Below, one piece after another: positions 1 to 64,000 of a stretch of DNA of 64,000 bases. The DNA is from Squalus acanthias. Taxonomy: Eukaryota. The stretch covers positions 85,810,001 through 85,874,000 of the forward strand of contig CM059432.1 of assembly GCA_030390025.1 (NCBI GenBank). Direction: 5' to 3'. Under the pieces are notes generated by a model. That model was not told where the DNA came from, searched no databases, and saw nothing but the letters and a program-made list of their open reading frames with translations. Positions within the stretch are counted from its first letter, which is position 1; every line of letters begins with the position of its first letter. A program made the translations under genes and the position numbers.

Positions 1-219
1 TTAAGCCAAAACAATGAGAGGCCTATCCAAGAAAAATTAAGAAAATGGGGAAACTGAAAAACAACACTGAGGGTCTTGGAGATTTGTTAATTCGATCATC
101 ATTGCCTCTCTAACATAATGCTCTCAGATTAAATTCCTGCGGGGGCCCTACTCATGGAATCTATACGATAGCAAAGCATAAGTCCATATTGGCCTTGCTC
201 CACCTACTTCTGCAGCCTC

Positions 220-490
220 CTCCAGCCCTACGGCCGAACTTGAAACCTCTGCTCTTTAGACCTCTTCTCTATTTCACCAACAGGACAGGATCTTCAGTTA
301 TCATGCTCCTACACTCTGGTATTGCCTTCCTAAATCCCTTCGTTGTGTCACATCTCTCACCCCTTTAAAACCTCCTCAAAACTTATTTTATGGACTCTGC
401 ATACTGTCACCTCCTTGATCCTACTTCCCATTTGGTGTTAGATCCCCTCTTTTCCTATGTTAAAGTTGCTGTATAAGCACAAGTAATTGT
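220..490 (+). mobile_element. Degenerate L2 LINE 3' tail
   Basis: Resembles the L2 tails at 11600-11730 and 35500-35730 (ctctgg..ttccctaaa..cctttaa..ctcc..aaa..; taaag..gct.tata.....aagt). Confidence 0.5.
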
Positions 491-1789
491 AAAATTATTT
501 AAAAATGTGTTTCAAATTATTTTTAAATAATAAAAATTGTCTTACTACCTGGGTATATGAAGCATCTACATCACCTAAATGCATTGTTCCATAATGGCCA
601 TGAAGGTGGATAAAGACTGCTGGCAGTAGATTAGAAAAAACAGCCATTTAGATTTATTAGTATATTGGAAGTTACTTGTCCTATTTTATATAAAGTGGGG
701 TTGTGAAACAGAAATCCTTGAATGGTCTTCAAGAAGTCCACTCATCTAAAAAGCAATAAAACAGTAAGATATATTGACTAGTAAATTATTAATGACAGAA
801 ATACTAATGACTAGATGAATAGCCAAAAATGATCCTTGTTGATAAAGTAATGTGATTTTGAAATCTTTTTATGCTACTACAGGTTTCCTTTGTTTCTTTT
901 ACAAATACAGTTGTGCTGCAGTTAACATCTATCAATCAACATCTAGGGATAGAAGATCAGTACAGGAAAGTCTCACACTAGTACTCTTATCAAAGTGTCT
1001 GGCTTGCAATTTATTTTGTTAATCCTTCGATGGGCCAGGTAGTTGCTTGAGCTTGGTTTAATCTACTTTCATCAATTCTCACCACTTTGTTTGGAACAAG
1101 TGAAAGAAGCATATTACTTCCTAAGACCCACTTTCAAACATCTTGTGCCCAGCTTCTCTTCAATTGCCACATTCATTGCAACGTAATATACACTACTCTG
1201 TGAACTTATTGTATGTTCGACACGAGATACAGTGCTCAGTTACCAGAAACTGGATTCAGGCTCTTGCTGGAACCTTTGATGATGCAGCTTTGATTACGGA
1301 TTCAGGGCAGCATTCCAACCTGTATTTCAAACTGTAACCAGGCTCTAGTAGATTTTCTCATGTGGGTAAAAAAAAATTACCGTCTAGCAAAAATATGACT
1401 GAATAATACCTACATTTTGTAAGGTGTATTTAAAGCTGGAAGACATAGGCACCACTGTTATCTTAGCTGCAGAGAAGTCTGTATCTTCCATCTTTAGTCA
1501 ACTTCCATCGTAGATACAAGCTCAAAATGGCAACAGATAAGGCCAAGACCCAGGAGAAAGTTGCCTGTTCTGTCTCTCACCCTAGTGCTTGGGAAAAATG
1601 CAAGAGGCAATATAAAATCTGTATATATTTAATGTACACAGTAGCAGCATTAATGTACATAAAATGGTAAGGATTCGGTACCTATGTACATTTGAAAGCT
1701 GATAGTAGAATATAACAAAAGCCACAGAATTACAGTTAATACACACATTAATTTAGACATTAACTAGCTACACATCATTGTTAATACAT

Positions 1790-2542
1790 CAAGAAAGCCA
1801 ATGGAATGTTGGCTTTTATTGCTAGGGGGATAGAATATAAAAACAGGGAGGTATTGCTGCAGTTGTATAGGGTATTGGTGAGACCGCACCTGGAGTACTG
1901 CATACAGTTTTGGTGTCCATACTTAAGAAAAGACATACTTGCTCTCGAGGCAGTACAAAGAAGGTTCACTTGGTTAATTCCAGGGATGAGGGGGTGGACA
2001 TACGAGGAGAGGTTGAGTAGATTGGGACTCTACTCATTGGAGTTCAGAAGAATGAGAGGCGATCTTATTGAAACATATAAGATTGTGAAGGGGCTTGATC
2101 GGGTGGACGCGGTGAGGATGTTCCCAATGATGGGTGAAACTAGAACTAGGGGACATAATCTTAGAATAAGGGGCTGCTCTTTCAAAACTGAGATGAGGAG
2201 AAACTTTTTCACTCAGAGGGTAGTAGGGTCTGTGGAATTTGCTACCCCAGGAAGCTGTGGAAGCTACTTCATTAAATAAATTTAAAACCGAAATAGACAG
2301 TTTCCTAGAAGTAAAGGGAATTAGGGGTTACGGGGAGCGGGCTGGAAATTGGACATGAGTTTGAGTTCGGATCGGTCAAGGCCCTGTGGGTGGCGGAGCG
2401 GGCCTGGTCCTGCTCCTACTTCTTGTGTTCTTTAGAGTTGAGGTTGGATCAGATCAGCCATGATCTCATTGAATGGCGGAGCAGGCTCGAGGGGCCGATT
2501 GGTCTACTCCTGCTCCTATTTCTTATGTTCTTATGTTCTTAT
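1790..2542 (+). mobile_element. CR1 LINE (family B), 5'-truncated, RT C-terminus plus 3' UTR
   Basis: ORF 1806-2279 carries CR1 ORF2 C-terminal motifs (LYRVLVRPHLEYC, RRMRGDLIETYKI, TRGH). Ends in the (TTCTTATG)n tail typical of CR1. Confidence 0.93.
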
Positions 2543-3123
2543 AGAGGCCCTAAGGATTAAGTTTCTCAAAATAAGGCTAACCGTTGTACCAGTTTATATG
2601 GCATTAATTAATTTTTGAAAGTGGAATAATCCTTCCATTTTATTTAAACTAGTGAGACTACATCTCTGTGTGAATGGTGCAACAAATTATTTTTAAAAAG
2701 CCTTAGACCCAATCTTGGCCATGTTATTGTGATTATGCCAAGCAATGGCTCGAGTGGTACTGGGAAGCAGGGTAATAGTGTGTTCTGCAAGACTCTGCCC
2801 CCAAAAATGTATGGAAAAAATTGAACTAGGGTTGAACTGTGAAGTCCCGTCCAACTCCAAATTCATTCGAATTTACTCAATATGCGCATATTGGCACATT
2901 TTGAAAATGGCTCAGTTTGGATCTGCTGCCTTGAATTTTTCCAAATCAGTAAGGACAGAGTAGTAACACTGAAACCACTTAAAAATATCAGGCTAAATAG
3001 AACCCTAATATCACCAGCCATGTTTTAAAGCAAAGTGTTTTCACACAAGTTTTTACAAAAGAGACTGAGGTGGGAGATGATTAAAATGCTAAAGAGCTAA
3101 ACTTTGAAATTGTTAAGTCATAG

Positions 3124-3518
3124 GTGCCAGCCGTGGCTCAGTTGGTAGCACTTTCACCTCTGAGTCAGAAGGTTGTGGGATAAAGTCCCACTCCAGAGAC
3201 TTGAGCACAAAAATCTAGGCTGACACTCCAGTGCTGCACTGTCAGAAATGCCATCTTTTGGATGAGACATTAAACTCTGCTCTCTCAGGTGGACATAAAA
3301 GATCCCATGGCACTATTTAGAAGAAGAGAAGGGGAGTTCTCCTCGGTGTCCTGGCCAATATTTATCCCTCAATTAACATCACTAAAAAACAGATTATCTG
3401 GTCATTATCACATTGCTGTTTGTGGGAGCTTGCTGTGCACAAACTGGCTGTCGCGTTTCTTACATTACAATAGTGACTTTGGGACGTCGTGAGGTTGTGA
3501 AAGGCTAGTCTTTCTTTA
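3124..3518 (+). mobile_element. tRNA-headed DeuSINE (SacSINE1/AmnSINE1-like)
   Basis: tRNA-like head (TGGCTCAGTTGG A box). Deu-domain-like core (AAAGATCCCATGGCACT...GGTGTCCTGGCCAA...GCTGTGCAC). L2-like tail (TTTGGGACGT..GAGG..GTGAAAGG). Confidence 0.8.
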
Positions 3519-5679
3519 TAGAATAAATACAATATTATGATAGCATACCCAAAAATGATTTGTACTGCACAAAACCGAGCAACAATAAAGAGACAGAAAG
3601 TAACAAATGTGGAATTAGAAATGTTAAAATTCTGGAGGCAATTATTCACACAAAGGAGGACAAGCAAACTGCCCTGCCAGAAGTAAAAAAAATGGGTCAT
3701 ATGGTAAACAAAATCTCTTCATGAAATATTGTTTCATACCACTAGATGGTGCTACTGCATGGCACATAGCCAACTCTCACAATTACAGTATGCAAAGCAG
3801 CATGGTGTGAATAAGGTGCAGCCAGAGGACAATATTGATTAACTGACCCATCTACATTCTAATTCACCCAACATTACTTATGAATATTTATAAATACATT
3901 TATGCTAGATCTGCAACTTTTCCCAAATAATCAATGGTTGAGACAGCCACGTTGAGTATCCATAAAATGATTTCTGATAGACAAATATTAAACAGAATAT
4001 AATTAAAAATAGTGCAACAATACATACTGCAAAAATAAATTATTAAGATCTATCTACGTACATTTAATGCTACATTATCAATTAGGAGGCAATTTAATTA
4101 CACAATTGAACTGAAAACCAAAGTAGCATACACAACATTCTATGCAGTAAAAAGGGAAACTGAATTTCTACTAATCAATGAGATACTGTCTGAGCTAGGA
4201 CTGAATCAAGTCATCAAATTCAGTACGAACACAACATATATATCACACATTCTGATAGTACACAAATATGTTAAACTTAATTGTTTCCTGCATTCTAGGC
4301 CAAGCGTTTGCAACCATCTTCAGTCAGAAGTGCCGAGTGGATGATCCATCTTGGCCTCCTCCTGAGGTCCCCACCATCACAGAAGCCAGTCTTCAGCCAA
4401 TTCGATTCACTCCACGTGATATCAAGAAACGGCTGAGTGCACTGGATACAGCAAAGGCTATGGGCCCTGACAATATCCCGGCTGTTGTGCAGAAGACTTG
4501 TGCTCCAGAACTAGCCGTGCCTCTAGCCAAGCTGTTCCAGTACAGCAACAATGCTGGCATCTACCCGACAAAGTGGAAAACTGCCCAGGTATGTCCCATC
4601 CACAAAAAGCAGGATAAATCCAATCTGGCCAATTACTGACCCATCAGTCTACTCTCAATCATCAGCAAAGTGATGGAAGGTGTTGTCGACAGTGCTATCA
4701 AGCAGCACTTACTCACCGATAACCTGCTCACCGATGCTTAGCTTGGTTTCCGCCAGGACCACTCGGCTCCAAACCTCATTACAGCCTTGGTCCGAACATG
4801 GACAAAAGAGCTGAATTCCAGAGGTGAGGTGAGAGTGACTGTCCTTGACATCAAGGCAGCATTTGACCGAGTGTGGCGTCAAGGAGCCCTCGTAAAATTG
4901 AAGTCAAACTCTCCACTGGCTGGAGTCATACCTAGCACAAAGGAAGATGGTTGTGGTTGTTGAAGGCCAATCATCTCAGCCCTAGGACATCGCTGCAGGA
5001 GTTCCTCAGGGCAGTGTCCTAGGCCCAACCATCTTCAGCTGCTTCATCAATGACCTTCTCTCCATCATAAGGTCAGAAGTGGGGATGTTCGCTGATGACT
5101 GCACAGTGTTCAGTGCCATTCACAACTCCTCAGATAATGAAGCAGTCTATGCCCGCATGCAGCAAGCCCTGGACGACATTTAGGCTTGGGCTGATAAGTG
5201 GCAGGTAATATTCGCGCCACACAAGTGCTGAGCAATGACTATCTCCAACAAGCGAGAGTCTAACCGCCACCCCTTGACATTTAATGGCATTACCATCACC
5301 GAATCCCCCAACATCAACATCCTGGGGTCACCATTGACCAGAAACTTAACTGGACCAGTCACATAAATACTGTGGCTACAAGAGCAGGTCAGAGGCTAGG
5401 TATTCTGCAGCGAGTGTCTCTCCTCCTGGCTCCCCAAAGCCTTTCCACCATCTACAAGGCACAAGTCAGGAGTATGATGGAATACTCTCCACTTGCCTGG
5501 ATTAGTGCAGCTCCAACAACACTCAAGAAGCTCGACACCATCCAGGACAAAGCAGCCCGCTTGACTGGCACCCCATCCACCACCTTAAACATTCACTCCC
5601 TCCACTACTGGCGTACCGTGGCTGCAGTGTGTACCATCTACAAGATGCACTGCAGCAGGCTGCAGCGAGGTCCTCCCGA

Positions 5680-6040
5680 CCCCGCTGCTGGTCCATGCTG
5701 CGCCACTCCTGGGCCTTGACCTTGCTGCTGGGCTCGTCCTCACTCCTGGAACCCGACCTCGCTCCTGGGTTCCGACCTCGCTGCTCCTCCCGCCCCTGCT
5801 CCTGGGCCTCGACCTTGCTCCTGGGCCCTGTCCTCGCCCCTGGGCCTCAACCTCGCTCCTGGGACCTGACCTCACTCCTGGATCCAGTCCTCGCTCCTGA
5901 GTCCCGACCTCGCTCCTGGATCCCGTCCTCGCTCCTGGATCCCGTCCTCGCTCCTAGGTCCCTACCTCGCTCCTGGATCTCGTCCTCGCTCCTGGGTCCT
6001 GACCTCGCTCCTGGGTCCTGGCCTTGCTCCTGGGCCTCAA
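5680..6040. repeat. GC-rich minisatellite, 19-bp unit (CTCGCTCCTGGRTCCCGWC-like), roughly 18-19 copies
   Basis: Directly visible tandem units such as ctcgctcctggatcccgtc and ctcgctcctgggtcctgac. Confidence 0.9.
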
Positions 6041-6174
6041 ACAGCCGGTGTAGGCCTGAAGCCCCGAATAAAAGCCCACATACCCCGTGTTTGCCCCGGT
6101 TAGTGACCGCCCAGGTGAGCGGGGTCACTGGTCGCCATCTTGTGAAGCCTTGATAACCTGTGTATTACTCCAGG

Positions 6175-6290
6175 TCTCCTCCCCCTGACTCTCGCTCCCG
6201 CTCTCCCCGACTCTCGCTCTCCCCGACTCTCGCTCTCCACGACTCCCACTCCCGCTCTCCCCGACTCTCGCTCTCGCTCTCCCCGATTCT
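6175..6290. repeat. CT-rich simple tandem repeat (CTCTCCCCGACTCTCG)n
   Basis: Directly visible. Confidence 0.85.
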
Positions 6291-6344
6291 TGCGGGAAGG
6301 AGGGAGGAGGACAGTGGGAGTATGTTTGTGTGTGTGTGCTAGGC

Positions 6345-7591
6345 CAATGTGACAGAGCCTGGTCTCCAATCGTCTTGGATCCCCTTGCCATTGGACCAAG
6401 ACCTTGCTCTGTCAAGCCCGTATGGTAGCTGGTGTGCAACGGCCATCCCACGTTAAAAGAATTCACGCACAGGCCACTTCCACCCTTTAAAATGAAGTTC
6501 GGGACCTGGAACGTCAGGACCCTCATGGACAACCCCAACAGCGACAGACCGGAACGCCGTACTGCTATCGTTGCCCGGGAGCTCAGACGTTTCGGCATAA
6601 TCATCGTTGCCCTAAGCAAGACCCGGCGGGCAGGGGAAGGCCAGTTCAAGGAGCAAGGCGGTGGTTACACCTTCTTCTGGAAAGGCAAACCTGAAGAAGA
6701 ATGCTGCAATGCTCCATCTCAACCTCAGTAAGCTCCCCGCTAGAGTGGAGCTAATCTACAGAACAAACGGGAAACTTTTCAACCTCCGTCGCCTCTGGTC
6801 CAGATCCAAGGTCGTCCCATCCTCTGTCATCGAATTACAGTATGCAGACGCTTCCGTCTGCGCACACTCTGAGGTCGAACTCCAAACCATCATCAACACC
6901 TGCACTGAAGCGTACGAGAGCATGGGCCTTACACTAAACATCCACAAGACAAAGGTCCTCTACTAACTTGCCCCCACCACACAGTACTGCTCCCCGATTA
7001 TCAAAATCCATGATGAGGCCTTGGACAACGTGGACCACTTTCCATACCTCGTCAACAAGGGCAGACGTCAATGACGAAGTCCAGCACCGCCTTCAGTGTG
7101 CCAGTGCAGCCTTCGGTCGCCTGAGGAAGAGAGTGTTTGAAGACCAGGACCTCAAACCCAGCACCAAGCTCATGGTCTACAGAGCAGTAGTGATATCTGC
7201 CCTCCTGTATGCTTCAGAGACATGAACCATGTACAGCAGGCACCTCAAAGCACTGGAGAGATACCACCAACGCTGCCTCCGCAAAATCCTGCAAATCCAT
7301 TGGCAGGATAGGCGCACTAACGTCAGTTTTCTCGCTCAGGCCAACATCCCCAGCATCGAAGTTTTGACCACGTCCAATCAGCTCCGATGGACGGGCCACA
7401 TCGTCCGCATGCCCGATACGAGACTCCCAAAGCAAGCGCTCTACTTGGAGCTCCGACATGGCAAGAGAACCCCAGGTGGGCAGAGGAAATGCTTCAAGGA
7501 CACCCTCAAAGCCTCCTTAAAAAAGTGCAACATCCCCACTGACACCTGGGAATCCTTGGCCCAAGACCGCACAAAGTGGAGGAGAAGCATC
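6345..7591 (+). mobile_element. RTE-clade LINE, internally deleted and 3'-truncated
   Basis: APE N-terminus MKFGTWNVRTL...VALSKTR...GYTFFWKG (6492-6700) is joined directly to RT C-terminal parts (LQYAD, GLTLNIHKTKV, YHQRCLRKIL, QLRWTGHIVRM, GGQRK.FKD.LK). Confidence 0.9.
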
Positions 7592-8589
7592 CGCCAAGGC
7601 TTCTTCGACAGCACCTCCCAAACCCACAACCTCTACCACCTAGAAGGACAAGGGTAGCAGGTGCATGGGAACACCATCACCTCCAAGTTCCCCTCCAAGT
7701 CACACACCATCCTGACTTGGAAATATATCGCTGTTACTTCATAGTCGCTGGGTCAAAATCCTGGAACTCCCTCCTTAATAGCACTATGGAAGTACCTTCA
7801 CCACGCGGACGGCAGCGGTTCAAGAAGGTGGCTCATCACCACCTTCTCAAGGCAATTAGGATGGGCACATCCCAGGAACAAATTTTTAAAAAGCTACATT
7901 TCCTGGTACTAAGCATTTGCCATTTCTACAAATATGAGAATTTCTTGAGGGACCATACAAAACAAGAAGACTTTTATAGATGTTTCCTCTCTGAGGACTA
8001 TCTTCTAATCGTAACTGATGAATAGAGATTGTGAAATTTACACTTGGGCTAGTCCCAAGTATGATACTCATCCATTGGTATATCTTCCACAACCCCCATC
8101 CAAAAATGAAAATAGACAATAGCTTACCTTGAAATAGATATATTCTTACTTTACATATTCTCTTTGTTTCAGTTTCAGACATCGAAATATCACACTATAT
8201 TTCAGCTCTTTCTGAAAACAGTGTACAAAGCTCTTACTGTTGAATGAAAGTCCTTAAAACAAGAACTATTGTAATTCTTGGAAAATTACGAAGTAATACC
8301 TCATCACACTTGATATCAATCACCTATGGGTCTTCAATTTGGTTGAAAATTGATAATCAAGCTTTCTACATTTATAAACCCAACAGATAATGTGGCTTTT
8401 TATAAAGCACATCAAGAAGAAAAGAAATATTAAAACAGATGCATATGATTGATTAACATATACAGACCAATCTAAACCACTCAAGATCAAACAAGGTGAT
8501 GAGGTACTAGCTCGTCAAAGGAAAGAAGGAAAACTATGTACACTGTTTAATCCAAAACCACATATATAGCAGGCATCATCAATACATTC

Positions 8590-10686
8590 TTTCAGATGAT
8601 ATGTTAAACTGAGGCCCCTTCTGCCTTCTTAAGTGGTACGGTAGCATAATGGTTATGTTACTGGCCTAGTAATCCAGAGGCTAGACTAATGATCGGGAGA
8701 CATGAGTTCAAATTCTACCACGGCAGCTGGGGAATTTAAATGTAATTAATTAAGTAAATCTGGAATATAACCATCTTCAGCCAGTGGATGATCCATATCA
8801 GCCTACTCCCGAGGTCCCCACCATCACAGAAGCCAGTCTTCAGCCAATTCGATTCACTCCACGTGATATCAAGAAACGCCAGGGCGCACTGGATACAGCA
8901 AAGGCTATGGGCCCTGACAATATTCTGGCTATCGTACTGAAGACTTGTGCTCCAGAACTAGCTGCGCCTCTAGCCAAGCTGTTCCAGTACAGCTACAACA
9001 CTGGCATCTATCCGACTTTGGGGAAAACTGCCCAGGTATGTCCTGTCCAGGACAAATCCAATCCGGCCAATTACCGCCCCATCAGTCTACTCTCAATCAT
9101 CAGCAAAGTGATGGAAGGTGTCATCAACAGTGCTATCAAGTGGCATTGACTCACCAATAACCTGCTCACTGATGCCCAGATTGGGTTCCACCAAGATCAC
9201 TCAGCTCCCGACCTCATTACAGCCTTGGTCCAAACATGGACAAAGGAGCTGAATTCCAGAGGTGAGGTGAGAGTGACTGTCCTTGACATCAAGGCAGCAT
9301 TTGACCGAGTGTGGCATCAAGGAGCCCTAGTAAAACTGAAGTCAATGGGAATCGGGGGGAAAACTCTCCACTGGCTGGAGTCATACCTAGCACAAAGGAA
9401 GATGATTGTAGTGGTTGAAGGTCAATCATCACAGACCCAGGACATTGCTGCAGGAGTTCCTCAGGGCAGTGTCCGAGGCCCAACCATCTTCAGCTGCTTC
9501 ATCAATGACCTTCCCTCCAACATAAGGTCAGAAATGGGGATGTTCGCTGATGACTGTTCAGTGCCATTCACAATCCTCAGATAATTAAGCAGTCCATGCC
9601 CGCATGCAACAAGACCTGGACGACGTTCAGGCTTGGGCTGATAAGTGGCAGGTAATATTCGTGCCACACAAGTGCCAGGCAATGACTATCTCCAACAAGC
9701 GAGAGTCTAACCACCGCCCCTTGACATGCAACAACATTATCATCGCCGAATCCCCCACTATCAACATCCTGGGGATCACCATTGACCAGAAACTTAACTG
9801 GACCAGCCACATAAAAACTGTGGCAACAAGAGCTGGTCAGAGGCTAGGTATTCTGCGGCGAGTGTCTCACCTCCTGACTCCCCAAAGCCTTTCCACCATC
9901 AACAAGGCACAAGTAAGGAGTGTGATGAAATGCTCTCCACTGCCTGGATGAGTGCAGCTCCAACAACACTCAAGGAGCTCGACACCATCCAGGACAAAGC
10001 AGCCCGCTTGATTGGCACCCCATCCACCACCTTAAACATTCACTCCATCCACCACCAGCGTACCATGGCTGCAGTGTGTACCATCTAAAAGATGCACTGC
10101 AGCAACTCGCCAAGGCTTCTTTGGCAGCACCTCACAAACCCGCGACCTCTTCCACCTAAAAGGACAAGGGCAGCAGGCGCATGGGAACACCACCAAGTTC
10201 CCCTCCAAGTCATACACCATCCTGACTTGGAAATATATCGGCGATCATTCATCGTCGCTGGGTCAAAATCCTGGAACTCCCTATCTAACAGTACTGTGGG
10301 AGTACCTTCACCACATGGGATGCAGTGGTCCAAGAAGGCGGTTCACCACCACCTTCTCAAGGGCAATTAGGGATGGGCAATAAATGCTGGCCTTGCCAGC
10401 GACGCCCGCATCCCAGGAATGAATAAAAATAGTAAAAGATCCCATGGCACTATTTGAAGAGCAGGGTGTCCCCGGTGTCCTGGCCAATTTTTATCCCTCA
10501 ACTTATACTTAAAACAGATTATACACTCACTATCTCATTGCTGTTTGTGGGACCTTGCTGTGCACAAATTGGCTGCCGCGTTTCATACAACAGTGACTAC
10601 ACTTCAAAAGTACTTCATTGGTTGTGAAGTGCTTTGGGATGTCCCGAGGTTGTGAAAATCATGATATAAACGCAAATTCATTCGTT
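8590..10686 (+). mobile_element. DeuSINE split by a family A LINE (pieces 8590-8633 and 10431-10686)
   Basis: cagatga..gttaaactgaggcccc... continues after the LINE as gtaaaagatcccatggcactattt..., colinear with the SINE at 3124-3518. Confidence 0.8.
8634..10430 (+). mobile_element. Family A LINE with tRNA-derived head, internally deleted
   Basis: Head with A box (TAGCATAATGG) and B box (GAGTTCAAATTC) joined at about 8770 to the RT region (ORFs 8784-9149, 9225-9584, 9604-9951). Tail gggcaataaatgctggccttgccagcgacgcc. Confidence 0.92.
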
Positions 10687-10967
10687 CAAACTGTTCAATA
10701 AAAGCATATAGCAAGTAGAAATTCATCAGGCATCAAGATGACTGAATTTTGAGGGAGCCTGTTTGTCTTGGATGATGATGGTAACAGAAACTACAACATG
10801 CATTTCATAGAATCATAGAATCATAGCACAGTACAGCACGGAAGGAGGCCACTCGGCCCATCAAGTCTGTGCTGGCTCTTTCGAAGACCAATCCAGTTAG
10901 TCCCACTTCCCTGCTCTTTCCCATATTCCTGCAATTTTTTCTCCTTCAAGTATTTATCCAATTCCCT

Positions 10968-12989
10968 TACTGGATGAGCAGAAATTTCCTCCAACTAAAT
11001 ATTGGGAAGACCAAAGCCATAGTCTTCGGTCCCCGCCACAAAATCCATTCCCTAGCCACCAACTCCATCCCTCTCCCTGGCAACTGTCTGAGGCTAAACC
11101 AGTATGTTCGCAACCTTGGTATCATATGTGACCCCGAGATGAGCTTCCGACCACATATCTGCGCCATTACTAAGACCACCTATTTCCACCTCCGGAACAT
11201 CGCCCTACTCTGCCCGTGCCTCAGCTCATCTGCTGCTGAAACCCTCATCCATGCTTTTGTTACCTCTAGACTTGACTATTCCAATGCACTCCTGGCTGGC
11301 CTCCCACTTTCTACCCTCTGTAAACTTGAGGTCATCCAAAACTCTGCTGCCAGTGTCCTAACTCTCACTAAGTCCCGTTCACCCATCATCCCTGTGCTCA
11401 CTGACCTACATTGGCTCCCAGTTAAGCAATGCCTCAATTTTAAAATTCTTATCCTTGTTTTCAAATCCCTCCATATCCTCGCCCCCTCCCTATCTCTGTG
11501 ATCTCCTCCAGTCCCACAACCCTCCAAGATATCTGTGCTCCTCTATTTCTGGCCTCTTGAGCATCCCCGATTTTAATCACTCCACCATTGTTGGCCATGC
11601 CTTCAGCTGCCAAGGCCCTAAGCTCTGGAATTCCCTCCCTAAACCTCTCCGCCTCTCTTTCCTCCTTTAAGACACTCCTTAAAACGTACCTCTTTGATCA
11701 AGGTTTTGGTCATCTGCCCTAATATCACCTTATAAGAACATAAGAACATAAGAAATAGGAGCAGGAGTAGGCCATTTGGCCCTTCGAGCCTGCTCCGCCA
11801 TTCAATAAGATCATGGCTGATCTTCTACCTCATCTCTACTTCCTGAAATATCCCCATATCCCTTGATTCCCTTAATATTCAAATATCTATCGATATCTGT
11901 CTTGAATATACTCAACGATTGAGCCTTCACAGCCCTCTGGGTAGAGAATTCCAAAGATTCACCACCCTCTGAGTGAAGAAATTTCTCCTCATCTCAGTCC
12001 TAAATGGCCGACCCCTTATTCTGAGACTATGACCCCTGGTCCTAGACTCCCCAGCCAGGGGAAACATCCTCCTTGCATCTATCCTGTCAAGCCCTGTAAG
12101 AATTTTGTATGTTTCAATGAAATCACCTCTCATTCTTCTAAACTCTAGAGAATATAGGCCTAGTCTACTCAATCTGTCCTCATAGGACAATCCCCCCATC
12201 CCAGGAACTAGTCTGGTGAACCTTCGTGCACTCCCTCTATGGCAAGTATATCTTTCCTTAGGTAAGGAGACCAATACTGTACACAATACTCCAGGTGTGG
12301 TCTCACCAGGGCCCTATATAATTGCAGTAAGACGTCTTTACTCTTATCCTCTTGTAATAAAGGCCAACATACCATTTGCTTTCCTAATTGCTTGCTGTAC
12401 CTGCATGTTAACTTTCAGTGATTCGTGTACAAGGACACCCAGGTCCCTCTGAACACCAACATTTCCCAATCTCTCACCATTTAAAAAATACTCTGCTTTT
12501 CTATTTTTCCTACCAAAGTGAATAACTTCACATTTCTCCACATTATATTTCATTTGCCATGTTCTTGCCCACTCACTTAGCCTGTCTATATCCCCTTGAA
12601 GCCTCCTTGCATCCTCCTCACAACTTACATTCCCACCCAGCTTTGTATCATCAGCAAACTTGGATATATTACATTTGGTCCCCTCATCCAAATCATTGAT
12701 GTAGATTGTGAATAGCTGAGGCCCAAGCACTGATCCTTGCGGTACCCCACTAGTTACAGCCTGCCAACCCGAAAATGACGTTTATTCCTACTCTCTGTTT
12801 TCTGTCCGTTAACCAACCCTCAATCCCTGCTAGTATATTACCCCCAATCCCATGAGCCCTAATTTTGTTTAATAACCTCTTGTGTGGCACCTTATCGAAT
12901 GTGGCTCGGTGTAAAATTTTGTTTTATAATGCTCCTGTGAAGCACCTTGGGAAGTTTTACGGTGCTATATAAATACAAGTTATTGTATT
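10968..12989 (+). mobile_element. L2 LINE 3' part split by a CR1 (pieces 10968-11733 and 12898-12989)
   Basis: ORF motifs WMSRNFLQLNIGKT, HAFVTSRLDYSNALL, LHWLPV. The tail resumes as atgtggctcggtgt...gtgctatataaatacaagtt. Confidence 0.9.
11734..12897 (-). mobile_element. CR1 LINE (family B), 5'-truncated
   Basis: ORFs 12344-12730 (KFADDTK) and 11927-12286. (aagaacat)n tail at 11734. Very similar to the copy at 60790-61995. Confidence 0.93.
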
Positions 12990-13907
12990 GAAGGCTACTA
13001 TTGAATCTGTATCCGCCACACTATCAGACAGTGCATTCCAAATCCTAACCATTCATTGCATAAAAAGTTTTTCCTCATGTTGCCGTTTGTTCATTTGCCA
13101 ATCACCTTAAATCTGTGCCCTCTGGTTATCAACCATTCAGCAGAGGTGGAAATGTTGTGAATTTTGGAATAAGCGGTCTTGGTGATGGAATAAATATGGG
13201 GTTTAAAACTCAGCCCACCGAGACTACTTTAATGTTCTGATTCAGGCTGAGAGGGTGGCCGGGGAAGGGGAGGGACAATGGAATTATTGGCAAGTGAGCA
13301 GAGTTTGTGGTGGGAGCTATAGACAATGGTTTCAGTTTCCCACTGTTGAGCTGAAGCAAGTTTTGACTTATTCAAGACTTGGGGCTGAATTTTACCAGCC
13401 CTGAGGAGGTGGGTTTGGAGGCAGGACTGGTGGGAAAATTGGAAAAAATGACGGCGGGTTCTGATCCCGCCGTCAACCTGCCTCCGCGCAACTTTGCCAG
13501 AGGCGGGCTTGCAGAGTCAGTTTCGGTCGCGCCTCTAGGCAGCGGGATAGGCCCTTAAGGCACTTAACTACCACTTAAGTACCTCTATAATCCCATTTTG
13601 AGAGGCCTTTCAAATTTTGCCACATTTCCAGCGTGCTGCACATCGCTCCTGAAACACGCCAACTAATCCTGTCGGGTTGACAAGTGGCTGGCTTCCTAAC
13701 AGCTGCAGCTCCACCATAAAAACGGAGCTCTCACCAAGGATCAGTTGCAGGTGGCAGAACTTTGATTTTCAGGTCTTAGAGAACTTTTTGCAGGTCCACT
13801 GATCTTGGAAGTGGTGAAGCTAAGATCTAGCTCCACTGTGACCACCTGGGAAAACCCTCTCCCCACATTGACTGAGCGCTTCCTCAACGGAGATATCTAC
13901 CAGCAGC

Positions 13908-15161
13908 ATGGGAACCATTTATTTCCTTTCATCCTGGTCCTCAGATTCGGAGGATGAGCAGCCGCGGCAGCAGCAGAACCAGGCACAACAGCAACACCAA
14001 CAGCAGCAACAACAGGAATGCCAACCTGCTGCTCACCCACCTGATGGTGCACAGGGCAGAAGGCGCCAGCACAGGGAAGTACGTCGCCGCAGCAGATACC
14101 TCCAAAACAGGGTTTACAGGATGAGGATGAGCTTCCTCAACATGACTGAGCAGCAGTGCCAAAGGTGGCTGAGACTTTCGCGAGAGATAGTTGGTGACAT
14201 CTGCGCAATGCTGCACCAACACCTGGAACCCAGAGGAGTGGGTGGACACCCCTTATCAGTGGCTGTCAAAGTCACCACCGCACTCAACTTTTTTGCTTCA
14301 GGCTCTTTCCAGGGATCATCAGCAGACATCAACGGAATCTCCCAGGTGGCCGCACACACCTGCATCACGCAGGTTACCGATGCCCTCTTTGCAAAGGCCC
14401 ACAATTATATACACTTCTCCACAGATCAAACAAGTATAACCACACATGCGGTTGGCTTTGCAAATATGGCAGGCTTGCCAAGGGTGCAGGGCATCGTAGA
14501 CTGCACACATGTGGCCCTTAAGGCACCCCATCACAACCCAGCTTTTTGTCAACCACAAGGGTTTCCACTCCCTCAACGTGCAGCTGATGTGTAACCACAA
14601 GAAGGACATTTTGCATGTTTGCGCCAAGAACCCTGGCAGTTGCCATGACTTGTTCATCCTGTGACAGTTTAGTGTGCCTCCGCTCTTCAGTCTGCCAAAC
14701 CAACTTTGCGGATGGCTACTTGGAGACAAGGCCTATCCCTTGAAGACGTGGCCAATGACGCGTTGAGGAGGCCATCCAACGAAGCTGAGGAGCGTTACAA
14801 CTCGAGCTAACTTTCGACCAGATCCATCATCGAGCAAACCATCGGCTTGCTGAAGATGCAATTCAGATGCCTTGACAGATCAGGTGGAGCCCTGCAGTAC
14901 TCAGCAGCCAGGGTCTCCAGAATCGTCGTGGTCTGCTGTGCACTGCACAACATCGCACAGCATCGTGGCTTGCAGCTGCCTGAGGAACAAGTGGCTCAGC
15001 GCATAGCCTCCTCAGATGAGGAGGAGGAAGAGGAGGAGGAGGAGGAGGAAGAGAACGAGAATGAAGACCTTGCGGATGCACATCAACCAGCTGCAGTAGC
15101 ACATCAGCACATTGCTGCCCGGGATGCAAGGGATGCACTTATCTTGGCCAGATTTGCTTAA
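13908..15161 (+). pseudogene. Harbinger DDE transposase (HARBI1-like), frameshifted with stops
   Basis: Motifs [56 protein letters not shown] and an acidic C-terminal tract, spread over ORFs 13908-14594 and 14847-15161. Confidence 0.9.
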
Positions 15162-15419
15162 GTTGCCCATTCAAACACATGTGCCTGGCACCTTCTTATC
15201 ACACCATGGACAATGGACAAAAACCTATGGCTGCCTATCACTCTGACCACCAGCATGACAAATACAATCCACCCTGAGCCCTCAATGTGGAACTTCCATT
15301 TCCCAAATTACAAAATCCAGAACTTCAACATTTTGCCATCACTTCATTTTAATACATTGACTAAAGGATGGCATTTAACAATTAAACACAACAGAACACC
15401 CAAGTGACTACCCTTGTGA

Positions 15420-17384
15420 CTACTTGTTCATTATCTTCCTCTTACGCGTGCTCCTACGTGGTGCTTCCCCTGTGGCTTCAGCAGATGTGGAGGCCCCTTG
15501 CTCACTCTCATGTTGCTCCTGCTTCGACACCTTTGGCGGGCGTCCTCTGGGGTTGCGAGCCTGTGAGGGCTCACCAACAGTCTGCTCCTCCTGCGGCTGT
15601 GCAGGGGCTGAGACGCCCATCTCAGTTAGGTGAGGACTCTGGTGGGGCTCTGACCGAGGGCTCCGCAGTGGCATGGGAGTGTGAGCGCTTGGAGAGGAGC
15701 CCCCACTTCATTGTTCTCTGCCACCAACATCCCTCTCATGGATCAGCCCCACTTCAGAGCTAGCAAGTGGCTTGACAGCACCTTGTTGCACATCAGGGGG
15801 GCCATGAGGACCCGTTTCTGCATTGGCAGTCCTACTCCAGAGGACTTCCATGAAGGTCTGGTTTCTCTGATCAATAGCTGTCCATTGCTCCTCCAGAGAT
15901 GTCACCATGTTTTCCACACTCTGGCGACTTAGCTCCTCCAAGGCCGTAGCCATCCTCTCCTCTACCGTAGCCATCCTTTCCACGGAGGTAGCCATCCTTT
16001 CCACGGAGGTTGCCATCCTTTCCGCGGTGATGTGTTGATTCGCCAATGCCTCCATAAAGGCTCTGTTCATGTTAGCGTTGGACTCCTCCATCTGCGCCAC
16101 ACTCACAGTGACCCTGGAGACAAAACCTGCCAGAGACTCCTGCACCTGTTCCTGGAGTTCCAGCATCGCTCTCCTTCTGTTTGGACCCAGAGGCACAGGA
16201 TCCACATGCAGCTGAGCAGAGCTGGGAGCGCCCTGCAGCCTCCGACGAGGACTCTCCACTGCTGTCCCTGTCTCCACCATCTGCTGATGCTCACTTGTGA
16301 TACACCAGGTGACAACACTACTCTATGTTGCGAAGGTCCCACCGAGGTGTGCGTATCTGTGCTGGTGCTGGGTACGCTTAATTCTGCTGACACTGCACCC
16401 TCAGGAGGTTGCAGGTTCCTCTGAGGAGTCTTCAGGCTCAGCCTCTTCCTCCTGGACAGTGGGGAGGGGGGCTGTCGATGGTCCTGTGGGAGAGTAAAGG
16501 CATGAGTTAGACATGTGATATAAACGTTGCATGCACATTGAATAGTGCAGATGATCATAAGTCAATCTGTTTCAGTATCAGAAGCCATATCAGTCACTCA
16601 TGCAATGTCAATGAGAGAGATGCAAAACTATTCTGTCACCAGCCTGCTCTGATGTGCCCGTCTGTCCGTCCCCCACTTCCACATCCTCCTCAGCGCCAAT
16701 GATCTCTAGGGCCACCTCCTCTGCGCTGGTAAGATGGGCTATTGAGGCTGGCCCTCCTCCGGTCTTTGCCCTTTCCCTCTCATTGTGGGCTCTCTTTTCC
16801 TGCAATAAGGGACACAAGTGGAGTTTGAGTGAGAATGATGGAGTGAGTGTAGATAATCTATAGCACAGATGCTTAGAAGGACACAAAGATGGAGTGAGGT
16901 CCCAATACTAAGGCCCCTCTCTGTGTGTTGTTAGTTGTTGTCATAGCATAACAGTGATAAGGAGTGTGAGGGCAGCATAGTCAAACAGTTAAGTGATTGT
17001 GCACATAGAGAGAGAGGGGATGGTTAAGGGTGCAAGGGATGTAAGGGTAAAGTGGGATGTGTAGGAGTAGGTTGACAATGCAGAGTGATGGTGCTGAGAG
17101 GAGATGGAGAGCAGAATGAGGGTAAAGGTGATGGTATACTCACTTTGCCTGTTCGGAGAAGTTCATTGAACCTTTTTCGGCACTGCAGCCAGGTTCTGCT
17201 GCACATCGATCTGCCACTCACCTCCTGGGCAACTTGCCAGCCATACAGCTTTGGTCTGCTGAAGAGGTTTTTTCCTCCCAGAGGATGGAAAGAGCACCTT
17301 CTTTTGTGCTTTGGCTCCCTCCACCAGAGCATGGAGTGAGTCACCATTAAAGCGTAGTGAGGCCTTGGGCCTTGAAGTCGACAT
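15420..17384 (-). pseudogene. Harbinger Myb/SANT-like DNA-binding protein, 3 exons (17384-17144, 16799-16640, 16483-15420), decayed
   Basis: MSTSRPKASLRFNGDSLHALVEG...W.QVA.EV...RTWLQCRKRFNEL then GTGAGT donor. Exon 2 EKRAHNERERAKTGGGP has AG/GT ends. Exon 3 has a coiled-coil-like repeat and a basic C-terminus. Confidence 0.82.
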
Positions 17385-18859
17385 TGCACTAGCTCCAAAA
17401 ACTCTTTTCAACAGAAGCAAACACAAGCGTTTAGGCACAAAATGAACCAAGGCTGCTTGCAGCCCTTAAATGCAGCTGGAGAAATTATGTCATCGGAGGC
17501 GAGTTTCAGGCCCAAAAAACTAATTGGGCCAGGGGTTCGCACACGCTGGGAATCAATTGCCTAATTAGGGCAAAATCGCAATTTTTTCCCGCCCGACGGC
17601 TGAGGTCGGATCAGGGCCTGCCGACCACCTGACCCGCACCCAACCCACCACCAATGGCAAAATCGAGCCCTTGATCTCTGATGTTGTCTGACAGATGGAG
17701 GCATTCGAGAGGTGGACAATGATGGTGGAGAGGTAAAAGTGAGTAACATCAGTGTACATGTGAAAGCTGCCTGTGTGCTTGTGGTTGATGTGGCAACATA
17801 TCAATAAAGAGGAAGGAGCCAAGGATAAATCCTTGTGAAACTTGGAGGTGATGGTACAGAGGGGGTTAGAGAAGCCTTGCTGGTTGGAATATCCACAAGC
17901 ACTAGAGAATCCACAAGAATGCCCTACCAGTTGCCCCCATGGGGCAAAACAGAACGTAGGACTATTCACCTTGATGAGGTGATGGTTGGGAATGATATTT
18001 GTGCTGTTATTATCACTTCAATATTAAAGAAATTTTACCACTGGAGTAATTGCCTGTTCAACAACCACCAATGATGTCATGGGTTAATAGCAAGTACACC
18101 ATGATTAATATATTGATTCAACAGAGCGTAGTACTGCATTGCAGGTTTCACCATTAGTGCATGTGCTTGTATTGATAGTAACTGTTCTGTCCATTCATTA
18201 TTTTTCATCTGCTTCATTTAGTTCATTTCAGAGAACATAATAATGCAATTACTCCCACTGTGTAATTTTGTTGAAAATGATTCTGTTATCTGCTTGATGC
18301 AGTTACTGGGAGAGATATAGAATTGCTTTCAGCAAGAATCACTGCGTTGTCAGTCTCATGAATGAACTCTGATAAAAATTGGGTTGTAGCACTAAGCAGA
18401 TTTGTATTTCAACAGGACCTTTATAATCTCAGTTTACTTGTTGGGAACTGAGGTTCTTGCCTAGAGATACCAAAGTTATCTGGGAAACTCAGATACTGAA
18501 GTAACCCACACCAAGCTATATCTTGCCTGTATGCTTCTGTATTGTTTTACACACTGTCCAGAGTCCAGGAAATCAGTCAATCCCCTCAGTCAGCTCATAC
18601 TAATTAATAATAATCAAAGAATGAAAGATACTTAGTCAAAATAATAAAATTTCCATTTCCAAAGAGTTGTTAGGAAAACGTATTTCTCTCCTGCATATTA
18701 AACCAAAAAAAGCATTTGAAAGAATACACCATAATACAATCATTTGGGCTGAGGAAATGTACATAAATTATAAATTCTACTGATGATCAGTCAATGGCTG
18801 TGTCTATAATTTTGTTCCATTTTAACCCTCATTTTTAAAGCTTTTTTTAAAAAGGTAGA

Positions 18860-19400
18860 AATTAAACCCGGCCGACCCTGGTGATCTGAAAATAGCAAAA
18901 AGGCACATCACACAGCGGTCAGTCACCCAGCAGGGAAATAGAACAGGTGAGTTAGTGAAAGGCTGATTTTTCTGCTGTTAATTCTGGGACTCGCGCCCCG
19001 GAGGATCTGTGTCAATAAACACCCGGTCTTCAGCCCGAGCCGGACCCACAGGAGCTCCGAACAGGGGCGCGACCTGGCCAGCCGGGGCCGGGGGCCGGGA
19101 TGTGGTGTAACCAGCTCCCCCGCCATTTGGTGCTTTTACACAACCGCTCTCCTTCCTTCCAGTAAGCGAGCAGCGGGGGAGTTCGGCTGGAGCTGGGGAT
19201 GCCCGGGTGCTCAGTGCAAGTCACCAGCTGCTCCGCATCAGCCGCACCGGCACCCCGTGCCCAGGTAAGTCACTCGGTGGCGGCCCGCTGACGCTACCGG
19301 CCGGCTGTCACTCCGTGGCAAGGCCGAGGATTATTGGGGCCTAACGGCATATGCATGCAGCTGCCAGGTCGGGTCGGTGGGGGGGTGGGGGGCAAACACG
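18860..19400 (+). promoter_or_regulatory. CpG-rich putative promoter / first-exon region of an unidentified + strand gene
   Basis: Non-repeat GC- and CpG-rich island in an AT-rich background. YY1-like CCGCCATTT at about 19120. Consensus donors CAG|GTGAGT (18946) and CAG|GTAAGT (19264). Confidence 0.7.
19163..19264 (+). other. Candidate 5' exon of host gene
   Basis: Polypyrimidine tract plus AG at 19147-19162 and CAG|GTAAGT donor. ATG at 19199 opens 22 codons to the donor. Confidence 0.55.
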
Positions 19401-20735
19401 TCTGTCAGAACAATTGCCAGAACCCTTTAAATTTGTTACTTGTTTGCAATAAAATGTGTATAGTGGTGACCTTTTAAAGCAAGTAAGTCAAAATATTTTG
19501 CAGGCTGCTGTGACCTGACGCTCTTACTGAGTTGAGATAAACCCGACAGAGCAGAACCTTGTAGTAAAGCAAAATATGAGTCGGCAATTTGGAGAGTCCG
19601 TCCAGAGCTTTGTGTGTTGTGAAGCTGCAACCTGTCTCTGCATCTGACTCAAATCTGTGTCTAGGCAGAAGTGGCTGCATATTTGCATGATGGGTTTCAT
19701 GGTGTGTTTTACTCCAGCTGATCTGGAAGGAGGTGGGACCGGTTGTGAAGAGCTGCTCGGTTTGCTTAACGTTGTGGTTTTTAATATTTAAGCAAGACCG
19801 GTGTATAAGAAATGTAAATGCCAATATTGAAAGTGCATTTGAATATATGATTGCATGACAGGTAGTATTTCGGTCATGTCGCGCCACCCATTTTCAATAC
19901 ATTCTAAGAAAAGTGTCTTTTCCCAGGACTTGACTCAACTGAATCAGCTTCCAGACCTGTCAAAAGTAACCGTGCCCGCTGCTTTCAGTGGGGCTGCTCT
20001 GGAATGCATTTAATCATCAGATCGACCTCGTAGTAAGGGTGTTCGGCCTGGTGAGTCTCCATTCCAGACAATGATTTACTGCTTCAAAAAGTCTCAATAC
20101 TTTTCAGATATATCTAAAATAACACTGCATTTTCTTGCTAAGGCTTTTGTTTGACTGCAGTACACAAACATTCTTTTCGCAAAAGCCGAGAGGCAGAAGT
20201 GAAAGAGGCTTTTAATGGAATTTTGCTTTTTATTGTCAATTTTTTACTTCTCTTAAATGGTAGCTCTACTGTGTCCTTTCCCAGGTGGAAACTTTACATG
20301 TTTGAGCCTAAATGGTGGGTGTTTGAAGGATGTTCAACTGTGGAGGCCATCACAGGCCAGTTCCATCCTCTCCTTATCCTACCTGCACTTTCCAGGAAGG
20401 ATGATTAAATCGCAGTTAGGAGTGGGGACCCTGGTTGATTTTGCTCTTCCCTGTGATATTGAGGCCAATGGTAGCATTCCCCTACTGAGATCAACTAACT
20501 TGAAGCAAATTGGGAATTGAACTTGGGACTCTCTAGTCTTTTTTTTAATCTCATTTCCTTTATTGGATAAATTTGTTGAACCACTGGGGCAGTCGATTGC
20601 TACATTTTGTGTCTCTTTATGTAAATGTTTTCCAGTATTATTTAGAATCATAGAAATTTACGCCACAGAAGTAGGCCATTTGGCCCATCATGTCTGCGCC
20701 GGTGGGCGGGGGGTGTATTGGTGTAGAACGTACCG

Positions 20736-22571
20736 TAGGGTGACCATTCGATCCTGTTTTCTGGGGACAGTCCCCAGATTAGGCAGTGTATCCCTGGGCA
20801 AACAATGTCCCCAGTTCTGGAAACTAGTCGCCCGAATAAAACGTTCAATGATTAAATGTAAAATAGTTTCAGGCAACAAACAAGAGCTCTGGCCCACAGA
20901 TTTAGGAAAATAAATTTAAAATTTCACCCCCATTATTTACATCCAAAAACAGTACACTATAATTAGCTATCGCAGGGTGCGGCTGATGTTTCAACAACCT
21001 TGGTTGCGGCGTACTGGAGGCATCACCCACCATGTCGTCAAACCGAGGTGACTGATGATTGATGGCGGAACTGACCAATCAAAGCAAGGGACATTGAGCT
21101 GCGTCTAAGTCATAAATAAATTAGATGAATAAAATGTGGGCAGAGGTGGGATTATCCGGTGAAGATGGAGGGCTAGTGGGTGGAGTAACAATGGAGCAAA
21201 GACAGTGTGCCAAATTTAAGAAAGTAAGTTTATTTAACCAATATCTTTAAGTACTTGGATATATTGTGTTCTACTAATTGAGGTGCTTTATTCAATTCCT
21301 AGTTCTAAAGAACTCTGGTCCAAAAAAATGTATTTATTTTCATAGATGCTGATTGAGCTGTTTTTGTTTCAAATTTCTAGCATATGTAGATTTTCTTATC
21401 TTATTTAATCAATCGTTACAGCCCACAGATTCACTTTTTAGACCCTTTCATCTTTGTTCTTAGCTTGTGTGCAGTGATACTGAAATAAACACTAGTAGTA
21501 CATTAGTGGCTAACAGTTTAGTGGGAATGGGGTCAAGTGAGCCAGGAAGTTGGGTCTCATTCACATAGAAAGAGCAGGAGGTAATGGAGAAACTAGAGAA
21601 AGACATGGGTTCAGGGCTAAGGCACAGGGGAGCCTTGGGAGAGGTTTGGCTTGGTAGACAATGGGATTGGTGGGTGTGGCAGAGGCAGATGAACAGCTGG
21701 TCTTAATCTTTGTGACCAACAAGTCTGTGAGCTCCTTCCACGTGTTGTTGGCGAGAACATGGAAATTCCATTATGCATACACTGGAGAAAATTCTGAAAG
21801 CTGAAAACCCTCAGCTATAGGAGGGAAGGTGGGCTGAAGCAGGAGCATAGATGGGCAATGTTACGGAGGTGGAAGTGGGCAGCCTTTATGATGGAGAGGA
21901 TTATGGAGTTATAAGTTCAGTTCAGGGACTCTGGTGTCAAACCATTTGGTTGAACCTGAGATAGTGGTCAGGGAACAGAGAAGGAATCGGTGGCCAAGGA
22001 ACGAAGTTTGTGGTGTGGCTGAAAACAATGGCTTAGGTGTTCCCAATGTTTAACTGGGGGAATTTTTGGCTCATCCAGGATTGGATGTCAGACGAGCCAT
22101 CGGACAACACAAAGGCAGTGGAAGTGTTGAGAGCGGCAGTGTAGAGGTGGGTGTCAGTCAGTGTACAGAAAGCGTGGAACTAACGGTTGGATGCTGCTTG
22201 GTTGTACTTTGTGGTCATCAGTGTGCAAACTAAAGATAGGATCTTGGGCAAACTGTCAGAGACTCGTGATGGTTGATGGAGGTTAATCTCTACGCATATT
22301 CCACTAGCAGAAGCAACAAAGTTGTCATGCCAGTTTTCTTGAAACATGGAGATAGCACAGCAATCATTAATAAATCTGTGAAAAATAAAAGACATGGGCA
22401 GTGATATGAAGAAAGACTTTCTGAATAGGCCGTATATACAGTGGGTACGAAAAACTGATGTTCCTGAACAATGTTATTGTATTATTTATAAACGGTGTCT
22501 GAATGCGCTTCGATAGTGTGATGTCACATCTGTGGTAATTATATGCACAGTTGCTTTGCATTTGTAGTGTT

Positions 22572-22605
<34 letters not shown>

Positions 22606-22677
22606 TTTTTACCTCGCTACGTTGCTCAACCTACATTTCCCGTTCTGGCTACTTTGCTGTGCTCCCACCCTGTGTAA

Positions 22678-22711
<34 letters not shown>
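20736..22711. mobile_element. Non-autonomous hAT (Blackjack-like) DNA transposon with internal old L2 fragments (about 21560-22270)
   Basis: TIRs TAGGGTGACCAT / ATGGTCACCCTA. Flanking 8-mers acgtaccg and aagtacca match 6/8, consistent with a decayed 8-bp hAT TSD. Confidence 0.8.
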
Positions 22712-24905
22712 AAGTACCAACATTTCGAAGATGATTTCAAGTTTTCACAAGAAAGATTTTATTGATAACTAAAGGAAACATGTATCTGAGTAGTCAAGTC
22801 ACACTTTCATTACATTGGTTTGGTTTAATTACTGTCACTATTTATGTATGTCTAGATTACCTTGTAATTCATTCTTTGCCCAGCTGTTGTTTTGTATAAT
22901 CTATCCCCACAGTTCTGTTGGTGGAAAAATGACCAATGTCATACTGGGTTGAATTGACTATACATTACATAAGAAAACTATTTATATTGAGAACAACATA
23001 CATGCACTATTGTAAGTAGGCTAAGCTTTCTGCAGACCGTTTGATTATAGTCCATAAAAGGACTTTTACCCTACCTTGGCTGCCTATTTTTAATATTTGT
23101 ATTTAAATCTTTCACCTCTTCAATCTATTTCTTGCAATTCCTTAAGTCTTGGGCAAACTGAGAGAAGGAATAGTGTAGGTCTACTCAGCTGACTGTGTTT
23201 TTTCTAAAATGTTATAAATTGAGTGTTAGGACAAGCCTGATAGTTTAAAATGACTGTTAATGACATGGGGGTCCCAGGATCAATTGAAAACCCAATGTCA
23301 GCATACAAGTGCCACAGAATTGAATAGAATCACTCCATAGCACTAATTATATAATTGTTTTTATAAAAACATTTTTTGCATTTAGTGACTAAGACATCTC
23401 AGTAGATTAATTAAAAGGGTTTTTAGAGTTGGAAGTTTTTTTAGAAAAAGGATTGCTTCCTTTTTATTGTGAAATGAATGGTGAAAGCCATGATATAGGA
23501 GGTTAATGCCAGGGGATACAGGCGTATACAGAACATTGCTTCAGGAAATGATGACAGCTCATAAGGATAAGGAAAGTGTGTAGGCGTTTAATGCAAATGT
23601 AGTTCCAGTGATTGTGACTTGTTTTATAACAATTTTCGCCTATGTAGAACATATTAAATGTCCTCATGTGGTATGTGCTTTTTTTGGAAAATAAATGCTA
23701 ATAATCTGATTAACCAGGTAGACCATGTTTCTAACCTTTATCTTTGGAATATTTGAAAAGTGAGTTCTGAAGAGGATATATTTCTTTGTTGAAGGAGCCA
23801 TGTTTAAGGAAAAAAGTGGTTAGATCACTATTAGTTAACAAGACTGCTAGTGTATTGACGTATTTTTAATTGGCGTGTGAAATGTTATTCAAGTTTCATT
23901 GTAAGTCGGGCCCTTTACTGGAAAAATAGTATTCATGTTGCAGTGGTTTCTTTAATCGGCTGACCTCAAACTACTATTTGATCCTTGAACGCCAGTACAA
24001 TAAATGGGGTTGTGCCTGTCAGAATAGTAGACTTGTAAAATAGTCTTGTCAGTCTTAAAATGTAAAGGCAGCTTCTGCGAATAAACAGTAGAGTAACCTT
24101 TTTGTGGTGATGTTGTAAAGAGTATGCTGATAGTGATCCTACAGAAATTCTAAAGGAATGTTAAATTGTTTTACAGATATCCTCATAAGAAAAACCAGTG
24201 TCTGAATATTGATAGGGAGATGGCAAATAATTGCCCCATGTGTGTATGCTTTGGTAAGGACACTACATTGGCTTCAGCATCTCCAGTATAGAGAAAGAAA
24301 TTTGCCATGGTTAAAGCTTTTGATTGCTCTCAAGTAACTGATACTGGAATGTACATACATAGTACAACTTTAGATAAATTCTTACCTGGTGTTAGCGTAG
24401 AATTTCACTTGCTTTGCGTGAGATTTAAAGCAGAACATTTGAGTACAAAATTCTAAATCAAACATAACATTTCTTGACTGTAAACTATTTGCTTTTTGTG
24501 GTATATATCAATGATTTGGACTTGAATATAGGAAGTATGATTAAGAAATTTGCAGATGATACAAAAATTGGCCGTGTGGTTGATGATGAAGTAGAAAGCT
24601 GCAGACTGCAGGAAGATATCAATGGACTGGTCAATCTGGAGAAGTGTGAGGTAATGCATTTGTGGAGTGCGAACAAGCCAAAGGAATACACTATAAATGG
24701 TAGGACACTGAGAATTGCAGAAAATCAGAGGGACCTTGGAATGCATGTTCACAGATCCCTGAAAGTAGATAAGGTGGTTAAGACGGTATACGGGATACTT
24801 GCCTTTATTAGCCGACATGATGTGGAGATGCCGGTGTTGGACTGGGGTGGACAAAAATGAGAAGTCGCACAACACCAGGTTATAGTCCAACAGTTTTATT
24901 TGAAA

Positions 24906-24946
24906 TCACAAGCTTTCGGAGCTTACGTGGCCCCTTCCTCAAGTGA
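24906..24946 (-). ncRNA. Minimal type I hammerhead ribozyme motif (core C3U variant)
   Basis: Minus strand reads UCAC UUGAGGA A GGGGC cacguaa GCUCC GAAA GC UU GUGA. Confidence 0.65.
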
Positions 24947-25258
24947 AGTAAAGAAATACAGAATCGACAAAGCATATATAGATAGAGAACAATGCATGTG
25001 TAACTTACAATGGCAGACGACTACATTTAAATCATCCTGACTGTTTATCTGCCGAGGTGTGACAAAAGGCAATCAGGTCAGCCAGGAAGGTACCACATCA
25101 AAGACATAGCAAGATACAACTGAGACAATGAGGTGGAGTCACAGGGGGTCCAATGTGTCAAAAGCTGCAGTCGGTATGGGAAACGATAAACTTTAAAATT
25201 TTTACTTTTTTACTGGGAATCACATCTGTGAACAAGCCAACGACGACTCGAGTCTGGA

Positions 25259-26564
25259 TCACGTCATGTATCGTGACATAAACCCAAGATCCCGGTTGAG
25301 GCCGTCCTCATGAGTGCGGAACTTGGCTATCAGTTTCTGCTCGATGATTTTGCGTTGTCGTGTGTTTCTAAGGCCGCCTTGGAGAACGCTTACCCGCAGA
25401 TCCGAGGCTGAATGTCCTTGACTGCTGAAGTGTTCCCCGACTGGGAGGGAACACTCCTGCCTGGTGATTGTTGCGCGGTGTCCGTTCATACGTTGTCGCA
25501 GTGTCTGCATGGTCTCGCCGATGTACCATGCCGCGGTGCATTTTTTCCTGCAACGTATGAGGTAGACAACGTTGGCCGAGTCACATGAGTATGTACCATG
25601 TACCTGGTGGGTAGTGTCCTCACGTGTGATGATGGTATCTGTGTTGATGATCTGGCATGTCTTGCAGAGGTTGCCGTGGCAGGGTTGTGTGGTGTCGTGG
25701 TCGCTGTTATCCTGAAAGCTGGGTAATTTGCTGCGAACGATGGTACTTCTGAGGTTAGGTGGCTGTTTGAAGGCAAGTAGTGGAGGCGTGGCGATGGCCT
25801 TAGCGAGGTGTTCGTCGTCATCGATGACATGTTGGAGGCTGCGAAGAACATGGCGTAGTTTCTCCGCTCCGGGGAAGTACTGGACGATGTAGGGTACCCT
25901 GTTGGTTGTGTCCCGTGTTTGCCTTCTGAGGAGGTCTATGCGATTTTTCGCTGTGGCCCGTCGGAACTGTCGATCGATGAGTTGAGCGTCATATCCCGTT
26001 CTTACGAGGGCGTTTTTCAGCGTCCGTAGGTGTCCATCGCGTTCCTCCTCGTCTGAGCAGATCCTGTGTATTCGCAGGGCTTGTCCATAGGGGATGGCTT
26101 CTTTAACGTGGTTAGGGTGGAAGCTGGAGAAGTGGAGCATCGTGAGGTTGTCCGTGGGCTTGCGGTAGAGTGAAGTGCTGAGGTGTCCGTCTTTGATGGA
26201 GATTCGTGTGTCCAGGAATGAAACCGATTCTGAGGAGTAGTCCATGGTGAGTTTGATGGTGGGATGGAACTTGTTTATGTTACCGTGTAGTCTTTTCAGT
26301 GATCCTTCGCCATGGGTCCAAAGGAAGAAAATGTCGTCGATGTATCTGGTGTACAGCGTTGGCTGGAGGTCCTGTGCAGCGAAGAAGTCTTGCTCGAACT
26401 TGTGCATGAAGATGTTGGTGTATTGGGGTGCGAATTTGGTCCCCATTGCTGTTCCGTGTGTTTGGGTAAAAAAATGGTTGTCGAAGGTGAAGACATTGTG
26501 GTCAAGGATGAAGCGGATGAGTTGTAGGATGGCGTCTGGAGATTGGCTGTTGTTGGTGTTGGTG
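25259..26564 (-). CDS. Penelope RT C-terminal half plus GIY-YIG endonuclease (no native start; truncated)
   Basis: GTAMG, YTRYIDDIF, SFLDT, LYRKPTD and VVYLIRC..C...YIGET...RMNGH, GLN motifs in about 435 open codons. Confidence 0.88.
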
Positions 26565-27334
26565 TTTATTAGCCGAGGCATAGAATATAAGAGCAGGGAG
26601 GTTATGCTTGAACTGTATAAAACACTAGTTAGGCCGCAGCTAGAATACTGCGTGCAGTTCTGGTCATCACATTACAGGAAGGATATGATTGTACTAGAGA
26701 GAGTGCAGAGGAGATTTACGAGGATGTTACCTGGGCTGGGGAATTTTAGCTATGAGGAAAGATTGGATAGGCTGGGGTTGTTTTCTTTGGAACAGAGGAG
26801 GCTGAGGGGAGACCTAATTGAGGTGTATAAAATTATGAGGGGCCTAGATAGAGTGGATAGTAAGGACCTATTTCCCTTTAGTACAAGGGTCAATAACCAG
26901 GGGGCATACATTTAAAGTAATTAGTCGGAGGTTTAGAGGGGAATTGAGACTTTTTTTCACCCAGAGGGTGGTGGGGGTCTGGAACTCTGTCTGTCTGAAA
27001 GGGTGGTAGAGGCAGAAACCCTCATCACATTTAAAAAGTACTTGGATATGCACTTGAAGTGCCATAACCTACAAGGCTACGGACCAAGTGCTGGAAAGTG
27101 GGATTAGGGTGGATAGCTCTTTGTCGGCCGGCACGGACAAGGTGGGCCGGATGGCCGCCTTCTGTGCTGTAAATTTATGATTCTATGATCCGGTTTGACC
27201 GTGGAACAATAGACTTTTACTCACCTTAGTGTAAAATGTGTTTCTCAGATTAAATTTCCGATTAAGTGGCGTGTGCTACAAATATTTGCCATTTAGTTAT
27301 TTCTGTCCTCCGCTTATAGAAATATTGATCTAAG

Positions 27335-27670
27335 TGAGCTACCATGATGGTTCAGTGGATAAATACCCCATGTGGTGTGATACTAAAACAGTTAGAGCAG
27401 GAAGGTGCAGTATTTAATCTCCAATGTGTGGAGTTAGCTGATCTTGGAGGAATGATGGGGGATACCACAGTTGGCCTCACTGTCTCCAAGTCAGAGAAGG
27501 GAAAAAGTCAGAAATGGTTTCAGCTTTTGATTAATCTCCAGTAATCTGTTTTGGAATGTGTGTGAGGATTAAGTCAGTCTTGTAATGCCTCTCATGGTTG
27601 ATTAACCCTCTGATATTCACTGCCTAGACCCGTTTGAGGAATAGACACTTTGGTGAAATACTGGAGAATT
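27335..27670 (+). mobile_element. Old tRNA-derived SINE-like fragment
   Basis: TGGTTCAGTGG A-box-like start and a gagttagctgatc motif. Heavily diverged. Confidence 0.35.
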
Positions 27671-28670
27671 CCACAGCACTTGTGGAACTGTATCTTTTCA
27701 GGAACGGAGATTTTGGATGTATCTGGATGAAAAATTAAAGGAGGGGGGAATATTTCCTGATCAAAGCTTACCATTTTATTGCAAACAGCATGCTAGAGAC
27801 GGAGCTGAGCGATCCCACAACTAACTGATCAGGTTACAGCTCTGCAGTCCAACCACATCCATTGGGCTGAATGGTGGTGGACACTTAATCAACTAAAGGG
27901 GGAAGGAGGAGGAGGCTCTATGAACATCCCCATCATCAATGATGGCGGAACCCAGCATATGAGTACAACAGACAAGGCTAAAGTGTTCGCAATCATTTTT
28001 CATCTAGAAGTGCTAAGTGGATGATCCTTCTTGGCCTCTTCTTAGGTCCCTACCATCACAGATGCCAGTCTTTAGCCATATCAAGAAATGGCTGAGCGCA
28101 CTGGACACGGCAAAGGCTATGGATCCTGTCAGCATCCCAGCTGTAGTGCTGAAGATCTGTGCTCCAGAACTAGCCATGGCTCTAGCCAAGCTGTTCCAGT
28201 ACAGCTGCGACACTGGCATCTACCTGAAAATGTGGAAAATTCTCCAGGTATGTCCTGTCCACAAAAAGCAGAAAAAATCTAACCCGGCCAATTGCCGTCC
28301 TATTAGCCTACTCTCAATCATCAACAGTGCTATCAAGTGGCTCTTACTCACCAATAACATGCTCACCGATGCGCAGTATGGATTCTGCCAGGATCACTCA
28401 ACTCCAGACCTCATTAAATCCTTGGTCCAAATATGGACAAAAGAGCTGAATTCCAGAGGTAAGGTGAGAGTGACTGCCTTGACATCAAGGCAGCAGTTGA
28501 CAGAGTGTGGCATCAAGGATCCCTAGTAACTCTGAAGTCACTAGTGAAATGGGCAGTCACATGGCAGATGAAATTTAGCGCGGTGAAGTGATGCATTTTG
28601 GTAGGAAGAATGAGGCAAGGCAATATAAACTAAATGGTACAATTTTAAAGGGGGTACAGGAACAGAGAGA

Positions 28671-29982
28671 AATAAAAACAGAAAATTCTGGAAATACTCA
28701 GCAGGTCAGGCAGCATCTGTGGAGAGAGAAACTGAGTTAACGTTTCAGGTCAATGACCTTTCGTCAGAACTAGAAAAAGTTCGAGATATAACCGATTTTA
28801 AGCAAGTGTAGGGGCAAGGTAAGGGGGGAGGGGAGGAAAGAACAAAAGGGAAGGTCTGCGATAGGGTGGAAGGCAGGAGTGATTAAATGACAAAAGGGAT
28901 GATGGTGCAAGGAAAAAAGAGATGGTAATGGGACAAGTAAAGAAAGAAAAGATGGGTCTAGAGGAGGTGTAAATGGGAATAACAGAATCATCAACAGCTG
29001 GCTTCTAGAAAAAATGGAAGCAGAGGTTCTGATCTGAAATTGTTGAAGGGAAGCGGTAAAAGGGCAGGTGTTGCATCTCCTGCGCTTGCATGAGGAGATG
29101 CCGTGGGAAGGGGTGTTGGGGGTGATTGAGGAGTGGACCAGGGTGTCGCAGAGGGAACAGTCCCTTTGGAATGCTGAGAGGGGAGGGGAAGATGTGTTTG
29201 GTGGTGGGATCACGCTGGAGGTGGCGGAAATGGCAGAGGATGAGCCATTGAATGTGGAGGCTGGTGGGGTGGGAGGTGAGGACAAGGGAAATCCTATCCT
29301 GGTTCTGGCAGGGAGGGGAAGGGGTGAGAGCAGAAGTGTGGAAAGTGGAACAGACACGGTCAAGGGCCCTGTCAACTACGGTGGAGGGGAATCCTTTGGT
29401 TGAGGAAAAAGGAAGACATGTCCGAAGCACTGATATGGACAGTGGCATCGTCCGGACAGATGCGACGGAGATGAAGAAACTGGGAGACTGGAATAGAGTC
29501 CTCACAGGAAGCAGGGTGGAAGGAACTGTAGTTAATGTAGCTATGGGAGTCAGTGGGCTTCTAGTTAATATTGATCGCTAGTCTATCCCCAAAAATGGAG
29601 ACATAGAAGTCGAGGAAGGGAAGAGTCGGAGATGGACCATGTAAAGGCGAGGGAAAGGTGGAAATTGGAAGCAAAGTTGATTACATTTTTTAGTTTGGGG
29701 CGAGAGCAGGAAATGACACCGATACAATCATCAATGTACTGGAAAAAGAGGTGAGGGAGGGAATCTGAGTAGGACTGGGACAAAGAATGTTCCTCATATC
29801 CCACGAAAAGGGAGGCACAGCTAAGACCTGTATGGGTTCCCATAGCAACACCTTTTTATTTGGAAGAAGTAGTGGAGTCAAAGGAGAAGTTGTTCAATGT
29901 GAGAACAAGTTCAGCCAGGCAGGTGGTGGTGGATGGGGTCTTGGTTGGGCCTCCGTTCAAGGAAGAAGTGGAGGGCGTCTTA
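28671..29982 (-). mobile_element. Penelope-like element 2 (second family, decayed)
   Basis: Fragments MGT..G.S.A.LFVG, QYIDDCIG, LVLTSHP and the C..C Cys cluster. Terminal region with hammerhead motif. Confidence 0.85.
28734..28771 (-). ncRNA. Minimal type I hammerhead ribozyme motif (intact core)
   Basis: Minus strand reads AGUU CUGACGA A AGGUC auu GACCU GAAA CG UU AACU. Confidence 0.78.
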
Positions 29983-31752
29983 AGAGAGAGAGAGACTTGG
30001 GGGGTGTACGTACACAAGTCTTTGAAGGTGGCAGGACAAGTTGAAAAGGCTGTTAAACAGATACAGTATCCTTGACTTTATAAATAGAACCATAGAATTC
30101 AAAAGCAAGGAAGTTTTGCTAAACTTTTTTAAAACACTCGTTAGGCCCCAGCTGGGGTATTGTCCAATTCTGGGCAACACACTTTAGGATGGATGTCAAG
30201 TTCTTGGAGAGGTTACAGAGGAGATTTACTAGAATGGTACCAGTGATGAGGGACTTTAGTTATGTGGAGAGACTAGAGAAACGAGTTGCTCTCCTTAGAG
30301 CAGCGAAGGTTAAGAGATTTGATAGAGGTGTTCAAAATCATGAATGGTTTTGATAGAGTAAATAAGGAGAAACTGATTCCAGTGGCAGAAGGGTTGGTAA
30401 CCAGAATGCACAGATTTAAGGTGATTGGCTAAAGAACCAGAGACGATATAAGGAAAAATGTTTTAATGCAGCGAGTTGTTTGATCTGGAATGCACTGCCT
30501 GAAAGGGTGGTGGAAGCAGATTCAATAATAACTTTTAAAAGGGGGTTGGATAAATACTTGGAGGAAACATTTGCAGGGCTATGGGGGAAAGAGCATGGGA
30601 GTGGGAGTAATTTGGTAGCTCTACCAAAGAGCCGGCACAGGCACGCTGGGGCGATTGGCCTCCTTCTGTGCTGTATCATTCTATGATTCTAATAGGGATT
30701 AGTGGAAATCTTTCCAGTGGCTGGAGTCACACCTAGCAAAAAGAAAGATGGTTGTTGGAGGCTAATCATCTCAGCCCCAGGACATCGCTGCTGGAGTTCC
30801 TCAGGGCACCATCTTAGGCCCAACTTTCTTCAGATGTTTCAGCGATGATCTTCCCTCCAGCATAAGGTCAGAAGTGGGGCTGTTCGCTGAGGATTGCACC
30901 GTGTTCAGTTCCATTCGCAATTCCTTCATGCACACATGCAGTGAAGCCTGGACAACATCCAGGCTTGGGCTGGTAAGTGGCAAGTAATATTTGTGCCACA
31001 CAAGTGTCAGGCAATGAGCATCTCCAACAAAAGAGAGTCTAACCAACTCCCCTTGACATTCAATGGCATTACCATTACTGAATCCCCACCATCAACATCC
31101 TGGGGATAATGATTGACCAGAAACTTAACTAGACCATCCATGTAAATACTGTGTCTACTAGAGCAGGTTAGAGGCTGGGCATTCAGCGGCAGGTGGCTCA
31201 TCTGACTCCCCAAATCCTCTCCCCCACCTACAAGGCACAAGTCAGGAGTGTGATGGGATACTCTTTACTTACTTGGATGGGTGCATCTGCAACAACACTC
31301 AAGAAGCTCAACACCATCCAGGCCAAAGCGGTCCGCTTGATCGACAGCACATCCACTGCCTCCACCACCGGCGCATCATGGCTGCAGTGTGTACCATCTA
31401 CAAGATGCACTGCAGCAACTCGCCAAGGCTTCTTCGACAGCACCTTCCAAACTCGTGATCTCTGCCTCCTAGAAGGACAAAGCAGCAGGTGCATGGGAAC
31501 ACCATTATCTTCATGTTCCCCTTCAAGTCACAAACCATCCTGACTTGGACATTTATTGCCGCTCAATCATTGTTGCTGGGTAAATGTCCTGGAACTCCCT
31601 ACCTAATAGCACTGTGGGAGTACCTTCACCATACAGACTGCAATGGTTCAAGATGATGGCTGACCACCACCTTGTGAGCAACTAGGGATAGGCAATAATT
31701 GCTGGACTTGCTAGCGACACCCATATCCCAAGAATTAACTTTTTAAAAACTG

Positions 31753-32370
31753 TGGCCTAGAGTTTCTGCTAGTTTGCGTTGGTTTTACCAGCACAATTCG
31801 CCTGAAATCGACCAAGCCAGCGTAAAAGAAAGAGGAATTTTAAGCACAAGTTACGTTGAGTGTAAATTGAATTTCCACGATCTTTAACGCTGGTTTAATA
31901 AAACATTGCGCTGAAAGCCGGTCCTGACCACAAAACTGGCCACGCACCCCCCGCCCCCCAATCGAAAGAGAGAGCCTGGCGAGTTTTGGCGATTGCGCCT
32001 GTGCGACCGTTTGAGGAGGCTCTTCAAATTAAGCACATTTTTTAGGCATGTTTTAAAAGCTTTTAAATATTAAAAAAAAATATTTCACTATGAAACTGAC
32101 TAGTGTACACCAATGAAACTATAAATGGTTCAGTATCATTTTTTAAGTTATTTTCAGTGATTTTAAATCAGGTTACTCCCAGGTGGTGGACTTGACGCTC
32201 TTATTAAAAAATGCTTAATATTTTGTGACAAACCCATTTTCAGCTGTATTAATAAAACTGCACCAGGCTACCACTCTGAAATACATCAAGGAATATTTTT
32301 TAATGCAAAAAAAATAAAACCAATTATGCTCTATTACGTCAGTAATCAGCCAGTATAACTTGACCAGTGC
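31753..32370. mobile_element. Probable non-autonomous Harbinger-type element fragment
   Basis: Starts GGCCTAGAGTTT with a CpG-rich subterminal region like other Harbinger ends here. The second TIR was not found. Confidence 0.35.
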
Positions 32371-32630
32371 GACTGGAGCAACATTATTCAAAATGCCTCG
32401 GAAATCAAGACTTTTGCCAGTGGATTATGTGGAATCATGTCATAATACAGGATGCTGTATTTTAGATCTTCACTATAACTATGATATGCCATGACAGAAA
32501 CCACATAACCACTTTCTTGTGTGGTGCTCAAAGATGAAATTATAGAGGGGCTTTTTCTTTTGATCCTGTGCACCATGAAGTCCTCTTAAGGCAGTATATA
32601 AAAATAATTTCCTCAGAACTACCTACTCAC

Positions 32631-32707
32631 CTTAGCTTGTGGAATTTGCCACTCTTTGATTTCCGCCTGCACTGAATTGGTAGGTATGACTTCTGAGCCC
32701 TGGTGAG
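32631..32707 (-). other. Candidate 77-nt antisense exon
   Basis: Minus strand ttctcatgtttcag|CTCACC...GCTAAG|gtgagt, with consensus sites at both ends. Confidence 0.45.
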
Positions 32708-33242
32708 CTGAAACATGAGAAGCTGTCAGAAATTAGCTGAAAAATTGAAACTGAAGAAGCCAATAAAACCTGAACTCCCACTTCTCCCGACCCTTTCCCA
32801 TGCCTTGCCTCTCAGCAATAAATTTCCCACTCGTTAAGTTCCTGATATCAGTTGGGTATTGGGGAAGATTCGGACCAGAGATCAGGTACTTTGCCACAGG
32901 TAAGGAAAAATTCTGAGAGCACGTAAGCCCATGTTGTTCTTGATCATCTTCTAATAGCCAGTTATATAGGGATGTTGTCAGAAGCCTTGGAGTAGGTTGC
33001 CTGCCCACACTCTTGATTGGCTCAATGTGAACGGGCTGGGTGAGGAGAGAGCAAGAGCTTTTACTTGCATTATTTCACAAGCCAGCACTGAAACATTAAA
33101 TCTCATCGCTAGCCTTGGGAACAGTGTAGGATCACTGATTGCAAAGCAAGGCAATAAGATGTTAGGGCTTTAATTCACTCTTTCTCCCACCCCCCTCCTC
33201 CGTTTTCTTCCTTCTTCTTTAGTAGGTACTGGCTCTTTTTGT

Positions 33243-36200
33243 TTATTCATTTATGGGATGTGGACATCGCTGGCAAGGCCAGCATTTATTGCCTATCCCT
33301 AATTGCCCTCGAGAAGGTGGTGGTGAGCCACCGCCTTGAACCGCTGCAGTCTGTGTGGTGAAGGTACTCCCACAGTGCTGTTGGGGAGTTCCAGAATTTT
33401 GACCCAGCGACGATGAAGGATCAGCAATATACTTCAAAGTCCGGATGGTGTGTGACTTGGAGGGGAACTTGGATGTGGTGGTGTTCCCATGCGCCTGCTG
33501 CCCTTGTCCTTCTAGGTGGAAGAGATCGCGGGTTTGGGAAGTGCTGCCGACGAAGCCTTGGTGCGTTGCTGCAGTGCATCTTGTAGATGGTACACACTGC
33601 AGCCACGGTACGCCGGTGGTGGAGGGAGTGAATGTTTAAGGTGGTGGATGGGGTGCCAATCAAGCGGGCTGCTTTGTCCTGGATGGTGTCAGGCTTCGCG
33701 TATTGTTGGAGCTGCACTCATCCAGGCAAGTGGAGAGTATTCCATCACACTCCTTACTTGTGCCTTGGAGATGGTGGAAAGGCTTTGGGGAGTCAGGAGG
33801 TGAGACACTCGCCGCAGAATACCTAGCCTCTGACCTGCTCTTGTTGCCACAGTATTTATGTGGCTGGTCCAGTTAAGTTTCTGGTCAATGGTGACCCCCA
33901 GGATGTTGATGGTGGGGAATTCGGCAATGGTTAGACTCTGAGGAACTCCTGCAGCGATGTCCTAGGGCTGTGATGATTGACCTTCAACCAGCACAACCAT
34001 CTTCCTTTGTCCTAGGTATGACTCCAGCCAGTGGAGAGTTTTCCCCCCCCCGATTCCCATTAACTTCAGTTTTACTAGGGCTCCTTGATGCCACACTCGG
34101 TCAAATGCTGCCTTGATGTCAAGGGCAGTCACTCTCACCTCACTTCCTGGAATTCAGCTCCTTTGTCCATGTTTGGACCAAGGCTGTAATGAGGTCGGGA
34201 GCCGAGTGGTCCTGGCTGAACCCAAACTGGGCATCAGTGAGCAGGTTATTGGTGAGTAAGTGCTGCTTGATAGCACTGTTGATGACCCCTTCCATCACTT
34301 TGCTGATGATTGAGAGTAGACTGATGGGGCGGTAATTGGCCGGATTGGATTTGTCCTGCTTTTTGAGGACAGGACATACCTGGGCAGTTTTCCACATTGT
34401 TGGACAGATGCCAGTGTTGTAGCTGTACTGGAACAGCTTGGCTAGAGGTGCGGCTAGTTCTGGAGCACAAGTCTTCAGCATGATAGCCGGGATATTGTCG
34501 GAGCCCATAACCTTTGCTGTATGCAGTGCGCTCAGCCGTTTCTTGATATCATGTGGAGTGAATCGAATTGGCTGAAGACTGGCTTCTGTGATGGTGGGGA
34601 TGTCGGGAGTAGGCCGATATGGACTCTGCACTTCTGGCTGAAGATGGTTGCAAACGCTTCAGCCTTGTCTTTTGCACTCACGTGCTGGGCTCCATATTCA
34701 TGGAGCCTCCTCCTCCCGTTAGTTGTTTAGTAGTCCACCACCATTCATGACTGGATGTGGCAGGACTGCAGAGCTTTGATCTGATCTGTTGATTGTGGGA
34801 TCGCTTCGCCCTGTCTATAGCATGCTGCTTCCGCTTTTTAGCATGCATGTAGTCCTGTATTGCAGCCTCCCCAGGTTGGCACCTCATTTTTAGGTACGCC
34901 TGGTGCTGCTCCTGGCATGCTCTTCTACACTCCTTATTGACCAGGGTTGGTCCCCTGGCTTGATGGTAATGGTAGAGTGAGAGATATGCCGTGCCATAAG
35001 GTTAATGATTGTGGTGGAATACAATTCTGCTGCTCGTCCTTCTTGACTTGTCTGCAGCCTTTGACATGGTTGACCACTTCATCCTTCTCCACCGTCGTCC
35101 AGCTGGGTGGGACTGCACTCTCTTGGTTCCATTCTTATCTATCTAATCGTAGCCAGAAAATCACCTGCAACGGCTTCTCTTCCCGCTCCCGCTAGACTTG
35201 ACTATTCCAACGCATTTCTGGCTGGCCTCCCACATTCCACCCTACGTAAACTTGAGGTCATCCAAAACTCGGCTACCCGTGTCCTAACTCGCACCAAGTC
35301 CCGTTCGCTGAGCTACATTGGCTCCCGGTTAAGCAGCGCCTCAATTTCAAAATTCTCATCCTTGTTTTCACATCTCTCCATGGCCTCGCCCCTTCCTATC
35401 TCTGTAATCACCTTCAGCTGCATAACCCTCCCCCGAGATATCTGTGCTTCTCTAATTCTGCCCTCTTGAGGATCCCTGATTATAATCCGTGCCTTCTGTT
35501 GCCTCGGCCCTAAGCTCTGGAATTCCCTGCCTAAACATGTCCGCCTCGCTACCTCTCTTTCCTCCTTTAAGACGATCCTTAAAACCTACCTCTTTGACCA
35601 AGCATTTGGTCATCTGCCCTAATTTATCCTTATGTGGATCGGTGTCACATTTTTTTGTCTTAAAATACTCCTGTGCAGCGCCTTGGGACCTTTTACTATG
35701 TTAAAGGCGCTATTTATATACTTGTTGCTGCTGCTGATGGCCCACAGCGCCTCATGGATGCCCAGTTTTGAGCTGTTAGATCTGTCCTGAATCCATCCCA
35801 TTTAGCATGGTGGTAGTGCCACACAACACGATGGAGGGTGTCCTCCGTGTGAAGATGGGACTTCTTCAATGACTGTGCGGTGGTCACTGCTACCAATACT
35901 GTCATGGACAGATGCATCTGCGACAGGTAGATTGGTGAGGACGAGGTCAAGTAGGTTTTTCCCCTCGTGTTGGTTCTTTCGCCACCTGTCGCAGGCCCAG
36001 ACTGGCAGTTATGTCCTTCAGGACTCGGTCAGTAATGGTGCTACTGAGCCATTCTTCGTGATGGACATTGAAGTCCCCCACCCAGAGTTCATTCTGTGCC
36101 CTTGCTACTCTCCGTGCTTCTTCCAAGTGTTGTTCAACATGGAGGAGTACTGATTTATCAGCTGAGGGAGGGCAGTAGGAGGTTTCCTTGCTCATGCTTG

Positions 36201-36901
36201 CCCTGAAGCCATGAGACTTCATGGGGTCCAGAGTCAATGTTGAGGACTCCCAGGGCCACTCCTTCCCGACTGTATACCACTGTGCCACCATCCCTGGTGG
36301 GTCTGTCCTGCCAGGACATACCCAGGGATGGTGATGGAGGAGTTTGGGACATTGGCTGGAAGGTATGATTCTGTGAGTATGACTATGTCAGGCTGTTGCT
36401 TGACTAGTCTGTGGGACAGCTCTCCCAATTTTGGCACCAGTCCCCAGATGTTGGTGAGGAGGACTTTGCAGGGTCGACTGGACTGGGTGTGCCGTTGCTG
36501 TGTCCATAGCCGGTGTGGAGGTCGATGCCGGGTGGTCCGTCCGGTTTCATTCTTATTATTGTGTTTCATAGCGGTTTGTTACAACTGAGTGGCTTGCTAG
36601 GCCATTTCAGAGGGCAGTTAAGAGTCAACCACATTGCTGTGGGTCTGGAGTCACAGAAAGGCCAGACCAGGTAAGGATGGCAGCTTTCCTTCCCTAAAGA
36701 ACATTAGAGAACCAGATGGGTTTTTATGACAATCCGATAGTTTCATGGTCACCATTACTGATACTAGCTTTTTATTCCAGGTTTATTTAATTAACTGAAT
36801 TTAAATTCCCCAGCTGCCGTGGTGGGATTTGAACTCGTGTCTCTGGATCATTAGTCCAGGCCTCTGGATTACTAGCCCAGTGACATTACCAGTATGCTAC
36901 C
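33243..36901 (-). mobile_element. Most complete family A LINE: tRNA head, APE endonuclease, RT, tail; split by L2
   Basis: Head at about 36600-36901. APE motifs VLLTNIWGL, DIVILTESYL, WVGDFNVHH (ORFs 36234-36569, 35947-36291). RT ORF 34140-34631. Tail at 33243. Confidence 0.93.
35032..35730 (+). mobile_element. L2 LINE, internally deleted, inserted in family A
   Basis: GTALSWFHSYLSNR and RLDYSNAFLAGLP motifs, L2 tail. Flanked by repeated tgctgct. Confidence 0.88.
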
Positions 36902-37736
36902 TATATGGCGCAAAGGAGTGAAGACCTTCTCTTCTAAAAATGAAACAATTTTTACTTCTTTAAAAGACACTTGCTAAGATATGGTACCACGGGCACTTCA
37001 TCCATCTGATCTTCACCCAAATGTCTCTTCTAGTGTTGGCAGAATATTCGCCTGTGCAGGGTATCGGACATCCTAATGCTACCCTCACCTGAAACACGTG
37101 AGCACTTGCTGATTTTCTTTTTCTCTTTCCAGCCTGGGACACGGCGGCCAGTTGTAGAACTACAATTATCACCACGGTTCAGATCAGCTAACTCGGCACG
37201 GGCTAGAAACTGAGGTAAGAGGTTTAAATCAGTTTTATTTTTTATAAATTAATGAATTGGAGGGAGAGGTGAATGAATACTCAAGCCAAAAGACATTTTG
37301 GGATATTGTCCTGAAATATATTACTATAAAAGGGAAATAGAGAATATATATTGTGCAGCAGTGTGAAGATTCTGGGGATGAAATTGCTAATCTGCAAGTG
37401 TTTTTCATTTTGAGCCCTTGTAACTACAGTATAATAGGGAGGTTACTGTGGGTAAAATTCTTTTTAGAAAGATTACATTTTGTTCAATTATATCATGTGA
37501 GCAGTCATTTCATGACTTACAGTACACGAACTTTATACTTTATGTAACTCAAATGACCCTTACTGGGAATCAGCAGGATTTTTTTTTTTGTGTGGGAAGT
37601 ATTTCTGCTTTTGCGGTTCTTTAACCTTTTGGCCTCAGCTGGCGGGGGAAGGGAAGCCAATTCCATAACAATTAAATACCTATATGGCGCAAAGGAGTGA
37701 AGACCTTCTCTTCTAAAAATGAAACAATTTTTACTT
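36898..37736. repeat. Perfect 60-bp direct repeat of unique sequence (36898-36957 and 37677-37736)
   Basis: tacctatatggcgcaaaggagtgaagaccttctcttctaaaaatgaaacaatttttactt occurs twice. Confidence 0.95.
37133..37214 (+). other. Candidate 82-nt internal exon (probably 5' UTR or non-coding)
   Basis: Long polypyrimidine tract ttttctttttctctttccag and GAG|GTAAGA donor. CpG-rich body. All three frames contain a stop. Confidence 0.6.
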
Positions 37737-37929
37737 GTATAAAAGGATTTCATCCAGCTTTTTCTATTGCTGTATATTTGTATCTGACAACAGCATTACA
37801 GCCAAAGAGATCTCTTCCATGTTCATAACAGTCTGGAATAGGCTGTCTACAAGAAGTTTACTTCCAGTTGTAATTATTGATCTTCAAAACCTGTCGTCTA
37901 TTTTAAATATCTGTCCTACCACAAAACCC

Positions 37930-38925
37930 TTTGAATGAAGAAATTCCTCCTCATCTCTGTCTTAAATGGCCGACCCCTTATCCTGAGACTATGTCCCCTA
38001 GTTCTAGACTCTCCAGCCAGGGGAAACAACCTCTCAGCATCTTCTCTGTCAATCCCCCAAAGAGTATAGGCCCAATCTACTCAATCGTTCCTCATAGGAC
38101 AACTTTCTCATCCCAGGAATCAATCTAGTGAACCTTTGCTGCACCGCCTCTAAGGCAAGTATATCCTTCCTCAGATAAGGTGACCAAAACTGCACGGTAC
38201 TCCAGGTGTGGTTTCACCAAAGCCCTGTACAGTTGCAGCAAGAATTCCTTACTCTTGTACTCCAAGCACCTTGCAATAAAGGCCAACATGCCATTTGCCT
38301 TCCTAATTGCTTGCTGTACCTGCATGCTAACACTGTGTTCCTGTACAAGGTCACCTAAATCTCTCTGAACACCAATATTTAATAGTTTCTCACCATTTAA
38401 GAAATATTCTGTTTTTCTATTCTTCCTACCAAAATGAATAACCTCACATTTCCCCACATTATACTCCATCTGCCACCTTATTGCCCACTCACTTAACCTG
38501 TCTGTATCCCTTTGCAGGCTCTTTGTGTCCTCCTCACAGCTTACTTTCCCACCTAGCTTTGTATCGTAAGCAGACTTGGATACATTGCACTCAGTCCCTT
38601 CATCGAAGTAATTAATATTGATTGTAAATCGCTGAGGCTAAGCACTGATCCTTGCGGCACCGCACTAGTTACAGCCTGCCAACCTGAAAATGACCCATTT
38701 ATCCCTGCTCGCTGTTTTCTGTCAGTTAACCAATCCTCTATCCATGCTAATATATTGCCCAACCCCCATGAGCCCTTATTTTATGTAGCAACCTTTTTAG
38801 GTGACACCTTATCGAATGCCTTTTTGAAATCCAAATATGCTACATCCACTGGTTTCCTCTTTATCTACCCTGCTAGTTACATCCTCAAAAAACCCTTTTG
38901 ACAAACACCATTTCCCTTTCATAAA
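37930..38925 (-). mobile_element. CR1 LINE fragment
   Basis: ORFs 38125-38469 and 38553-38762 with CR1 RT motifs. Confidence 0.9.
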
Positions 38926-41900
38926 CAACAACAACTTGTATTTATATAGCACCTTTAACGTAGTAAAACGTCCCAAGGCGCTTCACAGGAGTATTATAAG
39001 ACACAAAATTTGACACTGAGGCACATAAGGAGAAATTAGGGCAGGTGACCAAAAGCTTGGTCAAAGAGGTAGGTCTTAAGGAACGTCTTAAAGGAGGAAA
39101 GCGAGGCGGTGAGGTTTAGGCAGGGAATTCCAGAGCTTAGGGCCTTGGCAGCTGAAGGCACGGCCACCAATGGTTGAGCAATTATAATCGGGGATCCTCA
39201 AGAGGGCAGAATTAGAGGAGTGTGGATATCTTGGAGGGTTGTGGGGCTGGAGGAGATTACAGAGGTAGGGAGGGGCGAGGCCATGGAGGGATTTGTAAAC
39301 CAGGATGAGAATTTTGAATTCGAGGCGTTGCTTAACGGGGAGCCAATGTAGGTCAGCGAGCACAGGGGTGATGGGTGAATGGGACTTGGTGCAAGTTACG
39401 ACACGGGCAGCCGAGTTTTGGATGACCTCAAGTTTACATAGGGTAGAATATGGGTGGCCAGCCAGGAGTGTGTTGGAATAGTCAAGTCTAGAGGTAACAA
39501 AAGCATGGATGAGGGTTTCAGCAGCGGACGAGCTGAGGCAAGGGCAGAGACGGGCGATGTTAGAGGTGGAAATAGATGGTCTTAGTTATGCCGCAGACAT
39601 GTGGCCAGAAGCTCATTTCAGGGTCAAATATAACACCAAGGTTGCGAACAGTGTGGTTCAGCCTCAGACAGATGTTAGGAAGAGGGATGGAGTTAGTGGC
39701 TAGGGAACGGAATTTGTGGCGGAGACTGAAAACAATGGCTTCGGTCTTCCCAATATTTAATTGGAGAAAATTTCTGCTCATCTAGAACTGGATGTCGGAT
39801 AAGCAGTCTGACAATTTAGGGGGGTCGAGAGAAGTGATGGTGAAGTAGAGCTGGGTGTCGTCAGCGTACATGTCATAGTCATAGAGTCATAACGGCACAG
39901 AAGGAGGCCATTCGGCCTATCGAGTCCGTGCCGGCTCCCTGCAGAGCATTCCAGTCAGTCCCATTCCCCCGCTCTATCCCCGTAGCCCTGCAAGTTTATT
40001 TCCCTCAAGTGCCTATCCAGTCTCCCCTTGAAAACATTGAGTGTCTCCGCTTCCACCACTTCCGTCGGCAGCGAGTTCCAGGTCCTCACCACTTGCTGCA
40101 TAAAAAAGTTTTTCCTCACATACCCCCTGAATCTCTTACCCAAAACCTTAAATCTGTGTCCCCTAGTCCTTGTACCACCAACTAGTGGGAACAGCCTTTC
40201 CCTGTCTAGCCTATCCAAACCTGTCATAATCTTGTACACCTCTATCAAATCACCCCTCAACCTCCTTTGCTCTAATGAAAACAAATCCAGCTTCTCCAAC
40301 CTGTCCTTTGAAGCTAAGATCCCCCATCCCCGGAACCATTGTGATAAATCTCTTCTGCACCTTCTCTAGGGCCTCTCCCTGTTCCTTCTGCCAAAATGCA
40401 TCACCTCACACTTCTCTGTATTAAATTCCATCTGCCACTTGTCTGCCCATTCTGCTAGCCTTTCCATGTCCTGTTGCAGTCGATTTGATATCATCCTCAC
40501 CGTTTGCCACACCCCCAAGTTTGGTGTCATCGGCAAATTTAGAAATTCTACTTTGTATTCCAATATCCAGGTCATATATATCTCAAAAAAAGCAGTGGTC
40601 CCAGCACTGATCCTTGGGGAACACCACTATCTACCATCCTTCAGTCTGCAAAACAGCCATTTACCACAACTCGCTGTTTTCTGTCCTTAAGCCAATTCCT
40701 TATCCAAGCTGCCACTGACGCACCTATTCAGTGAGCCTCAATTTTGTTAACCAGCCTTCTATGTAGTACTTTGTCAAACGCCTTCCTAAAATCCATGTAG
40801 ACAACATCCATTGCATTCCCTTCATCGATCCTCCCTGTTACTTCATCAAAAAATTCAATTAGATTAGTCAAACATGATCTGCCTTTTACAAATCCGTGTT
40901 GGCTCTCCTTAATTAGCTTAAACCTCTCCAAGTGCCTGTTAATTTTTTCCTTGATTATTGTTTCTAAAACTTTACTCATGTTAAACTGACCGGCCTGTAG
41001 TTACTAGGATTGTCTTAACACCCTTTCTTGAACAATGGTGTCACATTTGCCACTCTCCAATCCTCAGGCACCTCCCCCACATCTAGGGAAGATTGGAAAA
41101 TTATGGCGAGCCCTTCCGCTATCTCCTCCCCCAATTCCCTTAGCAATCTGGGATGCAAGCCATCTGGACCAGGCGACTTATCCACTCTAAGCATACCCAG
41201 CCTTTCTAGTACATCCTGTCTATCAATTTTCACCCCTTCTATTGCTTCTACCTTTTCCACTGCTACTGATATTTTGTCAGCATCCACCTCCTTAGTAAAC
41301 ACCGATACAAAGTACTGAGTATTCTAGCCTTGCCCTGCGCCTCTAAGAATATAACACCTTCTTTGTCGCTAATAGACCCCACCCTGCCTCTTACTACCCG
41401 CTTACTGTTTACATGCCGGTAGAAGATTTCTGGGTTCCCTTTTATGTTAACTGCCATTCTACTCTCATATTCTCTCTTTGCCAATCTTATTTTCATGTTC
41501 ACTTCCCCCCTCAACTTATTGTATTTGGTCTGGTTCTCCCTTGAATTCACCTGACATGCATCATACACCTCTTTTTTGTTTCATCATCTTCTCTATCTCC
41601 CTCGTCATCCAAGGAGCCCTTGCTTTGGTTCCCTTACCTTTCCCTCTTGTTGGAATGTACCTAGTCTGTACTTGGAACATCTCCTCCTTTAAAGATCGCC
41701 CATTGTTCCGTTACAGTTTTTCCTGTCAGTCTTTGGTTCCATTTTACCCTGGCTCTACCCTGGCTCGATCCTTTCGCATCCCATTGAAGTTAGCCCTATT
41801 TCAGTTTAGAAGTTCCACTCTAGATTGTTCCTTGCTCCTCTCCATTGCTAATCTAAATCTTATGATACGATGATCACTCGTATCCAAGTGTTCTCCCACA

Positions 41901-43895
41901 GACACTTGATTGACCTGGCCCACCTCATTCCCCAGCACCAGATCCAGCAATGCCTCCTTCCTGGTTGGGCCAAGAACATACTGGTCAAGGAAATTCTCCG
42001 GAACACATTTCAGAAATTCCTCCCCCTCCTTTCCCTTTACCCTAGCATTATCCCAATTGATATTTGGGTAGTTAAAGTCCCCCAATATCACCATTCTATA
42101 GCTCTTGCATACCTCTGATTTCCCTGCAGATTTGCTCCTCTACCTCCCTCTCACTATTTGGAGGCCTATAGACTACCCCCAATAGTGTGATCATACCCTT
42201 TTTGCTCCTTAACTCTAACCAAATGGATTCTGTCCTTGTCTCCTCAAGAACATCCTCCCTTTCCAACACTACAATATCTTCCTTAATCAGCTCTGCCACC
42301 CCACCTCCCTTTTTTCCTTCCCTATCTTTTCTGAACACCTTGTACCCTTGAATATTAAGTGCCCAGTCCTCACTGTTTTTAAGCCATGTTTCCGTTATTG
42401 CAACAACATCATATTGCTACATGGCTAATTGCTTGTAGCTCACCAACCTTATTCACCACACTTTGTGCGTTTACGTACATGCATTCTAAACCCATTTTTG
42501 AATTGCTCGTAGTCTTTCTTAGTTTGCTCCTATCTAATATGGTACTACTTCCGCCTCTAGTACTAATTTCTTCTCTAGTACTATCCAACACACTCACTCC
42601 TTTTATGCACCTTATTCCTCTTTTCTACTCCTATGTGCAGGTGCCCATCCTCCTGCCAAGCTAGTTTAAACCCTCCCCAACAGCACTAGCAAACCTCCCC
42701 GCGAGAATATTGGTTCCGGCTCTGTTGAGGTGTTACAGGTCCCACCTTCCCGAGAAACATTCCCAATGCCTCAGGAATCTAAAGGCCTCTATCCTGCACC
42801 ATCTCTCCAGCCACGCATTCATCTGTTCTATCCTCCTATTCCTGTACTCACTCGCACGTGGCACCAGGAGTAATCCGGAGATTACTACCTTTTGAGGTCC
42901 TGCTTTTTAATCTCTCTCCTAGCTCCCTAAACTCTGCCTGCAGGACCTCATCCCTCTTTCTGCCTATGTCGTTGGTACCGATATGGACAACGACCTCTGG
43001 CTGTTCACCCTCCCCCCTCAGCATGTCCTGCGGAATGTGGAAACTGATGCTGTTTTCGGATGATGTCGCCAAGGGGCATCATGTAGATGAGAAATAGGAG
43101 GGGACCAAGGATAGATTCTTGGGGGACCCCAGAGGTAACTATGCGGGAGTGGGAAGAAAAGCCGTTGCAAGTGATTCTCTGGTTAGAATTAGATAGATAA
43201 GAATGGAACCAGGCGAGTGCAGTCCCACCCAGCTGGACGACGGTGGAGAGGCGTTGAAGGATGGAGTGGTCAACCGTGTCAAAGGCTGCAGACAGGTCAA
43301 GAAAGATGAGGAGGAATAGTTTACCTTTGTCACAGTCACAAAGGATGTTATTTGTGACTTTGAGAGCCGTTTCAGTAATGTGGCAGGGGCAGAATCCTGA
43401 TTGGAGGGATTCAAACATGTAGTTGCGGGAAAGTTGGGCACAGATTTGTGAGGCGACAACATGTTCAAGGACTTTGGAGAGGAAAGGGAGGTTGGAGATG
43501 GGGCAGTAGTTTGTGAGGACGGAGGGGGTCAAGGGTTGTTTTTTGAGGAGAGGGGTGATGATGGCAGATTTGAGGGAGAGGGGGACAGTACCTGAGGAGA
43601 GAGAACCGTTAACAATGTCAGCTAACATGGGAGTCAGAAAAGGAAGTTGGGAATAAGGTCGAGGGAGCAGGAAGTGGGTCTCATGGACAAGATGAGCGCA
43701 GAGACATCATGAGGGGAGATTGGAGAGAAACTGGAGAAAGATGTGAGTTCAGGGCTAGGGCAGGGAGGAACGTTAGAGGAAGTTTGACCCGGTGGGCTAG
43801 GGAAGGAAGGAAAGTAGCAGAGGCAGCTGAGCGGATGGTCTCAATCTTAGAGACAAAGAAGTCCATGAGCACCTCACACTTGTTGTCGGCGGTGA
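38926..43895 (-). mobile_element. L2 LINE split by a long CR1 (pieces 38926-39873 and 43035-43895)
   Basis: (TTG)n tail at 38926. ORFs 39088-39363, 39560-39781 and 43005-43628 (LDLSAAFDTVDH, GVPQ). The MYADD codons are interrupted, with ATGT duplicated at 39870-39873 and 43035-43038. Confidence 0.9.
39874..43034 (-). mobile_element. Long CR1 LINE: ORF1 esterase end plus ORF2 (APE + RT), decayed
   Basis: VVVHIGTNDIG (SGNH esterase), YVNAQS, GVVYRPP, GDFNYP, LLDLVL, SDH, KSPGPDG, QHGFVKGRSCLTNL, DFRKAFDKV. Confidence 0.93.
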
Positions 43896-43899
43896 CTGT

Positions 43900-44590
43900 G
43901 ACTATTCATATTTTGATTTTCTAAGTGCCTGTGGTGAGAAGTTCTGCTTTTCCGACGTTTATTTGAGATCAGTGTAAGTTAATGGGGAATCCTTAACACA
44001 AGCTGCTGTGATGTCGTCAAGCTATCTAAGCAGCCAATCACAATGCAGAATTCTCAGACCGGGAACCAGGAATTGAATAAGCTCCTTCGTTCTAACTTTT
44101 TAAAAATGTTGTAGAGAGGCAAAACAAAGATTGGGGCTCTCGCATGGGGAAAAGGTAAACCCAAAATAAAGACAATTTTTTTTTTAAAGTTTCTTAAAAA
44201 TTGTAATTTTAATTAAAATGGATAAATTTGACTCTCCACAAAATTAAAATTAGTTTTTCAGGGCCATAACCTTTGTTTAGCAGGCAATATGCTTTTAAAA
44301 CCCCAGTCATACCTAATCCAAAAGGGTCTAACTTTTAATGGGGTATTTAACAGTGATATTACCGCGGAAAAGCCAAAGTTTTTGTCAGTTTCACTGATTG
44401 CCGGCTTTGGGAGGGTGGGGGGAGGGCCACAGCGCAGCCAGTGTCGGAGCAGTGAATGACTGACCGCAACTTCAGGATTTCCACATTAGGATGCACATGC
44501 GCTAAATCCTGAAGTTGCGGTCAGTTTCAAAGGGGTAATAACAGTGAACACTATTCGCTCGCTGTTCTTGCCCACTGCAAATTCCGGGCC
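43900..44590 (-). mobile_element. Non-autonomous Harbinger-like MITE, copy 1
   Basis: Right end AAATTCCGGGCC. Reverse-complement similarity to 46607-47380. Internal 22-bp perfect hairpin. Confidence 0.7.
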
Positions 44591-44674
44591 AATCTTTTTT
44601 TGGTATTTGGAACTGAAAACTTTCACAGTTTTGAAATCTAGAAGCCAGTGTTGGATCCTATAAGTTGTAGTCGT

Positions 44675-45320
44675 CGTCAACAACAACAACAACTTGCATT
44701 TATATAATGCCTTTAATGTAGTAAAACGTCCCAAGTGCTTCACAGAAGTGTTATCAAACAAAATTTGACACTGAACCACATACGGCGATATTAGGATAGG
44801 TGGCTCAAAGCTTGATCAAAGAGGTAGGTTTTAAGGAGCGTTTTAATGGAGGAGAGAGAGTAGAGGGGCGGTGAAGTTTAGGGAGGGAATTCCAGAGCTT
44901 TGTGCCTAGGCAGCTGAAGGCACGGCTTCCAATGCTGGAGAGATGAAAATCTGAGATGTGTACAAGGTCGGAATTGGAGGGTGCAGAGATCTCGGAAGAT
45001 TGTAGGCCTGATGGAGGTTACAGAGATAGTGAGGGGTGAAGCCATGGAGGCTTTTGAAATGAGGATGAGAATTTTAAAATTGAGGCATTCTTGGATCAGG
45101 TGCCAATGTAGGTCAACGAGCACAGAAGCGAGGGGTGAACGGGACTTGGTGCGAGTTAGGATATGGGCAGCAGAGTTTTGGATGAGCTCACTATTACGGA
45201 GGGTGCAAATTGGGAGGCCGTCCAGGATAGCATTAGAATGGTCGAGTCTAGAGGTAACTAAGGCATGGATGAGGGTTTCAGCAACAGATGAGTGGAGGCA
45301 GAGTCAAAGATGGGCCTCAG
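44675..45320 (-). mobile_element. L2 LINE 3' fragment
   Basis: (TTG)n tail and LHWHL..CLNFKILIL motif. Confidence 0.85.
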
Positions 45321-45329
45321 TATAAAGAG

Positions 45330-45845
45330 GACTCTGCTACCCACCTAGCCAAGCTATTTGAGTGCAGCCTGACACTGGTATCTATCTAACAACAACATAG
45401 AACATATCTGGGCAATCTTCCATCAACAAAAAGCAGGATAGATTAATTCGTCTAATTATCGCCTTATCAGCCTATTCCAAATCATCATCAACTGGCTGCA
45501 GTATGTATGATCTACAGGATACACTCATCAGGCTTACGTTGGTAGCACCCCTCTGGCCCACAACCTCTAGCATCAAGAAGGACAAGAGCAGCAATATCAT
45601 GGAAGCATCATCACCTGTAAGTTCCCCTCCAGTCTCACACCATTCTGACTTGGACATGTATCTCTGCCCATTTATTGTCCTTGGGTCAAAGTCCTGGAAA
45701 TCCTTACTTAACATTATGGAAACATTATCAGCACAAGGACTGCAGCGGTTCAAGGGGAAGGCTCACAACAATCTTCAGGGCAACTAGGAATGGGGAATAA
45801 AAATGCAGCTTTCAGTGTCACCCACACCCAAGAACAAATATTAAA
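45330..45845 (+). mobile_element. Highly diverged family A LINE remnant
   Basis: ctagccaagct.tt, gggtcaaa.tcctggaa and gggcaactagg..tgggg.aataaa motifs shared with family A. Confidence 0.65.
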
Positions 45846-46606
45846 AAAAAAAAACCAGAATATTTGCAAACTCATTCCTTTTTCATTTTCAACTCTGGCT
45901 CGAATTCTTGATACAATTGGATAATTAAAAACACTGACATAGAAATGGGTTAGCAATTGGTACAGGAGGCCACATGCCATTCTGGAATCCACAATCTGAG
46001 GTTGTAATTGTTTCAAAGTGCTGCATTTAATACCCATTCATGGCAACTCCTAATCTATGATTGGGCTACTACTGTTATTCACTGTCTCTTTGGAAGAGCA
46101 GTTCGGAAAATGAATCACTTTAAACAGCTGTTGTCGTGAAACTTAAGATTTAGAATTTATGATTTTTCTAAGCTATTGCATCACTCGCTCCTTTACATCT
46201 CCACAAACAATTAGAAAGTCCTCCTGTTTCTCAGTCTGCATGAAACTACACTGAAAGCAGAGTAACAATAAGTAATTCAAGTTTTCACCTTTTCTTTTTC
46301 TCCTGTGAATGAATCTGTTTGTGTGCTATTGCTTTAAAGTATTTATTTCCAAATTAATTTGTTAATATATTATAAATATATGGACTCTAGGGGAATCAAG
46401 GGATATGGAGATAGGGCGGGAAAGTGGAGTTGAGGTCGAAGATCAGCTATGAGGGGCTGTATGTCCTACTCCTGCTCCTAATTCTTATGTATCAAGGTGG
46501 CACAGCATCTAGCTAAGTGTATATTCCGTTTATGCATGATTGTGCTAAATGAGCTTGACGAAATGGTTGTTAGGACATGGAGTATCCTACCACAAACAGT
46601 GGTGGA

Positions 46607-47380
46607 AGCAGAATTTGCGGTCCGGATGTCAGCCAACTGGCAGCGTTCGCCGTCATTCCGCCTTTGAAACTGACCGCAACTTCGGGATTTGGTGCATGCA
46701 CAGGCACATGCGGAAATCCTAAAGTTGCGGTCTGTCATTCACTGCTCCTCCACAGGCTGTGCTGTGCGCCCCCCAACAAGGCTGGCAATCAGTGGAATCT
46801 CTCTCATCAGGGAAACTGACGAAAACTTCGGCTCTTCCGCAGTAGTTACACTGTTAAATTCCCCACTAATAGTTAGACCCAAAGGGATTAGGTATAACTG
46901 GGGTTTTAGCAGCGTATTGACTGCTAAGCAAAGGTTATGGCCCTGAAAAACTAATTTTAATTTTGTGGCGTATCAAATTTATTCATTTTAATAAAAATGA
47001 AAATTTTTAAGAAACTTATTTTAAATTTAATTTAAAAAAAAAAAGTTTGTTCATCTTTATTTCAGGTTTACCTTTTCCCCATGTGGGAGCCCCAATCTTT
47101 GTTTTGCTCTCTACCACTTTTACAACATTAGAATTTTAAGAGCTTACTCATTTCCTTGTTTGGTGTCTGTGAGAACTCTGCCTTTTGATTGGCTGCTTAG
47201 ACAGCTTGTTGACGTCACAGCAACTCGCAATAGGGGATCCCCACTATACTCCGTTGATTTGAACTAAGTGTCAGAAAACCCGAACTTCTCAACACCGAGA
47301 TCGCGCGATCTTTGCGCCAAGCTTACTTCGGGGCTAGCGACGAACACCTTTGCTTCGCCACTTACCTCAAATTCTGGGCC
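46607..47380 (+). mobile_element. Non-autonomous Harbinger-like MITE, copy 2, inserted in a CR1 tail
   Basis: Ends CAGAATTTG ... CAAATTCTGGGCC. CR1 tail on both sides (gtggtggaagcag ... aatagcttttaaaagg). Confidence 0.72.
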
Positions 47381-47719
47381 AATAGCTTTTAAAAGGAAAG
47401 TGGATAGATATTTGAAGGACAAATATTTAATAGTGCATGGGGAAACGTGAGGGAAATGGGACTAAGTGGATGGCTCTTTCAGTGAGCCAGCACAGGTACA
47501 ATGGGCTGAATTGCCTACTTTGCTGTAAAAGTTAAAATTCCTCTACACTGTTGCTAGAGCCTCAATATCCATTACAAGAATTCCAAGTGCAGATGAACCA
47601 AAGCCTTATATAACCTAAGTGCTCTAATTTTTGTACTTTGTTGACCTAGCCATATTTTCAAGAAACCTATTTGCTTTCCTTATAACGCCCTCACATTGCT
47701 TATGAGTTTTTAGTGACTG

Positions 47720-48455
47720 CACTTAGGTATTGGTTTTCAGAGTGGAGGAAGAGGACAAAATATCAGCGGAACAAGGGAACCTAAAAATAATTCAAGGAGT
47801 AGAAAATGTAATCAAGAAAGGCTAATATAATGTTGGCCTTTATCTCAAAGGGATTAGAAGTCAAAAGTGTGGAAGTAATCCTTCAGTTGTACAGAGCCCT
47901 GGTCAGACTTCATCTAGAGTACTGCATTCAGTTTTGGGTACTGAACCAGGAAAAATGTATTGGCCTAGGAAGGGGTACAGTGCAGATTCACCAGAATGAT
48001 ACCAGGGCTTAAAGGGTTAAATTCTGAGGACAGATTTCATAAACTTGGTTTGTATTCCCTTGAGTTTAGAATGTTGAGAGGTGATCTAATCAAGATATTT
48101 AAAATGATAAAGGGATCCGATAGGGTAGATACAGATAAACAATTTCTTCTGGTGGGGGAATTGAGAACAAAAGGGCATAATCTTAAAATTAGAGCTAGGC
48201 CATTTAGGAGTTAAATCAGAGAGTTCTTTTTTCATACAAAGGGTAGTGGTAATCTGGAACTCTCCCGAAAAAGCCTGTTGATACTGGGTCACGTGGAGCT
48301 TTTAAGACTGAAATTGATAGATTTTTGTTAGGTAAGGGAATCAAGGGATATGGAACAAAGGTGGGTAAATGGACTTTAGGTACAGATCAAGCATGGTCTA
48401 ATTGAATGGTGGGACAGGCTCGAGGTTGCTGGATGACTTACTCCTGTTCTTATCA
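47720..48455 (+). mobile_element. CR1 LINE 3' fragment
   Basis: ORFs 47830-48012 and 47996-48214 with CR1 C-terminal motifs. Confidence 0.88.
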
Positions 48456-48730
48456 CAGGACTATTTCTAAATATCAAATTGGGAAGATGGTGAACATTTT
48501 CAGAATTTTCAAATGACAAAATATTTTCCTGATACTGTACATCTGTGAGGTTAATGTTTATTTTGCAGCTTCCATTTGTATTTAATACATTTTTAATGAA
48601 GCTTTAAAACTACTATGGTTCACAAAACCATTAAAATTTTATATTTTGAGATACTGCATACCACAAAGCTGTTGTTGTCGTGTCCATTTGCAAGGCTTTA
48701 TTCATTATGATCATTAATCAAATATCAATG

Positions 48731-49342
48731 GGCCAGATTTTAGTAGCAGGGCATCTAATGGTGTCTGCCATTAGTTAGACTTGACCCTGCACCCTACAGC
48801 TCAAAAAAATGTTGCCCACTAAGTTGCTGAAAGTGCGAGCTGATAATGGCACAGTGAGGGAAACAGGGCATCTAGGACTTGAGTGAGCAGGGCAACCAAC
48901 AGGATATCTCCTTAACCAATGAGATTTAAAGATTGGAAAATAAACAGGAGAAGAACTGAGAAGGAGGGTGAATTAAACAGGGTGAATTCCATGTCAAATC
49001 AAGTACAGAAAGAGAAATAAAGAGAGGGAAAGAAAGATTGGATTCAGAGAGATAAAAAAGAGACAAAAAGGAAAAGTAAGAATTTTTAAAAAATTTTAAA
49101 TTTGGCATTTTTAAAACCTCCTAAAACAATTCACAACCTGAAGGAATGAGACAGTTTATGTGGAACTTTATCGAATGCCTTCTGGGAATCCATATAAACT
49201 ACATCCATAGACGTTCCCCTGTCTACTACTTTAGTTACTTCCTCAAAAAATTCAATTCGATTTGTTGGACACTAATTTCAGGCAAATTGCGCCAAAAAAA
49301 CCAGTGTAACCAAACGGAAACTCTTCCCCGAAAAGTCTAGTT
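48731..49342. mobile_element. Probable non-autonomous Harbinger-type element containing a small CR1 fragment (about 49155-49260)
   Basis: Starts GGGCCAGATTTT and ends near AAAAGTCTAG. TIR match is weak. Confidence 0.4.
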
Positions 49343-50979
49343 AGTTCAGCTTATTGCTGATATACTTGTGCTTTGATCTTATACAACTTTGTCCTTTCGA
49401 GTTGGAGTAAGAGAGTTGGCGGTCTTGCCACTCTCTAGGATACTCGTGCTGGCTTCAGTGACGTTGGCACGATACCTAACTCTGGCTAATAGAGTTCTTC
49501 AACTTAAAATCTCACTGTTGTGGGGAAGCTATTGGAATCTATAATTAAAAGAACAGAGTGACTGAGCCCTTAGAGAAATTTGAGCTGATTAGAGAGAGCA
49601 AACATGGATTTGTAAAGGGTAGGCCATGTCCAACAAATCTAATTGAAGGCAAATATTGACCTGGTTAAGAGATTGGTTAGGCTAATGGATGTTAGTCTTT
49701 CTAACTGGAGGGCTAGAATGTAAAGGGGAGGAAGTTTTGCTCCAGCTATACAAAAGTGGGGTGAGTAGTTGATAGAGCTTTTAAAGAGAAGTAATATTTT
49801 AATCATTAGCTAAAAGTTGTCCAGAAATATATACAAAACTTCTAATTCTGTTTTCAAATGATTTTAGAAATGTTCCGATGCTGTGTATTTTTATAAGGTA
49901 TTAACTTGGGGTGGTAACTTGGGGTGGGCGCCTGCAACCATCAGTTTACCACCCTTGCCGAAAGTGAAAGTCTGCCCCTTTAACTCCTGAAATGATATTG
50001 TAATGGACTGTTTTATGGTGAATCAATTCACTATAATTATAAAAATCGAAATAGTTTTTTTTCTAAATGTTTTCTAACTTCAGCTGCAGTTAATTGGAAA
50101 TATTCTCTCTAGGTGGCAATTGACTAACTCGTGGGTGTAACTATCCACGAGATGCGTGTGATGCTTGTTAAAATTGTAATTCTCTCTGGATTCTGTGCAA
50201 TCCTTACCATGTAAAGACTGATGAAGTCAGTCTGAGGTGTTCAGCTGAGTGGAGTCATCAAGTTGCTGAGAGTTTTGAGACCAGTGCCACAGTGGCACTG
50301 CACTGGTAGTTCTTTCATGAAATGTCAGTGTTGGATTTAAGTAACCTAAATCCAGAATAGCCTAAAGTTTTACTAGGTTTTTTATTATTCCTGTTCTGCA
50401 AGGTGTGTATACAATGGGCCTCCTTAGGTCTGACAGTCAATTCCCAGTACCATTATCACCAATCTAGTTTTTAAGTGGATCTTCTGGAACTGTAAACTGA
50501 TTGGAAAAAGTCTTCTTTATAAGGGTACTAATTAGTAAGTTTTTGAATTAATTTTCATCAGCAGCTAAGAAACTTTTAGAACTCAAACTAGGTTTCACCC
50601 CTGCCTACCTCTGTCCTGCTCTGATCAGTTTTGGATTTGGCAAAGAAGGCAATTCTACACCAATACATACAAAATATACACCAATGTAATTAATGCCATA
50701 GCTGAGGGCTTGTTAAAATGTTGAAGTGAAGACCTATCTAAATGAATTCACACTGTGGTAACTATTCAAAAGGAAGCTTCCTGAACATCACATAATTCCC
50801 ACCTGGCAGGGTCATCAATGACTGAGCTATAATTTCCTGATTTTTTTTTTGAAGGATGACTCATACGAAGCAATGTCGCTGTTAAATTACATTTTCTGAA
50901 GAAATCTAAATCTTTCTGCACAAGGGTCAGAATCCATGATGAGTCAGTTGAAAAGTTTTCAATATTCAAGTTACAATGG

Positions 50980-53233
50980 GAATGGTATCATAGTGGTAAT
51001 GTCACTGGGCTAGTAATCCAGAGGCCTGGACTAATGATCCAGAGACGTGAGTTCAAATCCCACCACGGCAGCTGGGGAATTTAAATTCAGTTAATTAAAT
51101 AAATCTGGAATAAAAAGCTAGTATCAGTTTCATGGTTACCATGAAACTATCAGATTGTCGTAAAAACCCATCTGGTTCACTAATGTCCTTTTAGGAAATC
51201 TGCCGTCCTTACCTGGTCTGGCCTACAGCAATGTGGTTGACTCTTAACTGTGGTTGACGCTTAACTGCCCTCTGAAATGGCCTAGCAAGCTACTTGGTTG
51301 TAACAAACCGCTACGAAACACAATAATAAGAATGAAACCAGACGGACCACCCGGCATCGACCTCAGCACCGGCAATGGCAACGGCAATGGCACACCCAGC
51401 CCAGTCGACCCTGCAAAGTCCTGCTCACCAACATCTGGGGACTTGGGAGAGCTGTCCCACAGACTAGTCAAGCAACAGCCTGACATGGTCATACTCACAG
51501 AATCATACCTTTCAGCCAATGTCACAAACTGCTCCATCACCATCCCTGTGTATGTCCTGTCCCACCGACCGGACAGACCCACCAGGGGTGGCGGCACAGT
51601 GGTATACAGTCGGGAAGGAGCATTTGCAACCATCTTAAGCCAGAAGTGCCGAGTGGATAATCCATATCGGCCTACTCCTGAGGTCCCCACCATCACCGAA
51701 GCCAGTCTTCAGCTAATTCGATTCACTCCATGTGATATCTAGAAACGGCTGAGCGCACTGGATACAGCAAAGGTGAAAGTGGAACAGTGACAGTGGAAAG
51801 ATGATCATTGGGTGTTTGAAGCTCATGATGTAAGTGCTGGGATCTGCCAAGGGAGCTGATACAGTAAAGGCTATGGGCCCCGACAACATCCCGGCTATCG
51901 TGCTGAAGACTTGTGCTCCAGAACTAGCAGCGCCTCGAGCCAAGCTGTTCCAGTACAGCTACAACACTGGCATCTGTCCGACAATGTGGAAATCTGCCCA
52001 GGTGTGTCCTGTCCACAAAAAGCAGGACAAATCCAAACCGGCCAATTACCGCCCCATCAGTCTTTGGCAAAGTGATGGAAGGTGTCATCGACCGTGCTAT
52101 CAAGCGGCACTTACCAATAACCTGCTCAATGATGCCCAGTTTGGGGGGTGGGGGGGAAAGGAAACTCTCCACTGGCTGGAGTCACACCTAGCACAAAGGA
52201 AGGTGGTTGAAGGTCAATCATCACAGCCCCAGGGCATCACTGCAGGAGTTCCTCAGGGCAGTGTCCTAGGCCCAACCATCTTCAGCTGCTTCATCAATGA
52301 CCTTCCCATCAACATAAGGTCAGAAATGGGGATGTTCGCTGATGACTGCAGTGTTCAGCGCCATTCACAACTTCTCAGATAATGAAGCAGTCCATGCTCG
52401 CATGCAACAAGACCTGGACGACGTTCAGTCTTGGGCTGATAAGTGGCAGGTAATATTCACACCACAGAAGTGCCAGGCAATGACCATCTCCAACAAGCGA
52501 GAGTCTAACCACCGCCCCTTGACATTCAACGGCATTACCATCGCCGAATCCCCCATCATCAACATCCTGGGGGTCACCATTGACCAGAAACTTAACTGGA
52601 CCAGCCACATAAATACTGTGGCAACAAGAGCAGGTCAGAGGCTGGGTATTCTGCGGCGAGTGTCTCACCTCCTGACTCCCCAAAGCCTTTCCACCATCTA
52701 CAAGGCACAAGTAAGGAGTGTGAGGGAATACTCTCCACTTGTTGGAGCTGCACTCATCCAGGCAATACTCGAAGCCCGACACCATCCAGGACAAAGCAGC
52801 CCGCTTGATTGGCACCCCATCCACCACCTTAAACATTCACTCCCTCCACCACCGGCGTACCGTGGCTGCAGTGTGTACCATCTACAAGATGCACTGCAGC
52901 AACTCGCCAAGGCTGCTTTGGCAGCACCTCCCAAATCCGCGACCTCTTCCACCTAGAAGGACCAGGGCAGCAGGCGCATAGGAACACCACCACCTCCAAG
53001 TTCCCCTCCAAGTCACACACCATCCTGACTTAGAAGTATATCGCCGATCCTTCATCATCGCTAGGTCAAAATCCTGGAACTCCCTGCCTAACAACACTGT
53101 GGGAGTACCTTCACCACACGGACTGTAGCGGCTGAAGAAGGCGGCTCACCACTGCCTTCTTAAGGGCAATAAATGTTGGCCTTGCCAACGACGCCCACAT
53201 CCCATAAACAAGTTTAAAAAAAAAAAAAAAAAA
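50980..53233 (+). mobile_element. Family A LINE with tRNA-derived head, internally deleted, poly(A) tail
   Basis: A box at about 50986-50996 and B box GAGTTCAAATCC at 51049-51060. APE start, then deletion at about 51620, then RT (MFADD). A-tail at 53216-53233. Confidence 0.93.
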
Positions 53234-53666
53234 TCGCAAGTGCCATCTGTGTGTAGCTAGCTAAATAAATACGAATAGCCCAACCCTGAATGAATAGATT
53301 CCTAAACAATACAGTTTTAAAAAGTTTCGTATGGGCATGTTTCTATCCTACTGGATGCTTTCCAGTTTCATTAGTTACTGTAATGGATTGGAGTTGGCTT
53401 GTGAAATTATTTACTGTAAGGAAATTGCATTATCAAAGATGGGAAAACTGTTTGACATTCCGTTTTAGTTTCCTATGACGGGTTGGGCTAAGGAAAGTCC
53501 CTGACTATCTGTAATTTGAGTCAATTGCAGTATAAAGTAGTGCACTGAATTGTGTAAGGGGACAATTGTAATCCTAGTACTGAAATATATTCAGGAAAAA
53601 CAACACAATAAAGTTATTTCATAATAAAATTAACCATTTACAATTTTAATTTAAAGTAAGTATCGT

Positions 53667-53855
53667 GGGAACTGGGTGATGCAGTGGGTTAGCGCTCTGT
53701 CCTTTTAACTCTGGTATCTGGATTTGAATCTAGTGCAGAACAATGGGATGAAAGTTTCATTCTGCTGGCTGTATGGAGTTATCTCAATCCGGTTCATTAT
53801 TGGTATGGGTCAGCAGCACACAACTACTCTTAATTTGGTATTAAATACTAATCTC
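53667..53855 (+). mobile_element. LF-SINE-like ancient SINE remnant
   Basis: gggaactgggtgatgcagtggg head, tttgaatctag B-box-like motif, and tctcaatccggttc / taatttggtattaa motifs resembling LF-SINE as I recall it. Confidence 0.5.
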
Positions 53856-54388
53856 ACTCTGAGGCCATAAAGATGGCCGATGCAGCAAATATACTCTTAG
53901 GTGAAAAATTTGCCCCCAATACGCCTCCCGGTAGCGTCAGTAGATGGTGCAAATGGGGCGCTAGACCAGTATTGCCGGGGTGTGGTGAATCCAGCGCCGT
54001 ACGCCCCGCCCCCCGTAGCGCCGCCGCTAAGAGGTATCGCCAGGAACGTCAACGCCAGGGAGATCGTGACGTCAGTGAGCGCGCAACGCTTATTGACCAC
54101 CTGATTTGCAAAATTGGTTCTCGCCACTTGCCTCACTGCCTGGAGTAAACACTGACAGGGAGAGCTGCCATGCAGCACCAGGATGCCGGCTCCCGGGACA
54201 TTATTTAAAGGTATCATCAGTAATCACTCGCAGTTGTCAGGTTAGTGCAGTTTCTGTGGTTTTTTAGTTTTACCCACTGCAACAGTTTCATTCAGTAATT
54301 TCAAGGTTCTTTTGTATCAGGAGTGCTGTGGCAACTAAAAAGTAGCTACATTTATTCTTAAATCAAACTGCTACACTTGGTTACATTA

Positions 54389-55564
54389 ATGGGGGATTAA
54401 TTAGACACTGGCAGTCAACCTCGCCCTCCAGGATCTACGGTGGAGGCAGCGAGAAAGACTGGAACATGTGGCCAGAGGGAGAAGGAGGGCCATCAGGGCT
54501 CTCAACAGGAGGCCTTACCCTCCGAGGATATTCCGAGAGTAATTCTCCCACCTCCAATTAAGCGAGGAGCAGTGTAAGAGAAAGCTCCACTTCAAGGTGG
54601 TGGTCACAGAACTCTGCCATCTCCTGCAACTAGACCTCCAGCCTCAGATCAAGCCGACCACGGCTCTCCCAGTGCCAGTCAAGGTCACTGTCACACTCCA
54701 TTTCTTTGCCAGTGGATCCTTCCAGTCTGCAACAGGAGATATAGCTAACATCTTGTAGTTTGCTGTCCATCGCTGCATCCGGGAGGCCAGAGAGGCTCTC
54801 TACAGTAGGAGAAGGGATTACATTTCCTTCCCCATCACCAGAGCGAAGCAGGACGAGCATGCATGTGGCTTTGGCAGGATAGCGGGATTCCCTATGGTGC
54901 AGGGCGCCATTGACTGCACCCATGTGGCTTTGCGGGCACCGCATAATAATCCAGAGGTCTTCCGTAACTGCAAAGGCTACCAATCACTTAATGTGCAGTT
55001 GGTGTGTGACCACACACGGCTAATCCTCAATGTCAATGCCCGCTATCCTGGCAGCAGGCACAATGCCTTCATCCTGCGCCAGACCGGTGTGCCAGCACTC
55101 TTCCAGCCACCACATCAAGCTTGCGTCTGGCTGGTCGGAGACGAGGACTATCCGCTCTCCACCTGGCTCATGACTCCCCTCCCCAACCCCACCACTCATG
55201 CCCAGCACTCCTATATAATGAGAGCTATGCTTCCACCAGGAACATCATCGAGCAGGCCATCGGCCTACTGAAGCAACGGTTCCGCTGCCTTGACCGCTCG
55301 GGGGTAGCCCTCCAGTACTCGACTGAGCGGGTGTCCCATTTCGTAGTGGTCTGCTGCACACTCCACAACTTAGCCATCATGAGGGCCCAGCCCTTGCCAC
55401 CAGGGATTGTGGGACCACCTCGGGAGGAGGGAGAGGAGGAGGGAGAGGAAGATGAAGGTGATGAGGAGGAGGAGGAGGAGGAACAGGAGCGAGGGAGGAG
55501 GCAGCCACTCAATTGGCCTTCTGGAAGGGCGGTCCTTGATTGCCTCATCAGACTGCGGTTCTAA
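54389..55564 (+). pseudogene. Harbinger DDE transposase, disrupted
   Basis: LHFFASGSFQ, GAIDCTHVAL, SLNVQLVCD, YPGS.H, IEQAIGLLKQRFRCLD, CCTLHN and a poly-E tail. Confidence 0.9.
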
Positions 55565-55731
55565 TGAATTAAACCCCAGATCCCTGTTGCTCACCGCATC
55601 ACCATTCCATCCCTGTCGCAGGCCATATCACAGCGCAAAGCTGAAATGAGACCCCCCCCACAAAAGAATCCAAACTGAATTAATAAATTTATCAAAAATC
55701 AGTAAACACTTATTTACACCAAAAATATTAA

Positions 55732-57498
55732 CTATTCACCCTTGTGCAATCCCTTGATGCCTGTTGTTACTGTGCCTTCTCTAGTGCTCCTACGAAGTGT
55801 TGACCCAGTGGCTGCAGCAGGGCTGGTGGAAGTCTGCTGAGTGTCCGTGCGGGAGACTTCAGATGGCCTTGCATGACGCCCTCGGCCAGCACTGGACCTG
55901 GAAGGCCCGGCTGTAGACTGCACCACCTCAGCATAGGCGACAGCAATCTGGGCTGGCTGGATGACAGGCAGCGACAAGGGCAATGGCAGAGTGGGAGAGT
56001 TGGGAGCAGGAATGCTGTCGTCCTGAGAGAGGACAGCAGGTTCCTGACTCACTGCCACTCCCCCAGGGCAGCACCTCAGCATCCCTAGCAATCTGTTGGA
56101 GCACAGATTGCTGGCCTGCTGCGACAGCATGAAAGCCCCGGTCGACGGTGGTAGACCCAGCCACGATGGCAGCAGTCAGCGCTTGCGTGGCATCAAGCCG
56201 AGACTGAATGAGAGCAGTCTGAGATTGGATGCCACCAAGCATAGACTGCATTACAGCGCTAAGACATTGTGTCGCTTCCGCCTGTGCTGCAATGGAAGCT
56301 GTCAGATCGCCCATCACACGCGGCATCAGGTCTGGATCACCACGGTTTCTCTGAGAGTCTACCATCCTTTGCAGACTGGAAATAATGGGCTCCATGGCAT
56401 ATGCAGAGCCTTGTGCAACGTTGGAGGCGGACTCCTCCACGCTCCTTACCATTGTCGAGAGGCTCTTGGCCACCCTAGCCATTGCACCTATCATCTCCGT
56501 GTGCATGCCCATTGCCCTTCTTCTAAAGGCCTCCCCATTGAGGTCCTCATCTGAATCCTGTGCAGCAGAACTTGCCCTCCAGGGAGCTGGCCCCCGAGCT
56601 ACCCTTTCCTCCTGACCTTGCTGCAGCCCACTCGACCCTGGTACCTCACCCTGTGCAGATCCCGCGTAGTGGCAGTATCTGAGCTGGTGTCTGCGGGTGA
56701 GAGATACAGTGATGCAGTGTGTTTTTCCTCCTCCTCCTCCTCCTTCTCCTGCCTTGCTCTCTATGGTGCCCTCGGCAACAAGCTGCTCAGGTGCTTGCTG
56801 ATTATCTGAAAGCATAAAGGCACAAGAGTCTGGTTAAGGTGAGGGGAGGGGGGCAGGAAGGGAGAAATGCATGCATACAGCATGATTGAGGGGGAAGTGG
56901 GATGTGAGAAGAAGGAATAGGGATGAACATACCGTCGTTGTCCACGGTGCCCACCTCCTGGCGCCAAATGATTTGCAGCACTCAATTCTCCAGCGCAGAC
57001 AGTGGTTGGGTGTCGGCTTGTCCTCCGCCTGTGCGCTCCTGCTCCCTCAAGTTGAGAAAGGAAAGTGTGAGTGAGTGTGGAGCAATGTGTTTGGGTGATG
57101 TGCCTGCCATAGTTGAATAGCTGCCATTGTGTGCAAGGTGTGAGATGTGGGTGTGAGTGTTGGTGGGTGAGTGCTAGGGGTGTGGTGTTTTGGGCAGTGT
57201 GTGAAGATTGTGGTACAGATGGTGGTATGTAACATTTGTTGAAGCATTCACTCACCTTGACCACCCGAGTGGGATCGTTAAATTTCTTCCTGCACTGTGT
57301 GTGGGTCTTGGAGACCACAGTGCTGCTCGAGACATGCTGCGCTACCTCCCTCCACGTGGTGCGGAAGGCTTTTGGTGAGGGCCTTCTGCCACTTGCCGGG
57401 TAGAGCACCGCCCGCCATCTCTCCACAGCGTAAACCAGTGCCTCCAGTGCTTCATCGGAGAATCTGCGGGCTCTCTCCCTGGGGCGTGGATCTGCCAT
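55732..57498 (-). pseudogene. Harbinger Myb/SANT-like protein, 3 exons (57498-57256, about 57050-56933, 56805-55732), decayed
   Basis: MADPRPRERARRFSDEALEALV...WREVA...QCRKKFND then GTGAGT donor. Further donor GTATGT and acceptor tttcag. Confidence 0.82.
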
Positions 57499-57871
57499 GA
57501 GCACTTCTGGTTCAGTCCTCTGGCTGCTTCTGCTTGCTGAGGCAGCTGCACAGCCAGCAATGCTAAGAATGAAGTGCTCCAGCATCAATGAACCTCCCCT
57601 TTAAGAAATGAAAAAGCCTGTGGCAATGATGAGTTATGATTAGACTACGCCCAATATTGGTCCACCCTTTGAGTGTAACGCCAATGAGCTTGGGTTTTAA
57701 GGCTTGATTTAGGACTCCAATCATTTTATTGAGCAGTGAGCACGAATATTGTGTTCAGTCTAAAGCATTTGCGCCTGGTGCTAATTCTCCAACTTTTCTA
57801 CTGACACCGTCCATTCCTTGACTATAACTAATTTCTATCCCATAATCTTTCTGTGATTAGACCTGAGATTA

Positions 57872-59967
57872 GGGCCTGAAATTGTTGGAACGGCTTGATT
57901 GGAGGCGCATGCCATTTTCAGCTCCCCGTTTATATCTCTCTATATTTGCATCGTTATTTGCTGAAATATCGATCCATATAAAGCATGGCAAAGTCAGTGG
58001 TGAATCAGAAACCTCATGGACAGCGCAGCCAATGGATTACCCTGCAGATCAACCACATGGCAGTGTAAATAGCTGGAAACAGACACCATAGGCAGATTGA
58101 GGTGTGGCACTGAGAGGTAAGTAAGCTGCAACTCCTGAAATCAACCGAAATCAACTTTAAAAGGTTAATTACGGTTTATTTTTAAAAAAAAATCATCTTT
58201 AAAGGCTGTTTGTTATTGCAATATTGTATTTAATAAAAATTCAATTGTTTGCTTAAATCTTGCTTGTTCTTCTTTATGTCCGTGTCACCACAGGGATCAA
58301 TCCACGGGACTATCACTCCATATAGACCTCCATTTCACTGATGGAACTTTGGGGGGTAGGATGAAGTGGTGAGTCCGGGTGGGGTAATCATTATCCGAAC
58401 ACCTGAACCACGAGCTGATCTCTGGCTGCCGCTACCGTGCCTTCCTCCGGGAGGCCTCCACCCATGAGGCAAGGAGCATGTGGGTTGGGATTATCTGATT
58501 CCACTGGCAGCTCGTCGGGCAATTCGAGGGCAAGCCTTTCCTGCAGGTCAAATTGTGTAGTGCGCAGTGGACCACTACAATCTTTGCCACTTTATTAGGG
58601 GCATACTGTAGAACACCCCTGGGCCACCGCGTATGCATGGTTGTGTGCTGTGTTGGTGTTGCGGAATGGTGTCATCAGCCACGGCTTCAGTCGGATAGGC
58701 CTTATACCCCAGGATCCATCCACGTCCTTGCCATTCCCTGCTGAATAAGCCATGGATGTTGGAGTGGTGAAGGACAAAGACGTGAGCGCTTCCTCGATCC
58801 TCTGAATTAACATGCAGAATCCTCAGTTGGGCATCGCAAACAATTAGCACATTTAGCAAGTGATAACGTTTCCTGTTGATAAGTGTCCGGTTCCTCAAGT
58901 GAAGCCGTCAGTGACACATGGGTCCCATCGATAGCCCCGTGCATCTTGGGGAAGCCAGCAATCCAGTGGAAGTTAATTAACCTGGTTGCTGCACAGGGAA
59001 CGTTTATTGAAGTCGGATGCCCTGCACAAGATGGCATCCGTCACCGGTAGAAAGCTGGGCCTTACAGCAGCTTGGCTGATGTTACAGTGGGCTCAGTGTC
59101 TGACTGGAAGAAACCAGTACCGTAGAAATTGAGGGCTGTCGTCCCCTTTATTGACACTGACTAGGCCCTGCTGAGGTGGACCGCGGCTTTAGGTCTTCAT
59201 GGAGCATCTCACATAGATGGCCAATTGCATTCTTGCTGAAGCATGGTCTGCAGATCTCTTCTGACGGTGCCTCAGATGGCATCCATTCGCTGTACACTCT
59301 CTGCGGGGGTTAGTAGCAAGATCGGCTCAGTCTCCGGCCATGGTTCCTCAAGTGACACGCCTGCTCCCTCTGCACCTCCTCCAGCTCATCCATAATAATC
59401 AGGATCGGGGAATGTCCAGTTGATAGCCCATTACAAACCTTTCACCTTCCTTACACATAGAATTAGGTGGGGGCCCTGACAGTAATTGCCTTCAGACACT
59501 AACAGCAGTTTTGATAGCAAAGCTAGCAAGAATAATCTGCCAAAAATGAGGGATTTAGGAAAAAAAATACTCTTCAAACAGACTGCCTGGGTGAGGCTCA
59601 ACAGCTTTAATGAACGCTTAATTGTACTCCCAACCTAAGAGTTATGTGTTGACCATAAATCACGTAATTGCCAGGTCACCTATGCCATTATTTTTCAGTC
59701 TAATTCGCTGCTGCGAGAATAATGGCTTAAATCCATAAAATTGGCAATTGCCATTGACTGCAATGGAGGGCAGAGAGGAGAACTGTCTTTTATCAGCTTT
59801 GGCCAGGCTAATGGCGGAGTGGTACAAATTTGCCAGCAAACTGGCACAACGCAGCTCATGGCATAACTCACTCACTCCATTATTTCTTGGAATTTTTAAG
59901 TATTAACAAATGGCAAACGGCGTTAATGTGTCATTATTATGGCGCGAGTTCCAGCAAATTCAGGCCC
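57872..59967 (-). mobile_element. PIF/Harbinger transposon 3 (transposase-only, decayed)
   Basis: About 20-bp TIRs GGGCCTGAAATTGTTGGAAC / GGGCCTGAATTTGCTGGAAC. Minus-strand fragments GFPKMHGAIDGTHV, LNVLIVCD, GWILGYKAYP, CALHNL. Confidence 0.88.
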
Positions 59968-60784
59968 ATGGATGCTGGCAGCCTCTGTTATCTTGCTCAA
60001 GTTGCCATTCTTCTAATGCAAGCTCAGAATGATGGGCTATTCAGCTGTTTGGGGCATCATAGAAAAGCTTGAACGCTCATAGATTTTCCAGCGTAAGTCA
60101 CTGGATAGCAATCAGATGCAGAAACCGTGGTTTAAAAAAATATATATTTTATGACTCAAAACAGCACTAAGTAATGTATTTACCCACTGGACAAATGTCC
60201 CTCACTTTAAATGGAGGTAAGATACATGTGTAGAAATATATGTAGATCATGGGGTTGATGGCAGCAGTCATATTTGCAGTACTGTATTCATGTCTGTCTT
60301 GACACCATTAAAACTAAATCTTCTTGTACAAAATGTACAAAATTCTTCCAATATCCATAATGTTCTTCAAATTACCTGAGTTTAGATGTTTCTTCATGCA
60401 TTCTTACCTTTTCCTTTCAAAGCCAGGATCATCATCAAGACCCAGGTAGGAGGAAAATAAGTAATTCCTGATGACTATATTGGCCAGTGCGCCTCTGTTT
60501 TCATATCAGTTGGCATTCTGTGCTGGTTGATTTTCTGCTGTGCATTGTTTTCAATGGAGCAATGTGAACTGCTCCTAGCTTTAGAAACACTTTTAAGATA
60601 GTAGATTATCTCCCAATCAAGATCATCATCGATGAGGTTTTAAAATATTATATGGGTATATCCTTTGTACGGATATTCAAAGATAAGGCAACTGTAGGGC
60701 CTTATCCTGTATGTCTTCACCAAAGTTCTAATATCTCAACAAATTAATCATTAAATAAACAACAGTTTAAAGCTAGTATAGGTT

Positions 60785-61993
60785 GTAACTAGCAGAATAG
60801 ATAAGGGGGAACCAGTGGATGTGGTGTATTTGGATTTTAAGAAAGCATTTGATAAGGTGGCACACAAGAGGTTAATTAACAAAATTAGGGCTCATGGGAT
60901 TGGGGGTAATATACCAGCATGGATTGAGGATTGGTTAACGGACAGAGAGTAGGAATAAACGGGTCATTTTCGAGTTGGCAGGCTGTAACTAGTGGGGTAC
61001 CGCAAGGATCAGTGCTTGGGCCTCAGCTATTCACAATCTACATCAATGATTTGGATGAGGGGACCAAATGTAATATATCCAAGTTTGCGGATGATACAAA
61101 GCTGGGTGGGAATATAAGTTGTGAGGAGGATGGAAGGAGGCTTCAAGGGGATATAGACAGGCTAAGTGAGTGGGCAAGAACATGGCAAGTGGAATATAAT
61201 GTGGAGAAATGTGAAGTTATCCACTTTGGTAGGAAAAATAGAAAAGCAGAGTATTTTTTAAATGGTGAGAGATTGGGAAATGTTGGTGTTCAGAGGGACC
61301 TGGGTGTCCTTGTACACGAATCACTGAAAGTTAGCATGCAGGTACAGCAAGCACTTAGGAAAGCAAATGATATGTTGGCCTTTATTACAAGAGGATTTGA
61401 GTATAAGAGTAAAGATGTCTTACTGCAATTATATAGGGCCCTGGTGAGACCACACTTGGAGTATTGTGTACAGTTTTGGTCTCCTTACCGAAGGAAGGAT
61501 ATACTTGCCATAGAGGGAGTGCAACGAAGGTTCACCAGACTAGTTCCTGGGATGGGGGGATTGTCCTATGAGGACAGATTGAGTAGACTAGGCCTATATT
61601 CTCTGGAGTTTAGAAGAATGAGAGGTGATCTCATTGAAACATACAAAATTCTTACAGGGCTTGACAGGGTAGATGCAGGGAGGATGTTTCCCCTGGCTGG
61701 GGAGTTGAGAACCAGGGGTCACAGCCTCAGAATAAGGGGTCGGCCATTTAGGACTAAGATGAGGAAAAATTTCTTCACTCAGAGGGGGGTGAATCTTTGG
61801 AATTCTCTACCCCAGAGGGCTGTGGAGGCTGTCGTTGAGTATATTCAAGACAGAGATCGATAGATTTTTGGATATTAAGGGAATCAAGGGATATGGGGAT
61901 AGTGCAGGAAAGTGAAGATGAGGTAGAAGATCAGCCATGATCTTATTGAAGGGCCAAATGGCCTACTCCTGCTCATATTTCTTATGTTCTTAT
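60785..61993 (+). mobile_element. CR1 LINE (family B), 5'-truncated, little decayed
   Basis: 310-codon ORF 60931-61863 (GVPQGSVLGP, KFADDTK, LVRPHLEYC). TTCTTATGTTCTTAT tail. Confidence 0.95.
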
Positions 61994-63184
61994 TTAATTT
62001 TAGCTGTGGTTTTGATTGCAGTTTAATGCTTGCGCTGCTTAATCAGCATGACTATTTAAATTAATTTTATAATTTTGTTCTTTCTGCATTCTAGTTGATT
62101 TTGAGATAATTAAGCAAAGTCACATACCACAAGAGAGATGTGGGGACAGGAGGTGAAGATTCAGTTGGCAGGGTATAAAATATACATTGCTGATTAGCAA
62201 TAAAACACCCCATATCAATTAACTGTTGCACAGAATATATAAAAATCGTCCTTGTTCAGCAGAGGGAAAAGTGGTGGATAATGTAATGCTTCCTCTTTCA
62301 TTATTTGGCATTGAGCAATCATAATTCAAGTAAGGCATGACTATGTAGAATAAAGCTTCCTCAATTCTGCCCCAATATTACACCTAACTGGAATTTCAGA
62401 AGAAATGCATGTTGCTCGTACATTTCTCACAGTAGTCAGTCTCTCTTCCATTAGAATTAATGCAGCAAGTGGTGCTTTCCTGGGTTTGATAGAGAGCAGC
62501 GGGAGTTTCATTCTTTATTTGGATGTGCTATTCCTAATGCTAACATTGAGTGCCTAAACTAGAAAAATGTCATGGTATGATATTCCTGGCCAAATAAGAT
62601 CCAAAATGCCCCTAGATAAGCATTCCTTTTTATAACCTTTGGCTATTGCCTTATAACTCTATAGCAGATGAGTTAACAGCCAATCCAGTGCCACAAAGTA
62701 TATAATATGATGAGCCATTGAAATTTGCACATCTAGTTCACAAGATCACTGGAACACTTCTGTTCTGTTACTGACTCATAACCCTGCATTTCATTTATTT
62801 TTAAAGTTGGAGGTCTAATCTACATAACATTACCTACTCCTTGTATTCTATTACCATATAAAATTTACTATTTCCTTTGTTCCAGTCCAAATCTGAAACT
62901 ACTCTTGTATGTGTTGCCCTATGAACTTCACCATTCATAAATTTAACTCAACAGCTGACTGACAATACTGGGGTAGGAGGTGTGGGAGAAGGCCAAGTAT
63001 CCCTGGTAACTGACTCACATTAGGTTTATTTATTAATAATTAGAAACACTACCCAATATACCTTTACACTATGCAGTTGCATCTTAAGCTATTCAGTTGT
63101 CAGTCTAACTAGGGAGGACCAATAAATGCTGCTTTGCCATTGCCCACACTCTGAGAACAAATATATTTAAACAGTTACTCTGAG

Positions 63185-63960
63185 GTTACACCTTAATTTA
63201 CCTACTAAATTCTCAAGCTCTTTTTGCAGAACCTGAATTCGAAGGGGAAAAATTGGGTGGCGCCCCTTTTGGGTCGCTAACGTCCCCAAAAATGTTTGCG
63301 CCCCTCCACCCTAAATTCAGTAGTAGCGCCCCAAGCAGGAGGTGGAGCGCTACTGGAAAGCTCAAGGAATGCCGGGCTGAGCGATCGTTGCTGGCACCCC
63401 GCATAAAAAAGGGAAAGGGGACAGGTGCTGGCAGTCGGCCAAAATAAAAATGGCCTGCAGTTTAAGTTGCGCCGCCGCCGCTACAAAAACGCCCCCGATC
63501 CTGTCGGACATATTGTCTGGCGATAGATCAGGGAGTGCAAGGGAAGTTTGCGGCTGGGGCGCTGCGCACGGTGATGACAACATTGCCAGCGGCGCAGCGC
63601 TGTGGGGTGCTACCGCTGCCGCCGCTGACCTCCCGCTGAATTTCACAGGAGGTGTTTGCGGCACCGCGACTGGGTGCTAGGGGATTTGCGCCCCCGGGGG
63701 CACGAACAAGAGGCACAAACCAACCCAATTTTTCCCCCCCTACTCTTTTTCCTGTCATTAGCTCCAACAGGAACTAAGAGTTTTGGGTGATTTTCCTCTC
63801 TTTTGAAGAGCTCTTGCACCTGCTCCATTATTTCTCTTACCCTGGCACCTGGGAAGTTACACACCACTTGGGACTCACATCTACGGTTACCACTGTGAAC
63901 GGTCTACTCCTCTCACTATCTAATATCCCACTACCATTACGTTCCTGCGCTTAGCTCTTC
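63185..63960 (-). mobile_element. Old CR1 ORF1 esterase fragment split by the MITE
   Basis: VCNFPGARVREI...LLVPVGAND (63867-63750) continues as IQVLQKELENLVGKL left of the MITE. Similar to 42848-43030. Confidence 0.65.
63244..63737. mobile_element. GC-rich MITE (Harbinger/Tourist-like)
   Basis: Perfect 15-bp TIR GGGGAAAAATTGGGT / ACCCAATTTTTCCCC. Confidence 0.85.
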
Positions 63961-64000
63961 GCCCCCCCCACCCCCTCCTTGCACCGTGGTACTGTTCATT

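Follow-up and report, generated by a model that had tools for sequence, protein, structure and literature searches.

A CR1-Zenon LINE of sharks and rays that begins with a tRNA-like head: a candidate for transcription by RNA polymerase III

The LINE described here begins with a tRNA-like head that carries A and B boxes and continues, with no ORF1, into a single long coding frame. It represents a genuine variant, of long standing, within a LINE clade already known, and we consider it a candidate for Pol III (RNA polymerase III) transcription. Our starting point was a 64,000-nucleotide stretch of Squalus acanthias DNA, hereafter the window, and the analysis was extended to the whole genome, to published consensus sequences of related elements and to metagenome loci.

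Copies in the window and the genomic family

The minus-strand copy at 36901-33236 has a tRNA-like head in common with the plus-strand copies that start at 8635 and 50978, which bears out the first-pass annotation of three copies with one shared head (placed there at 8634, 36901 and 50980). The parts of the minus-strand copy, followed by the other copies in the window, are listed below.

36820..36901, minus strand: tRNA-like head (family positions 7-88), in which an additional hairpin separates the anticodon arm from the B box
36889..36899, minus strand: A-box-like motif, one mismatch to the family consensus
36825..36836, minus strand: B-box-like motif, about 52 nt downstream of the A box
36579..36819, minus strand: the remaining 5' UTR (the body), with several short upstream AUG frames; not a Deu domain
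35726..36578, minus strand: 5' part of the single ORF, an AUG-less, K/R-rich leader of 37 codons and then APE from 36464; frameshifted
35030..35733, plus strand: L2 LINE fragments (87-90% to the L2 consensus), a later insertion in opposite orientation that does not belong to the element
33299..35034, minus strand: 3' part of the ORF, with linker, reverse transcriptase (RT) and C-terminus up to the stop; a deletion at 33938/33931 removes family positions 2331-2612
33236..33298, minus strand: short 3' UTR, with AATAAA at 33290-33285, a predicted stem-loop (fold z -1.9) and an A tail
50978..53224, plus strand: second copy with head and junction, internally deleted
8635..10429, plus strand: third copy, in which an internal deletion joins head positions 2-138 to the middle of the ORF, from family position 1616 onward
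4302..7867, plus strand: 5'-truncated copy in two pieces, 4302-5657 and 7592-7867
27783..31734, plus strand: older 5'-truncated copy or copies, pieces 27783-28540 and 30704-31734, about 82% to the consensus
45493..45850, plus strand: very old 3' end fragment, 73%

The head had been described as running into an APE endonuclease frame within about 430 bp in two copies. Indeed, the APE motif of the 36901 copy begins at 36464, 437 nt from the start of the head, and the 50978 copy has the same junction. The 36901 copy is dead, as it has lost the first 6 nt of the family and positions 2331-2612, carries frameshifts and one A-box mismatch, and is split by the L2 insert. Its sense strand, which had been scanned by eye as free of TTTT, contains no run of four T (T4) in 2,929 nt when the L2 insert is excluded, and the copies then placed at 4297 and 8634 (4302 and 8635 here) also contain none. 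A runs of at least four letters are as frequent as claimed, with 13 in the 36901 copy, 5 in the two pieces of the 4297 copy and 7 in the 8634 copy. Three CR1 copies of the window, about 1.1 kb each and said to be rich in sense TTTT, hold 5, 2 and 3 T4 on the coding strand. One detail did not hold: two TTTT runs had been reported in the head of the 50980 copy, and the count gives a single T4 for that copy.

A search of the 3.7-Gb genome with the head plus junction as query returned 7,962 candidates, and the junction was spanned in all 40 matches that were scored. From 39 loci taken, 35 of which extend to the tail, the consensus was built on 29 of 2.5-3.7 kb, with 6 left out for large insertions or deletions. 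The resulting family consensus of 3,314 nt comprises the tRNA-like head with A and B boxes, which opens a 5' UTR of 329 nt, one 973-codon APE-RT frame, AATAAA and poly(A); it has 13 internal A4 runs and no T4, and the 29 aligned copies diverge from it by 3.4-6.2%. APE and RVT_1 were detected by Pfam on natural pieces. A 28-letter motif spanning the junction has 1,288 exact matches in the genome, as compared to 0 for a reversed control. The head-to-APE junction, whose constancy in full-length copies the first-pass annotation had proposed to check, is thus fixed. A pattern for the older linker gave 1,150 matches, a set that overlaps the 1,288. No intact young copy was seen.

The 5' end was also addressed with copies picked on RT alone, namely the best 40 of 74 matches to the RT half, with the query excluded. 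Sixteen of the 40 reach the 5' UTR and all of these enter the tRNA-like head; neither another common 5' region nor a conventional 5' UTR with ORF1, named earlier as an observation that would count against the proposal, occurs among these best 40. The head is therefore the element's own 5' end. The 5' truncation of copies is random: 9 of the 40 begin at family position 1-4, 7 break inside the 5' UTR, 1 begins at 341 and the other 23 start at varied positions 3' of it. Tracing a supposed older headless subfamily from the 27783 copy yielded only the family already described, at 1% from the first consensus, and the idea was dropped.

At the 3' end, AATAAA is fixed and a poly(A) tail is present. 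A T run of at least four letters precedes the A tail in 18 of 81 3' ends, while a single T is found in 37; when considering these numbers, it should be noted that T runs in this position can grow after insertion (PMC9599045). Target-site duplications of at least 7 letters were seen in 2 of 36 copies, both borderline, and are essentially absent. Joins of head to tail are numerous, with 567 for one pattern; they use many different junctions, the commonest exact one occurring 78 times, and the LINE linker before the jump to the tail is kept in 3 of 12 older loci. By their sequence, the short head-tail elements look like internal deletions of the LINE that were SINE-shaped from birth. These elements are about 400-500 nt long, and some of their many junctions are recurrent (loci L070-L099, L303, L304 and L306).

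Relatives outside this genome were also considered. A metagenome scan yielded 80 loci, 60 of them with a frame of at least 400 codons (4 of these not RT). Five or more T4 are present in 59 of the 60, A and B boxes lie upstream of the frame in none of them, and only one metagenome locus (L140) falls in the clade of the element. The Atlas search yielded RT clusters only, and no DNA of close relatives was found in the viral contigs, prokaryote genomes or plasmids searched.

Identity and conservation among sharks and rays

As judged from its sequence, the family is the elasmobranch CR1-Zenon, for which a consensus was published in 2026 (PMC13343379). In the RT tree, the element does not group with L2 and belongs to a 100/98 clade of 26 rows that excludes the CR1 and L2 of this genome; its clade mates are unnamed proteins of 930-980 aa and an amphioxus protein, named Zenon proteins being absent from the tree. 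The name Zenon is thus given because of the match to the published SquAca_Zenon-1, which has the same 3,314 letters in length as our consensus and agrees with it over the first 400 but for a letter or two (by eye). Elasmobranch Zenon LINEs are all described as lacking ORF1 and having poly(A) (PMC13343379), and the family and its lack of ORF1 were therefore already known. In the parts of that paper drawn on here, the head, the avoidance of T runs and the missing AUG are not described: the terms 'tRNA', 'polymerase' and 'start codon' occur 0 times in its main text, as does 'tRNA' in its supplement.

All seven elasmobranch Zenon consensuses, from white shark, whale shark, catshark, spiny dogfish and a stingray, begin with the head and have the same body and junction, as compared by eye over the first 400 letters (CarCar, RhiTyp, ScyCan, SquAca and HypSab Zenon-1 are among them; PMC13343379, supplementary table 2). 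By eye, the A box is kept and the spacer has diverged. In the same comparison, a canonical B box is found in three species (white shark, whale shark and catshark); that of the stingray is missing a letter, and in one dogfish consensus it is truncated. The elasmobranch consensuses contain no T4 in their first 400 nt; over the same length and by eye, two hagfish Zenons and one from coelacanth start differently, show no such head and do contain T4. When the complete supplementary table was searched for four B-box strings and a variant, the only matching rows were those of elasmobranch Zenons. A contig from another organism also bridges the head-ORF junction, at about 80% identity. Sharks and rays split some 250-300 million years ago.

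Across species, the element starts 8 nt upstream of the A box, at the tRNA-like first base. Positions 8-63 of the Rfam tRNA model align to the head with 14.8 bits in the 36901 copy and 19.8 bits in another locus (L092), both below the gathering score of 29. ARAGORN called no tRNA gene, the head does not form a cloverleaf fold and its acceptor stem, as read from the sequence, is unpaired. No stable conserved fold of head or body was found (z between -0.8 and +1.1 for consensus pieces; z -3.3 for one copy, not reproduced in two others), and no ribozyme family in Rfam matched the head region. Between the boxes, an anticodon-like arm with loop AGT is followed, before the B box, by a near-copy hairpin (36880-36837, minus strand; family positions about 28-71). 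By eye, the stem of this extra hairpin is kept with different letters in dogfish and galeomorph sharks, and the hairpin is absent from the stingray consensus.

A Deu/SacSINE1 label for the body of the 5' UTR was tried and rejected, as a Deu-SINE consensus built on 23 copies does not match the element on the same strand. SacSINE1 and the DeuSINEs are tRNA-headed SINEs of sharks that form a separate family in this genome, with an L2-type tail and no similarity to either head or body of the Zenon element. The Deu motif (supplement of PMC5786205) marks this separate SINE in 31 of 311 loci, and its tail matches the end of L2 (79%, E 2e-7) and not that of the Zenon element. This Deu-domain tRNA SINE is about 470 nt long, and a fragment resembling it adjoins the 8635 copy, at about 8590-8634 of the window.

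Coding selection, translation start and T runs

Among 99 copies, 77 were assigned to four subfamilies that lie 2.5-6.2% from their consensuses, with the same frame in all. When subfamily consensuses are compared, pN/pS ranges over 0.17-0.42 and lies mostly near 0.2, and a still older set (9 of 12 loci) gives 0.18-0.21. As these ratios are low throughout, the older set included, the lineage that carries the head has been selected to code.

In all four subfamilies, the first in-frame AUG is at codon 287 of the 973-codon frame. The first 520 nt contain nine AUGs, none of which opens the long frame, while the 37 codons before the APE motif are open and K/R-rich, with this leader in frame in the five species (by eye, first 400 letters). 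For an AUG-less frame that lies behind many upstream AUGs, an uncapped RNA would be a better fit than scanning from a cap. In L140, the headless relative from the clade, an AUG immediately precedes the APE, unlike in the headed element. An out-of-frame AUG at family position 358, combined with a frameshift, was considered as the start and rejected, as older subfamilies lack this AUG and yet amplified as well; no slippery heptamer was seen by eye. In the oldest subfamily, the leader (positions 330-350) reads A-T-K-K, like the Met-started N-terminus of a relative (P0004). This may mark the ancestral position of the AUG, or it may be chance.

No T4 is present in any of five subfamily consensuses; as these are only 1-3% apart, they should not be taken as independent tests. 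In the 99 decayed copies (267 kb), 34 T4 were counted in all, as compared to 4.4 A4 per kb. When the whole element is compared to base shuffles, zero T4 is fewer than expected (3.8, P=0.019). The comparison proposed in the first-pass annotation, against codon-preserving shuffles and headless relatives, gave a divided answer. For the ORF, synonymous-codon shuffles predict 1.6-1.9 T4, and zero has a P of 0.11-0.19. The absence of T4 alone thus fails to beat the codon-preserving null, because the sense strand contains only 19% T. Shorter and interrupted runs are depleted relative to codon shuffles: TTT occurs 5 times in the ORF versus 11.4 expected (P about 0.002-0.003), four T in five letters once versus 5.6 (P 0.013), and TT is low at z -4.1, with AA slightly low at z -1.9. 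No such deficit is found in the controls: CR1 has 10 T4 with 11.1 expected, L2 has 5 with 6.4 expected and L140, the only headless clade relative with DNA in the comparison, has 20 with 19.9 expected.

When the element's protein is recoded with uniform, CR1 or L2 codon use, 3.7-6.4 T4 arise and the P of zero is at most 0.015. Codons ending in T are only modestly scarce before T once the CpG effect is removed, in the youngest subfamily (7/58 vs 94/354, p 0.02) more clearly than in an older one (p 0.15); the TT effect is partly CpG-related. Phenylalanine makes up 1.85% of the protein, below all 87 full-length relatives. The T-run signal is in the right direction for Pol III, but moderate.

Possible modes of transcription

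The first-pass annotation had proposed a SINE-headed coding LINE that is selected to avoid Pol III terminators. What stands of this proposal is the fixed head, the coding frame without ORF1, the selection on that frame and an absence of T runs as compared to the controls; what is weakened is the argument from T4, whose absence alone lies within the codon null, and from the lack of ORF1, which is general to Zenon. The reading that we find best, and towards which we lean somewhat, is that Pol III transcribes the element and that the same RNA is translated from a non-AUG start. Pol III transcription in some form, allowing also for a variant with two RNAs, appears probable. The fuller claim is that sharks and rays have carried, since their common ancestor, an autonomous coding Pol III retrotransposon with an uncapped 3.3-kb RNA and AUG-less translation, from which deletion gives birth to SINEs without any further step; this we put forward tentatively, with doubt slightly outweighing confidence.

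In the reading that we favor, a tRNA-derived internal Pol III promoter would have replaced the Zenon promoter before the shark-ray split. TFIIIC would bind the A and B boxes and Pol III would start at the first G, read through 3.3 kb, as no internal terminator is met, and end at a T run located at the tail or beyond it. The RNA would be polyadenylated, or its A tail templated. Translation of this same uncapped RNA would begin at a non-AUG start in the K/R-rich leader, and the RNA would be copied back by target-primed reverse transcription. Internal deletions would keep the promoter and the tail, and would therefore yield SINE-like derivatives at once. Several observations weigh against Pol III, namely the sub-threshold Rfam score, the lack of a cloverleaf, the small number of terminal T runs and the B-box defects in the stingray and in dogfish. 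The favored reading also has against it the accepted view of Pol III RNAs as short and non-coding (PMC10886601).

It is unlikely, although to be taken seriously, that the element is an ordinary Pol II LINE, to which a tRNA piece was once fused and either carried along or kept for opening chromatin, with a Pol II promoter in the body setting the start and the poverty in T reflecting base composition. Characterized LINE promoters are Pol II promoters and their replacement is frequent (PMC2881922), the AATAAA and poly(A) fit Pol II, with poly(A) being general to Zenon, and zero T4 in a strand of 19% T is within the codon-shuffle expectation. This explanation has to face, however, a start that coincides across species with the first base of the tRNA-like sequence, 8 nt upstream of the A box, and deficits of TT and TTT that go beyond the codon null and are absent in the controls. 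Moreover, ribosomes scanning from a cap would pass 8 upstream AUGs without meeting one in frame.

A division of labor between two RNAs is improbable. Here, the template that is copied would be a Pol III product, and the protein would be encoded by capped RNAs that Pol II makes from some copies, by read-through or with splicing, and that supply the start codon. Such a division would account for the head, the avoidance of T runs and the lack of an AUG with no need for cap-independent translation; nonetheless, steady purifying selection along the amplifying lineage is easier to understand if each RNA uses its own protein, and the K/R-rich leader is in frame in five species (by eye). Finally, it is very improbable that the head is no promoter and that its tRNA-like fold is cut from host read-through transcripts by RNase P or a ribozyme, thereby fixing the 5' end: self-cleavage does set the 5' end in several LINE clades (PMC5786205) and the conserved extra stem hints at a role at the RNA level, but the acceptor stem is unpaired, the Rfam match is restricted to model positions 8-63, neither a stable conserved fold nor an Rfam ribozyme match was found and T-run avoidance is left unexplained.

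LINEs are considered to use Pol II and SINEs Pol III, which limits length (PMC10886601, PMC5786205). The polymerase is thus what sets the two classes apart, and a coding LINE that has persisted for long under a Pol III promoter would, if true, break the rule. It would also provide a natural Pol III messenger RNA with a mappable start that depends on neither cap nor AUG, and a one-step route from LINE to SINE. The consensus is public and compact (3.3 kb), and from the favored reading, precise outcomes can be predicted for mutants of the B box and for the insertion of T runs.

Some Repbase entries of the Ingi clade have tRNA-like 5' ends. RTE-1_DAn and related elements, RTE LINEs of Drosophila, are said to contain a tRNA-like sequence (PMC5786205). 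They belong to a different clade and the likeness to Zenon comes from a one-sentence description, and yet RTE-1_DAn is a possible precedent that lowers the novelty. Our search of the literature turned up no description of a coding LINE transcribed by Pol III, nor of this head on Zenon; Repbase or Dfam may contain an entry that notes the head. The Zenons of insects, hagfish and coelacanth and their deletion derivatives named Persaeus (PMC6740152) are similar to the present element in their single APE-RT ORF, length of about 3.3 kb, poly(A) and short internally deleted copies. Persaeus, however, is described there as having no tRNA homology or Pol III promoter.

A tRNA head that lies at the very 5' end and carries A and B boxes, with no internal terminator, is shared with SINE2 and T+ SINEs (PMC9599045) and with Bov-tA and SINE2_Gav, which are tRNA-headed bipartite LINE derivatives (PMC5786205); T+ SINEs are also similar in their AATAAA and A tail, with between them a T run of variable length (PMC9599045) that in the present element reaches four letters in 18 of 81 ends. 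While tRNA-derived SINEs are short and non-coding, the shark element has 3.3 kb and a selected 973-codon frame. R2, a coding non-LTR element that is not a Pol II product and whose translation was proposed to be of the IRES type, serves as the analogy for an uncapped RNA; unlike Zenon, it is co-transcribed by Pol I in the rDNA and has no promoter of its own (PMC2881922).

The window contains several other features. A 470-codon open frame lies at 25259-26671 on the minus strand. It resembles a Penelope-type RT with a C-terminal GIY-YIG nuclease. Two presumed remnants of Harbinger/PIF-like transposases, with partner frames on the opposite strand, are found at 13872-14594 and 54759-55564 (plus) and at 15708-16322 and 55928-57600 (minus). 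A short tandem array occupies 5677-6033, inside the insertion that splits the 4302 copy.
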